A stretch of 64,000 bases of DNA. It comes from a virus (taxonomy: Duplodnaviria; Caudoviricetes). The stretch is from IMG/VR virus record IMGVR_UViG_3300036770_005357; one strand, given 5' to 3'. Under the pieces are notes generated by a model. That model saw only the letters and a program-made list of their open reading frames with translations, was not told where the DNA came from and searched no databases. This document shows, one piece after another, positions 1 through 64,000 of the stretch; positions within the stretch are counted from its first letter, which is position 1, and each line of letters starts with the position of its first letter. The position numbers and the translations under genes are program-made.

Positions 1-852
1 TCCACCACTCAAACATAATTTTTTGTATTCAGGATATGTTTTATGTAAGTTATTTAATATCTGTAAAATTTTTTCTTCAAAAATATATTGTCCTGTATAT
101 GCATAATTAGATAAATTTTTTTTATTTTTATAGTATACATCCCCCATAAATTCAAAATATCGTTTGTAAAACTCCGTGAAGATATATTCAAAATTTTTGC
201 CATATGGCATTTTTTTTGTAGAAACATGTTTAATATCACCAATTATATCATTATATATTTTATAAATATATTCATCAAAACAACCATGAGAAGACATACC
301 TACAATTTTACCTTCATCTTTTAATCGTTTAAATCCCAGAAATTCTGTCAGTAAACAATAAAACATTCCCAATGAAACACAATCATCAGTAATACCATCA
401 ACATATTTTAATTCATTATTTTCACCCAAATAATACTTTGCAGAATAACCATCGCCACTACCATCCATAGATATAACTAAACATTTATCATTAATAAATC
501 CACTTGTATAATACGCCAAAACACAGTGAGCATCGTGATGATCATAAAATTTAACCTTATCTTTAAGATCAGATATATCAATAAACTGTGATAAACATTT
601 ATTTATAAATTCATCACATTTTTCGTTGTCATGTGGAAATAAAAAATAATCGATTGATTTAAAATCCAACTTATTCTTATAAAATAGTTCCAACAAACAC
701 ATGTAAGGAAATCTAAATGTAGATTGATCAAAATCTATACACGATTTTATTCTAGTAAATCGTTCTTCCTCATAACAATATAAAATATTGCCGTTATCAA
801 CTAATGTAATTCCAGCACAATGAGTTCCATATACAATAGATAAAATTTTCAT
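1..852 (-). CDS. Carbamoyltransferase (NodU/CmcH/TobZ family), N-terminal part, runs off the window edge
   Basis: Not in the ORF track. Manual translation from the ATG at 852 gives MKILSIVYGTHCAGITLVDNGNILYCYEEERFTRIK...HHDAH...MDGSGDG...DEGKIVGMSSHG...LCLSGG, open to position 1. These are family motifs. Confidence 0.9.
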   Translation of the reverse strand, partial: MKILSIVYGTHCAGITLVDNGNILYCYEEERFTRIKSCIDFDQSTFRFPYMCLLELFYKNKLDFKSIDYFLFPHDNEKCDEFINKCLSQFIDISDLKDKVKFYDHHDAHCVLAYYTSGFINDKCLVISMDGSGDGYSAKYYLGENNELKYVDGITDDCVSLGMFYCLLTEFLGFKRLKDEGKIVGMSSHGCFDEYIYKIYNDIIGDIKHVSTKKMPYGKNFEYIFTEFYKRYFEFMGDVYYKNKKNLSNYAYTGQYIFEEKILQILNNLHKTYPEYKKLCLSGG

Positions 853-1102
853 ACATCAACTTTAATATTTTTTACTGAAATTCCGTATCACCCTATATAA
901 CGCATAGATACTATACACCACCAAACTACTCAACGCAACCAATCCACAACTGCTGCCAACAGTAATTACCCACCCCAATACAATCCTCTGTTCTTCATTC
1001 AACATAACTTGTATTCACATATATAATGCAAAATATATCCTAAGAAATATTTTAATTTAAAAAAAAATCATTAGCAAAAAATCAAATAGATATAATTAAC
1101 TT

Positions 1103-1771
1103 ATGCACAATTTTACAGTAGATTATAGCGACGGATTACTTATTAATAATAATTTTTTTGATACGGAATATGTAAAAGATAAACATATGCATTATATGGT
1201 TAAAACATACTTTCTACACAAAAAAATTAAACGAAGCCTACAAACTCACCCAGATCAATTAGGCATAACCGCAACAATCGAAGAATTAGAAACTTCAACA
1301 GATAAAACTCACCTGACAACAAATAATTGTAATTTAGGTTGTTGGCTCATACCAAGTTTCGTAAAACATTTTGTACCGTATTATATAGAAATTTATTACA
1401 ATAATGAGTTATACACAACAGATACTCTTGATTGTAAATTCAAATTGGTAAACTTTACTCTACACCCAAAAGACGATAGAGAATTATATGTGTGGATGAA
1501 TGTAATAGAAAAATTTAAACGAGATATGCAATGCGATATATCAATAAAAAATGATACAGTATACTCAACAACCGAATTCGATAATATCGTAGATGTAAAA
1601 TATAAAACAGATGATCCAAATAAACAATATTATCTGGGATTACATGTAGGTAGATATTATATTCCAAATACCCAAATACCAGATATAAATTATCACCCAA
1701 ATCAATTGCATAATAAAAATTCGCTGGATATAATTAACGATATACTACACTACTACACTTATATCATATGA
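1103..1771 (+). CDS. Hypothetical protein in glycan-modification cluster
   Basis: 222-aa ORF, stop overlaps next start (ATGA). Confidence 0.6.
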   Translation: MHNFTVDYSDGLLINNNFFDTEYVKDKHMHYMVKTYFLHKKIKRSLQTHPDQLGITATIEELETSTDKTHLTTNNCNLGCWLIPSFVKHFVPYYIEIYYNNELYTTDTLDCKFKLVNFTLHPKDDRELYVWMNVIEKFKRDMQCDISIKNDTVYSTTEFDNIVDVKYKTDDPNKQYYLGLHVGRYYIPNTQIPDINYHPNQLHNKNSLDIINDILHYYTYII

Positions 1772-2433
1772 ACGATACGGTATTAATGATAATGTCCATC
1801 CGTAACATTCAGTCCGTAATAGATTGTAATAATAAATTAAATTGTGAAAAAATTTGGTTCAAAGGATACAAAGAATATGAATTAGCACCAATTATTAATG
1901 ACTTCATAGAAAATTCAAATTTCAAATACTACTTCATCACAAGCGATGACGCCTTATTAAATCATAATCACTTCGAATCATTAAAACATAATCTACAGTT
2001 CTATGATATATTAAGCGCATGGTGCCTAATACGACAAAACGCACACTATACCACCATAGTAAAACCAGAAAAATTCGAAAACTATATTTTTAAACCAAGT
2101 TTTACAACAAGTAAATTCACAAATAATTTTCATACCCATTGCTACAAAACTCACGAAATTAACAGTCTTCCAGATATAATACATACCGCTTTCACCGGTT
2201 GGTGCTACACAGGTATGAAAAAACACATCTGGAAAGAATACCCATTTCAAACTCTAAGTTGGCCATACAGTAGTTCAGATCTGCTCTTCAGTAGACGAAT
2301 AGAATCAGATAAAAAATATAAACAACATATCCTAAAAAAAGCACACGCAATACACCTAAGCCACTTTTATAACAAAAGCTACTTCGACCCATCCACTTGC
2401 TTCAATAATAAAGAAATAGTCAAAACATTCTGA
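1768..2433 (+). CDS. Putative glycosyltransferase-like protein
   Basis: 221-aa ORF with a DxD-like ITSDD motif; cluster context. Confidence 0.4.
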   Translation: MNDTVLMIMSIRNIQSVIDCNNKLNCEKIWFKGYKEYELAPIINDFIENSNFKYYFITSDDALLNHNHFESLKHNLQFYDILSAWCLIRQNAHYTTIVKPEKFENYIFKPSFTTSKFTNNFHTHCYKTHEINSLPDIIHTAFTGWCYTGMKKHIWKEYPFQTLSWPYSSSDLLFSRRIESDKKYKQHILKKAHAIHLSHFYNKSYFDPSTCFNNKEIVKTF

Positions 2434-2435
2434 AT

Positions 2436-2903
2436 ATGATCTTCATTCATCCTACCGCAATAATCGATACACAACCCCAAAATATAGGAGAAAATACAAA
2501 AATATGGGCATTCTCCCATATATGCAAAAATACTACCATAGGTAAAAATTGTGTCATAGGTGAAGGCGTATACATCGGACCCAATGTAACCATAGGCGAT
2601 AATTGCAAAATACAAAACCATAGCCTAATATACGAAGGACTATACATAGAAGATAATGTATTCATCGGACCTAATGTTGTAACCACCAATGATATATTTC
2701 CACGCGCCCTAGGCGACTGGTCCTCAAAATTTAGAAAAACTCTAATAAAAAAAGGAGCAAGTATCTGCGCAAATACTACCATTATCTGCGGCACCACCAT
2801 AGGCGAAAACGCAATGATAGGAGCAGGATCCGTAGTTTCAAAAAATATTAAACCAAATTATATCGCATACGGTAACCCAGCAAGACATGTTAGACCCATA
2901 TAA
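2436..2903 (+). CDS. Hexapeptide-repeat sugar N-acetyltransferase (WbpD/WxcM-like)
   Basis: IHPTAII start, left-handed beta-helix repeats (IGKNCVIGEGVYIG, IGDNCKIQN), C-terminal GAGSVV...GNPAR. Confidence 0.9.
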   Translation: MIFIHPTAIIDTQPQNIGENTKIWAFSHICKNTTIGKNCVIGEGVYIGPNVTIGDNCKIQNHSLIYEGLYIEDNVFIGPNVVTTNDIFPRALGDWSSKFRKTLIKKGASICANTTIICGTTIGENAMIGAGSVVSKNIKPNYIAYGNPARHVRPI

Positions 2904-3210
2904 TATATGCAAATTTCCCATATAAAAAATTTTCCCCACTGCTAAATTACAACCCACTATAAAAAAGTCAAAAAGTACCCCACAAAAACCGCAACAAACA
3001 CATATGCAAAGTTCCCAACAAAAAAACTACCATGTGTGTTGTATGGCTCCCCGCGCGGGGGTGGCGCGGGGTCTTTCCATGTTCAGAACCACTTGACGGG
3101 GCTGCGGGGTGGGGAGGGCCGTCAACTTATATAAAAAGGGTGGAGATATATACCCCCACCCCCGTCAAGCACTTATTTAAGGTACCCCCGCTTGGGGTAC
3201 CCCTAAGCAC

Positions 3211-3729
3211 TTAGTGCCACTCACTGAAGAACTGAGGCTTGCCGTTCCAAGGAAACGCCGTGGAGTAGCTGCTAATCTTAAAGTGGACAGAGCCGTCATT
3301 GTAAACCTTGATACGAGCGGTCTTCACTTCGGTACCGATAGCAGTTTCATCAGGCATACACTCACCGGACATGGGTCCATTGTAGTTACGAGTCTCACCG
3401 ATACTGACATACTTCACGCTATTGGGAAGAACGGCCACGATCTTATAAAAATCCACATTGGTCTGTTCATAACCCCAAGAGCAACTAAAAATATCACCAA
3501 CCTTGACATTAGCCTTAGGCGACTCAGCCTTGGTGACATCGGACTGTCTGACGACGAGGTTGTAGTGAGCGTTCTCGGGAGTGGTGTAGAGCGTACCGTC
3601 ACGCTTGGCCTTCCAGACTCGGCACTTGGTACCGGCGGTGACGACGGTGTTGTAGCTGGTGACGTTGGAGTTGAGGGTGACATAATCACCACGACGAACG
3701 GAGGACTTGGTAGCAGAGGTAGTAGTCAT
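3211..3729 (-). CDS. Phage hypothetical early protein (SWGYEQTNVDFY motif)
   Basis: 172-aa ORF directly after a promoter copy at 3742-3769. Confidence 0.7.
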   Translation of the reverse strand: MTTTSATKSSVRRGDYVTLNSNVTSYNTVVTAGTKCRVWKAKRDGTLYTTPENAHYNLVVRQSDVTKAESPKANVKVGDIFSCSWGYEQTNVDFYKIVAVLPNSVKYVSIGETRNYNGPMSGECMPDETAIGTEVKTARIKVYNDGSVHFKISSYSTAFPWNGKPQFFSEWH

Positions 3730-3990
3730 ATTACGGATAAGAGTGTATCAGGTTTTTTGGTAGTGTCAACAGCTTTTTTATTCGGTATAGTCGGTCATGC
3801 GACTGTTACGGAGGAGGAAGGCTTCAAAGGCGTCCATGTCGGTGGTTTCGTCTTCGGTGTAGATCTCTTCAACGGAGATCCGGACCATATCGTGGAGTTC
3901 GTTGTCGGTGTTGGTGTTGTTGATGTCGTTCATTGTGGGAACAGTGTAGACGAACTGTATGGGAAGTCAAGCCCCTCTTGAACTATTTTT

Positions 3991-4179
3991 TTAGACACCG
4001 GCGACAAATCCAGCCCGCTTGTTACGCTCCCACATCACATCCTCAAGCGTGAACCAAGCTCCATCCCTGCGACGAGGATGATTAGCAACATCAGCTTCCA
4101 GCTTATTTACATAATCTTGATCCACCTCATTCCAACCAAAGCTAGCACATTGATAATAAGTGTCGTTGATACAAACAAT
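3991..4179 (-). pseudogene. Orphaned 3' half of a YodL-like gene (homologous to the C-terminus of 5024..5380)
   Basis: Translates IVCINDTYYQCASFGWNEVDQDYVNKLEADVANHPRRRDGAWFTLEDVMWERNKRAGFVAGV*, with no start codon and an in-frame TAG just upstream. Confidence 0.8.
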
Positions 4180-4221
4180 GTTTTTGTAACTTTTTATCTA
4201 TCTTGGTAATACTTATATCAT

Positions 4222-5052
4222 ATGACTATTACAACACAAGGCGGCATCTATAAAATTGTCAACAAACTAAATGGAAAATATTATGTTGGTAGGACCAAAA
4301 ACTTTAAGAAGAGATGGTATGATCACAGGAAACGATTGCGGAAAAACTGTCACATAAACTCACATTTACAACGTGCGTGGAACAAAGATGGAGAACATTC
4401 ATTTGAATTTGTAATTACGGAAATTATTGATGTCACAATTTGTCATAAAGAAACCGAACAAAAGTATATAGATCAACTTATTGAAGATCGCAAAAATGGA
4501 ATCGACAATAGTTATAACATTAGTGAAAGTTCAGATGGACCAACATTATTCGGTAACAAAAATGGAATGTTTGGTAGAAAACACAGCAATGAGTCCAAAA
4601 ATTTAATGTCTAACAATAGACGAGGTAAAAAACATACCGAAGAAACTAAAAAAATGTGGAGTGAACGTCGAAAAGGAAAACCTTCGTGGAACAAGGGGAT
4701 GGAAATGTCAGAAGAATATCGTAAAAAATTATCTATTATCAGAAAAGGCAGAAGACATTCTGTAGAGACTAAAAGGAAAATTTCGTTATCTCAACTTAGA
4801 GAAAAAAATCACCGATTTGGCAAGCGACCAACAGAAAATCAAATAAACAAAATGGTTGATGTTATAGTTGATAAAACTATTTACACTTGGAAAAATGACA
4901 AGTTGTTACGTACAGAAAATATGACCCGAAGAGATTTTTATAAAAAATACAACATACCAGCATCCAACATATGTGATCTTATTAAAGGAAAAAGAAAATC
5001 TGTTTATGGATGGTATATTGAAACTAGTTCGCCCAACGGGGTTCTCGTATAA
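4222..5052 (+). mobile_element. Free-standing GIY-YIG homing endonuclease with NUMOD3-like repeats
   Basis: GIYKIVNKLNGKYYVGRT, R..H, F.F..E, YN motifs; MFGRKHSNESK/KKHTEETK/RHSVETK repeats; AT-rich and antisense to neighbours. Confidence 0.92.
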
Positions 5053-5380
5053 CAGCATTCAAAGCAAACCACGATCCGTTAATACGATTTGGATGGTTTG
5101 AAACCGCATTCTCTAATTCATTAACTTCTTCGGGAGTAATTTCTTTCCATCCAAGCGATTTACACATATGATATCTGCCATTGATACAAACTACATCTCC
5201 AACGCTGAGTGAACGAATATTGCTATTACGAAATAGTTCACATTCATTAGGCGATCCAGAGTTCCATTGATCAAAGACCATTTCAAGCAGATCGTGGTGA
5301 TCGGTAGCCTTATCGGTTTTGATGACGAAGCTAGCGGTGAACTCATCGGGATAGATGACGGTGATCTTGTTGTTTTTCAT
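5024..5380 (-). CDS. YodL-like domain early protein
   Basis: RSLSVGDVVCING motif; own promoter copy. Confidence 0.55.
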   Translation of the reverse strand: MKNNKITVIYPDEFTASFVIKTDKATDHHDLLEMVFDQWNSGSPNECELFRNSNIRSLSVGDVVCINGRYHMCKSLGWKEITPEEVNELENAVSNHPNRINGSWFALNAVIREPRWAN

Positions 5381-5425
5381 TGTGGAAACAGTATACAGGC
5401 TCTAGTGAGGAAGTCAACAGCTTTT

Positions 5426-5671
5426 TTAACCGAGGACCAAGAAATTCTTCCTTCCATTCTCAGCCACCTCGTTCAGTGCCTCAGCATCCCACTCTCCATT
5501 CATCATTAGAGCTTGCCAACGAATCGTCTTGGCTACAGCCTCCAGAGTCGTGTGTACCGGCTTAAAGCTTGCCAAACCGTATCCGTAGAGGATGGAGTCG
5601 TCCACATTGGACAGATCACGGTTGAAATCCTTGGCGATGGCGAAGGCCTGTTGGAACTGGTTCAGTGTCAT
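5426..5671 (-). CDS. Hypothetical early protein
   Basis: ORF with a promoter-like TTGACG-N17-TACCTT upstream. Confidence 0.6.
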   Translation of the reverse strand: MTLNQFQQAFAIAKDFNRDLSNVDDSILYGYGLASFKPVHTTLEAVAKTIRWQALMMNGEWDAEALNEVAENGRKNFLVLG

Positions 5672-5686
5672 TGTGGATATAAGGTA

Positions 5687-5911
5687 TCAGAAGGGATCCG
5701 ATTCGTCAAGCTGTTCTTTTTCCGATTCACTGAAGATTTCGTCTTGACATTTCTGACAGAGTGCGCTTATATAGTATTCTTCAGCTGAGACTACATCTTT
5801 GAAGGTATCTGCACTTTTACCACAAGAGACACATTGATGAGTTGCTAATGCTAAATTGAAGCTTCTACCGAAGAAAGACAGACTGAACTCATCTCGTATG
5901 TCTATGTACAT
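5687..5911 (-). CDS. Small Zn-binding protein (CxxC...CxxC)
   Basis: CVSCG...CQKCQDEIF. Confidence 0.6.
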   Translation of the reverse strand: MYIDIRDEFSLSFFGRSFNLALATHQCVSCGKSADTFKDVVSAEEYYISALCQKCQDEIFSESEKEQLDESDPF

Positions 5912-6486
5912 AAAATAAACTGGGGTTTTATAATATATAGGATCACCCCAAACCTTTTTATATTGTTAAGCCTTGATTGGCTTTTCAGGCATCTTGGCCT
6001 TATCAGCCCAATCAAATGAGAAGATACCGAGTAGTGTACAAAGTGTAGACAATCCTGTTTGATCTGTATAAATCCAAGCCAATCCAAAGAAGATGGCGGG
6101 ACTACAAATAGTAAAGATTGTTAGCAGTACCTTACCGTAATATTCAATTTTGTCAAACATAGTATTTCCTTTCAGTTTTTGTTTTGTTTTATTCTCCCTC
6201 CTGATTATCATTATTCAGTGACTTACGCAAATCTCGCTTGTTTCTAGTACGATCTCGTTGATGCTTAATTTGCTTTTCCTTACGCCTAGCCCGTATCTTA
6301 TGTTTATCACTCATCGTAGTTCCTTCCCCATTTGTTCTTACGGTTATAAACCTTCTTACTAGCTACAATCCTCATACGAGGATCCATGTTCCACTCTTTC
6401 CTAACTTTGATCTTCATCATAAACAGTTTATATTAAAGTTTTGGTTTGTCAAGCCTATGTTGATCGTAGTTTACAATCAAAAGTAA

Positions 6487-6510
6487 AACATAGCGTTAAT
6501 ATGCGCTATG
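6487..6510 (-). terminator. Rho-independent terminator
   Basis: CATAGCG-catattaa-CGCTATG followed by TTTT on the minus strand. Confidence 0.6.
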
Positions 6511-6519
6511 GCAACCCTT

Positions 6520-6726
6520 TTACATACACTGATATTGTTCACTCTGGGTCCAGTTATTGTACCAATTCTGATAATCCTCCTTTACTTGATTATGAGGTAC
6601 CTGCTTGACAATCGTCTTGCTACCCCATACATGTCCGAGGTTCACGGTATTCTTGAACACAGCCCTAACTCGCATATGTACCTTACCGTACTGAACCACA
6701 TCACCAACAACCAATTGCTTATTCAT
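6520..6726 (-). CDS. Hypothetical early protein
   Basis: 68-aa ORF after a promoter copy. Confidence 0.65.
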   Translation of the reverse strand: MNKQLVVGDVVQYGKVHMRVRAVFKNTVNLGHVWGSKTIVKQVPHNQVKEDYQNWYNNWTQSEQYQCM

Positions 6727-6809
6727 ATTGTGAGACTAGTCTACACCAACCACAGGAGATGTCAAGCGGGGTTTTACAGGATCACCCCAAACCTTTCCTA
6801 CCGAACCAC

Positions 6810-7376
6810 TTACACCGCCTCATACACAAGCGAAGGCTTTCCACGACCTTCAGCCTTCTCTTTTCCTACAACAGTGACAACCCCCGATTTTACCCACTGC
6901 CTCACAACAGGATACAACTGAGGCTGATTGTAACCTGTAGAACTTACAAGAAACTTCATCGTAAAGCGTTTGCCTGTAGGAGGTTGTACATCCACCTTAG
7001 CCTTTGGCCGTCTACCCTTGTTGGGTTTACCGGTTCTGGCAGCCTCTTCCTTTGCGTCTTGGCTGTCCTTGGATTTCTTTAGGAGCTGTTCGTACCGTTC
7101 CTCAGCCGCTTCCTCTGTACGACAGTCAAAAGCGATTTTACCGAATGCGGCACTGCCGGGATATTGGATACGATCTTCCTTTTCTACAGCGCCGCCTGGA
7201 AGAGGAGTGCCTTTTGCGATAAACTTTCCAATGAAGACTTCGTAACCCTTGAGGGTACCGTCCATGCGTTCACGTCGGTACATATATACATTACCCTCTT
7301 TCTTTATTTGGATAAATGTATTGTCACCGACACCATCACAGTTCTTGACAAACTTCTTTGGTAGATCCTTGATCAT
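6810..7376 (-). CDS. Early protein with probable C-terminal winged helix-turn-helix
   Basis: C-terminal helices followed by a GRGKPSLVY wing motif; ATG 6 nt after the -10 box. Confidence 0.55.
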   Translation of the reverse strand: MIKDLPKKFVKNCDGVGDNTFIQIKKEGNVYMYRRERMDGTLKGYEVFIGKFIAKGTPLPGGAVEKEDRIQYPGSAAFGKIAFDCRTEEAAEERYEQLLKKSKDSQDAKEEAARTGKPNKGRRPKAKVDVQPPTGKRFTMKFLVSSTGYNQPQLYPVVRQWVKSGVVTVVGKEKAEGRGKPSLVYEAV

Positions 7377-7406
7377 AAAAACAGTGTATCAGGGTTTTAG
7401 GGTCTG

Positions 7407-7703
7407 TCAAGCCTCGTCGTTGGAATTGAATGGGGCGACCTTGTAGGTTGTATCAAGGTACTTGCCTTTGGGAAATTCGTCTGTAAACTCTTCAATTGGG
7501 TCATATTCGGGCTGAAAGTCTGGGAACTTGGCTTTGATTTCAGCATGGATTTGATTCATAAAATCAATCTTTTGGCTGTACAGCGCAATATCTTCGGGAG
7601 AAGGAGTTGGTAGATTTGCTACATATTCGGACAGTTCCTTATGATACTGTTCGTCCATAGCTTGTTCTTGTTCGGGCGTGAGTTCTTGGTTATCTTGGTT
7701 CAT
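7407..7703 (-). CDS. Acidic hypothetical protein
   Basis: 98-aa ORF. Confidence 0.55.
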   Translation of the reverse strand: MNQDNQELTPEQEQAMDEQYHKELSEYVANLPTPSPEDIALYSQKIDFMNQIHAEIKAKFPDFQPEYDPIEEFTDEFPKGKYLDTTYKVAPFNSNDEA

Positions 7704-7707
7704 ATAA

Positions 7708-8043
7708 TTAATGGGAGGTAGAGTTAGTGTTACAGTTAGTTACATTAGAAACAGTAGCATTACATGCGCAAATCTTCAAGCATTTCATTTGCGGTTGAAA
7801 GACGAATTGATCATTACCCCAAACAGATTCATTGAATGTCTTGATCAGGCCGTAATCAATATCAAAGTAAGTGACATTATTCATTTGATCTTTGAAGATG
7901 ATGCCTTTGAATGCTGTATTGAGGTTTTTGTAGAAACCGACTGGGCCTTTATCAGCGATTGAATAACCGTTACATTGGAATGGCAGGTTATCTTTACTAT
8001 TGGTTGGTTCAAACTTAAAAGTAGCGGTTTTATTATTTCTCAT
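7708..8043 (-). CDS. Hypothetical early protein
   Basis: 111-aa ORF after a promoter copy. Confidence 0.55.
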   Translation of the reverse strand: MRNNKTATFKFEPTNSKDNLPFQCNGYSIADKGPVGFYKNLNTAFKGIIFKDQMNNVTYFDIDYGLIKTFNESVWGNDQFVFQPQMKCLKICACNATVSNVTNCNTNSTSH

Positions 8044-8078
8044 ATCGTGGGAACAGTCTACAGGCTTCTACAGGGAAG

Positions 8079-8273
8079 TCATGGAGTATCTTGATCTAGT
8101 TTAATATGATAATGTGAATTAACCGCATCAGCTAACATTTCAATTGCGTTAATCAAATGGCTCAATGTGGATTCCACGGCGGGATCAGTAGGATGTTCGG
8201 CTCCGATACGATAACAAGATTCTTTGGCTTGATCCAACGCTTTGTCAAAAGCTTTTAAATTAATTTCGGTCAT
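8079..8273 (-). CDS. Hypothetical coiled protein (true start probably MTEINLK)
   Basis: The track start at 8318 coincides with the -35 box; the ATG at 8273 follows the promoter. Confidence 0.55.
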   Translation of the reverse strand: MTEINLKAFDKALDQAKESCYRIGAEHPTDPAVESTLSHLINAIEMLADAVNSHYHIKLDQDTP

Positions 8274-8386
8274 ATTTAATTTACTTTTTAAGTCTACCAG
8301 CTTTTTTCTAGAAGTCAATGGGAAAAATATAACAAGTTTTCAGGATCTCACTCACATTCACCATATGGTGATAGCGATATGTTCCC

Positions 8387-8454
8387 TATAAGTCCCTAGG
8401 AATTGAACCTAGTCTCCTGTAATTACCGGCGCATTACCCGAATGCTGAACTTAC
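8387..8454 (-). ncRNA. tRNA-like element with aberrant anticodon arm
   Basis: Acceptor GTAAGTT/GACTTAT, D-like GCA-TTCGGGTAA-TGC, T arm CTAGG-TTCAATT-CCTAG; anticodon arm shortened and mismatched. Confidence 0.55.
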
Positions 8455-8481
8455 GCGTCTATCTGTACCTTGTTATTTATA

Positions 8482-8553
8482 TAGTATACAGAGGATTTGA
8501 ACCTCTCATTCACCACTGGTGATCAGCTCAGTTTAGAATGACCGCCTGTATAT
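8482..8553 (-). ncRNA. Second tRNA-like element with aberrant anticodon arm
   Basis: T arm AGAGG-TTCAAAT-CCTCT, acceptor TATAC/GTATA, TCACC-AGT-GGTGA hairpin in place of an anticodon arm. Confidence 0.5.
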
Positions 8554-8571
8554 ATTATACAAAAAAATCTA

Positions 8572-8729
8572 TGTTTGAGGCAAGAGCATTTCTACATATT
8601 CAGCGGCAGTTTATTAATGGTGTAACATTAACACTTGCATCACAGATATAATTACACTCATATCTGATCTAACGCTAGATAAGTATCTCTCTGTTGCATC
8701 TCAATTACCTTTCGGTAACACCCCAAACA
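8572..8729 (-). ncRNA. Unclassified structured RNA, about 158 nt
   Basis: Closing stem TGTTTGGGG/CCTCAAACA; internal TTACC-GAAA-GGTAA, CAGATAT/ATATCTG and TTAATG/CATTAA hairpins. Confidence 0.5.
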
Positions 8730-8735
8730 AAATTG

Positions 8736-8831
8736 TTTTGGATTCATGCGGTGTATTGGTTATTTTCCGATCCGCAGTGTCCATCCCCTAAACCAATAGG
8801 TGACACCTTTCATTAGCGGTTGAACCCAAAA
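8736..8831 (-). ncRNA. Unclassified structured RNA with kissing loops, 96 nt
   Basis: Closing stem TTTTGGGTTCA/TGAATCCAAAA; hairpins GTGTC/GACAC and TGCGG/CCGCA; loops TTGGTT and AACCAA are complementary. Confidence 0.6.
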
Positions 8832-8852
8832 ATTATTAAAAGAACTAAAATT

Positions 8853-9061
8853 GTTGATATAGAGGGATTGATTACCCTCACGAAGTTTGGTGGTTGCCCT
8901 TGCTAAAGTTTCTTTCAAGTTATTTCCTTGTGTATGTTTGCTTTAACTCTTCTGTATTATTTCAAATACATTCAGATGATTTTTCATTGAGTTTAACCCC
9001 AACAAAGTCAGACTATTGTCATTAGTCCTATCACCTTGCGTCTATTTCCGCCATATATCAA
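8853..9061 (-). ncRNA. tRNA-Leu-like ends enclosing a long insertion
   Basis: 5' TGATATA-TGGCGGAAATAGACGC and 3' GAGGG-TAATCAAT-CCCTC-TATATCA resemble tRNA-Leu halves; about 150 nt lie between them. Confidence 0.55.
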
Positions 9062-9079
9062 AAAGAACAAAAAAATTGG

Positions 9080-9198
9080 TTTGTTAGCTTCGATGACCGC
9101 ATTTAACTGCCTGTATTATACCCCTACTGGGCGATTACCGACAATCGTGTCGGCATCATTCTCCGTCTACTCATATAATACCATCTATAACTAACAAA
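9080..9198 (-). ncRNA. Unclassified structured RNA immediately 3' of tRNA-Asp
   Basis: Closing stem TTTGTTAGT/GCTAACAAA; nested TATTATA/TATAATA, CCGAC-ACGATT-GTCGG and GCA-GTTAAA-TGC. Confidence 0.5.
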
Positions 9199-9200
9199 AG

Positions 9201-9276
9201 TGGCGGTCTATACGAGATTCGCACTCGTTACTGAATCGTGACAGGATTCTATGATAAACTCATTCAACAATAGACC
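9201..9276 (-). tRNA. tRNA-Asp(GTC)
   Basis: GGTCTAT/ATAGACC acceptor, GAATC-CTGTCAC-GATTC anticodon arm, ACGAG-TGCGAAT-CTCGT T arm, G73 and encoded CCA. Confidence 0.9.
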
Positions 9277-9284
9277 AAAATCTT

Positions 9285-9382
9285 AAGATTGACATCCAAG
9301 TATTTATCAGTGAATCGTAACCCACTGCCCTCTATTTCTTGGTTTTCCGGATAACAACCGGATGAACTTAATCGTCAATCTT
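9285..9382 (-). ncRNA. Unclassified structured RNA, 98 nt
   Basis: Closing stem AAGATTGAC/GTCAATCTT; CCGG/CCGG, CCAAG/CTTGG and CAGTG/CACTG stems; promoter-like TTTACA-N16-TAAGAT just upstream. Confidence 0.55.
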
Positions 9383-9438
9383 GAAAATATCTTATCAGAA
9401 CTTTCTGACTTGTAAAGAACTTTTTTTAAAATCTTTGG

Positions 9439-9530
9439 GGTTGAGGGTGACTGCGCCAGTCGGAGCGCTCTCTTTTACAGTTAAGTAAACCGTGCGGACT
9501 GTTCCCCTACACCAAGTCACCACCTCAACC
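9439..9530 (-). ncRNA. Unclassified four-way-junction RNA starting at a promoter TSS
   Basis: Closing stem GGTTGAGG(T)GGTGACT/AGTCACCCTCAACC with three hairpins; CAGTC and GACTG loops complementary; begins 8 nt after the -10 box at 9539-9544. Confidence 0.65.
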
Positions 9531-9764
9531 TTGAAAATAGTCTACCAGCTTTTTTCTAGAAGTCAACAGATTTTTTAACGGTACTTCAGGCGGATGAAGA
9601 TTTCCTTGTTCTCCTCCAAAACCGTGTCAAGAATCTTGCCGCAGAACTCGCGCCATTCAGTCTCGGTAACTTGTCCGGTTTGGAACTTGCGGAACATGAT
9701 GTCGTATTCGTTCTTCATCGTGAAAACAGTTTACCAGCTTTCTTGGAGAAGTCAACCGCTTTTT

Positions 9765-10166
9765 TTAAAATCCAGCGTATTCCAGTGTATTTCTGATTTT
9801 GGAGTTAATAAACCCCGTTACCTCAACAAATCCATTATCAATCTCTTTCGTTTCAATCTTGAAAGTGAGTTTGGTTTTGGCGAATGGCTTATTTGTTTGA
9901 TGATCTAATGGCGTCGTGGTCAACAAAACCTTGCCGTCATACTTATTCATCAAATAATCATTTTCACTATCTTCACCATCCAAATTCAAGAAGATCGGCC
10001 TGCCATTCTCAATACCAGAAGCAAATGTAATATCAAATAACTTCTCAACAATCTCTACACTGCCACGATTACCGAAAATTTCATCTGTTAACTCCTGTAG
10101 AGTTTCTTGATTATCTTTTTCATTGGAAACTGTAAAGTCAAAATAATAAGTATGATTTGTCTTCAT
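9765..10166 (-). CDS. Hypothetical early protein (start MKTNHTY)
   Basis: ATG 9 nt after a promoter -10 box. Confidence 0.65.
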   Translation of the reverse strand: MKTNHTYYFDFTVSNEKDNQETLQELTDEIFGNRGSVEIVEKLFDITFASGIENGRPIFLNLDGEDSENDYLMNKYDGKVLLTTTPLDHQTNKPFAKTKLTFKIETKEIDNGFVEVTGFINSKIRNTLEYAGF

Positions 10167-10212
10167 CGTGAAAACAGTGTACACCAACCACAGAAGAAGT
10201 CAACCGCTTTTT

Positions 10213-10398
10213 TTACTTTTTCTTGGCTTTCTTGACTGTAGGTTTAGGCTTGCCAGCACCAGCAGCAGCGTCCACAACACCCTGATCGTAACGACCCAGA
10301 TTCTTAAGCACCGTTCCAATGTTTATGCCAGCCCGGACTTGTTCATAAGCAGTGTAAGCGGCCAATTCGTTCTCAGCTTCAGTTCGGTAATCATTCAT
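10213..10398 (-). CDS. Small hypothetical protein with Lys-rich tail
   Basis: ORF after a promoter copy. Confidence 0.6.
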   Translation of the reverse strand: MNDYRTEAENELAAYTAYEQVRAGINIGTVLKNLGRYDQGVVDAAAGAGKPKPTVKKAKKK

Positions 10399-10431
10399 CG
10401 TGGAAACAGTATAGACTACCCATAGGAGATG

Positions 10432-10677
10432 TCAAGCACCAACATACTCAATTTTATTATTAATCTTAACCTCATTACCCAACTTGTAAATCTTCTTAAT
10501 CCACTCAGTACCTCGTACAGCAATAATCTTATCCAACTCCTCACGGGTAACCAACATCATTACATCATACTTCCTATTACCAATACCACGCTGACCATCA
10601 TCATGTTCCTCATAAATCACCACAAACTCAGGATTGACATTCTTGTTCCGATTCATAGGATTCTTCGTGTTCTTCAT
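10432..10677 (-). CDS. Hypothetical early protein
   Basis: Flanked by two 40-bp near-identical promoter copies (10396-10435, 10675-10714). Confidence 0.6.
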   Translation of the reverse strand: MKNTKNPMNRNKNVNPEFVVIYEEHDDGQRGIGNRKYDVMMLVTREELDKIIAVRGTEWIKKIYKLGNEVKINNKIEYVGA

Positions 10678-10748
10678 CGTGGAAACAGTATAGACTACCC
10701 ATAGGAGAAGTCAAGCGGTACATCAAAAAAAGTTTCAGAAAATATCTG

Positions 10749-10840
10749 TTGACCCCACCGGAATTTCTGGTATAGTCTATCCAGATCGGCTGAACAAGCT
10801 AGGATAGGGGACCAACGCCTACCATAATACCGTTAAGGTT
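10749..10840 (+). repeat. Copy A of a plus-strand promoter plus two-hairpin element
   Basis: TTGACC-N16-TATAGT then ccagatcggctgaacaagctaggataggggaccaacgcctacc...cgttaa. Confidence 0.75.
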
Positions 10841-10991
10841 AAAGCTAAACCGCATGGCTTTGCATAGGTTGCGTTCTAGGAGCCAGACCCCTACCGACAC
10901 CCTACCTACGCACCAAAAGTGCGCCTATAGACCGCCTAGGCGCACCGGCAACCGTTCTAGGAGGATCATTTCGTTGAGCTCACCGATATGA

Positions 10992-11264
10992 TCAAACCAG
11001 CATATGGGCTAGTGGATGATAGGATACTTCCTTACGGCTATAAATATTCTTATCATAGTCTGTAGCTTCAATGACGAAAAGACGCTGGGAATACTTAATA
11101 AGACAATAGTTGTACCTAAATAAACTATTCAAATTAAACAACAATTCACCCAACTTAATCTTCACTTCACTATCCTCTACATCACATACACTATGCAAAT
11201 GATCGGTATCATTACGAACACGATCAGTAGATGTAGGATATTTTACAGCCAATATCTTTGTCAT
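10992..11264 (-). CDS. Hypothetical protein
   Basis: 90-aa ORF downstream of the helicase. Confidence 0.5.
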   Translation of the reverse strand: MTKILAVKYPTSTDRVRNDTDHLHSVCDVEDSEVKIKLGELLFNLNSLFRYNYCLIKYSQRLFVIEATDYDKNIYSRKEVSYHPLAHMLV

Positions 11265-11276
11265 ATAATTAATATA

Positions 11277-12650
11277 TTAAATCACCCGAACACTAAATGT
11301 CAAGTCACCATCATTCAACGATTCCAAATTATTAAGCTTGGCTTGAACCCTTCTACAAGCATCTTCCTCAATCGTATTAGCAGCAAATAGTACCTTCTGT
11401 ACACAAGGAGTCTTACCTTCAGCCCTATGAATTCTCCCAAGTGCTTGAAGCATATTGATAGCACTAAAACTAGGACTCAAAATACTATGACGAGGATGAT
11501 TGCCATTCAAGTCATGAAGACTCACACCAGCATTACCCGCTGCCAAATTAGCAATCATAATTCGCTTACGATCCGCTTGAAAATCAGCAATGTCAGCCTG
11601 ACGAGCCTTATCACTCTGTCCACCAACAATACGAGCAACACTCTGACTGTATGTATTGTTTTTACCCAATTGATTAATAATTGCGTCAACAGTATCTGTA
11701 AAATTTACAAATACAACCGGACTGATTCCCTCATCATACAAATCCTTGATCATATCAACCATCGTAGGTACCTTAAGTAACTCAACCTTACGACGAGCCT
11801 TAGTCATAATAGCAAAGTGATGTTCGCTATAATTGGAACTTGACTCTTCAAGTTCAGCCAGTTCTTGTTCCATGATTTCATAGATACGATTGATCTTATC
11901 AGTATTCGTACCCATGTCAAATACATCAGCAATAACCCTATTGTCCGGAAAGATCTTGTCAAACATCTTTCTAGTCATACGGCTAGCCACTTTAAACCGG
12001 TTGAACAGCTTGTCGTGAATATTAGCCATGGCCTCAATCGCTTGACGACTACCAATATCAATTTGATAACCACCAAACCTACCAGTATAAGCACCGCTAT
12101 CAAAGATAAAGCTACGGAAACTCACCAGATTATGAAGCGTCGTAGCAAATCCAAAACTCTTCATCTCCAATGGATTAGTAGCAGCGGTAGCACTCAAAAG
12201 AAGCAGCTTATAGTGGTTCTTCTTGAGAGCAATGAGAAAGTCACTATTCTTGCTATCAAATCCTTTACACTTATGACACTCGTCAATAATGACAAGCGCA
12301 TTCTTGGGAAAGTGGATTTGGTAATCGTCCGGGGTATTGTCTCTACCATTGAGAAAGGAGAGATGTTCAGTATTACCCCGAGTCAATTTCTCAAAGTTTA
12401 TGACGACATGTGCTTTGATACCGAATTCCTTCAGTACATTATGCCAATTGGGAATAACCACTTTGGGACATACAACAACCACAGGGCTATTGAAGTGCTT
12501 GGCGATCCACGCGCCAACATAACTTTTTCCACATCCTGTTTCACTAAGATCTACAGCCGTGCCATTGACATAGAGGCTATCAAGTAGTTTTACTGCATGT
12601 TCCGCTTGAGGACCAATCAGTTTTGAGAAGTCAAATGAAGTAACGCTCAT
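11277..12650 (-). CDS. SF2 (SNF2-like) DNA helicase
   Basis: ETGCGKS Walker A, IIDECH, LSATA, GVSLHD, QALGRIHR motifs. Confidence 0.9.
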   Translation of the reverse strand: MSVTSFDFSKLIGPQAEHAVKLLDSLYVNGTAVDLSETGCGKSYVGAWIAKHFNSPVVVVCPKVVIPNWHNVLKEFGIKAHVVINFEKLTRGNTEHLSFLNGRDNTPDDYQIHFPKNALVIIDECHKCKGFDSKNSDFLIALKKNHYKLLLLSATAATNPLEMKSFGFATTLHNLVSFRSFIFDSGAYTGRFGGYQIDIGSRQAIEAMANIHDKLFNRFKVASRMTRKMFDKIFPDNRVIADVFDMGTNTDKINRIYEIMEQELAELEESSSNYSEHHFAIMTKARRKVELLKVPTMVDMIKDLYDEGISPVVFVNFTDTVDAIINQLGKNNTYSQSVARIVGGQSDKARQADIADFQADRKRIMIANLAAGNAGVSLHDLNGNHPRHSILSPSFSAINMLQALGRIHRAEGKTPCVQKVLFAANTIEEDACRRVQAKLNNLESLNDGDLTFSVRVI

Positions 12651-12768
12651 CGTTTACCTACTGTACCACGGGGTTATAAAAAGTCAAGCCTCCCACGCAA
12701 CTTTTTTCACTTTTCCTCTACTTTTACTCCTCTACTTTTATATATATTAGTAGAGGAAATTATAATAT

Positions 12769-13647
12769 ATGGACAACAATATAAACCAAACTATAATAGA
12801 AAAAGTAGCAATCAAAAGCGTGGCAATATATAAAGCAATAGCTATGTTACCACCACCAGAAATAAAGGACTTATGGGCAGAAAACAATTATACAAAACAG
12901 ACGCAGAACGACTTGAAGCTAGACGCGAAAGACAATTGCGTTACTATGAAAAAAACAAAAACAGAATTAACGCCGGTAGATTGGAAAGATATTACAAATC
13001 AAAACAAGAGCGGGATTTATAAAATAATAAACAAGATTGACGGCAAGTATTATGTAGGTAGAAGTTCCAATATTAAAAAAAGATGGAGATCTCATCGTAA
13101 TCTTTTAAGACAAAACAAACACAGTAATTGTCACCTACAAAGGGCTTGGAATCGTGATGGGGAATCGTCATTTGATTTTATTTTAGTTGAAGAAGTAATA
13201 CCGGATAAAAATATTCTAATAGATGTTGAAACTCGGTACATTAATAAGTTTGTAAATGATAGGAAAAACGGCATTGACGATTGTTACAACTTAAGCTTAA
13301 GTGCGGTTACAGGAAGTGTACCCGGTAATCAACACAGAAAAGGAAAACCTCATTCAATTGAAGATAGATTAAAAATATCTAAGGGACTGTTAGGCAACAC
13401 GAATACTAAAGGTAAATCTATTTCCGAAATACACAGACAAAAAATTATAATGAATGCGCCTAAAGGCAAAAATAATCATGCATTCAATAATAAAATTTAT
13501 AACTTCTTCAACAAAAATACAGGCGAAAGTTTTAGTGGTACACTCAGTGAACTTTTACAAAAAGAAAATATAAAAATAAATTCAGCGTTTCATAGAGTTA
13601 TCCGTGGCGAAAGAAATCATTACAAAGGATGGATATATAAACCCTAG
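12769..13647 (+). mobile_element. GIY-YIG homing endonuclease (probable real start MKKTKTEL near 12946)
   Basis: SGIYKIINKIDGKYYVGRSS; catalytic domain closely resembles the 4222 enzyme. Confidence 0.9.
12873..13025 (+). CDS. Small basic MGRK-type ORF overlapping the GIY-YIG 5' end in another frame
   Basis: Manual translation MGRKQLYKTDAERLEARRERQLRYYEKNKNRINAGRLERYYKSKQERDL*; homolog at 18970. Confidence 0.65.
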
Positions 13648-13653
13648 AATGTC

Positions 13654-13845
13654 TCAATCCTCTGTATCAGCTTTTTCTACAGTGGGAGAGATGATGGGGA
13701 TACGGACAGTGAAGATGATGCGGCTAATTTCGTTGAAGACGATCTTGACAAAAGTGACCGTCAACAAATAAATCAACAATACAAAGGCAATTGCCATACA
13801 GTAATTGCTGATACTAGATGTAATATGTTTAAAAAACTCAGTCAT
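13654..13845 (-). CDS. Small membrane protein
   Basis: Hydrophobic central helix. Confidence 0.5.
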   Translation of the reverse strand: MTEFFKHITSSISNYCMAIAFVLLIYLLTVTFVKIVFNEISRIIFTVRIPIISPTVEKADTED

Positions 13846-13872
13846 ATTAATTATGAATAGTGTTCTTGATTA

Positions 13873-14157
13873 TCAAAACCAGTAATACATTTCTATAGCT
13901 TCAGAACAGCGTGCTTTTGACCACAAAGCAGCAGACTTTTTCGCTATTGATTTGGTATTGTCACTTTCATCATATTCAAAATAATTCCGTTTACCACCGG
14001 GAGAAAATGCAACATATTGCATGTTATCAACATCGTGCCAATACTTTCCTTTAGCAAGTTGTTTTGCTTGTTTTACTTCAACCTTAGTAGCAAATTTACC
14101 ACTATATGGATTATATGGATTTATACAACCCGCTATAAACTTCTGTCGGCTAGTCAT
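13873..14157 (-). CDS. Hypothetical protein
   Basis: 94-aa ORF. Confidence 0.55.
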   Translation of the reverse strand: MTSRQKFIAGCINPYNPYSGKFATKVEVKQAKQLAKGKYWHDVDNMQYVAFSPGGKRNYFEYDESDNTKSIAKKSAALWSKARCSEAIEMYYWF

Positions 14158-14192
14158 ATCTTTTTATAGAATAAGGGGTATCCGCCTAAATG

Positions 14193-14519
14193 TCAAGCAA
14201 CCTTTGCTTCAATCTCAGCCAGTTTCTCAGCGGGAATCAAGCTAATAATTTGACGGGAATACTTAGGAAGCTTACGAAAAGCAATAACAAGTTGTTTAGG
14301 ACTAAGTGTGCGACCCTTGTTAATCTGTTCAGCAAACGAACTTAGTATAAAAGCATCAGTACCGTTGTATCCAACGCCATTGTCGTGTCCCGTGTTTTGA
14401 GCAATCTGCTCGTCAGTCGTCTGCCTCTCCCAGAGCTTCACGATAGCCCTCGTAGCCCAAGTCGGATTGGAGGAGAGCTGCTGCTTCACATATTCAACCA
14501 CTTTCGGATTCAGTTTCAT
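14193..14519 (-). CDS. Conserved phage hypothetical protein
   Basis: EQ...NGVGY...DAFILSSFAEQ...LSPKQ pattern; own promoter. Confidence 0.65.
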   Translation of the reverse strand: MKLNPKVVEYVKQQLSSNPTWATRAIVKLWERQTTDEQIAQNTGHDNGVGYNGTDAFILSSFAEQINKGRTLSPKQLVIAFRKLPKYSRQIISLIPAEKLAEIEAKVA

Positions 14520-14578
14520 CGTGGAAACAGTCTACAGGCTTCTAGGGAGAAGTCAAGCGGTAAAAACAAAAAAACTAA

Positions 14579-14605
14579 CAGAAAATTAATCCGTTAGCTT
14601 TTACA
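14579..14605 (-). terminator. Terminator hairpin, duplicated at about 15120-15146
   Basis: AGCTAACGG-attaatttt-CTGTTAG followed by a T tract on the minus strand. Confidence 0.65.
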
Positions 14606-14624
14606 AAAATATGTTTATAACTTG

Positions 14625-15008
14625 TTATTTACCAAATATTCCAATTTTTCCCATTTGTGATTGAAGAACTGGATTTATTTTCTTCAAAACATCTTTGCCC
14701 GTTGGAATGACTCCACCCCACGACCCTGAATATTTCACTTTTACACGATCATTTCCATCCGGTTCAATTTTTATCATAAAATCTGGGGATTTTTTGGATG
14801 TTATTATGATAGTATTTATGGCAGTATCAATACGCACAAGTAAGTCTCTGTCTATGAGAAGAATGTTACCTTTAAGATCATAAAACAATCTGTCAATTAT
14901 AGATTCAATGTTTGATCCACCAGAAGTACTACGAGTGTCTGATGTATCATCTTCATTTAGGTTTAGAAGACATTCTTTGATTAACATTTTTAGTTGGGTT
15001 CTAGTCAT
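14625..15008 (-). CDS. Late-type protein with MTRTQLKMLIKE tag
   Basis: AT-rich ORF, TATTTATA motif upstream (15031-15038). Confidence 0.65.
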   Translation of the reverse strand: MTRTQLKMLIKECLLNLNEDDTSDTRSTSGGSNIESIIDRLFYDLKGNILLIDRDLLVRIDTAINTIIITSKKSPDFMIKIEPDGNDRVKVKYSGSWGGVIPTGKDVLKKINPVLQSQMGKIGIFGK

Positions 15009-15180
15009 AATTTATATATTGGTTATTTGTTATAAATATACGAAAAAAAAAAATAATAAAAAAATTTACTCGTACAGTTTACTAGCTTTTTTGGGGAAGT
15101 CAAGCGGTAAAAACAAAAAAGCTAACAGAAAATTAATCCGTTAGCTTTGTAATTAATTATAATGATTTAAGTTTAATCCA

Positions 15181-15465
15181 CTACCCGAACAGATCGAAAT
15201 CATCAAAATTATCAACATACCAACTAAAATGACGGGCAAAAGAACGAAAAATGTCAGCCGCTTTGGTTTTTGCTTTTTGAGCTAGATCGGAAAATTGTTG
15301 TTTTTTGACAGGATCGTTTGTTTTCTTACTCAATTCACGATATTCATCTTCCTTTTTTTTCAAAGTAGAATAAGCTAATTTTGCTTTGTTAATCGTGGAT
15401 TTGTCATGATCACTATTTTCAATAATTACTTCTTTGATAAGTTCTTTAAGTTCTTTTTTAGTCAT
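15181..15465 (-). CDS. Late-type protein with MTKKELKELIKE tag
   Basis: TATTTATA motif at 15470-15477. Confidence 0.7.
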   Translation of the reverse strand: MTKKELKELIKEVIIENSDHDKSTINKAKLAYSTLKKKEDEYRELSKKTNDPVKKQQFSDLAQKAKTKAADIFRSFARHFSWYVDNFDDFDLFG

Positions 15466-15520
15466 ATACTATAAATATATGAGAAAAAAATAATTACAGA
15501 TTATAAAACTTTTATAGATA

Positions 15521-15742
15521 TTATTTTGCGTAATGTATTTTATTAGTGCAATTACCTTTATGTATTAATGTCCAGCCACCTATTTTACCGTTATAAGTCT
15601 GAATATACTCACAACCATCTATAACTTTATTTATATTGGTAGGTATCATCATAAATATAATAACAGAAATAATAATAATGCCCAAGTAAATCAAAGTTTC
15701 ATGCGTTATAAATGCTTTGTTTTTCATAGTTGCTTCTTTCAT
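15521..15742 (-). CDS. Small membrane protein, paralog of 40963..41157
   Basis: TM helix then IDGCEYI...LIHKGNCTNKIH, matching IDNCQYI...LTHKGNCTNNIH. Confidence 0.65.
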   Translation of the reverse strand: MKEATMKNKAFITHETLIYLGIIIISVIIFMMIPTNINKVIDGCEYIQTYNGKIGGWTLIHKGNCTNKIHYAK

Positions 15743-15800
15743 CACGAGAACAGTCTACAGTTTTCTAGGGAGAAGTCAAGCCCCCTTTTTTGGGGGAAAT

Positions 15801-15878
15801 TGGTGGGCCTTGAAGGATTTGAACCATCACTCTCAGCAATTATGAGTTGCGTGTTTTAACCAATTAAACTAAAGGCCC
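15801..15878 (-). tRNA. tRNA with CAT anticodon, probably Ile2 (or Met)
   Basis: GGGCCTT/AAGGCCC acceptor, CTCATAA loop, TTCAAAT T loop, ACCA end; own TTGACA-N17-TACAAT promoter. The acceptor resembles Ile2 tRNAs. Confidence 0.85.
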
Positions 15879-16083
15879 GTTATCTAAAAACTATTGTATC
15901 AAACAACTATGCTTTTGTCAAATACTCAAAGTTCGGTATAACAAACACTCACTGTACGACAATCGCCTTTGTAACGCTTGTACGCTTTTTGTTCTGCTTG
16001 ATTATGGTTGGCAGCCTTAATGTAGCCAACTTCTACGCCGTTGTAATAAACAATAAATGTCTTCATATCTTTATCAGTAGTTA

Positions 16084-16281
16084 TCAATAATCATATCCAC
16101 GCTCAATAGCATCAGCACAACTATTGCAAATAGCATACTGAGGCTGTATGTTCACCATACGATCACATCGCTTACACCGCTTAGCAACATTCGTACGCTG
16201 ACACTTATGATAGTAATCAACCATCTCAGGCTCATCCATGTTGCTCCAAGTGCCATAATTGTCGTCACAGTAGGTTCTCAT
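16084..16281 (-). CDS. Small Zn-ribbon protein
   Basis: CKRC...CNSC. Confidence 0.6.
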   Translation of the reverse strand: MRTYCDDNYGTWSNMDEPEMVDYYHKCQRTNVAKRCKRCDRMVNIQPQYAICNSCADAIERGYDY

Positions 16282-16336
16282 TGTTTTAATAGTCTATCAG
16301 CTTTTTTTAATTTGTCAACAGCTTTTTTTAGAGAAA

Positions 16337-16436
16337 GTATCAATTCGGTTGCATCACACCTAATTTATTCTGCAATGCTTTGAGGACAGGCTCTCCATCC
16401 TCATCCGCTAGGCTACGGATTCCACCGAATTGACAC
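16337..16436 (-). ncRNA. Stand-alone cloverleaf-like ncRNA, 100 nt
   Basis: 13-bp closing stem GTGTCAATTCGGT/ACCGAATTGATAC with three hairpins; promoter TTGACA-N16-TATTTT directly upstream; no ORF. Confidence 0.7.
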
Positions 16437-16464
16437 CACCAAAATATCAGACTTTTTTAATCTG

Positions 16465-16695
16465 TCAAGCCTTCGGACACTGTTGAAACTCAAGACTCGG
16501 CGCAATCTTCTCCATCACCCTCATCGCTTCGTCCCGACTGTACACCTGAAAAAACAACTCTCCATCTCCACGATACAACCTCCACACCAAACGCTCACGG
16601 TTGTACATCACATACCCAACAATCACCCCTTGGTTGACCAGCGCATCCACCGGTTTTCCGTCAATCTCAGTCACCGTCCAGTTCATCGTTTTCAT
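16465..16695 (-). CDS. Hypothetical early protein
   Basis: ORF after a promoter copy. Confidence 0.6.
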   Translation of the reverse strand: MKTMNWTVTEIDGKPVDALVNQGVIVGYVMYNRERLVWRLYRGDGELFFQVYSRDEAMRVMEKIAPSLEFQQCPKA

Positions 16696-16729
16696 TACGG
16701 GAAACAGTCTACCAGAAATCTTCAGTCTG

Positions 16730-17005
16730 TCAAGCCCTCACCGTCAACTCGTTCAGCTGTTGAATGGTAGCCCCGCTCATCTCAACCGCCCAATGAACAT
16801 GGTTCATTGCCTCCTTCTTCTTGATTGAATGACCCAGAAACTTAGCACCGTCACCAGTTCCATGATACATTCGCCACCAGTTCTTGCCGTGCTTAGTATC
16901 AACAGGCTTATCAATCATACCCACAGCCTCACCCGCTTGATTGAAAGCGACATGAAGGTTAGGAATCGTGCTCTTGATCTTCTTCCAAGTGATGTAAGTA
17001 ATCAT
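16730..17005 (-). CDS. Hypothetical early protein
   Basis: ORF after a promoter copy. Confidence 0.6.
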   Translation of the reverse strand: MITYITWKKIKSTIPNLHVAFNQAGEAVGMIDKPVDTKHGKNWWRMYHGTGDGAKFLGHSIKKKEAMNHVHWAVEMSGATIQQLNELTVRA

Positions 17006-17415
17006 ATTACGGGATACAGTGTACCAGCTTTTTTTAAGCTGTCAAGCGCTTTTCGGGCTGATAAGTGACGATAGGCGCTGGTTGGATATTCATCGCCGTC
17101 ATCTTGTCAACATAATCACACCACAACAGATAGTTTCGCTGGCCAGACTTCTTGGTTTTGTTCTTCTTCATATTACGGGTAAGAGTGTATCAGGTTTTTT
17201 TCGGTTGTCAAGCCCCTTCAGTCCTCGTCAATCATGGAGTCGTCCACCTCAAAGCTGCCCTCAATGTAGCTGCCATCCTCAGGCAATGGAGCACCCTTAG
17301 CCTCATGTATTGCTTCAGCTACACTGTCAGCCTGCACTTCTACATAACCATACATCTGCCAAACAACAGGTACACGATAGGTTTTCATTGCGGTCATATC
17401 TTTATTTATTTAATT

Positions 17416-17691
17416 TCAGAACCAAAACTCAATACCAATAGTGTCACCCTTGCTATCAAACTGTAATACACCATCCACAACATTACCCACAATATCAAGA
17501 GAAAAACTCAAATCACCCTCCAATACCAACTTGCTATCAGTAATCTCAAAATCCTCAATCTCATATCCATCAGTATCACCATTAAAGTAATACATAACAG
17601 ACGACGGCATATCATTGCCAAATGTATCAACACACTCATTCAAATACTCACGAATCGTCATAGTAACAGTCTCAGTTTTCATTGCATGCAT
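17416..17691 (-). CDS. Acidic hypothetical protein
   Basis: ORF after the promoter at 17716-17743. Confidence 0.6.
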   Translation of the reverse strand: MHAMKTETVTMTIREYLNECVDTFGNDMPSSVMYYFNGDTDGYEIEDFEITDSKLVLEGDLSFSLDIVGNVVDGVLQFDSKGDTIGIEFWF

Positions 17692-17731
17692 ATCTTTATT
17701 TATTTAACGGTTAATAGTCTATCAGCTTTTT

Positions 17732-17965
17732 TTAATCTGTCAAGCCCCCAGTCATCACCTCAATGTCCATCTTCGTCTCACCCTGTAGTGTTTGCCAACG
17801 ATACCCCGACAAATACTCGTTCACCTGCTCCTGCGTCATATCCACAGCCTCCACCCGACGAGATTGATAGGTAGCACCCTCAAAGTAATGAGGACGAATG
17901 TCACGCCCATACCACTTGTCAGCCCTGCCCCGATCCCACGGTCCTCCATGTCGTTCGTTCATCAT
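17732..17965 (-). CDS. Conserved phage hypothetical (HGGPWDRG.AD..YGR)
   Basis: Motif; ATG after a promoter copy. Confidence 0.6.
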   Translation of the reverse strand: MMNERHGGPWDRGRADKWYGRDIRPHYFEGATYQSRRVEAVDMTQEQVNEYLSGYRWQTLQGETKMDIEVMTGGLTD

Positions 17966-18137
17966 GTACACACTCTACACTGCCCACCGAAGAAGTCAAG
18001 CTCCTCCAACCACTTTTTTTAAACTTCTTCCTTTATCGTTAAATTTACCCCACCCCACCCAATACCCTACCGAGACACCATCCAACAAACCAAAGAGGGC
18101 CTGGCGCAATCCTGGCGCTGCCAGGCCCCCGTCAACC

Positions 18138-18443
18138 TCAGACACCAGCCAGACTTTCCAGCTGGGTGTACTCCACACCCTCCTTGGGCGTCCAGTAGAG
18201 ATCCCGCTCGATCTTGAGGCCAAACGGTCCACGAACCGCCTCCAGACCCTCTAGAGACTCAATGCCACCCCATTCCACGCAACCCATACCCAGATCGGCG
18301 TAACCGTAAAGGATGCCATCCTCCATACCAGTGATCAACCAGGTGGCACGACCCCAAGGGGTGAACAGCTTGCAGATCGGATTCGTGTTGTTGTAGCCAG
18401 CCTTGTTGAGCTTGGCAGTCAGTTGTTTCGTCAGTAGCTTCAT
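18138..18443 (-). CDS. DUF2958-like protein
   Basis: KLFTPWGRATWLIT...YGYADLGMGCVEWG...IERDLYW; ATG at 18443 follows a promoter. Confidence 0.7.
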   Translation of the reverse strand: MKLLTKQLTAKLNKAGYNNTNPICKLFTPWGRATWLITGMEDGILYGYADLGMGCVEWGGIESLEGLEAVRGPFGLKIERDLYWTPKEGVEYTQLESLAGV

Positions 18444-18477
18444 CGTGAGACAGACTCTAACAGCTTTTTTTAAAGTG

Positions 18478-18696
18478 TCAAGCCTCCACCAGTTCAACGG
18501 CAGTCAGCTTACCCTGAGCGATTCGGTAGTTCACCGGATCCTCGCTCTCAGCAGCCCGCACATCCTCAACCATCCACCAACGCATCCGAGTCTGCATCGC
18601 ACTCTCAAACGCTTCAACCTCGGTAGCAAACCGAAGACCATTGGTGGCCCACTTACCCTCTACCTTCACTTCCGGCTTCCATGACTTGTTGTTCAT
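18478..18696 (-). CDS. Hypothetical early protein
   Basis: First cassette of the minus-strand block. Confidence 0.6.
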   Translation of the reverse strand: MNNKSWKPEVKVEGKWATNGLRFATEVEAFESAMQTRMRWWMVEDVRAAESEDPVNYRIAQGKLTAVELVEA

Positions 18697-18769
18697 ACGG
18701 GACACACTCTACACTGCCGACCGAGGAAGTCAAGCCCCCCTTGAACTTAAAAAAAGTGCTAGGTAGCGC

Positions 18770-18866
18770 TTGACTTCGGCACTGGCCCTGGTAGAGTGTA
18801 TCCAGATCGGCTGACCAAGCCAGGGTAGGGGACCAAGGGCTACCCGAATAGCGTTAACCTTAACGC
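18770..18866 (+). repeat. Copy B of the promoter plus two-hairpin element
   Basis: TTGACT-N16-TAGAGT then ccagatcggctgaccaagccagggtaggggaccaagggctaccc...cgttaa. Confidence 0.75.
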
Positions 18867-18901
18867 ACTTTTTTAACTTTTCTTCGTCGTTTTATTCCAC
18901 G

Positions 18902-19783
18902 ATGAACTATTTATTAATTGACAAAGATATACTTATGATCAACAATGAAATATTAGAGGAGTACTTTATATGGGACGAAAGAAGCTTAACAGAACACCAG
19001 ATGAATTGCGAGAACAGCGTAAACTCAGAGATAAACGATACTACGAACAACACAAAGATAAACTCAACGCAAATAGATTGGAGAGATATTACCGATCCAA
19101 AGTTAAGAAAGAAACTACGAAAGAAAGCTTGGCGGAAAGCTAATGAAGAAAAATTAAAAAAACAAAATAAAGCTTACTACGAAGCTAATAAAGATAAGAA
19201 CCGAGAATATCGTAAAGATTATAATAAAGCTTATAAAAAGGCTAATAAAGAAAAACAAAAAGCTTATAGTAAAGCTTATCGTGATGCTAACAGAGATAAA
19301 AGAAAAACATATCTTGAAGCTAATAAAGATAAACGAAACAAACATCGTAGAAATCGTAAAAAAACCGATATACAATATAAACTATCTAACAACTTGCGAT
19401 CCAGATTAAGAGATGCTATTAGATGTAATTACAAATCAGGCAGTGCAGTAAAAGATTTGGGTTGTAGTATTGAAGAACTTAAAGTTTATTTAGAAAGTAA
19501 GTTTCTACCGGGAATGACTTGGGACAATTATGGATTGTACGGATGGCATATAGATCACATAAAACCATTAGCTAGTTTTGATTTAAGTGATCGTAACCAA
19601 CTATTAGAAGCTTGTCACTACACAAACCTCCAACCGCTTTGGGCCAACGACAACCTATCCAAAGGCGATAAATTTATAAAAAATCCGCTTCAACCGCTTG
19701 ACTTCGGCACTAGTTCTGGTAAAGTAGTCCCAACAGCTGACAAAGCGAGGGTAGGGTACCAGGGGCTGCGTTTATTCCGTTAA
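18902..19783 (+). mobile_element. HNH homing endonuclease with basic helical repeats
   Basis: KAY(Y/R)EANK(D/E)K repeats; MTWDNYG..GWHIDHIKPLASF...HYTNLQPLWANDNLSKG. Confidence 0.9.
18970..19143 (+). CDS. Small basic MGRK-type ORF overlapping the HNH 5' end
   Basis: MGRKKLNRTPDELREQRKLRDKRYYEQHKDKLNANRLERYYRSKVKKETTKESLAES*. Confidence 0.65.
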   Translation: MGRKKLNRTPDELREQRKLRDKRYYEQHKDKLNANRLERYYRSKVKKETTKESLAES

Positions 19784-19790
19784 CGATAAA
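19698..19790 (+). repeat. Copy C (diverged) of the promoter plus two-hairpin element
   Basis: cgcTTGACTtcggcact shared with copy B, N16-TAAAGT, gctgacaaagc, gggtagggtacca, cgttaa. Confidence 0.7.
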
Positions 19791-20640
19791 GTATAAAAAG
19801 CGCACATGCTCTGGGCTTTAACGATAAAGTCCCAGTTAACGATAAAGCTAAAATTGATAAGTGAACCTAATGACCCCGCGTTCATTAGACAGTCTCATCA
19901 CTCAGTAGGTCGTCTACTGACCCGACCACATTAGGCGCTCTAATGGGTTTTTGCGCTGTCAGCACATAAGAACGACTTATCATAACTTACGAAAATTAGG
20001 ATACCTTATTGAAAAATAAATGTACTTGACAAAGAGAGTGAGATGTGTATACATTTGCGCGGGAAACACAAAAAAAGAAAATCAAGCACACATATGCACA
20101 TATATTATAACCGCCATAAAAAAAAGCGATTTGTGCTCGCCAAGCGTGGTTTATAATGCTCTATGCTTATACTTTATTTAATATTTGCATAACTACACTG
20201 TGATTTATTATAAAAGTATGTACATATACACATATGTTTATTGTTATCAAATGATAGTAGATATAATAAAATTGACATATTTATAATGGTGATATAGTAT
20301 GAGAACTATGATTAATTTTATAAAGGAAGTGGTTGTGAATGTGTTTATGATGTTTATGGTCATATACTTTGTGTTAGCGATGATAGTGTTTTTGAGTGTG
20401 ATGAGTATTGTATTTTTTGCAGCGATGATAGTAGAAACTACACTAGATACATTGAGTCACATGGTAAAGGGTAGTAATATTACAATAAGGAGGGGCTTAT
20501 AAGGCAAAAAGTGATGTACCTGTTTTTAAGCAAAAAAAGCGCTGGGGGGAGGTTAATGAACGAAAAAAGCGCGGGGGGGAGGTTACAAATGGCCTATGTG
20601 GGTGGGGGGTGCTTAGTTATAGGGACTATGGTATGGGGGG
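19778..20640. other. Candidate replication origin / large non-coding switch region
   Basis: TTAACGATAAAG x3, several hairpins, G-tract repeats, gene-orientation and skew switch. Confidence 0.45.
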
Positions 20641-20648
20641 TTTAAGAT

Positions 20649-21080
20649 ATGGTTATAAAAGATATATTGAAACAATATCCGATAATTAATCGTGAGTGGA
20701 TATATGTGGATCGTCGTGGTTTGGCGTATAGTATGGCTGAGCATTTTAATGATTATGTTATATTAAATGGTAACGATGTAGATTTGTCTATGACGCGGGA
20801 TATATATGTTAAGGAGTGTATCAGGGCGTATGGAAGTATATGGGGACATTTTGTAAGGAGGGTAGATGGTAACATAGGCAATTTGGCTATAAAGAATGTG
20901 GATATGTGGAATAGGGCGTTTCCTAGGTATAGAAGTAGCAGTGGAATTTATTTGGATCCATATAAGTCTAATATGGTTAGTAGTGATGCTGGTATATTAT
21001 GTGTACATCATACTACTGTAATGGGTAATAGTGTATATTGTTTAGATTTGTATGATTATAGGGGTAGTGTGTATGTATAG
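20649..21080 (+). CDS. Hypothetical protein, paralog family with 24383 and 32248
   Basis: KQYPI.N..W ... VYCLD motifs. Confidence 0.65.
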   Translation: MVIKDILKQYPIINREWIYVDRRGLAYSMAEHFNDYVILNGNDVDLSMTRDIYVKECIRAYGSIWGHFVRRVDGNIGNLAIKNVDMWNRAFPRYRSSSGIYLDPYKSNMVSSDAGILCVHHTTVMGNSVYCLDLYDYRGSVYV

Positions 21081-21324
21081 TTGTTATTTATTAAGATGTG
21101 TTGACGGCAGTTATTATTGTGGTATAAGCAACGATGTTGAGGCACGTATTTTGGTACATAACAGTGGTAGGGGTAGTAAATATGTTAGAAGCAGGTTACC
21201 GGCGGTATTGGTGTATGTTGAGGAGTGTGGTAGCAAGAGTGAAGCGATGAAGCGGGAGAGACAGATAAAGAGTATGAGTAGGCAGCAGAAGATACAATTG
21301 ATAGATAGTTATAATAGTATATGA
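21052..21324 (+). CDS. UPF0213/YhbQ-type GIY-YIG nuclease
   Basis: YLLRCVDGSYYCGISNDVEARILVHNSGRGSKYVRSRLP...REROIK-type tail (REROIK read as RERQIK). Confidence 0.9.
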   Translation: MIIGVVCMYSCYLLRCVDGSYYCGISNDVEARILVHNSGRGSKYVRSRLPAVLVYVEECGSKSEAMKRERQIKSMSRQQKIQLIDSYNSI

Positions 21325-21887
21325 TTAAATTAAGTGAATTATTGCAATCTCCGTATAGAGATGCTGTATCTATATTTGAATCTCCGTTTCAATTAAACAG
21401 GCCGTATAATCCGCAAAATTTAGAATCTATTGGAAGAAATAAAGTATTTACGGATAATATAATAGAAAAGGCGAAGAAGATTGGTAGATTTGAAGATTAT
21501 CAGTTATATGAATATGTTGTGGGTGATGATATATTCAATATATTGGAGCAGAGTGGATATACCTATGGATTTTTTCAATATAGAGTAATAAATAATATTG
21601 TTAATGAAGTGGGTATATGGCAATCGCCTATTAGTTTGGGGTTAATTAGAAGATTTATATTTGATTATATACTTAAAGTGTATGATGGATTATTATCTGA
21701 TGATGCACATACCGAGTTAGGACAAAAATATTGGGATAAAGTATTAAATCGAGCATTGAGTTTGGGTTATGGTGTATATGTTATTGAAAATGATAAAAAG
21801 ATATCTTTATCATCAAATATTGATATTAGTAAATTTTACAGCAAATCTTCGGTAGGTATGAATTATAAGTTTTTGATACAGAAATGA
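21321..21887 (+). CDS. MIKL-tagged protein, paralog of 42321 (possible GNAT-like fold)
   Basis: IWQSPISLGLIR..IF.Y...DGLLSDDAH..LG..YW.K. Confidence 0.6.
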   Translation: MIKLSELLQSPYRDAVSIFESPFQLNRPYNPQNLESIGRNKVFTDNIIEKAKKIGRFEDYQLYEYVVGDDIFNILEQSGYTYGFFQYRVINNIVNEVGIWQSPISLGLIRRFIFDYILKVYDGLLSDDAHTELGQKYWDKVLNRALSLGYGVYVIENDKKISLSSNIDISKFYSKSSVGMNYKFLIQK

Positions 21888-22406
21888 TGTAGAGAATATT
21901 TAATTAAGATATATGAATGATAAATTGGATAATATTGAACCGAAAGAATGTATGACATTTGATGAGGCTTGGGAGCATATGAACAAGTTGGGTATGACTG
22001 TGGTACATTTGAGTGATGATGAGTATAACAAGCTTATGGATGATATTGGCAACTGTGAGAGTATGCGAGAATTTGATGAAATAATGGATAAATTAAGATC
22101 TTCGGATTAACCGCTTCAAAAATGGTGTTTTAACGATAAATGTTCAATGTTTTGTAGCAAAAAGATCTTCAGCAACATCTTCGTTTTGTGTAAAAGACGC
22201 GGGGGGTGCTTGTTAATAAGCCTCCCTATAGTGAGGGTAGATGTGTAAAATATAATATTGATTAGGTGTAAAACATCTGATATATAGAGAGTAGATGAGT
22301 TCCGAAGGAACTATCGTATGTTACACATCAATGTTTGGTAGAGCTTCAGGTGAAGTTGACGCAAATGGTGATTAGTTGTACATAAAAATATATAAAAAGG
22401 AACAAA

Positions 22407-24287
22407 ATGAGCAATCTTGAAATGGTTGGAAATGCTAAGATATATAGTAATCAGATAGAAGCTGGTAAGAGTGTGTGTGAAAAGTTGTTAGATGGGCCTA
22501 CACATTTAACGGCTGGATGTCAGAGTGGAAAAACTGGGGTAGTCATATATGCAGTAAATCAGTTTTTAAATGGATTTGCTTTAGATAAAAGCAAAATACT
22601 TAAAGAAGTTGATAAAGACGAAGCATTTAATAATATGTTAGGTAGGACTCAAATAATTTGGATTAATGCTCGTAGTGATAATTATTTAAGGGATCAGACT
22701 GAGAAGAGGTTAATAGAGGCGTTTGGGGTAAACAAGATATTGACGAGAGACAGTATTAGTCGTAGGCGTACATTGAGTGTTAATAATAACGCTAAGAAAG
22801 GTAAGTTAATTGGTAAGATATATATTGGACATTTGTGTGATCTACAGATAGATAACAATGATAATTTGGTTCAATTAAAGAATGTGATTGATGAAAACGA
22901 GCCAATATTATTGATATTGGATGAGAGTCATGTAGGACAGGATAAATTTGACCGTAAGGTTTCTGTAGATGAGGATGGTAAGATAACTGAGTATAATGTT
23001 GGAGTATTGGATAATTTCTGTAAGAATTTGTTGGGAATACATTTGACGCAGCCAAAAGACAAATGGGATAACCGCAGGTATTTATTGAGTATGAGTGCTA
23101 CACGGCCGAGTTGGTCTGTATATATTGAAGCATTCAAGGAGAATTTTGGGGACGATTATGTACCTAACATTGTTCATTTGCATCCTGGCAAAGATTATTG
23201 TGGTATTGCCAAGGATTATGATAATGTTAGTGACAGCAGGTTTGTTCAAGCCGAACCGTTTTATGATAAAACGACACGACTCGTAAGCAAACAAATAATT
23301 GATGAAGTCAAAAATTTGACAGTTGGAAAATGTATATTGATACGGTGTAAATTACAGGACAGTAAAGGTATGATAGAATCCTTGGAGAACATGGGTTTTA
23401 AAAGTGGTGAATATTCATATAGACAGTGTGGTATCAATCATGTACATGGTGACGCGGATGCTTTAACATCATATTTAAAAGATTGTACGGAGATGTCTGA
23501 TGAAAAGACTATAATTTTCATTGAGAATTTTCTTGGTGCGGGTGCTACATTTCCCAATGTTAGGATAAGTGCTCAATTTGAGAGATATAATAAATCTAAT
23601 CCGACATCACATATTCAGAGTGTAGGTCGTAGTTTTGGATATAGCGATGAATATATTGATATAGATGGAAACATAAAAGTTTTCAACAAAAAGGATGCTA
23701 AGTACAAGATATATTGTGATTTAGAAGCGATGAAATTGTATCAAGATGGATTCAACACGGAAAAACCTATGTTTAGCGATTCAGCTTTGACTACAATTCG
23801 TAGTCGTAATGTTGATGGAAATGCAGTGTGGTGTTGTGATATAGTACCGAAACAACTTGGAATAAGTGTACATTCAACATTACAAAAATATTATTCTACT
23901 AAATTTCCTGATCATGGTAAGAATCTTAAATTAAAAAGAAAGGCACAGAATAATATTCGTATAAGTTACACATCTGGTTCCGGATGGTTGGACTTAAATA
24001 GGTTAATTTTAAATAAACAAACGAAAAGCGATGGAGAGAGTATTTTGAACAGAGTTATTTGTATTGACGGACCTAATTCAAAACATAATGTAGTTGATGA
24101 GTTTTTTGGTTATAAAAATAGTTATGATGAATTAATTGAAAATATTAAAAATGGCAATAATTGGTTATGTAAAGAATTTGGTTTAACCGATGAAATGTTT
24201 GAAAAACACCATATATGCGTTTATGCTTATAAAAATGATATGAAATCATTTACGATTAAAAGACATACAACTTTAAGCATAACTTAA
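22407..24287 (+). CDS. SF2 helicase-like ATPase (QSGKT/DESH type)
   Basis: CQSGKTG, ILDESH, MSAT, QSVGRSFGY. Confidence 0.75.
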   Translation: MSNLEMVGNAKIYSNQIEAGKSVCEKLLDGPTHLTAGCQSGKTGVVIYAVNQFLNGFALDKSKILKEVDKDEAFNNMLGRTQIIWINARSDNYLRDQTEKRLIEAFGVNKILTRDSISRRRTLSVNNNAKKGKLIGKIYIGHLCDLQIDNNDNLVQLKNVIDENEPILLILDESHVGQDKFDRKVSVDEDGKITEYNVGVLDNFCKNLLGIHLTQPKDKWDNRRYLLSMSATRPSWSVYIEAFKENFGDDYVPNIVHLHPGKDYCGIAKDYDNVSDSRFVQAEPFYDKTTRLVSKQIIDEVKNLTVGKCILIRCKLQDSKGMIESLENMGFKSGEYSYRQCGINHVHGDADALTSYLKDCTEMSDEKTIIFIENFLGAGATFPNVRISAQFERYNKSNPTSHIQSVGRSFGYSDEYIDIDGNIKVFNKKDAKYKIYCDLEAMKLYQDGFNTEKPMFSDSALTTIRSRNVDGNAVWCCDIVPKQLGISVHSTLQKYYSTKFPDHGKNLKLKRKAQNNIRISYTSGSGWLDLNRLILNKQTKSDGESILNRVICIDGPNSKHNVVDEFFGYKNSYDELIENIKNGNNWLCKEFGLTDEMFEKHHICVYAYKNDMKSFTIKRHTTLSIT

Positions 24288-24309
24288 AAAACATAAATAA
24301 AATAAAACT

Positions 24310-24346
24310 TCCCGTTGACATTTTGTTTGTTGACGGGATTTTTTAT
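24310..24346 (+). terminator. Terminator-like hairpin
   Basis: TCCCGT...ACGGGA followed by TTTTTT. Confidence 0.55.
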
Positions 24347-24382
24347 TGATACCGCTTAAAAAGTGTTGTATACTTGTTATCA

Positions 24383-24838
24383 ATGAAAAATGGTGATTTG
24401 GAAGCGTTAGTTAGAAAGTATCCCGTAACTAATATTGATTGGGAACTGAATAATGTTAATGTAATGAACATGAGCATAAGAAAAGCTGTATTCTACTATA
24501 GATCTGGAAAGTTATTAACTAAGTCATTGGATCATAGTTTTATGACTACACTAACTCAGCGAATGATTGATGCTGAAACGCTATATGTTAATGTATATGA
24601 TCATTTTGTTAGGCGGTTAAAACGAGATGATTATAATTTTGTAAACATATTGGTTGATGCTTGGGGCAGACAATTTCCGAAGTATGGTGATGTACGGTCT
24701 AGTTCATGTCCCAATCAGAATAATAGTATATATGATAATGGGTATGAGTTAAAGGATGGCAATGATATAATTGTGTGTAGGGTTACTGTAAGCAGCATAG
24801 AGGGTCGTGCTATTTATTTTCTGGATGTGTTTGAGTGA
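24383..24838 (+). CDS. Hypothetical protein, paralog of 20649/32248
   Basis: RKYPVTNIDW ... IYFLDVFE. Confidence 0.6.
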   Translation: MKNGDLEALVRKYPVTNIDWELNNVNVMNMSIRKAVFYYRSGKLLTKSLDHSFMTTLTQRMIDAETLYVNVYDHFVRRLKRDDYNFVNILVDAWGRQFPKYGDVRSSSCPNQNNSIYDNGYELKDGNDIIVCRVTVSSIEGRAIYFLDVFE

Positions 24839-24854
24839 GTTATATTTATAAAAT

Positions 24855-25928
24855 ATGATTAAATTCAAAGACATATTGTGTGAAGTGTCTGAACAAGAAG
24901 TGAGTAAGATACAATCTTTTATTGACAGCAATCAATTTTTGAAGGGTAAGATTGTAAATATAAATGATTTGATTGACGGCGACAAATTTGTATTGTATGT
25001 AAGTGATGACGCTTTATCTCATATAAAAGAAAGACATAAGGATGAAACCAAACCGGGATCCATATTTGATGTTGGTATTAATTTAAGAGCTGTATTGAGT
25101 AAGTTAATAAATTTACCTCCATCTGAACAATCAGGTGGTAGAGTTAAGTGGTTAGGCGTAAATGTTGGCTCTCCAATTGGTAAGATGGGTGTAAAGTTAG
25201 GCAGCCCAGAACAAGTTGCTAGTATGACTGACTATCAAATGCCTGACGGTAAAAAGGAGATGGTAAAAGTAGCTGTAGGTGAAAGAAATCCAACAAGTGA
25301 AATTAGTTTAATTACCGGAGAACTCGGTGAATTAGAAAATGGCAAGAAGGTATTATCATTAATATCAGCATTTCCGGGTGGAATGAGTGTTGATGGTGTA
25401 GAGTTGCCGATGGATAGAGGACAATTTGCTAGTAAAGGACTATATTTTATGATTACTAAAACAAATACTTTAAACGAAACATTTAATAAACATTTAGGTT
25501 ATCTCAAAAAGAAATTAATAACCGAGAACATTACAGACGATTGGTTTAGTGAAGGTGCTTTTAGTACTTACAAGAAACCTGCTGTAGAACAATATGAGAT
25601 TGCTGCACAAGATGGTGTATTAAAGACATTGGAGGGTGAACAATCATATAAGAAAGGATATTATATATTGACCGGTCCAAAAGGTGAGAAGTATAGTATG
25701 CCTCCTGAAAAGTTTAATGAGTTGAAAGATGATTTGGGTGATGGCAAGTGTAGTCCCAAGAAGATAATGAAAGTTGCTAAGTTAGCCGATCATGATGGTA
25801 GTGTACAAACCAGTTGGGGAGCTAAGTTAGATTATACAGCTGGCAATGATTATATAGTTAAGCATGGACCGGGTGATTATGGAGTGGTAAAGAAGGATAT
25901 TTTTGATACCACTTATGTTAAATCATAA
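24855..25928 (+). CDS. Two-domain tagged protein with C-terminal PGDYG domain
   Basis: MIKFKDILCE start; C-terminal HGPGDYGVVKKDIFDTTY. Confidence 0.65.
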   Translation: MIKFKDILCEVSEQEVSKIQSFIDSNQFLKGKIVNINDLIDGDKFVLYVSDDALSHIKERHKDETKPGSIFDVGINLRAVLSKLINLPPSEQSGGRVKWLGVNVGSPIGKMGVKLGSPEQVASMTDYQMPDGKKEMVKVAVGERNPTSEISLITGELGELENGKKVLSLISAFPGGMSVDGVELPMDRGQFASKGLYFMITKTNTLNETFNKHLGYLKKKLITENITDDWFSEGAFSTYKKPAVEQYEIAAQDGVLKTLEGEQSYKKGYYILTGPKGEKYSMPPEKFNELKDDLGDGKCSPKKIMKVAKLADHDGSVQTSWGAKLDYTAGNDYIVKHGPGDYGVVKKDIFDTTYVKS

Positions 25929-25964
25929 ATTATTTATATTTATTCATATTAACCACAACAAATT

Positions 25965-26237
25965 ATGACAAAGAGTGAACTTAAAGCATTGATTAGAGAA
26001 ACACTAAGTGAAACAACCAATGAAATGTTTGGAAGCAGACCCGATCTTGCTTCACTAACAAATGAACTTACAAAAAAGAGAGATGAACTTGACGGTTTGT
26101 TTGATAAGCTTATCTCTGAATTAGACACACAAGGTGATAGTGCGCACAGTTATAAAGTTAAACTTGCTCGTGATGTTGTTGATAAGGCACTTTTCTCTCT
26201 CAACAATTCGTTGGAAAACAAATATGGCAATAGATAA
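25965..26237 (+). CDS. MTKSELK-tagged coiled-coil protein
   Basis: N-terminal tag, late motif upstream. Confidence 0.65.
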   Translation: MTKSELKALIRETLSETTNEMFGSRPDLASLTNELTKKRDELDGLFDKLISELDTQGDSAHSYKVKLARDVVDKALFSLNNSLENKYGNR

Positions 26238-26273
26238 TTAATTTATATTTATTATTATTAACCACAACAAATT

Positions 26274-26627
26274 ATGACAAAAAGTGAACTCAAGAAATTA
26301 ATCAAAGAAGTATTATCTGAAGCTCAATCTCAAATAGATCCAAAAGCTATGGTTGGAAGCGAGATTGCTGCTTGGAAGACAGCTGCTGCTGCAATTGCAA
26401 AAAAATTGACTGTTGATTTGGTCGGCAAGCCAATGACAGGTGAATTGGTAAAGGGAGATCCATATAGTTATACTGCTAAGAGAAAGCCTATTGCGACTAC
26501 AATTAAATCCATAGATGTTGATTTGACATATAGAACAGGCGAAGGAACTACTAAATGTTATTTAAGCATTTATGCTAGAGGTGAACAAGGTCAAGCTGGT
26601 GAATTGATATTCGGTGAATATATCTAA
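26274..26627 (+). CDS. MTKSELK-tagged protein, tandem duplicate 1
   Basis: Near-identical DNA to 26644..27006. Confidence 0.75.
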   Translation: MTKSELKKLIKEVLSEAQSQIDPKAMVGSEIAAWKTAAAAIAKKLTVDLVGKPMTGELVKGDPYSYTAKRKPIATTIKSIDVDLTYRTGEGTTKCYLSIYARGEQGQAGELIFGEYI

Positions 26628-26643
26628 AAAAAGGAATAATATT

Positions 26644-27006
26644 ATGACAAAGAGTGAACTTAAGAAACTAATCAAGGAAGTATTATCTGAAGCTGAATCC
26701 CAAATAGATGCAAAAGCTATAGCTGGAAGCGAAATTAACGCTTGGAAAAAAATATGTGAAACACTCTCAAAAAAATTGACTGCTGCTTTGGTAGGTAAAC
26801 CGATGACAGGTGAATTGGTAAAGGGTGATCCATATAGTTATACTGCTAAGAGAAAGCCTATTGCGACTACAATTAAATCCATAGACGTTCAATTAACATA
26901 TAAAAACAACCCAGATGATACTGAAGGTTCACGATTTTATTTAAGCATTTATGCCAATGGCAGCTCGGGTCAAGCTGGTGAATATATATTCGGTAAATAT
27001 ATCTAA
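26644..27006 (+). CDS. MTKSELK-tagged protein, tandem duplicate 2
   Basis: ATG at 26644 aligns with the paralog start. Confidence 0.75.
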   Translation: MTKSELKKLIKEVLSEAESQIDAKAIAGSEINAWKKICETLSKKLTAALVGKPMTGELVKGDPYSYTAKRKPIATTIKSIDVQLTYKNNPDDTEGSRFYLSIYANGSSGQAGEYIFGKYI

Positions 27007-27022
27007 AAAAAGGAATAACATT

Positions 27023-27205
27023 ATGACAAAACAAGAACTTAAGAAATTAATCAAAGAAACAATGAGTGAAATGGCAACTGAAGCAGCTGAACCAGCTGGT
27101 TTAAGAGGTGCTACTGTATTTCGTATAATGGAAAAAGGTGGTAAAGTATATATTCAACTGTATAGCGATACTACCCATCAAACATTTGATGCAGTACTTG
27201 TTTAA
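27023..27205 (+). CDS. MTKQELK-tagged small protein
   Basis: Same upstream aaaggaataa(c/t)att leader as 26644. Confidence 0.6.
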   Translation: MTKQELKKLIKETMSEMATEAAEPAGLRGATVFRIMEKGGKVYIQLYSDTTHQTFDAVLV

Positions 27206-27216
27206 ACAATTATTTT

Positions 27217-27525
27217 ATGATTAGATTCAAGAAATTAATTAATGAGATGATGCAACTTCGTGGAAAGTATCAAGATGGTACTGAATTTGAAGTTGATCCA
27301 AATGGTAAGCCATTGAAGTTTATTTTTAACGGCAAAGAAATTCCACCAAGTGAATGGACTGATTTGGGTTATTCCAATGGTTGGTCTGCTGAAGAAAAAG
27401 CAAAATACAATTCAATGTTTAGTGGCAAGAAAGTATATAGCACATCATTGAATTATAGAGGCACTTTGGATGCTAGATATTATCCTGAATTGAAATCATA
27501 TTATTTAGTAGACAGTAGTGGTTAG
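27217..27525 (+). CDS. MIRFKKLINE-tagged hypothetical protein
   Basis: 102-aa ORF followed by a terminator. Confidence 0.6.
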   Translation: MIRFKKLINEMMQLRGKYQDGTEFEVDPNGKPLKFIFNGKEIPPSEWTDLGYSNGWSAEEKAKYNSMFSGKKVYSTSLNYRGTLDARYYPELKSYYLVDSSG

Positions 27526-27548
27526 ACAATAAATTATATAATTTAGAT

Positions 27549-27583
27549 ATCCCCGCTTCAAATAATTGGAGTGGGGATTTTTA
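27549..27583 (+). terminator. Rho-independent terminator
   Basis: ATCCCCGCTTC...GGAGTGGGGAT-TTTT. Confidence 0.7.
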
Positions 27584-27603
27584 TTTGGTTATATTTATAG
27601 TAT

Positions 27604-28167
27604 ATGATCAAGTTGAAAGATTTATTGAATGAAGTATTTAGTTTACCTGACATTGTATATCATGGCAGTGGATTAGATTTTGATAAGTTTGATAAAAACA
27701 AAAGTAATTTTAGAGGTACTATATATTTTACCACCAACAAAGATTTTGCTAAATCATTTGCTACAGACAGAGGCACAGGTAAAACAATAATATATCATTG
27801 TAAGTTGAATATTGATAAGATGTTTGATCCGGAAGATATTAATTCTTTAAATGCATTAAAACCTATCATACGAGATCTAATTGAGAAAAAGTATAAAGAT
27901 ACAGTAACAAATGCTTCTTTTATTATTCCAAGTGGACCGATTTATATTGACGGCAATGAAATTACAAATCCATCATTGGATGACGCTGTTAATTGGTATC
28001 TGTGGAGAATCAAGAATGGCGCTTGGCGAATACTTGAAGGAGAAAACATATTGAACTTCATAAAACAATCTGGTTACGATGCTGTTTTGACAAAAGAACG
28101 TGGATCTCAAAATATAGCGGTATTTGATCCTGATAAAGTTACGATAGTTAAGAAAGAATACATCTAG
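27604..28167 (+). CDS. ADP-ribosyltransferase-like (ART-PolyVal type) tagged protein
   Basis: VYHGS..DFDKFD....RGTIYFTTNKDFAKSFA ... GYDAV ... AVFDPDKV. Confidence 0.6.
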   Translation: MIKLKDLLNEVFSLPDIVYHGSGLDFDKFDKNKSNFRGTIYFTTNKDFAKSFATDRGTGKTIIYHCKLNIDKMFDPEDINSLNALKPIIRDLIEKKYKDTVTNASFIIPSGPIYIDGNEITNPSLDDAVNWYLWRIKNGAWRILEGENILNFIKQSGYDAVLTKERGSQNIAVFDPDKVTIVKKEYI

Positions 28168-28187
28168 TTTTTTATATTTATATTAAC

Positions 28188-29846
28188 ATGATTAGTTTAC
28201 ATACAATTTTAAGTGAAAATGTAGATCAAAATATTGATCGTATAAAAGCCGCTTACAAATTCTTTATACAACATTTAGGATTGCCAGCTGGTAGAATCAA
28301 ATTAAAGCTGGGTCCACTAAGTGTTGATCCAGATTCTGGATTACCAACACAAGCAAGTGTATTTGTAAGCAAAGATAAACCGGCTAAATACATTATAACA
28401 GTTAATAGCAAAAGCGCTGTAAGTGTATCTGATTTGATAAGACATTTAGCACATGAGATGCAACATATACTTCAAACTGAATCTGGTAGATTTGATGTAT
28501 ATACACACACTTGGGATGGAAAGACTTATGAAGTAACTAAAGGCACTGAAGAATATTATAATTTACCGTGGGAAAGAGATGCTCGTAAAGCAGCATTTGA
28601 ATTGGAATTGGCATTTACCAGATATATGCGTGATAAAGGTGCAAGTAAGAGTTATAAGAAATTAAATGAGAATCCGGATACAATTGTTTATAAAGGTCAA
28701 TATTATGTATATAGCACTCCACACAACAAGGCTAGTTTCTTAATTTATAAGGATGATAAAACTAAAAAAGAAACGCTATTTGGTTTTAGTGTTAATAAAA
28801 AAGATTTCTTTAGTTCCGATCCAGATGTTATAAAAGAAATAGAAGAACTTACAAAGGGTACAGATTATTCACAATATTATACACGACAAAAAATTGAAGA
28901 TTTCAAAAGTGCTTCAAATGGCAAGGGTCATTATGATTTAGAAAAATTATTGATGGAACTCAGAAGATATGATAATGGCGGTCTTTCAAGAGGTAGAATA
29001 TTTGAATTACCCGATGATATTACTGTATGTACATTTTGGGAACCAAAAAATGTTGTCTTGAAGTATTTGAAATTTTACGAAGAAGCCATTAAATCAAGTG
29101 GTTATGATCCTAAAAAGATATTATACGAACCATATGATGTTAAGAATTTCATAACATATGAAGAGTTTATTAGTAATACATCTCCTGATCCTACATATGT
29201 AACTTTAAACGACGGTAGCTTAGCTAAGGTTGGTGAAAAGGTTGTTATAATTTATCTTTCACACGATCCGAATGATTTAAATAATCCAGATGGTGAAATT
29301 GTAAAAATAATAAATGGCAATAGAGTTAAAGTAAAAATTCTCAACTCTAGAGCTCCACAATATTTCAAAGTTGGAGATGAAACGGAGGAAGCCGGTAATT
29401 ATCTTCTTCCATATGATCAAAAAACAAGATATCCAGATGCAGGTGGTGAAGATATAAGTTCGGTAATTGATACAAAGACAAAAGAATTTGTAGATAAACG
29501 AGCAAAATTACACACAACAGGTGCAGCACTTACAACCGCTGAAAAAGAAGCACTTGAAGTGGAAGTAGATAGTTTAGAAACAGAAATCAAATTGTTAAGA
29601 GACATAATGGCTTCCGGTGAAAAATATTATACGGATAATGTGAAAGATGTAGTGAGTAAATCTGTTGCGCGTAAATTACATGCTAAGAAAAAAGAAAAAC
29701 AAGATCAATACAGTTTGATTGCACAAGCTGAAAAACAATTTGGTATGCCTATTGCACAAATAAGACAAAAGTATAGAGGTGTACCGTTGGATCAATTGAT
29801 CAAGAAAGAATCGTTATATAGAAAGATAATGAACCAAATTCTATAA
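28188..29846 (+). CDS. Multidomain tagged protein with N-terminal zincin-like metallopeptidase
   Basis: LAHEMQHILQ (HExxH) ... PWERDA. Confidence 0.6.
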   Translation: MISLHTILSENVDQNIDRIKAAYKFFIQHLGLPAGRIKLKLGPLSVDPDSGLPTQASVFVSKDKPAKYIITVNSKSAVSVSDLIRHLAHEMQHILQTESGRFDVYTHTWDGKTYEVTKGTEEYYNLPWERDARKAAFELELAFTRYMRDKGASKSYKKLNENPDTIVYKGQYYVYSTPHNKASFLIYKDDKTKKETLFGFSVNKKDFFSSDPDVIKEIEELTKGTDYSQYYTRQKIEDFKSASNGKGHYDLEKLLMELRRYDNGGLSRGRIFELPDDITVCTFWEPKNVVLKYLKFYEEAIKSSGYDPKKILYEPYDVKNFITYEEFISNTSPDPTYVTLNDGSLAKVGEKVVIIYLSHDPNDLNNPDGEIVKIINGNRVKVKILNSRAPQYFKVGDETEEAGNYLLPYDQKTRYPDAGGEDISSVIDTKTKEFVDKRAKLHTTGAALTTAEKEALEVEVDSLETEIKLLRDIMASGEKYYTDNVKDVVSKSVARKLHAKKKEKQDQYSLIAQAEKQFGMPIAQIRQKYRGVPLDQLIKKESLYRKIMNQIL

Positions 29847-30386
29847 ATGATATTATTAACTATTTTACTTTGCGTATTGTGGTGTAGTATTTGTGAATGG
29901 TTACTACACAAGTATATGATGCACAATGCTTTATTTGGATTTCAATATCCGTATGAAGCACATGCTAAGATACATCATACAACATTTAAGGCTGATGACA
30001 CTTATCAATTGCAGAACGAAGTGGATAAAAAGACTATTGCAATGGCGTGGTGGAATTCATTTGCAATTGCTTTGATGGCGAGTGTACCACTTATAATATT
30101 GGGGTGGAAATATTTCTTTATCAATTATGTTGTAGCGATGTGTTATTATGGTGTATATGAAACATTACATTGGTGTATGCATTTACCTAAAAGAAGAAAG
30201 GTAGAGTATAGTACTTGGTATAGAAAGTTGAACGGTCATCATATATTACATCATCGGTACTTAAAAAAGAACTATAATGTAGTATTACCGTTTGCAGATT
30301 TGATATTTGGAACATTATTGACAAAGAGTCCAATAAAGTTCAATCAAGTAAAACCAAGTTATTGTGTGCCTGATGTACAACCTTAA
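29847..30386 (+). CDS. Fatty-acid hydroxylase / sterol desaturase family membrane protein
   Basis: EWLLHKY.MH, HAKIHH, ETLHWCMH, HHILHH...NYNV His boxes. Confidence 0.7.
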   Translation: MILLTILLCVLWCSICEWLLHKYMMHNALFGFQYPYEAHAKIHHTTFKADDTYQLQNEVDKKTIAMAWWNSFAIALMASVPLIILGWKYFFINYVVAMCYYGVYETLHWCMHLPKRRKVEYSTWYRKLNGHHILHHRYLKKNYNVVLPFADLIFGTLLTKSPIKFNQVKPSYCVPDVQP

Positions 30387-30400
30387 TATATTTATAAGAT

Positions 30401-31204
30401 ATGAAGTTAATAGAAATACTCAAGAAACATATATTAAAAGAAGGTATAGATGATCCTTCAATATTAAAGTGTATATTTTTGGCAGGTGGACCTGGCAGCG
30501 GTAAGAGCACTGTAGCTTCTGAATTATTTGATTTACCCAAAGATTTATCTGTAAATAGATTTGGACTTAAAGTGATCAATAGTGATATAGAGTTTGAAAG
30601 AATGTTACATCAAATGGGTATATCTACTGATTTAAGTAAATTAAGTGGAGAAGATTTTAAAAGATTGACAAGCGGAAAAGATTCGGTAAGAGAAAAAGCA
30701 AAGAGAATTGCTAAAAAGAAACTGGAAATGTATAGAAAGAGTAAGTTAGGATTAATCATAGATGGTACAGGTGACAGCATAGAATCTATACAAACGAAGA
30801 AACATATTATGCAACAACATGGTTATGATTGTTATATGATATTTGTTAATACGAGCTTAGAAGTTGCTATGGAAAGAAATAGAAAAAGAGCTCGTAAGAT
30901 ACCCGATGATTTATTGAAACAGATGTGGAATAGTTGTCAAAATAATATTGGCCACTTTCAAAATATATTTGGTAATAATTTTAGAATTGTTGATCGTACA
31001 ACATCTGAACCAATTGACAGAAGTGTCGTAAAGAATACAGTAGAGTTCTTAAAGAGTCCTATAAGAAACCCTATCGGTAAAAAGTGGATACAAAGTTATT
31101 ATGATGATAACAAGAAAGTAAATCAAACTGTATCTGGTGATTTTGAACTTGATGATGCTCCACTATTTGAACCAATACGACCAAGAACATTTAAAGACAA
31201 ATAA
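30401..31204 (+). CDS. P-loop kinase (zeta-toxin/AAA_33-like)
   Basis: FLAGGPGSGKS, IIDGTG, RNRKRARKIP. Confidence 0.75.
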   Translation: MKLIEILKKHILKEGIDDPSILKCIFLAGGPGSGKSTVASELFDLPKDLSVNRFGLKVINSDIEFERMLHQMGISTDLSKLSGEDFKRLTSGKDSVREKAKRIAKKKLEMYRKSKLGLIIDGTGDSIESIQTKKHIMQQHGYDCYMIFVNTSLEVAMERNRKRARKIPDDLLKQMWNSCQNNIGHFQNIFGNNFRIVDRTTSEPIDRSVVKNTVEFLKSPIRNPIGKKWIQSYYDDNKKVNQTVSGDFELDDAPLFEPIRPRTFKDK

Positions 31205-31207
31205 CAT

Positions 31208-31852
31208 ATGAATTATAAATCTCTTTTAAACAAACAAAATTTAATTTCATTTTTAAAATCTACATCCGTTAATGATAAACAATATAAACCGATAACGGAT
31301 GAAATAATCAATAGTTTACAAAACAAAACATTATTAAAGTATAATAGTGTATACGAAGAGTTTTATAGAAAACATAAATTTAAGTTGATAAGTACACAGT
31401 CTTCAACCGCAGGTTTACAATTTTCATTATATGAATATGATTTTGGAAAGAGTATAAACAAGACTGTTGGTATTGTGACTGAACAAACTAGACGACGCAT
31501 TGCTACATCAACTGTACCAGCGCCAGAGCCAGAGCCAGAGCCAGAACCATCCAATTTACCAATTATTACTAGTTTTGATCCAATTGAAGGTGTGGCAGTT
31601 TCTCAATCTTGTTTAGATCCGGGCCCACAATTAGTTTACATATATGGATCAAATTTTTATCCAGCCACAAGTGTAACATTCAATGGTGTTGAGGCTTTAG
31701 TTGGTACATATGCTGTTATATTTGACGGTACAGAAATTCAAGTATTCGTACCGGAGGGAGCTACTACTGGAACGATAACAGTGACAACACCAAATGGTAC
31801 AGTAACATCCACCACAGATTTTACAGTTACATCAGGTACATGCAACGATTGA
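31208..31852 (+). CDS. Protein with PE linker and IPT/TIG-like C-terminal domain
   Basis: PEPEPEP; IYGSNF..ATSVTFNG...VPEGATTGTITVTTPNGT. Confidence 0.7.
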   Translation: MNYKSLLNKQNLISFLKSTSVNDKQYKPITDEIINSLQNKTLLKYNSVYEEFYRKHKFKLISTQSSTAGLQFSLYEYDFGKSINKTVGIVTEQTRRRIATSTVPAPEPEPEPEPSNLPIITSFDPIEGVAVSQSCLDPGPQLVYIYGSNFYPATSVTFNGVEALVGTYAVIFDGTEIQVFVPEGATTGTITVTTPNGTVTSTTDFTVTSGTCND

Positions 31853-31860
31853 TATATTAA

Positions 31861-32118
31861 ATGAAACACTTATCTAAAACATGGAAGAACAAAGCTGGTA
31901 ACTTGTATAAAAAGTATACGTTTGATAACTTCAAACAAGCTATATCATTTGTGAATAAGATTGCTAACTATGCTGAGAAAGTGGGTCATCATCCCGAATT
32001 AAGAATCGGATACAGTACTGTAGAAGTTTATTTAAAGTCGCATGATGTGAATAAGATAACAAAGAAGGATGTTACTTCTGCTAAACATTATGATGAATTG
32101 ATAAAGGGTGATGAGTGA
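31861..32118 (+). CDS. Pterin-4-alpha-carbinolamine dehydratase
   Basis: YTFDNFKQAISFVNKIA..AEKVGHHPEL...HDVNKITKKD. Confidence 0.85.
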   Translation: MKHLSKTWKNKAGNLYKKYTFDNFKQAISFVNKIANYAEKVGHHPELRIGYSTVEVYLKSHDVNKITKKDVTSAKHYDELIKGDE

Positions 32119-32247
32119 CGAGGTACTAGTATTTGGAGTGTTGTTACCTCTTTTTATTTGTATTGGTATAGTTCTTTATAATTTGATTTTTTATATTTTA
32201 AATAACTACACGAATGTTGGTGTAGAAGATAGATATAAGAAACGCAA

Positions 32248-32664
32248 ATGAGTTTCTTGGATGACATAGTTAAACAATATCCTATAAAAAACAATCAGTG
32301 GAAATTTGTAAGTGATGATGATTTATCGTTGTTTTTTTATATTAATACCGAGATACATTATTCTAATTTACCCGAAGGAATTTATAGTGATGTCACGAGA
32401 TATTTTGTAAGGAAAATTTATCCGTTGAATTATAAAATATCAAATGTTAAATTAGAAAAGTCGTTGAGGTTAGATCCTTGGAACAGAGAATTCAAATGTT
32501 TTCCGTTTGATAAGTGTGTGGGAAACAATGTGTATGGTTGGGACGGCGATGTTTACGGATGGATTGCTATAAGAGATGTAGCTTATGAAAATGAAAGAGC
32601 TTATGTAATTACAACAACCGTTAATAATAAAAAGGTATATTGTTTAGATATATTGAGGGGATAA
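32248..32664 (+). CDS. Hypothetical protein, paralog of 20649/24383
   Basis: KQYPIKNNQW ... VYCLD. Confidence 0.65.
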   Translation: MSFLDDIVKQYPIKNNQWKFVSDDDLSLFFYINTEIHYSNLPEGIYSDVTRYFVRKIYPLNYKISNVKLEKSLRLDPWNREFKCFPFDKCVGNNVYGWDGDVYGWIAIRDVAYENERAYVITTTVNNKKVYCLDILRG

Positions 32665-32669
32665 TAGTC

Positions 32670-33041
32670 ATGGAATATTTTATTGATAAAAGACTTTATA
32701 TAAGTAACGGCAAAAAAGGTAGAGGTATATACACAAACGAACATATACCGGTTGATACCATAATAGAATATAGTCCAGTGATTACAAATTATGTTACTAG
32801 TTGGCAAGATACGCCGTATGAACTTAAAAAAATGGCATTTAGTTTTCCTCAAGGAAGTGACAATTATGTAATCGCATTGGGTTATATTTGTTTATATAAT
32901 CACGACGATAACAACAATGCACATTGGTATACTGATGAAGGTGGTGTTATTATAAAAACTGTTAGAGATATTAATATTGGCGAAGAAGTTTGTATACATT
33001 ATGGAGATGCATATTGGAGCGGTGGATGGCCAAAATATTAA
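32670..33041 (+). CDS. SET-domain protein
   Basis: KGRGIYT, YNHDDNNNA, RDINIGEEVCIHYG. Confidence 0.85.
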   Translation: MEYFIDKRLYISNGKKGRGIYTNEHIPVDTIIEYSPVITNYVTSWQDTPYELKKMAFSFPQGSDNYVIALGYICLYNHDDNNNAHWYTDEGGVIIKTVRDINIGEEVCIHYGDAYWSGGWPKY

Positions 33042-33155
33042 AAATATTTAAATTGTCGGTAATTTAAATTAATATATATTGACATATTGTTCTTGTGTTC
33101 AGACTAGTTTTTTATAATTAATTTGTTATAAACGATTAGTCTGTATACACGAACT

Positions 33156-36100
33156 ATGAAAGTTTTAAATTTATTAAAATTGTTTATTGCATTGTTATTT
33201 TTGATTGTTAATATCAATGCACAGGTTGTAACAAATACAGCCACATTGTATTCATCGGTAACTCAAGCTGATAATACTATTGTTCCTTCTGTACCCATAC
33301 CAATTACAATTGTCAGAACGAATGGAAGAATAGCAGAAATTTCTTTGAATATTGGTAATGTTTCACAGAATGCAAAACAAATTAATTTAAGGGTATATGA
33401 ATTAATTTATACCACAAATGTTGTTGAGTCACCGCTCACAAATTCTACTACAACCGGTGGAAGCACTGGTGGTACAACGGGCGGAAGTACTGGAGGTACA
33501 ACAGACGGTGGCACGACGGGTGGAAGCACTGGAAGTACCGGAGGTACAACGGATGGAGGTACAACAGACGGTGGCACGACGGGTGGAAGCACTGGAAGTA
33601 CCGGAGGTACAACGGATGGAGGTACAACAGACGGAACAACGGGTGGTTCTACTGGTGGAAGCACCGGAAGCACTGGTGGAAGCACTGGTGGTACAATATC
33701 AACAAATTATGTATATGTAACAAATAATGTTACACTAAATGTTACATTACAAACACAAACTGGTACAACGAACGATGTACAGATACCTGCTCAAACTATT
33801 TGGCATAACGATAAATTAGAAAACATATTGTTTGATATAACGAGTTTACCGGCTGATGCAATTATTGTACGGTTTAGAATATTGGATTACATTTACGACG
33901 AAAATGGTAATTTAGTTGGGCCACAAGGTTCAGGCACAAATAGTGGAGGTACCGGAACAGGTGGATCTGGTACAGGTACCGGAGGAAGTGATACGGGTGG
34001 ATCTGGTACAGGTACTGGCGGTGGCACAATTAGCCCACCACCACCTTCAGCGGATGCTGTACAATTTCCAGTTGAAGTACTTGGTGCTGATCAACATACA
34101 GAAGAATTTAAATTGGTTCTTAATGATAATTTAAATGATATCTACGGCGCAAGATTCACTATACACGGTTTAGGATTTACAAATAAAGCCTCGGTTAGTA
34201 TTAATGGATCACAATGGATTCCATTAAATAACAGAACGGTTATATTTCCAAGAAAATTTGAAAGAATATGGGTCGGAATTGGTGGTTTTCAAAACACATT
34301 AACAATGGTATTACCATTTGCCAGTAACAACATTATTCCTAGCGTAACTAATACGATTAAATTTAAGTTTAATGATATCACAAAACAAACCGTTGGATAT
34401 AGAGTATTAAATGCTGATATTGTAAGAAGACAGGATACCGCTGAAAAAGAATATACATTTGGACATCTTACAGGCAGGTTTTATACAAATACAGTTTATA
34501 ACTACACGCCTACAACACTTGCTACAACCAAGGTTATTGATGATCCTAAAAATTGGACTCCAGCATCAAGTGATCCTGTCGTAATTAATCAAGGAAAAGA
34601 TTTGTGGTTTAATGGTAATATTTCAGAACGAGGAGTCGCTTTAAATGCTAAGTGTGGTGATTGTCATTTTACAGACGGATATGATTTGAAGTATTTCAAT
34701 TATAGTGATAAATCAATTATAGCACGAAGTAAATATCATGGTTTGAGCGAGCAACAAGGTTTAGCATTAGCATCTTATATTCGTAGTTTGGATGTGCCAT
34801 ATCAAGAAAAAGGCAGACCTTGGAATCCACTTTATCAACCCGGACCCGGCATGAGTACTGTGCCAATTGACAATTGGGCTGCTGGTGCAGGCATGGATTG
34901 GGTATTAGATGATGATATAAAATCATTTAATTATATTTTTCCTAACGGAACACAAGATGGAATTGTATACAATGGTGTAGTTCAACCAATAGACATAAAC
35001 AAAGCATACAACATTCATGAAATACCAATTGCAATGCAACTGCCAGATTGGAATCATTGGTTGCCTAAAGTTCATTTGAAAGATAGTGCGCCTGAAATCT
35101 GGGATTGGAGTTTGACGAAAGATGGTGGCAGTGGTCGTAGATTCTTTGATTGGTTTATGGGTAGTATACCAAAAGATCAAGGAATGAAAGGTCTTGTTCA
35201 AATAATGAGATCATATGGAGAAAATACTGGTTATCAGTTGGTTCACATGGATCAATTCTTTCAGAAGAAATATTTTGATGCTGGAAAACGAATTCAATTC
35301 ATGAATGACATAAGAATGGCGTATCGTCATTGGGTAACCGTAAGAACATTAGAAATCATGCAAAAATGGAAGATGCAAGATTTGGGTCATGATATTCTTG
35401 AAGATAATGCTAATACAAGAGATCAATGGGGAGAAAGAGGAGCAAGATCATATATTGATTTAGGTAAGTTAGATAAAATCAAAGCACAATTTGGTAACAG
35501 TTATACGAATGTATTCAATGATAGAAGATGGTTTGCGAACAGTTTGCCTTTCCATCTAGCTCCACACATTGGAAATCTTGTAGCAGTGACGGATCAAAAC
35601 GATCCTAATTTCACTTATGAACCTTATGGTGATCAGTCTCCACAATGGTATCAACTACAAATGTATCTTGATGATAGCAATAGAATGCCAGAATATAACA
35701 TAATTGATTGGGGATATTTACATAACTTCTTGTGGGGAGCAACAAGTCAATGGGGACAATTAGCAAACTACAGTTTATATACAGGTAAACACAATGCTTT
35801 ACAATTCATAAACACTTTAAAATCATATGAAGCATATGCATTTAATGGAGATTACAAAGGTTTGCTTGAAGGGCTTTTAGATGATCATCATCCGCACATA
35901 AGATTATTTGGAGGTACTGTTCTTTTACATGCCGATAGTTCAAGTGCAAATAAATTTAATGAGTTCACAATGCATTATATTGATGCGTTACATACAAAAG
36001 AAAAGAAAGACATGATGGTCGGCATGTACAATCAAATACATAAAATACAAATAGATGTATTAGAACAAAATCCACAGATTGCTGACTATAATAATCTTAC

Positions 36101-36248
36101 AATGTCCGAAAACTTTTTAAGATACATGGGCGGTGATCCAAGTCTAATTCAAAGATTTGTTAATTTCAGAAAATCAAAATGGCCTAATGATACTTGGACA
36201 AGTCAGATCAAACATCTTTGGCCTCAACCATTCTATCCAGCATTGTAA
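33156..36248 (+). CDS. Large exported protein with Gly/Thr linkers and one CxxCH heme-c motif
   Basis: N-terminal signal-like segment, GGT/GGS repeats, KCGDCH. Confidence 0.75.
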   Translation: MKVLNLLKLFIALLFLIVNINAQVVTNTATLYSSVTQADNTIVPSVPIPITIVRTNGRIAEISLNIGNVSQNAKQINLRVYELIYTTNVVESPLTNSTTTGGSTGGTTGGSTGGTTDGGTTGGSTGSTGGTTDGGTTDGGTTGGSTGSTGGTTDGGTTDGTTGGSTGGSTGSTGGSTGGTISTNYVYVTNNVTLNVTLQTQTGTTNDVQIPAQTIWHNDKLENILFDITSLPADAIIVRFRILDYIYDENGNLVGPQGSGTNSGGTGTGGSGTGTGGSDTGGSGTGTGGGTISPPPPSADAVQFPVEVLGADQHTEEFKLVLNDNLNDIYGARFTIHGLGFTNKASVSINGSQWIPLNNRTVIFPRKFERIWVGIGGFQNTLTMVLPFASNNIIPSVTNTIKFKFNDITKQTVGYRVLNADIVRRQDTAEKEYTFGHLTGRFYTNTVYNYTPTTLATTKVIDDPKNWTPASSDPVVINQGKDLWFNGNISERGVALNAKCGDCHFTDGYDLKYFNYSDKSIIARSKYHGLSEQQGLALASYIRSLDVPYQEKGRPWNPLYQPGPGMSTVPIDNWAAGAGMDWVLDDDIKSFNYIFPNGTQDGIVYNGVVQPIDINKAYNIHEIPIAMQLPDWNHWLPKVHLKDSAPEIWDWSLTKDGGSGRRFFDWFMGSIPKDQGMKGLVQIMRSYGENTGYQLVHMDQFFQKKYFDAGKRIQFMNDIRMAYRHWVTVRTLEIMQKWKMQDLGHDILEDNANTRDQWGERGARSYIDLGKLDKIKAQFGNSYTNVFNDRRWFANSLPFHLAPHIGNLVAVTDQNDPNFTYEPYGDQSPQWYQLQMYLDDSNRMPEYNIIDWGYLHNFLWGATSQWGQLANYSLYTGKHNALQFINTLKSYEAYAFNGDYKGLLEGLLDDHHPHIRLFGGTVLLHADSSSANKFNEFTMHYIDALHTKEKKDMMVGMYNQIHKIQIDVLEQNPQIADYNNLTMSENFLRYMGGDPSLIQRFVNFRKSKWPNDTWTSQIKHLWPQPFYPAL
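33492..33634 (+). repeat. 63-bp coding tandem repeat, about 2.3 copies
   Basis: ggaggtacaacagacgg at 33492, 33555 and 33618. Confidence 0.85.
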
Positions 36249-36292
36249 AAAGTATTGACACGGTTGAAACATTGTTGTATAGTTTATCTAAT

Positions 36293-36577
36293 ATGACAAA
36301 GCCAATTAATGTTTCAACCGATATCAAAATCAACATCAAGGGTAATGAGTTCACGCTTTCAAAAGATGAAGCAAGTCAACTGATTACATCACTCAAGCGT
36401 GAACTTAATGTTTTAGACTATGATGCACAGTCTGTACCACAATATCCAATTAGTCCGTGGCCGGATTGCTCTACATTAGCTTATAGGAATGATCCAGCTT
36501 GGACTAAGCAAATCAATACAGATAATCCTGTTAGCATAAATGGTGTACATACAAACACTTATACATTTAATGCATAA
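36293..36577 (+). CDS. Hypothetical protein
   Basis: ATG 9 nt after TTGACA-N17-TATAGT. Confidence 0.55.
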   Translation: MTKPINVSTDIKINIKGNEFTLSKDEASQLITSLKRELNVLDYDAQSVPQYPISPWPDCSTLAYRNDPAWTKQINTDNPVSINGVHTNTYTFNA

Positions 36578-36823
36578 TTATGACATTATTTAGTAGAATG
36601 AGTAAGGATGTTGAACCTTATAAGAAGTTTGAGGTAGAACTAAATCTTCCACATATTTGTTGTACTAACAAACCTTCTCGTAAAGAAGATTGTTGGATGG
36701 AAACGGAAGATTATAGAAATGTTGTGATGTTATTTGAAACGGGTATTCGTTATGTTTCTTCTAAGGGATATTTCTTTTTTAGCTTGTCAATATTTGGATT
36801 TGGGTTTAGCATAGTGAGACAAA

Positions 36824-37171
36824 ATGAATACTGATTTTATGTTTCGGGTATGGGATGTTGTCAACAAGTGTTATGTTGATAGCAAGCAAAATATTTTAGT
36901 TATTGATAGTAATGGTTATTTGCTTATCAATGAGATGCCAGTAGATGATGATAAGTATATTATAGAGAAGTGTACTGGATACAAGTGTGTTGACGGCAAC
37001 TATTTGTATGAAGGAGATTATGTTGAATGGAAATTAGGTTTGAAGATGGTACAGGCACGAATTTTGTTTCAACATTTTTGTTTTTGGGTGTATGAAATTA
37101 GGGGTGGGTGTATGTTATTTAGTCAACAACAGTATAAGTTGATTGGTAACAAAAATACTAACCCTATTTGA
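36824..37171 (+). CDS. YopX family protein
   Basis: FRVWD ... TG ... YLYEGD. Confidence 0.75.
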   Translation: MNTDFMFRVWDVVNKCYVDSKQNILVIDSNGYLLINEMPVDDDKYIIEKCTGYKCVDGNYLYEGDYVEWKLGLKMVQARILFQHFCFWVYEIRGGCMLFSQQQYKLIGNKNTNPI

Positions 37172-37205
37172 TTGACCGTTTACAATTATATGGTATGATG
37201 TAATT

Positions 37206-37577
37206 ATGATTAAAGTTGTTATAAATGCAAAATATGGTGGATTTGGATTGAGTCACGAAGCTATTATGCGATATGCTGAGCTTAAGGGATTGAAGATAGT
37301 GACTGAGGGTGTTAGGTATGATAGTATGACTGGCAAACCTATATATAGTAATTACTATATTGACAGTGTGAAGGAGGAGAACTATTTTAGTGTATATGAT
37401 TTTGAAGATAGGACTGACGCAGTACTTGTACAGGTTGTAGAGGAATTGGGTGAATTGGCTAATGGACCGCATGCCAAGCTTAAGGTGGTAGAGATACCTG
37501 ATGATGTGGAATGTTGGAAAATTGAAGAGTATGATGGATGGGAAAGTGTGCATGAATGTCATAGGGTGTTTAACTGA
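37206..37577 (+). CDS. Conserved phage hypothetical
   Basis: KVVIN..YGGFGLS.EA ... LVQVVEELG..ANG..AKLKVVEIPD...YDGWE. Confidence 0.75.
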   Translation: MIKVVINAKYGGFGLSHEAIMRYAELKGLKIVTEGVRYDSMTGKPIYSNYYIDSVKEENYFSVYDFEDRTDAVLVQVVEELGELANGPHAKLKVVEIPDDVECWKIEEYDGWESVHECHRVFN

Positions 37578-38192
37578 TTTATATAAATTATGAATATGAA
37601 TAATATTAAAGTGACGCAAACAATTAATGTAAAGATTAATGATGTTGAATATGCATTAACATCCGGTGAAGCAAATGCATTATATAATGCGTTGGGTACT
37701 GTTTTGAATTTACATAAGCCATTGAGTATTCCGGATAAATATCCTATATATACTCCGTATGATATTTGGCGTGGTATTCCGCCTGTGACTTCTACTGAAA
37801 CTCCTCCTATGAATCTTTGTTCTAATGGAGAAACAGGCACTCCTCCTATCAATCAGTATAGTTGGAATAATGCTACTGCTGAAGAACGAAAAGAACGCCA
37901 TGACAGGGGTCTTTTTGCAAATAATCTTCCTCCTACAGGTTTTCCCAATCATATGTGTACAAATCATTGATTATCAATATGAAAGCGACATTAGAGTATA
38001 ATTTACCGGAGGAACAAGATTTATATATTGGCGCTTGTCAAGGTGTAAATATAAAGAATGTTGTGCGTGATATTGACAATGAGATGCGAAATTGGTTAAA
38101 GCATGGCCATTCATTTAAGAGTGCTGATGAAGCGCTTGAAAAAGTGAGACAGATGTTGTATGATGATTTGAATCGTTATGGTATAAATTTGC

Positions 38193-51623: not shown

Positions 51624-52394
51624 ATGAAAATTGATTCCAAAGATAAAAAGATTTTGATATTCTCAGATCCTCATCAAGAAATTGATAAGGTTGATGATAT
51701 CATTAAACATGAAGCTGCTGATATCAACATTTGTTTGGGTGATTGGTTTGATAGTTTTTATAAAGACTATGATAGTGATTATAAAGCAACCGCTGATTAT
51801 CTATTGAAATATCTTGATACTAGAAACTCACATACTTGTTTTGGTAATCACGATGTTCACTACTTGTTCAATAGTGATGTTGCTAAATGTAGTGGTTACG
51901 AAGACCGTAAGTACTTTGCTATAGATGATGTAATTGGTAGATATAGAAAGTCTGTACAAGATTATTTTAAATGGTATTTTGTAATTGACGATTATTTGTG
52001 TACACATGCTGGTATACATCCAAATTACATACCTTCAACTGCAAAAAATAATGATGACATAATCAATTATATAGACAGTGAATGTGAACGGGCTACACTT
52101 GCGGCGAGAACTAATGACTATCATTGGTTTTTTAAGGCTGGTAGAGCAAGAGGCGGATTTGCCAGATATGGTGGTATTGTATGGTTAGACTTTGATAGAG
52201 AGTTTGAACCTATTGAGGATTTAAAACAAATCGTTGGTCATACACACAGAAGAAGTAAAGGTATTGAACAACATCATACAGAAGGATTCAGTGATCTGAC
52301 AGAAGCTAATAACCTGTGTATTGATTGTAATGTAAATCAATGGCTTACAATTACAAACGGTAAGATGGAGATAAAAAGTTATAAAGATTTGTAA
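51624..52394 (+). CDS. Calcineurin-like metallophosphoesterase
   Basis: SDPH, GDWFD, GNHD, THAG, GHTH. Confidence 0.85.
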   Translation: MKIDSKDKKILIFSDPHQEIDKVDDIIKHEAADINICLGDWFDSFYKDYDSDYKATADYLLKYLDTRNSHTCFGNHDVHYLFNSDVAKCSGYEDRKYFAIDDVIGRYRKSVQDYFKWYFVIDDYLCTHAGIHPNYIPSTAKNNDDIINYIDSECERATLAARTNDYHWFFKAGRARGGFARYGGIVWLDFDREFEPIEDLKQIVGHTHRRSKGIEQHHTEGFSDLTEANNLCIDCNVNQWLTITNGKMEIKSYKDL

Positions 52395-52957
52395 CATCTG
52401 TGTGAACTACACAATAGTATCTTTACTTTAAAATAAGTTTATGATATTTTATAGTGTATGATTGATATACGCTGTAATTATTGTGACACAGTTGCTTCTA
52501 TAAAGAATGGTTATATTCGTATGCAATGTCATTGTTGTGATGAAAACCGTATTATACCATTAACTGACCATGTAAATTATGATCAACACAATGATTATTT
52601 ATATTCCATGATGAGTGATGATTTTGTATATAACGAGGAGAAGTGACACTACTTATATTAAAGAGAAAGGTTTATTAATATGCCAGGTCCAATTTATTTA
52701 GGTATCAAAACACAAAATCCAGCATTAGGTATTACCAGCACAAATCCGGGTATTGCAAACGGAATGGCAGCTGCACAACAAATGGCTCAAGCTCAACAAC
52801 AACCTCAACCAGAACAAACACAAGGTAGATGGAATCAAGGTCAAGGTGTTCCGGTTATTGAAGTGCCATGGCACAAGGCTACGCCTGATATGAAAAATAT
52901 CAAATAATATTGACTTACACTACAGTATGCCCTATACTCAAAGTATAGGGTTTTTTT

Positions 52958-53536
52958 ATGCATCATTATCAACTTGAATTTGAGTTTAGAACAAAAGAAG
53001 AAAGAGAAAAAGATTACATAGACGCAATGTCTAAGATAAAGGATATTGACCTTAACTTTTATAGAATAAACAAATTTATGGATGAATTGCTTGACAATAT
53101 TCCATATGGTTGGCGAATCTATCATAAGACTCATCACATTAAATCGTGGATTGTATCAATTTATCAAAAACTTCGTTATGGAGTAAGTAATAAAGAATGT
53201 TGGAATCTAGATCAAACTATCACCAAGTTTATTTTACCAAGATTAAAACATTTCAAGAAAGTAAATGTACATTCACATCCAGCAAATTTGACAGAGGAAA
53301 AGTGGGATGCCATATTAGACGAAATTATTTGGACATTTGAATATTTAAATGATCCTGACAAATTTAATCCATTTCCATATTCATGTGCGATTCTTACATC
53401 AAGTAGAGTTTCCGGTAAAACTGAGAAACAAAAACAAGATTGGAAAAATTATGTAAATAAGTCTCTAGGACTAGAAGAACGAAAGAAAAAGGGTTTACAG
53501 TTATTTGCCGAATATTACGAAAATCTTTGGGATTGA
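52958..53536 (+). CDS. Conserved phage hypothetical
   Basis: WNLD..I..FILPRL..FK...GL.LFAEYY..LWD. Confidence 0.7.
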   Translation: MHHYQLEFEFRTKEEREKDYIDAMSKIKDIDLNFYRINKFMDELLDNIPYGWRIYHKTHHIKSWIVSIYQKLRYGVSNKECWNLDQTITKFILPRLKHFKKVNVHSHPANLTEEKWDAILDEIIWTFEYLNDPDKFNPFPYSCAILTSSRVSGKTEKQKQDWKNYVNKSLGLEERKKKGLQLFAEYYENLWD

Positions 53537-53726
53537 CATATTATAATTTTGTGGTATACTTTTAATATGAAGACTGAATATTGGCTTTTTATACTTACAC
53601 TGTCGTATCTAATAAACACTTGTTTGGGTTGTTATTTTGTTTTTAACAACAGCAAATTTTTAGGTTATTTACATGCTGCTATAGCATCGGTGTCTGCTGG
53701 TATTTGGTTTTATATGAGGAGTATGT

Positions 53727-54734
53727 ATGGATCGTAAGTTAGCCTCTATTCGTAAGATTGAAGAAATCAAGCCTATTCAAGGCGCTGATAAGATTTGTGT
53801 CTATCGTGTAGGCGGATGGTGGGTTGTTGACACTGTAAATAAGTACAACGTTGGCGACTTGGTTGTTTATTATGAGATTGACAGCTTTCTTCCTATTAAG
53901 CCTGAATTTGAGTTTCTTCGTAAGAATAGTTACAAGAAAATGCCTAATGGCGATGATGGATTTAGACTCAAGACTATCAAGTTGCGCGGTCAACTTAGTC
54001 AAGGTCTTCTTACCAAGATTCCAGATACTATTGTAAATCCTAAAGAGGGCGATGATATTACTGAAATACTTGGTATTGTTAAGTATGAACCACCGATTCC
54101 TGCACAACTTGCTGGACTTGTAAAGGGTTTATTTCCGTCATTTATTCCAAAGACCGATGAAATTCGTGTACAGAACTTTGAATCTGATACAGGTTTAAAT
54201 GTTTATGGATCAATAGTTTACATTACTGAAAAACTTGATGGTACAAGTTTTACTTGTTACTTCAATAAAGGTGAATTCGGTGTTTGTAGCCGTAATCTTG
54301 AATTGAAAGAAACCGCTGAAAATACTCATTGGTCTGTTGCCAATAAGATGAAACTTCGTGAGAAGTTGAGTGCTTTGGGTAGAAATATAGCTCTACAAGG
54401 TGAATTATGTGGTACGGGTATTCAAAAGAATATGTATCGTTTCAATGATCAACGGGTGTATTTCTTTACAGCTTATGACATTGATAATGGTAGTAGATTA
54501 CACTTTGAAGAACTTAAAGAACTTATTTCTAATTTAGAACTTGAAATGGTACCTATACTAGATGATTTGTATAGACTTCCTTCTGAAAATCTTGTAGAGA
54601 AGATGCTTGCTTATGCTGATGGCAAGAGTTTCTTTAATAACACTGTTGACCGTGAAGGTGTAGTGATTCGTGGATTGATGGTGGATTTTAGCTTCAAGGC
54701 TATTAGTAACAATTTCTTGTTGAAAAATGACTGA
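53727..54734 (+). CDS. RNA ligase (DRB0094/Rnl2-like family)
   Basis: RKLASI, RLKTIKLRGQLSQGL, IPKTDEIRVQN, TEKLDGTS, QGE, REGVV, FKAISN.FLL. Confidence 0.92.
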   Translation: MDRKLASIRKIEEIKPIQGADKICVYRVGGWWVVDTVNKYNVGDLVVYYEIDSFLPIKPEFEFLRKNSYKKMPNGDDGFRLKTIKLRGQLSQGLLTKIPDTIVNPKEGDDITEILGIVKYEPPIPAQLAGLVKGLFPSFIPKTDEIRVQNFESDTGLNVYGSIVYITEKLDGTSFTCYFNKGEFGVCSRNLELKETAENTHWSVANKMKLREKLSALGRNIALQGELCGTGIQKNMYRFNDQRVYFFTAYDIDNGSRLHFEELKELISNLELEMVPILDDLYRLPSENLVEKMLAYADGKSFFNNTVDREGVVIRGLMVDFSFKAISNNFLLKND

Positions 54735-55012
54735 AGAACTTGTACATAGGGGAGTTTACGACTCCTCTTTTTTTATGAAAGAACTAGTTACAAATGAGAA
54801 CAATGAATGCTTGAGCGTTCGTTGTGATTTTTATCAGACATGTAAGAAGAATCGTGTGTCAAAGTTTTATAATACCAAGAGAAAGTTCTTGCCATTGGTA
54901 GAGAAAAACATTTGTTTTAGCTTTGACAGCGGAAAACGAAGTGATCTACCTGATAATGCTTACCCAAAAAAATTCGTTGACTTTCTATAAATGCATGATA
55001 GGATTATAGTAT

Positions 55013-56110
55013 ATGAAGTTACCTATTCTTTATTCTCGTACAAATACTGGTGCTGTTCAAACTTGGACCGTTGAAGTTGTAGGCGATAAGTATCGCACTT
55101 TTTTCGGCCAGATTGATGGTATCATACAAAGTACCGAATGGACCTTTGTTGAAGCCAAGAATGTTGGTAAGAAAAATGCCACGACGGGCGAACAACAAGC
55201 ACTGAAGGAAGCCAATGCTCTTTGGAAGAAGAAGAAAGAGAGCGGTTATTTTGATGACATCGGTAATATTGATAATGATATCTTTACGGAACCTATGCTC
55301 GCTAAGAGTTATGATGACTATAAGGATGAAATTAAGTATCCGGTCTATAGTCAACCTAAGCTAGATGGTATCCGGTGTATTATTAAAAAGAATGGTATGT
55401 GGAGTAGGAATGGTAAACCAATCATTTCAGCTCCTCATGTACTGGAGGCTCTTAAGGACTTTTTTAATAAGTTCCCCACCGCAATTCTTGATGGTGAACT
55501 TTATTGTGATAAGTTAGCTAACGATTTCAATAAGATTTGTAGCTTGGTTAAGAAGACTGTTCCTACAAAGGAAGACCTTATTGAAAGTGCTAAAACTATT
55601 CAGTATTGGGTTTATGATTGGATTTTACCGGATGATTTCGGTGAACGGTCACATCAGATCAATGTCAATATTTTAAGTAATAATATTATTCGTAAGGTAC
55701 CTACTCATAGAGTTGATACACTTAATCAGCTTGATGATCTTTATGAAAAGTATATTGTTGAAGGATATGAGGGTCAGATGGTTCGTCTTGATAATGTTTA
55801 TGAAAACAAGCGTAGTAAGAATTTGCTTAAGCGTAAGGAGTTTCAAGACAGTGAATACAAGATTATTGATATTGTAGAGGGTGAAGGCAATAGGTCTGGT
55901 ATGGCTGGATATATGGTATTTAGGAATCACAAGGATATTCTGTTCCATAGTAATATTAAAGGAGATCGTGAATATTTGAAGGAACTGCTTAAGAACAAAA
56001 AGAAGTACATTGGTAAGATGGCTACAATTAAGTACTTTAATTTGACGCCTGGTGAGGAAATACCCAGATTCCCTTTTGTAATTAATATTGACCGTGAAAG
56101 TTATGAATGA
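55013..56110 (+). CDS. ATP-dependent DNA ligase with N-terminal WGR-like domain
   Basis: PMLA, QPKLDGIR, LDGELY, EGYEGQMVR, LLKRK, PRFP. Confidence 0.92.
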   Translation: MKLPILYSRTNTGAVQTWTVEVVGDKYRTFFGQIDGIIQSTEWTFVEAKNVGKKNATTGEQQALKEANALWKKKKESGYFDDIGNIDNDIFTEPMLAKSYDDYKDEIKYPVYSQPKLDGIRCIIKKNGMWSRNGKPIISAPHVLEALKDFFNKFPTAILDGELYCDKLANDFNKICSLVKKTVPTKEDLIESAKTIQYWVYDWILPDDFGERSHQINVNILSNNIIRKVPTHRVDTLNQLDDLYEKYIVEGYEGQMVRLDNVYENKRSKNLLKRKEFQDSEYKIIDIVEGEGNRSGMAGYMVFRNHKDILFHSNIKGDREYLKELLKNKKKYIGKMATIKYFNLTPGEEIPRFPFVINIDRESYE

Positions 56111-57780
56111 TAAGATACACACTAGTAAGATCGTACTTGAAATTGAATGGGTTGAACATCCACATCAACTAAACAATCCGGCTCAGTGGGATTGGAACAG
56201 AATTAAGAGTGATTTGGATTTGAAACGAGTTAAATTTATTGGTACATACACACAAGGATTGCCTGAGAAGGCAGCAAATTGGATTGATAATTAAAATATG
56301 ATTAAAGACAATACAAAAGTTGTAGAGTGGTTGAAAAATCAAATTGATAAAAAGTTTGCTAAAGATCTTGATTATAAAGAGATCAAGGTCTACTATAGTT
56401 GTGACCGTCCACATCCAGATTTGATTGTGGAATGTAAAACAAATAATGATGATCTAAACATTATTAGATTTTTGGTTGTATGAACATTCTGAATTTGTTT
56501 CACACAATATTGTTAGTTACACTGTTGGTGATTTTGGTCACAGTATTTTTTGATAATGAGGATTAATTATGTTCAATAGTTCAGAAAGATTAGAGAGGAT
56601 ACGAGATTTTATTAAGTGTCAAAAAACTATAAACACTGTTCAAAAACAAATGGGCGGTAATACAAATTATAGTGATCTAATCTATAATGATATTGAATGG
56701 GCATGTAAAGAAATTGAAGAACTTAAATTGGAGATTGCAAGAACAAACAGTGTTGTAAAAGTTGGTAAATTTTCAGCAAAAAAGATTCTATGAAGTCATT
56801 AATATTTAGTGTTGTACTAATTACAGTTGCTTATGCCAGTACAATTGCAGAACCTATAAAGGTATATTTTGTGGTATCTAGTAGGTCAGGCGATCGTACA
56901 ATTGAACGGGTATATCTTCTAAAAGAAAATGCTGAAAAATATTGTAATATGTACAAAGATAGTCATAATTATTCAATAGAAGAACATAAACTTAGTGAAT
57001 AAATTTTTTTAAAAATTGAGAAAGGCTAACTAAATAGATGGAAACTCAGATAGACTCTATCATTAAAAATTATTGTAAGAAACTTAAAAAACTTGATAAA
57101 ACTAAAAGTATACCTTATCTAGTAAAAGACATAGATAAACTCATATATGACATGTACTATGAATTACATGCTTTGAGAGGTGTTACTAAGTTAGCCGAAT
57201 CTGTTGAAACACCTAAAAAAGGTCATTGTTGTTGATTTATGAAAAAGAAAAATGTTTTGTGTACAAACATCACACTGGATAAGTGTCCCGACTGTAAAGT
57301 TGACGCGGGTAAAAAACATAAAAAGAATTGTGATGTAGAACGTTGCAGTGTATGTGGTTCACAATATATCAGTTGTGGATGTGAAAATCATGATAAACAG
57401 TTTTCATATTGGACAGGTTTTTGGCCCGGAGAGCTAGAAGCGAGAGCGTTAAATATGGATTTGAACTCTCTATATACGACGGGCATGCATAAAATATTTT
57501 TTACAAAACCCAAATAATTTATGGCAAAGAAAATTACAGAACATCTTGAACTAATAGCGCAACGAGTACCGCCCGGTGATAAATGGCGACTTGTGAATGA
57601 TACTCGTAAAATTATACACAATTCACTCACAGAAGCTTTAGAAGCTTATTTTATGGAAACTAAGTTTAAAGGTGAATATAGATTGGCACCGTTGGATAGT
57701 AAACTATATGTGATTAAATCAGTTGAAGAAGAAATCATTCCCGAAATAAAGAACTTCAATATTTACGGTGATCCTATTTA

Positions 57781-58413
57781 ATGTTTTATAATATTGTACA
57801 AATAGGTGCTTTTGTAGGTAATGACGATGTATATAAAATAATCATCAATGAACCTAATATAAATGCTTTGTTAATTGAACCCGTACCGTGGTACTTTGAT
57901 AAGTTAAAACAGAATTATGTTAACATACCCAATCCAAACCGTATATCATTTGATAATAGTGTTATACATACTTATGACGGTGAATGTACATTTCATTGTA
58001 TGAAAGAGGTTGAGTATGAATTTAATTATAATACCGACAAAAATTGGGGTCCAGAAATAAGCGGCGTAAATCTAGAACTAATTAAAGAACACGAACAATA
58101 TTTAAATAATCAACACTTTCAATACGAAACACTTAATTTAAAGTGTATAACTTCATTAAGCTTAATAAACAAGTATAATATAACAGATATAGAGTTTCTT
58201 AAGATTGATGCTGAAGGATTGGATTATGATTTGATCACTAATTGGCCATTTGACAAAGTAAAACCTAAATATCTTAAGTTTGAACACTGTCATTTAGACG
58301 GTCATATCAATAGGAATAGTTCAGCTAATACATTGAATTTATTTCTAAATAATAGAGGTTATAAGTTCCTCAAGGATGAAGGTATAGATAGGGTATATAC
58401 AAGAATTTTTTAA
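57781..58413 (+). CDS. FkbM-family methyltransferase
   Basis: VQIGAFVG, LIEPVP, LKIDAEGLD. Confidence 0.8.
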   Translation: MFYNIVQIGAFVGNDDVYKIIINEPNINALLIEPVPWYFDKLKQNYVNIPNPNRISFDNSVIHTYDGECTFHCMKEVEYEFNYNTDKNWGPEISGVNLELIKEHEQYLNNQHFQYETLNLKCITSLSLINKYNITDIEFLKIDAEGLDYDLITNWPFDKVKPKYLKFEHCHLDGHINRNSSANTLNLFLNNRGYKFLKDEGIDRVYTRIF

Positions 58414-58470
58414 TACATTTACCCGTTTAATATTATATTTATATGTAAATAACAATATAGATATAATATT

Positions 58471-58749
58471 ATGCCATTATCAAGTTCACAATATCCAGAA
58501 GTAGAATTGCCATCTCCGGTAATTACACAACAACAAGTAACATCCAGTGCTTATCAAATCACCGATGTAAACGACAATCCTGTACAAAAAACAGTTGTTG
58601 CAAGAGTAACTGTAGGACCAGGTGCAATTAATTTCTTCACCGTATGGAGTGGAGAATCATACGATCAAATCGGTCAATGGACCGACAGTGATCTTGTAAC
58701 TGCTGTAACTCCTTTGGTACAAGCAGCTTATCCACCAGTTACACCTTAA
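58471..58749 (+). CDS. Small late protein
   Basis: TATTTATA motif upstream. Confidence 0.55.
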   Translation: MPLSSSQYPEVELPSPVITQQQVTSSAYQITDVNDNPVQKTVVARVTVGPGAINFFTVWSGESYDQIGQWTDSDLVTAVTPLVQAAYPPVTP

Positions 58750-59714
58750 TCATTAAACAATTTCAACCATTGTGCTGATACTACATCAGCACAATATTTT
58801 TTTGCATCTACACTACATTTTCTTTGTGTTGTTACATCACTAAAGAATTGTTTAATATCATTTGTAACTGTATCGCTGTTCAATACTTCTTTTAAAGCAC
58901 CATAACCATTAGTACAATAGATGTAAGGTGTGGCTTTGAGTATTTCTGCTAATACAGCACTTACACAAAATGTTTCGGTCATAACATTGACATAAAACAT
59001 GCCTTCCGATCTAGCTAATAGATCTACCACTTGTTTAAATGTAAGCGTATTCAAATAATTTACGCTATAGTTTGCTATACTAATATCATTCCGGGGATTG
59101 TCATAACCAGGCAAACAAACATTCAATGATTTATTTTTAAGTGACGGACTTTTATCCTTAAGATACATCCAATATTGTAATGTATAACCATAACCTTTCA
59201 TCAAACTACTAGCATATACAAAATCTGATTTATTTTGTGGTAATTGATAATCATATACCCACTGTGGAATCATAAAGTTTATAATATGTTTATTCCAATC
59301 GGATGGATATTGATCATTACTATATTTGCTTAGTGTGACTAACTTACATTTACCACTATCAATTAATTCATAGTAAGGTAGATTTTGTGGACTATTATTA
59401 TCAGTCACCCAATGATAACAGTTCTTATGTTTGATTCTGCGTGGAATAATGCTATTACGAAGTAATATCAAATGATTACACTTAAATTGATATTGTTGAA
59501 CGCTTACATTAGGCAAATAAAGTACACCGTTATATTCTTTTTCAACGGTTGTATTGTTTAAACAAATTACTTTCTTACCCAATTTAGCAAACTCTTCAAG
59601 CAAAAATATTGCTTGCGATTCACTGCCACCCATGCCTTTAGTCAATAAATCCTCACCTGTATAAGGAACGCATACAGTGTCAAATAGTATTATATCAGCA
59701 AATAGTTCGTTCAT
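58746..59714 (-). CDS. Glycosyltransferase (GT-B-like)
   Basis: GMGGSE, YASS..KG, ETFCVSAVLAE..A.P...GALKE. Confidence 0.8.
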   Translation of the reverse strand: MNELFADIILFDTVCVPYTGEDLLTKGMGGSESQAIFLLEEFAKLGKKVICLNNTTVEKEYNGVLYLPNVSVQQYQFKCNHLILLRNSIIPRRIKHKNCYHWVTDNNSPQNLPYYELIDSGKCKLVTLSKYSNDQYPSDWNKHIINFMIPQWVYDYQLPQNKSDFVYASSLMKGYGYTLQYWMYLKDKSPSLKNKSLNVCLPGYDNPRNDISIANYSVNYLNTLTFKQVVDLLARSEGMFYVNVMTETFCVSAVLAEILKATPYIYCTNGYGALKEVLNSDTVTNDIKQFFSDVTTQRKCSVDAKKYCADVVSAQWLKLFND

Positions 59715-60526
59715 AACACTTTAAACATATCGTCATCTACAGTTTGTTGTGATGTTGGTGTTACAAAGTATTTGGATAATACTTCATTTTTAGTTGGTTG
59801 TTGAACTACACCTTGATTTTCAAACTTGGTTTTCCAATCAGCCAACCATTTTCTTACATCGCCCGTATAAGATTTATTACCTACATGTACCAAATCAATG
59901 TTTGTATCTAAAAACACTTTACCACCCATTTGTTGCCACTTGAATCCCATGATGATATCTTCACTTACAAAGTGATTATTTGCATTAATTGTACATGCAC
60001 AAATATTCTTAGTTAATTCAGGAGCGCCTTCTTTTTCAGATACATAAAATTCATTTTCATTTTCAAATAACTGTTTAACACAATTCTTTGATAACTTCAA
60101 GAAACCACATCCTAATCCATTTACTTCAAGTATACCGTTGTCGTCAGGTACTATATTGAAATTACTCGCATTTTCTCCAAGTGCTTTAAAAGCATACAAT
60201 TCTTCATCGTCATTCTTTTTACGATATGTACCACCAATCATATCTTTATCACTTAGAACTAACTTTACAAAATCAGATGGGTTCCAACCAATATCGCTGT
60301 CAATAAAGAACAATACATCCACAGCACTTTGATAAGCTACTCTAAAATAATCATTTCTAGCTCTTTGTATCAAACTATCAAAACAAAGAAAGTATGGTAA
60401 AACTTTGATGTTGTTTTGTTCACAGAGTGGTATGGTATTGATTAGACTGTCCATGAAACGGACATCAAATCTACCATCATAACTTGGTGCTGCTAGTAAA
60501 ACTGTAATAGGTTTATTTTCGTTCAT
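59711..60526 (-). CDS. Glycosyltransferase-like protein
   Basis: QRARN, FIDSD, GCGFLKL, SED, HVG. Confidence 0.75.
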   Translation of the reverse strand: MNENKPITVLLAAPSYDGRFDVRFMDSLINTIPLCEQNNIKVLPYFLCFDSLIQRARNDYFRVAYQSAVDVLFFIDSDIGWNPSDFVKLVLSDKDMIGGTYRKKNDDEELYAFKALGENASNFNIVPDDNGILEVNGLGCGFLKLSKNCVKQLFENENEFYVSEKEGAPELTKNICACTINANNHFVSEDIIMGFKWQQMGGKVFLDTNIDLVHVGNKSYTGDVRKWLADWKTKFENQGVVQQPTKNEVLSKYFVTPTSQQTVDDDMFKVL

Positions 60527-61347
60527 ATGTTGTAATTAAAAGCTTTATAAAACCAATTGTATTTTTCTGTAATATAGTTGCAGTTGTGTCTGCCCAATAC
60601 ACTAAGATAATCTTCGGGTACCTGTTCAATTTTATTTCTTATTAAGTGATCGCCAAATGGTCTATAGAAGACATCATTTTCTTTGGTAAATTGAGCTATA
60701 TTATTGAAATCGTGTTGGTAATATGGTATTTCAAGATAGTTGTATATTTTTCTTACTTCTTGTTCTGGATTTGCACTGAAGTCTTCAAACTTTATGAATA
60801 AGCACTTCTGTGCAATCTTTCTTACTATAACATCATATATCACATCAATAGGAGCACATAGTGGTGGTGCTACATTTAGATACATATCTACTCTTTTATC
60901 TACAGTAGTACCTTTCATTTCATTCCAGTTTTGCATGCCAGCGTCTAGGTGTTGATTGTCTCTAAACTTCTTTTCTAGACTGCTTACGATACTTCTTAGA
61001 TCTCGTATCATTATGATAACTTTTGGATTGGGATCAAACCAATTTACGAAATCATATGTTACACTCCAACCTCTACACTTATCTACAACATATTTTCTGT
61101 CAGTAACATTATTATAAAAACCATATAAAGCACTTTTACAAAATCCTTTGAATCCATTGTCCATGATCTTACTATCTTGTGCTTTGAATTCTATTGCGTT
61201 TGTATAGTTATTTTTTGCATTGAGCAATAGATCACAAAGACCGCTTGTTGGACTGCCGTATATGTCTGGATTTTGAGCAAGCAAATTTTGCACGAGAGTT
61301 GAACCTGCGCGAGGCATGCTACTTTGGAAAAACACTTTTTCTACCAT
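60523..61347 (-). CDS. Sulfotransferase
   Basis: SMPRAGSTL (5'-PAPS-binding), VDK.R.W, RDLRSIVSS, KFEDF..NPE. Confidence 0.9.
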   Translation of the reverse strand: MVEKVFFQSSMPRAGSTLVQNLLAQNPDIYGSPTSGLCDLLLNAKNNYTNAIEFKAQDSKIMDNGFKGFCKSALYGFYNNVTDRKYVVDKCRGWSVTYDFVNWFDPNPKVIIMIRDLRSIVSSLEKKFRDNQHLDAGMQNWNEMKGTTVDKRVDMYLNVAPPLCAPIDVIYDVIVRKIAQKCLFIKFEDFSANPEQEVRKIYNYLEIPYYQHDFNNIAQFTKENDVFYRPFGDHLIRNKIEQVPEDYLSVLGRHNCNYITEKYNWFYKAFNYNI

Positions 61348-61390
61348 ATGATTATAACTATTTTTAAGCGGTTAAAATCTATTTTTATAT

Positions 61391-61807
61391 TTAACTCAAA
61401 TTATTTGCGTCAATGAATATTTGATCAATTTGTTGACTCGTTAATCCTAACTCTGTACCTATTTGTATAATAAGTGGATGATTTCTTTCTACTTGATTAC
61501 CATACTCCCATTGTTGTACAGCTACTATTTTTTCAGTTCCTGTCAAATTATCTATCATTGATTGTACATCATCAAATAAACCCATTATTTGTAGTTGTGC
61601 TCTTAATGACCAATTTGGAATGATTTGTGGTACAGGTGTTATTATTTGATTAATTACCCATTGACAATCTTGCCATATACAATTCTGTGTTGCTGGATCG
61701 TATTGTGGTTGTGGAGTTTCTACCCAACCTTTTCTTGTCAATGTTTCTATAACGGCAGGATCAGTTTCAGTTCTTAATTGACAATCGTATGTTAAAAATG
61801 TAATCAT
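61391..61807 (-). CDS. Tail-fibre-associated small protein
   Basis: PQYDPATQ...W; WEY...R..P.I..I..LGLT.QQID.IF. Confidence 0.55.
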   Translation of the reverse strand: MITFLTYDCQLRTETDPAVIETLTRKGWVETPQPQYDPATQNCIWQDCQWVINQIITPVPQIIPNWSLRAQLQIMGLFDDVQSMIDNLTGTEKIVAVQQWEYGNQVERNHPLIIQIGTELGLTSQQIDQIFIDANNLS

Positions 61808-61829
61808 ATCTTTATTTAAATATTATTTT

Positions 61830-62546
61830 TCAAGAACAAGCAATTTTAAAAGTAAAAGCTGCCGACTTTTCATATCGTTTTCTTAAATCAACGGAAATAG
61901 ATCCAAATACAGCAATATAACAAATACTTACCATTCCATACCAATTTTGACCCGTGCCATGCCATCCTAGTCTATGTGTTAAATTTGTACCAGCGTTACC
62001 ATTCCTTATTGTTGATGACAAAATATTTGGAACGCCAACCGATATGTTACCGGCAGTTACACCTGTATATCTACCATTTATGTTAACATCAGTTACGTTA
62101 TTTGATGAGGAGTCTTGCATTTCTATTGCAGCAAATGGTTGAGTTGTTGTGAGAAATGTATTTGTATAATAAGATAAAAATCCCTGACGAGGAAATCTAG
62201 TAACAAAACCATCAGTTGCTATGATTACATCAATAGTAATATGTACATAATTTGGAGATCTATTTAATTTACCAACTATAACATATGATTGATCAGCAGT
62301 TGTAGTTATTCCACTAGTACTTGTTAAAATAGTGTTAGTACCATTAAAATCTACCGCTGGATTTCCGTTAATAAGTCTACTATAATATGTTGGTCTAACT
62401 GTTGCTTCGGTAAAATCAGTTGTTGTAGCTCTATTTGACCATGTTGTTAAAGCACTACCATTACTTACTCCGGTTATAAATCTTGAATCTAGAACTATAA
62501 TAGCACCTGAAGATTTTGCGTTTAAATGTCTATTTCTTCTATGCAT
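61830..62546 (-). CDS. Lectin/LamG-like structural protein
   Basis: LD.RFI..V.NG...TW ... INGNPAVDFNG. Confidence 0.5.
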   Translation of the reverse strand: MHRRNRHLNAKSSGAIIVLDSRFITGVSNGSALTTWSNRATTTDFTEATVRPTYYSRLINGNPAVDFNGTNTILTSTSGITTTADQSYVIVGKLNRSPNYVHITIDVIIATDGFVTRFPRQGFLSYYTNTFLTTTQPFAAIEMQDSSSNNVTDVNINGRYTGVTAGNISVGVPNILSSTIRNGNAGTNLTHRLGWHGTGQNWYGMVSICYIAVFGSISVDLRKRYEKSAAFTFKIACS

Positions 62547-62552
62547 ATATTA

Positions 62553-64000
62553 TTACGCTGTTGTATAAGTTATTTCTACGCCTAATAATCTAGCGTCTAC
62601 AGCTAAAGTATCACTTGCATTCGTCGCATCTCTATAAATTTCAAATATAATTGGTTTACTATTAGCCAATGAACCGCTTATTGTAATTGCACTTGTTGCC
62701 GGACTTATGTGCATATCATATGCTTTAAGCAATGTATCTGTAGCTGTTTGACCTGTACCCAGATTGCCTGTAGAATTAAGTGTATCATCATCCGAATAGA
62801 TTCTACCTCTTAATCCCCAAACAACTGCGCCTGAACCACCGTTGGCTGACCAATAGAATTTGCCTGTTACTGTACTGGAACCATTCCAATTATTTGGAAG
62901 TACTCGCATTACTTGTACATATTCAATTATACCTGCGTCAAAATCTAGAGTATCATAATTTACTCTAGCACTGCCTGTTAATTCTGTGCTATTTACACCG
63001 GACCCACTGAATGATCTTGGAATCATTTCGCCTGCACCTATCCAAATGTTTGAACTATTTGGAACAGTTTTCCATACAGTTTTTGTGCCTGTTGTATAAA
63101 GTACACTACCACTTGTACCAGCACTATTATTACCATCATAATAAGCACCGTTTAGTCTCATACTACCCGATACTTGCAATTTTTGTGATGGTTTATTTGT
63201 ACCTATACCTACTCTACTACCGCTTATAACGAAGTCATTGGCATTGTATTTACCCATGAATATTCTATCATCACTCCAAACATCTACTACAGGCAGACCA
63301 CTTACATCATTTACAGTGAATAGTGAACCTGACAATGTATCTGTAACATTGAAGAGTGTACCTGTACCACCATCTGTTCTTAATACGCTTAAATTACTAC
63401 CGCTTCTATATACTTGTAATTTAGCGGATAAGCTACCGGATACGCCTATACCTACGAAGCTACCGGTACTATGTTGCAATCCTTGACCAAAGGCACTACC
63501 ACTTGCGAATATCAAGTTAGCTATATTTAATTGATTACTACCAGCAGGTTTTCCTGCGTCAATATTGTGTCCTATTATTATATTACTGTTGCCTGTCGTT
63601 ATATTATCACCAGCATCAACGCCTACAGCTATATTTCGTTGACCACTTGTTAATGTACCTAAAGCGCCGTAACCGAATGCGTTGTTATCATTACCGGTCG
63701 TATTATTTACTAAAGAATTATATCCAAATGCACTATTAGCAATACCAATTGTATTAGCTTGTAATGCTTGATGTCCGAAAGCACTATTTTGTATACCCGT
63801 TGTATTACTTGCTAACGCTAAATAACCGAAAGCATTATTGTTATTGGTAGTATTATTTAGTAATGCATAGGCACCAAAAGCATTACTACGATTGCCGGAT
63901 GAGTTATTATTTAACGCTTTATTACCAAATGCTGTATTAGCACCACCCGTTTTATTTAATCTCAATGCGAAATAACCAAATGCACTGTTTAATCTACCAC
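62553..64000 (-). CDS. Tail-fibre/adhesin-like protein with NTAFG..AL repeats (5' end outside window)
   Basis: Repeating N(T/S)AFGxxAL units; frame open to the window edge. Confidence 0.75.
   Translation of the reverse strand, partial: GRLNSAFGYFALRLNKTGGANTAFGNKALNNNSSGNRSNAFGAYALLNNTTNNNNAFGYLALASNTTGIQNSAFGHQALQANTIGIANSAFGYNSLVNNTTGNDNNAFGYGALGTLTSGQRNIAVGVDAGDNITTGNSNIIIGHNIDAGKPAGSNQLNIANLIFASGSAFGQGLQHSTGSFVGIGVSGSLSAKLQVYRSGSNLSVLRTDGGTGTLFNVTDTLSGSLFTVNDVSGLPVVDVWSDDRIFMGKYNANDFVISGSRVGIGTNKPSQKLQVSGSMRLNGAYYDGNNSAGTSGSVLYTTGTKTVWKTVPNSSNIWIGAGEMIPRSFSGSGVNSTELTGSARVNYDTLDFDAGIIEYVQVMRVLPNNWNGSSTVTGKFYWSANGGSGAVVWGLRGRIYSDDDTLNSTGNLGTGQTATDTLLKAYDMHISPATSAITISGSLANSKPIIFEIYRDATNASDTLAVDARLLGVEITYTTA

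What the first reader, a model, noticed from the sequence alone, without database searches (positions are those of the whole stretch)
12873..19143. Same small basic ORF overlaps two unrelated homing endonucleases in the same relative frame
Homologous MGRK...R.YYE..K..(I/L)NA.RLERYY peptides start at 12873 (GIY-YIG) and 18970 (HNH). In both cases the nuclease frame is +1 relative to the peptide, and RLERYY overlaps (V/I)DW(K/R)DIT. A shared module on two nuclease families suggests a portable expression or DNA-binding unit: either a +1 frameshift fusion (an A7 run lies near 12948) or a separate inhibitor or regulator.
Basis: partly seen in the sequence, partly recalled or inferred. Interest (0 to 1): 0.66.

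Follow-up and report, generated by a model that had tools for sequence, protein, structure and literature searches.

The report
Small basic gene nested in homing endonucleases
A conserved gene for a ~45-residue basic helical protein lies inside the 5' end of many unrelated phage homing endonuclease genes, read in another frame, and it probably binds repeats in its own promoter rather than being joined to the nuclease by a ribosomal frameshift.

Summary
The two peptides (12873-13022, 18970-19143) are homologous (25/44 identical, with synonymous changes in their own frame). Each overlaps a nuclease read in the +1 frame.

Across 131 unique related loci from viral and metagenome contigs, 125 keep a long +1 ORF. 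The bodies include GIY-YIG, HNH-type, Vsr/DUF559 zinc-finger and other types.

A frameshift fusion is not supported. Every nuclease frame has its own ATG: 110 upstream of the peptide's ATG, 19 internal. Where the ATG is upstream, +1-frame stops inside the leader are avoided (5 loci against 31 expected). No slippery site is conserved. The +2 frame always carries stops, which explains the constant +1 relation.

The peptide is therefore an independently translated nested gene. AlphaFold2 models a basic arm plus one long helix. A stand-alone homologue and rare in-frame fusions exist.

The cassettes carry two direct heptamer repeats beside a phage promoter-like TATATTTATA (39/59 cassette promoters, 1/100 others). 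The heptamer differs between cassettes and tracks peptide residues 16-18 and 21-22, which lie on one helix face.

My inference is a private DNA-binding autoregulator. An earlier first-reader note from this scan records the same leader in another genome.

The parts
12715..12726 (+). Cassette A, repeat copy 1 (CCTCTACTTTTA)
   Evidence: Exact 12-mer present twice with a 14-nt period and nowhere else in the window. Equivalent repeats occur in 39/59 cassette promoters and 1/100 other promoters.
12729..12740 (+). Cassette A, repeat copy 2, abutting the -10-like element
12739..12749 (+). Cassette A, -10-like AT-rich element (TATATATATTA). Its role as a promoter is inferred.
   Evidence: The related motif TATATTTATA occurs 11 times against 1.36 expected, 4-6 nt before many start codons.
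12745..12756 (-). Cassette A, inverted third copy of the repeat (2 mismatches). Its GTAGAGG overlaps the SD-like GAGGAAA before ATG1.
12769..13647 (+). Nuclease ORF A (GIY-YIG + NUMOD3-like, 292 aa), starting at ATG1. Codons 1-76 are a poorly conserved N-terminal extension read through the leader in the +1 frame.
   Evidence: Open-frame selection.
12873..13022 (+). Leader ORF A (49 aa). The conserved part is residues 1-44 (12873-13004). The tail is set by the nuclease coding sequence.
18883..18895 (+). Cassette B, repeat copy 1 (TTCGTCG + TTTTAT)
   Evidence: Same heptamer class as L004.
18896..18904 (+). Cassette B, degenerate repeat copy 2
   Evidence: Imperfect in this copy.
18908..18916 (+). 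Cassette B, -10-like TATTTATTA (inferred promoter)
18935..19783 (+). Nuclease ORF B (HNH-like) from the first ATG after the -10-like element. The frame is open from 18902. Helical YY..NK.K repeats are followed by the DH..N..N nuclease motif at about 19540-19700.
18957..18962 (+). GAGGAG Shine-Dalgarno-like sequence, 7 nt before the leader ATG. This is unusual: only 12/100 relatives have one.
18970..19143 (+). Leader ORF B (57 aa). The conserved part is residues 1-44 (18970-19101).

Best explanation
Each of the two endonuclease genes carries the same portable 5' module. The module has three parts:
1. A phage promoter-like element preceded by two direct copies of a cassette-specific heptamer.
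2. A first ATG that opens the nuclease frame.
3. A second ATG, a few to about 35 codons downstream, that opens a nested ORF in the -1 frame relative to the nuclease. Seen from the peptide, the nuclease is in +1.

Shown here: the nested ORF encodes a conserved, very basic protein whose functional part is about 44 residues. It is under purifying selection in its own frame. The nuclease is made from its own ATG by reading through the same DNA in +1. That stretch needs only to stay free of stops. No frameshift is needed.

Inferred: the small protein has an extended GR(K/P)K arm and one long helix. It binds the two heptamer + AT-tract units that sit between the -35 position and the -10-like element of its own promoter, and so limits transcription of itself and of the nuclease. 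This would be a private repressor-operator pair. Nesting the regulator inside the nuclease gene keeps the two together when cassettes recombine onto new nuclease bodies.
For: Architecture:
- The +1 ORF is present in 125/131 unique loci, across GIY-YIG, HNH, Vsr/DUF559 and other bodies.
- Within 75 nt upstream of the leader ATG there are 93 ATGs in +1, 39 in +2 and 19 in frame 0.
- 110 loci have an open upstream +1 ATG. The other 19 all have an internal +1 ATG after the last +1 stop.
- With an upstream ATG, 5 loci have a +1 stop in the leader, against 31.4 expected (minimum 20 in 2000 resamples). Without one, 7 loci against 7.1 expected.
- Three-base periodicity shows frame-0 coding in the leader and nuclease-frame coding from about 3 codons before GIY.
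- A stand-alone homologue exists (L082). Several loci keep an intact leader beside a truncated nuclease frame (L025, L051, L138).

Protein: AlphaFold2 gives pLDDT 94, residues 1-9 extended and a helix at 10-56.

Operator link:
- A repeat of at least 6/7 matches, with a 14-16 nt period, lies next to the -10-like element in 39/59 cassette promoters and 1/100 others.
- Heptamer class explains 0.77-0.83 of the entropy at residues 16, 17 and 21, and 0.62 at residue 18, against 0.3-0.5 at most other positions.
- These residues cluster on one helix face (shuffle p about 0.02).
- The partial correlation of operator similarity with these residues, given the rest of the leader, is 0.40, reached by 0/2000 permutations. 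At 70-90% identity in the rest of the leader, operators share 7.4/10 nt when these residues match and 4.95/10 when they differ.
- The class pairings recur in 63 further leaders, although these are relatives of the same classes and not phylogenetically independent.
- The same leader-operator class sits on different nuclease folds.

Precedent: I-TevI represses its own late promoter through an overlapping operator (PMC2988022).
Against: - No binding, transcription or translation data exist.
- The promoter role of TATATTTATA is inferred only from its enrichment and position.
- Leader and repeats are adjacent and co-inherited, so the covariation may be partly phylogenetic. The rest of the leader also correlates with the operator (partial r 0.33).
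- One heptamer (TTGACG) occurs with three different residue sets.
- A WB-like subgroup, and WB itself, have degenerate second copies.
- A 15-bp period puts two sites on nearly opposite DNA faces.
- Most leader ATGs lack a Shine-Dalgarno sequence (12/100), so how the internal start is chosen is unknown.
- The AT-hook likeness is only a lead (score 0.88).
Confidence: 0.5

Rival explanations
1. Programmed +1 ribosomal frameshift. Ribosomes start at the leader ATG, shift +1 shortly after RY(Y/W), and make a leader-nuclease fusion. The unshifted peptide would be a by-product or a regulator, as with IS1/IS3 transposases.
For: - The +1 relation is constant in 125/131 loci.
- Rare natural in-frame fusions show the leader can be an N-terminal domain. 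L064 is 351 aa. L050/L052 have one base fewer in an A-run. P0052 and P0054 are further examples.
- The leader weakly resembles the helical repeats of the HNH-type body (tblastn E 1.6e-4; hhalign probability only 22%).
Against: - Every nuclease frame has its own ATG.
- Stop avoidance in +1 occurs only when that ATG is upstream. A frameshift does not predict this.
- The permitted window (codons 38-45) holds no conserved slippery heptamer, rare codon or fixed stop. The leader stop wanders between codons 45 and 60.
- Some bodies keep a canonical start at the junction, for example MKISGIY in L055, L080 and L088.
Confidence: 0.07
2. The nested ORF acts only in cis as a translational device. Its translation, or ribosome traffic from two close ATGs in different frames, sets how much nuclease is made. 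The peptide itself has no function.
For: The two ATGs lie 5-74 nt apart on what looks like a nearly leaderless mRNA. Most lack a Shine-Dalgarno sequence, so the starts could compete. Homing endonucleases are often held down at the translational level (PMC2988022).
Against: - Forty-four residues are conserved in sequence, with synonymous change.
- The helix model is confident.
- A stand-alone homologue has no overlapping gene.
- In-frame domain versions exist.
- Class-specific residues lie on one helix face.
Confidence: 0.12
3. The small protein works with or on the nuclease rather than on the promoter. It could be a detachable DNA-targeting subunit, or an inhibitor that docks on the acidic N-terminal extension encoded by the same DNA in +1.
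For: - In-frame fusions place the leader on the nuclease.
- Each AGA/CGA arginine codon of the leader reads as Asp or Glu in +1. The extension is therefore acidic wherever the leader is basic (direct reading).
Against: - The same leader class serves unrelated nuclease folds.
- Some loci have no extension at all, because the nuclease starts at the junction (L010, L020, L055, L088).
- The variable leader residues track the promoter repeats, not the nuclease type.
- The extension is poorly conserved (13/43 identities).
Confidence: 0.18
4. The heptamer repeats and the leader are linked only by common descent. The repeats would then serve another purpose, such as a binding site for the nuclease itself, a promoter variant or a recombination hotspot.
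For: The repeats and the leader lie within about 100 nt and are inherited together. The rest of the leader also correlates with operator similarity. One heptamer occurs with several residue sets.
Against: - Both repeat copies change together between cassettes, for example CTAACG to CTAATG in both copies along with Q21 to L.
- The repeats are absent from 99/100 other promoters of the same type, and from the two leaderless nuclease genes found.
- Operators differ as much as random pairs when residues 16-22 differ, even in otherwise 70-90% identical leaders.
- Cassettes with the same operator carry different nuclease bodies.
Confidence: 0.25

Closest known systems
I-TevI transcriptional autorepression in phage T4 (reviewed in PMC2988022)
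   Same: A phage homing endonuclease gene driven by a phage late-type promoter, with an operator overlapping that promoter that limits its own expression.
   Different: In T4 the endonuclease's own DNA-binding domain is the repressor, and the operator resembles the homing site. Here the proposed binder is a separate small protein encoded in another frame inside the nuclease gene. The sites are direct repeats private to each cassette, and they travel with the leader rather than with the nuclease body. Binding is untested.
IS1/IS3-type transposase expression by programmed frameshift (from general knowledge of these elements)
   Same: A mobile-element nuclease gene whose 5' part encodes a small basic DNA-binding protein in one frame, with the catalytic part in another frame.
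   Different: Those elements need a -1 slip on a conserved A-rich heptamer to make the enzyme. Here the enzyme frame has its own ATG, is kept open through the overlap, and no slip site is conserved.
Overprinted (nested) genes of small phages and viruses, such as phiX174 genes B and E (from general knowledge)
   Same: Two proteins are read from one DNA stretch in different frames. One frame is strongly constrained, and the other is mainly kept free of stops.
   Different: This module is portable. It is found on at least four unrelated nuclease types and in several copies per genome, and the nested gene appears paired with a cis element upstream.
AT-hook and basic-region helix DNA binders (AT-hook, bZIP basic region)
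   Same: An N-terminal G-R-(K/P)-K arm followed by a long basic helix. Each heptamer is followed by an AT tract.
   Different: There is no Pfam match. The strict GRP core is present only in distant relatives. There is no leucine zipper pattern. The sites are direct repeats, not palindromes.

Membership tests
GIY-YIG homing endonuclease (body A) | GIY-YIG catalytic domain above the curated thresholds | tested here: met
   Pfam PF01541 47.5 bits (gathering score 22.6). TIGR01453 82 bits (cut-off 56). phrog_314 E 1.9e-30.
GIY-YIG homing endonuclease (body A) | Embedded in a group I intron | tested here: not met
   No intron family in 11000-21500 at E up to 0.1. The gene is free-standing.
HNH (beta-beta-alpha-Me) endonuclease (body B) | HNH domain above the curated threshold | tested here: inconclusive
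   Pfam HNH 15.7 bits, below the gathering score of 21.4. phrog_1035 (endonuclease VII) E 3e-7. No PDB sequence match. The AlphaFold2 model of the nuclease part has low confidence.
HNH (beta-beta-alpha-Me) endonuclease (body B) | Conserved D-H ... N ... N catalytic and metal-binding motif | tested here: met
   D154, H155, N178 are invariant and N187 nearly invariant in 11 homologues.
Programmed +1 ribosomal frameshift gene | The downstream frame has no start of its own and depends on the upstream ORF | tested here: not met
   All 129 out-of-frame loci have an ATG in the nuclease frame with no stop before the junction.
Programmed +1 ribosomal frameshift gene | A conserved shift site with a slow or stop codon, or another stimulator | tested here: not met
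   The codon 38-45 window shows no shared motif across classes. The leader stop varies between codons 45 and 60.
Programmed +1 ribosomal frameshift gene | A constant frame relation among homologues | tested here: met
   125/131 loci are in +1. This is explained by unavoidable stops in +2 (55/55 loci).
Overlapping (overprinted) gene pair | Purifying selection on the nested frame | tested here: met
   Synonymous changes and third-position variability in frame 0. 124 cluster representatives.
Overlapping (overprinted) gene pair | Selection to keep the second frame open across the overlap | tested here: met
   5 loci with a +1 stop against 31.4 expected, only where an upstream ATG exists.
Autoregulated endonuclease cassette (I-TevI-like) | An operator overlapping the cassette's own promoter | tested here: met
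   Direct repeats lie 2-4 nt upstream of the -10-like element in 39/59 cassettes and 1/100 controls. The promoter itself is inferred.
Autoregulated endonuclease cassette (I-TevI-like) | The product binds the operator and lowers transcription | not testable with these tools
   Only covariation evidence is available.
AT-hook | An R-G-R-P core in a basic context | tested here: not met
   The window peptides have M-G-R-K-K, and there is no Pfam hit. G-R-P-K occurs only in distant relatives. The atlas hit (0.88, 14% of members) is a lead only.

The most novel reading that the evidence does not exclude
Each cassette carries a private repressor-operator pair with a simple readable code. Residues 17, 18, 21 and 22 on one face of a single basic helix would specify the heptamer repeated in the cassette's own promoter. 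This would let several homing endonuclease cassettes coexist in one phage genome, each regulating only itself, while the module hops between unrelated nuclease bodies.
Probability: 0.35. Interest if true: 0.8.

Novelty: new variant of a known kind. Interest (0 to 1): 0.64.

Why it matters
Homing endonucleases must be kept at low dose, and how free-standing ones are controlled is largely unknown outside T4.

This work describes an unannotated small-protein family. A profile search found 124 cluster representatives, and 98 relatives were found in viral contigs and 266 in metagenome contigs. It forms a portable 5' module on at least four nuclease types in uncultivated phages, many of the contigs apparently from freshwater metagenomes.

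It is a clean natural case of overprinting. One frame carries a conserved protein, and the other only has to stay open.

It also corrects a tempting misreading: a constant +1 frame relation here does not mean frameshifting.

If the covariation with the promoter repeats reflects binding, the family would give a very small, specificity-variable DNA-binding helix with matched sites. That is directly testable with synthetic peptides.

Genome annotation would gain too. Gene callers currently report the leader as a 44-60 aa ORF, and the true nuclease start is probably often misplaced.

Tried and rejected
- **Frameshift site.** I looked for a slippery site or stop-codon stimulator between the last +1 stop (codon 37.3 in L055) and the earliest leader stop (codon 45 in L068). 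Nothing was shared. The A7 run was rejected because of its position and lack of conservation.
- **Longer relatives.** The word-index search for longer proteins found none. The exhaustive profile search did find a few.
- **Cultured relatives.** The phage collection gave no match for the region by blastn, none for the peptide by tblastn, and only a weak helicase hit. No own genome is held.
- **Known families.** Pfam, NCBIfam and PHROGs do not name the leader. The only hit is phrog_17714 at E 0.005, of unknown function.
- **Homology between the leader and the HNH-body repeats.** The evidence is weak (hhalign probability 22%), so I do not rely on it.
- **Fold confirmation of the HNH domain.** The model confidence in that part was too low to search with. 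PDB sequence searches were empty.
- **Group I intron context.** None was found.
- **Further seeding of viral contigs.** Two attempts failed. P0039 gave the stand-alone form.
- **Other copies of the A or B operator in the window.** None was found.
- **Literature.** No description of this arrangement turned up.


Full report
**The observation**

ORF listing and direct reading confirm two small ORFs. One is at 12873-13022 (49 aa) and one at 18970-19143 (57 aa).

- They align without gaps over 44 residues, with 25 identities and E 1e-14.
- The nucleotide similarity begins exactly at the ATG and fades after RLERYY(K/R)SK.
- Ten of the identical residues use different codons.
- Reading the same DNA in +1 gives only 13/43 identities.

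The peptide frame is therefore the one under selection.

Both nuclease frames are +1 relative to the peptide. Body A is a GIY-YIG enzyme with a NUMOD3-like stretch. Body B is HNH-like. The evidence for B is:
- phrog_1035;
- a sub-threshold Pfam HNH hit;
- an invariant D-H ... N motif, with a further nearly invariant Asn, across homologues.

There is no group I intron nearby. Both genes lie on the opposite strand to their neighbours.

**How general it is**

A profile of the two peptides found 124 cluster representatives among 1.84 billion proteins. Most are 44-60 aa ORFs that start MGRKKLNRT.

DNA was fetched for 80 viral-contig loci and 80 metagenome loci. That gives 131 unique leaders:
- 125 have the leader ORF stopping at codon 45-60 and a +1 ORF of at least 140 aa, or one running off the contig;
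- 2 have the leader in frame with a long protein;
- 4 have a short +1 frame.

The downstream bodies include:
- GIY-YIG with NUMOD3 (27 of 64 scanned);
- HNH and HNH_3;
- Vsr/DUF559 with a CPxC zinc finger;
- a treble-clef/CapR/DUF723 protein;
- several unnamed types.

The finding passes that test clearly.

**Why this is not a frameshift**

Four results argue against it.

1. ATGs within 75 nt upstream of the leader ATG are strongly biased to the nuclease frame: 93 in +1, 39 in +2 and 19 in frame 0. In 110 of the 129 out-of-frame loci, such an ATG opens a frame that runs uninterrupted into the nuclease. The other 19 all have an ATG in +1 after the last +1 stop.
2. I resampled synonymous codons while keeping each leader's protein sequence.
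   - Loci with an upstream +1 ATG should carry a +1 stop inside the leader in about 31 of 55 cases. Only 5 do, and no resample of 2000 fell below 20.
   - Loci without an upstream ATG show 7 against 7.1 expected.
   - The nuclease frame is thus kept open exactly when it is being read from upstream.
3. The window in which a shift would have to occur runs from after codon 37 to before codon 45. It holds no shared slippery or pausing motif, and the leader stop wanders.
4. Some bodies still have a canonical start at the junction, for example M-K-I-S-G-I-Y.

The constant +1 relation has a simple cause. The leader's conserved residues force stops in +2 in every locus (55/55). A body read through the leader can therefore only be in +1 or in frame.

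Rare in-frame versions exist. L064 and L065 are in frame. L050/L052 have one base fewer in an A-run. P0052 and P0054 are further cases. In L064 the upstream ATGs are accordingly in frame 0.

**What the leader is**

- Three-base periodicity shows ordinary coding constraint in frame 0 through the leader. It switches to the nuclease frame about three codons before the GIY motif.
- Residues after about 44 are not conserved. They are dictated by the nuclease coding sequence.
- The protein is very basic. By direct count, B has 19 K/R and 10 D/E.
- AlphaFold2 with 46 homologues gives pLDDT 94, an extended stretch at residues 1-9 and a single helix at 10-56.
- No curated family covers it.
- A stand-alone copy sits between RNase H-like and DnaB-like genes in another phage type.
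- A few loci keep an intact leader beside a truncated nuclease frame.

Together these findings point to an independently functional small protein.

**The upstream module**

Nearly every cassette has the same layout:
- a heptamer, then an AT tract (TTTTAT);
- the same heptamer again, about 15 nt downstream of the first copy;
- then, 2-4 nt further on, a TATATTTATA-like element;
- then the first ATG, often only 2-6 nt later.

In the window, TATATTTATA occurs 11 times against 1.36 expected. It stands 4-6 nt before the start codons of several other genes. I therefore read it as a phage promoter that gives nearly leaderless mRNAs. This is an inference.

The repeats are specific to leader-bearing cassettes: 39/59 against 1/100 promoters of the same type. 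They are missing from the two leaderless nuclease genes found, including the window's third GIY-YIG gene at 4222.

In cassette A the unit is an exact 12-mer present twice (12715-12726 and 12729-12740). A third, inverted copy lies just past the -10-like element. There are no other copies in the window. In cassette B the second copy is degenerate.

**Covariation**

The heptamer differs between cassettes, even within one phage genome, but both copies change together. When loci are grouped by heptamer alone, some leader positions are highly variable overall yet almost fixed within groups. Heptamer class explains the following fraction of the entropy:
- residue 21: 0.83;
- residue 17: 0.79;
- residue 16: 0.77;
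- residue 18: 0.62;
- most other positions: 0.3-0.5.

The associated positions fall on one face of the helix (shuffle p about 0.02).

Across 79 loci with good repeats, operator similarity correlates with identity at residues 16-18 and 21-22 after allowing for the rest of the leader. The partial r is 0.40, reached by 0 of 2000 permutations. Among pairs otherwise 70-90% identical, operators share 7.4 of 10 bases when these residues match and 4.95 when they differ. The latter value is close to the level between distantly related leaders, about 4.4-4.6.

The pairings recur in the 63 new metagenome leaders, and new pairs appear there. These new leaders are relatives of the same classes, so this is not a phylogenetically independent test.

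Operator classes are not tied to nuclease type. L034 carries A's promoter and leader joined to an HNH-type body, with the breakpoint right after RLERYY.

**Interpretation**

The architecture is well supported: a nested gene that is independently translated, and no frameshift. I put this at about 0.85.

The function is inferred. I favour a small DNA-binding protein that occupies the two repeats between the -35 position and the -10-like element, and so represses its own cassette. This is analogous to I-TevI autorepression (PMC2988022), but carried out by a separate overprinted gene.

Caveats:
- Leader and repeats are co-inherited.
- The code is not strict.
- Some cassettes, including B, have degenerate repeats.
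- Most leader ATGs lack a Shine-Dalgarno sequence.
- Nothing here measures binding or expression.

**Earlier notes of this scan**

A first-reader note on another genome reports the same MGRK leader on a Vsr/DUF559-like and an HNH endonuclease. This agrees with the families found here. Another note describes nearly leaderless promoters with fixed spacing from the -10 element to the start codon, in a different genome. That matches the promoter layout seen here.

Noticed in passing
window 24841-24857, 27590-27606, 28173-28190, 30387-30403, 42305-42323, 15465-15479 (-): TATATTTATA stands 4-6 nt before the ATG of several genes whose products begin alike (MIKFKD.., MIKLKD.., MISLHT.., MKLIEI.., MIKLTD.., MTKKEL..). 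This suggests a paralogous gene set with nearly leaderless starts. The motif occurs 11 times against 1.36 expected.
   Followed up: partly
window 4222-5052 (+): A third GIY-YIG endonuclease gene has the same promoter-like TACTTATAT-cat-ATG but no MGRK leader, and only a poor upstream repeat (3/7).
   Followed up: partly
window 19680-19783 (+): The HNH-like ORF B has a C-terminal tail of about 35 residues that 10 homologues lack. It seems to read on into downstream non-coding DNA, as an earlier first-reader note also suggested.
   Followed up: no
window 18700-18870 and about 17950-18030: A GC-rich non-coding block lies just upstream of cassette B. Spurious ORF translations at 17898-18254 and 18641-18766 share a '..SQAP..' stretch, which hints at a repeated element. 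No Rfam family matched in 11000-21500.
   Followed up: no
L082:1501-1680: A stand-alone leader-like gene (59 aa) lies between an RNase H/flap-nuclease-like gene and a DnaB-like helicase gene in a different phage type. No nuclease overlaps it.
   Followed up: partly
L034:2840-3370 compared with window 12700-13020: The promoter, repeats and first 41 leader codons are nearly identical to cassette A, but they are followed by an HNH-type body (truncated). This is a recombination breakpoint exactly at the leader/body junction.
   Followed up: partly
P0091; P0044, P0075, P0084, P0101, P0103, P0107, P0108, P0114, P0124: P0091 is a GIY-YIG domain with a leader-like module fused at its C-terminus. Nine longer proteins that look eukaryotic (fungal-like) begin with the same MGR(K/P)..Y.T.E....R....YY..K motif and have no Pfam domain.
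   Followed up: no
window 19094-19430 (+): The N-terminal half of the HNH-like body consists of about seven confident helices of 10-19 residues, built from YY..NK.K-like repeats (AlphaFold2 pLDDT above 90). No curated family covers this helical repeat region.
   Followed up: partly
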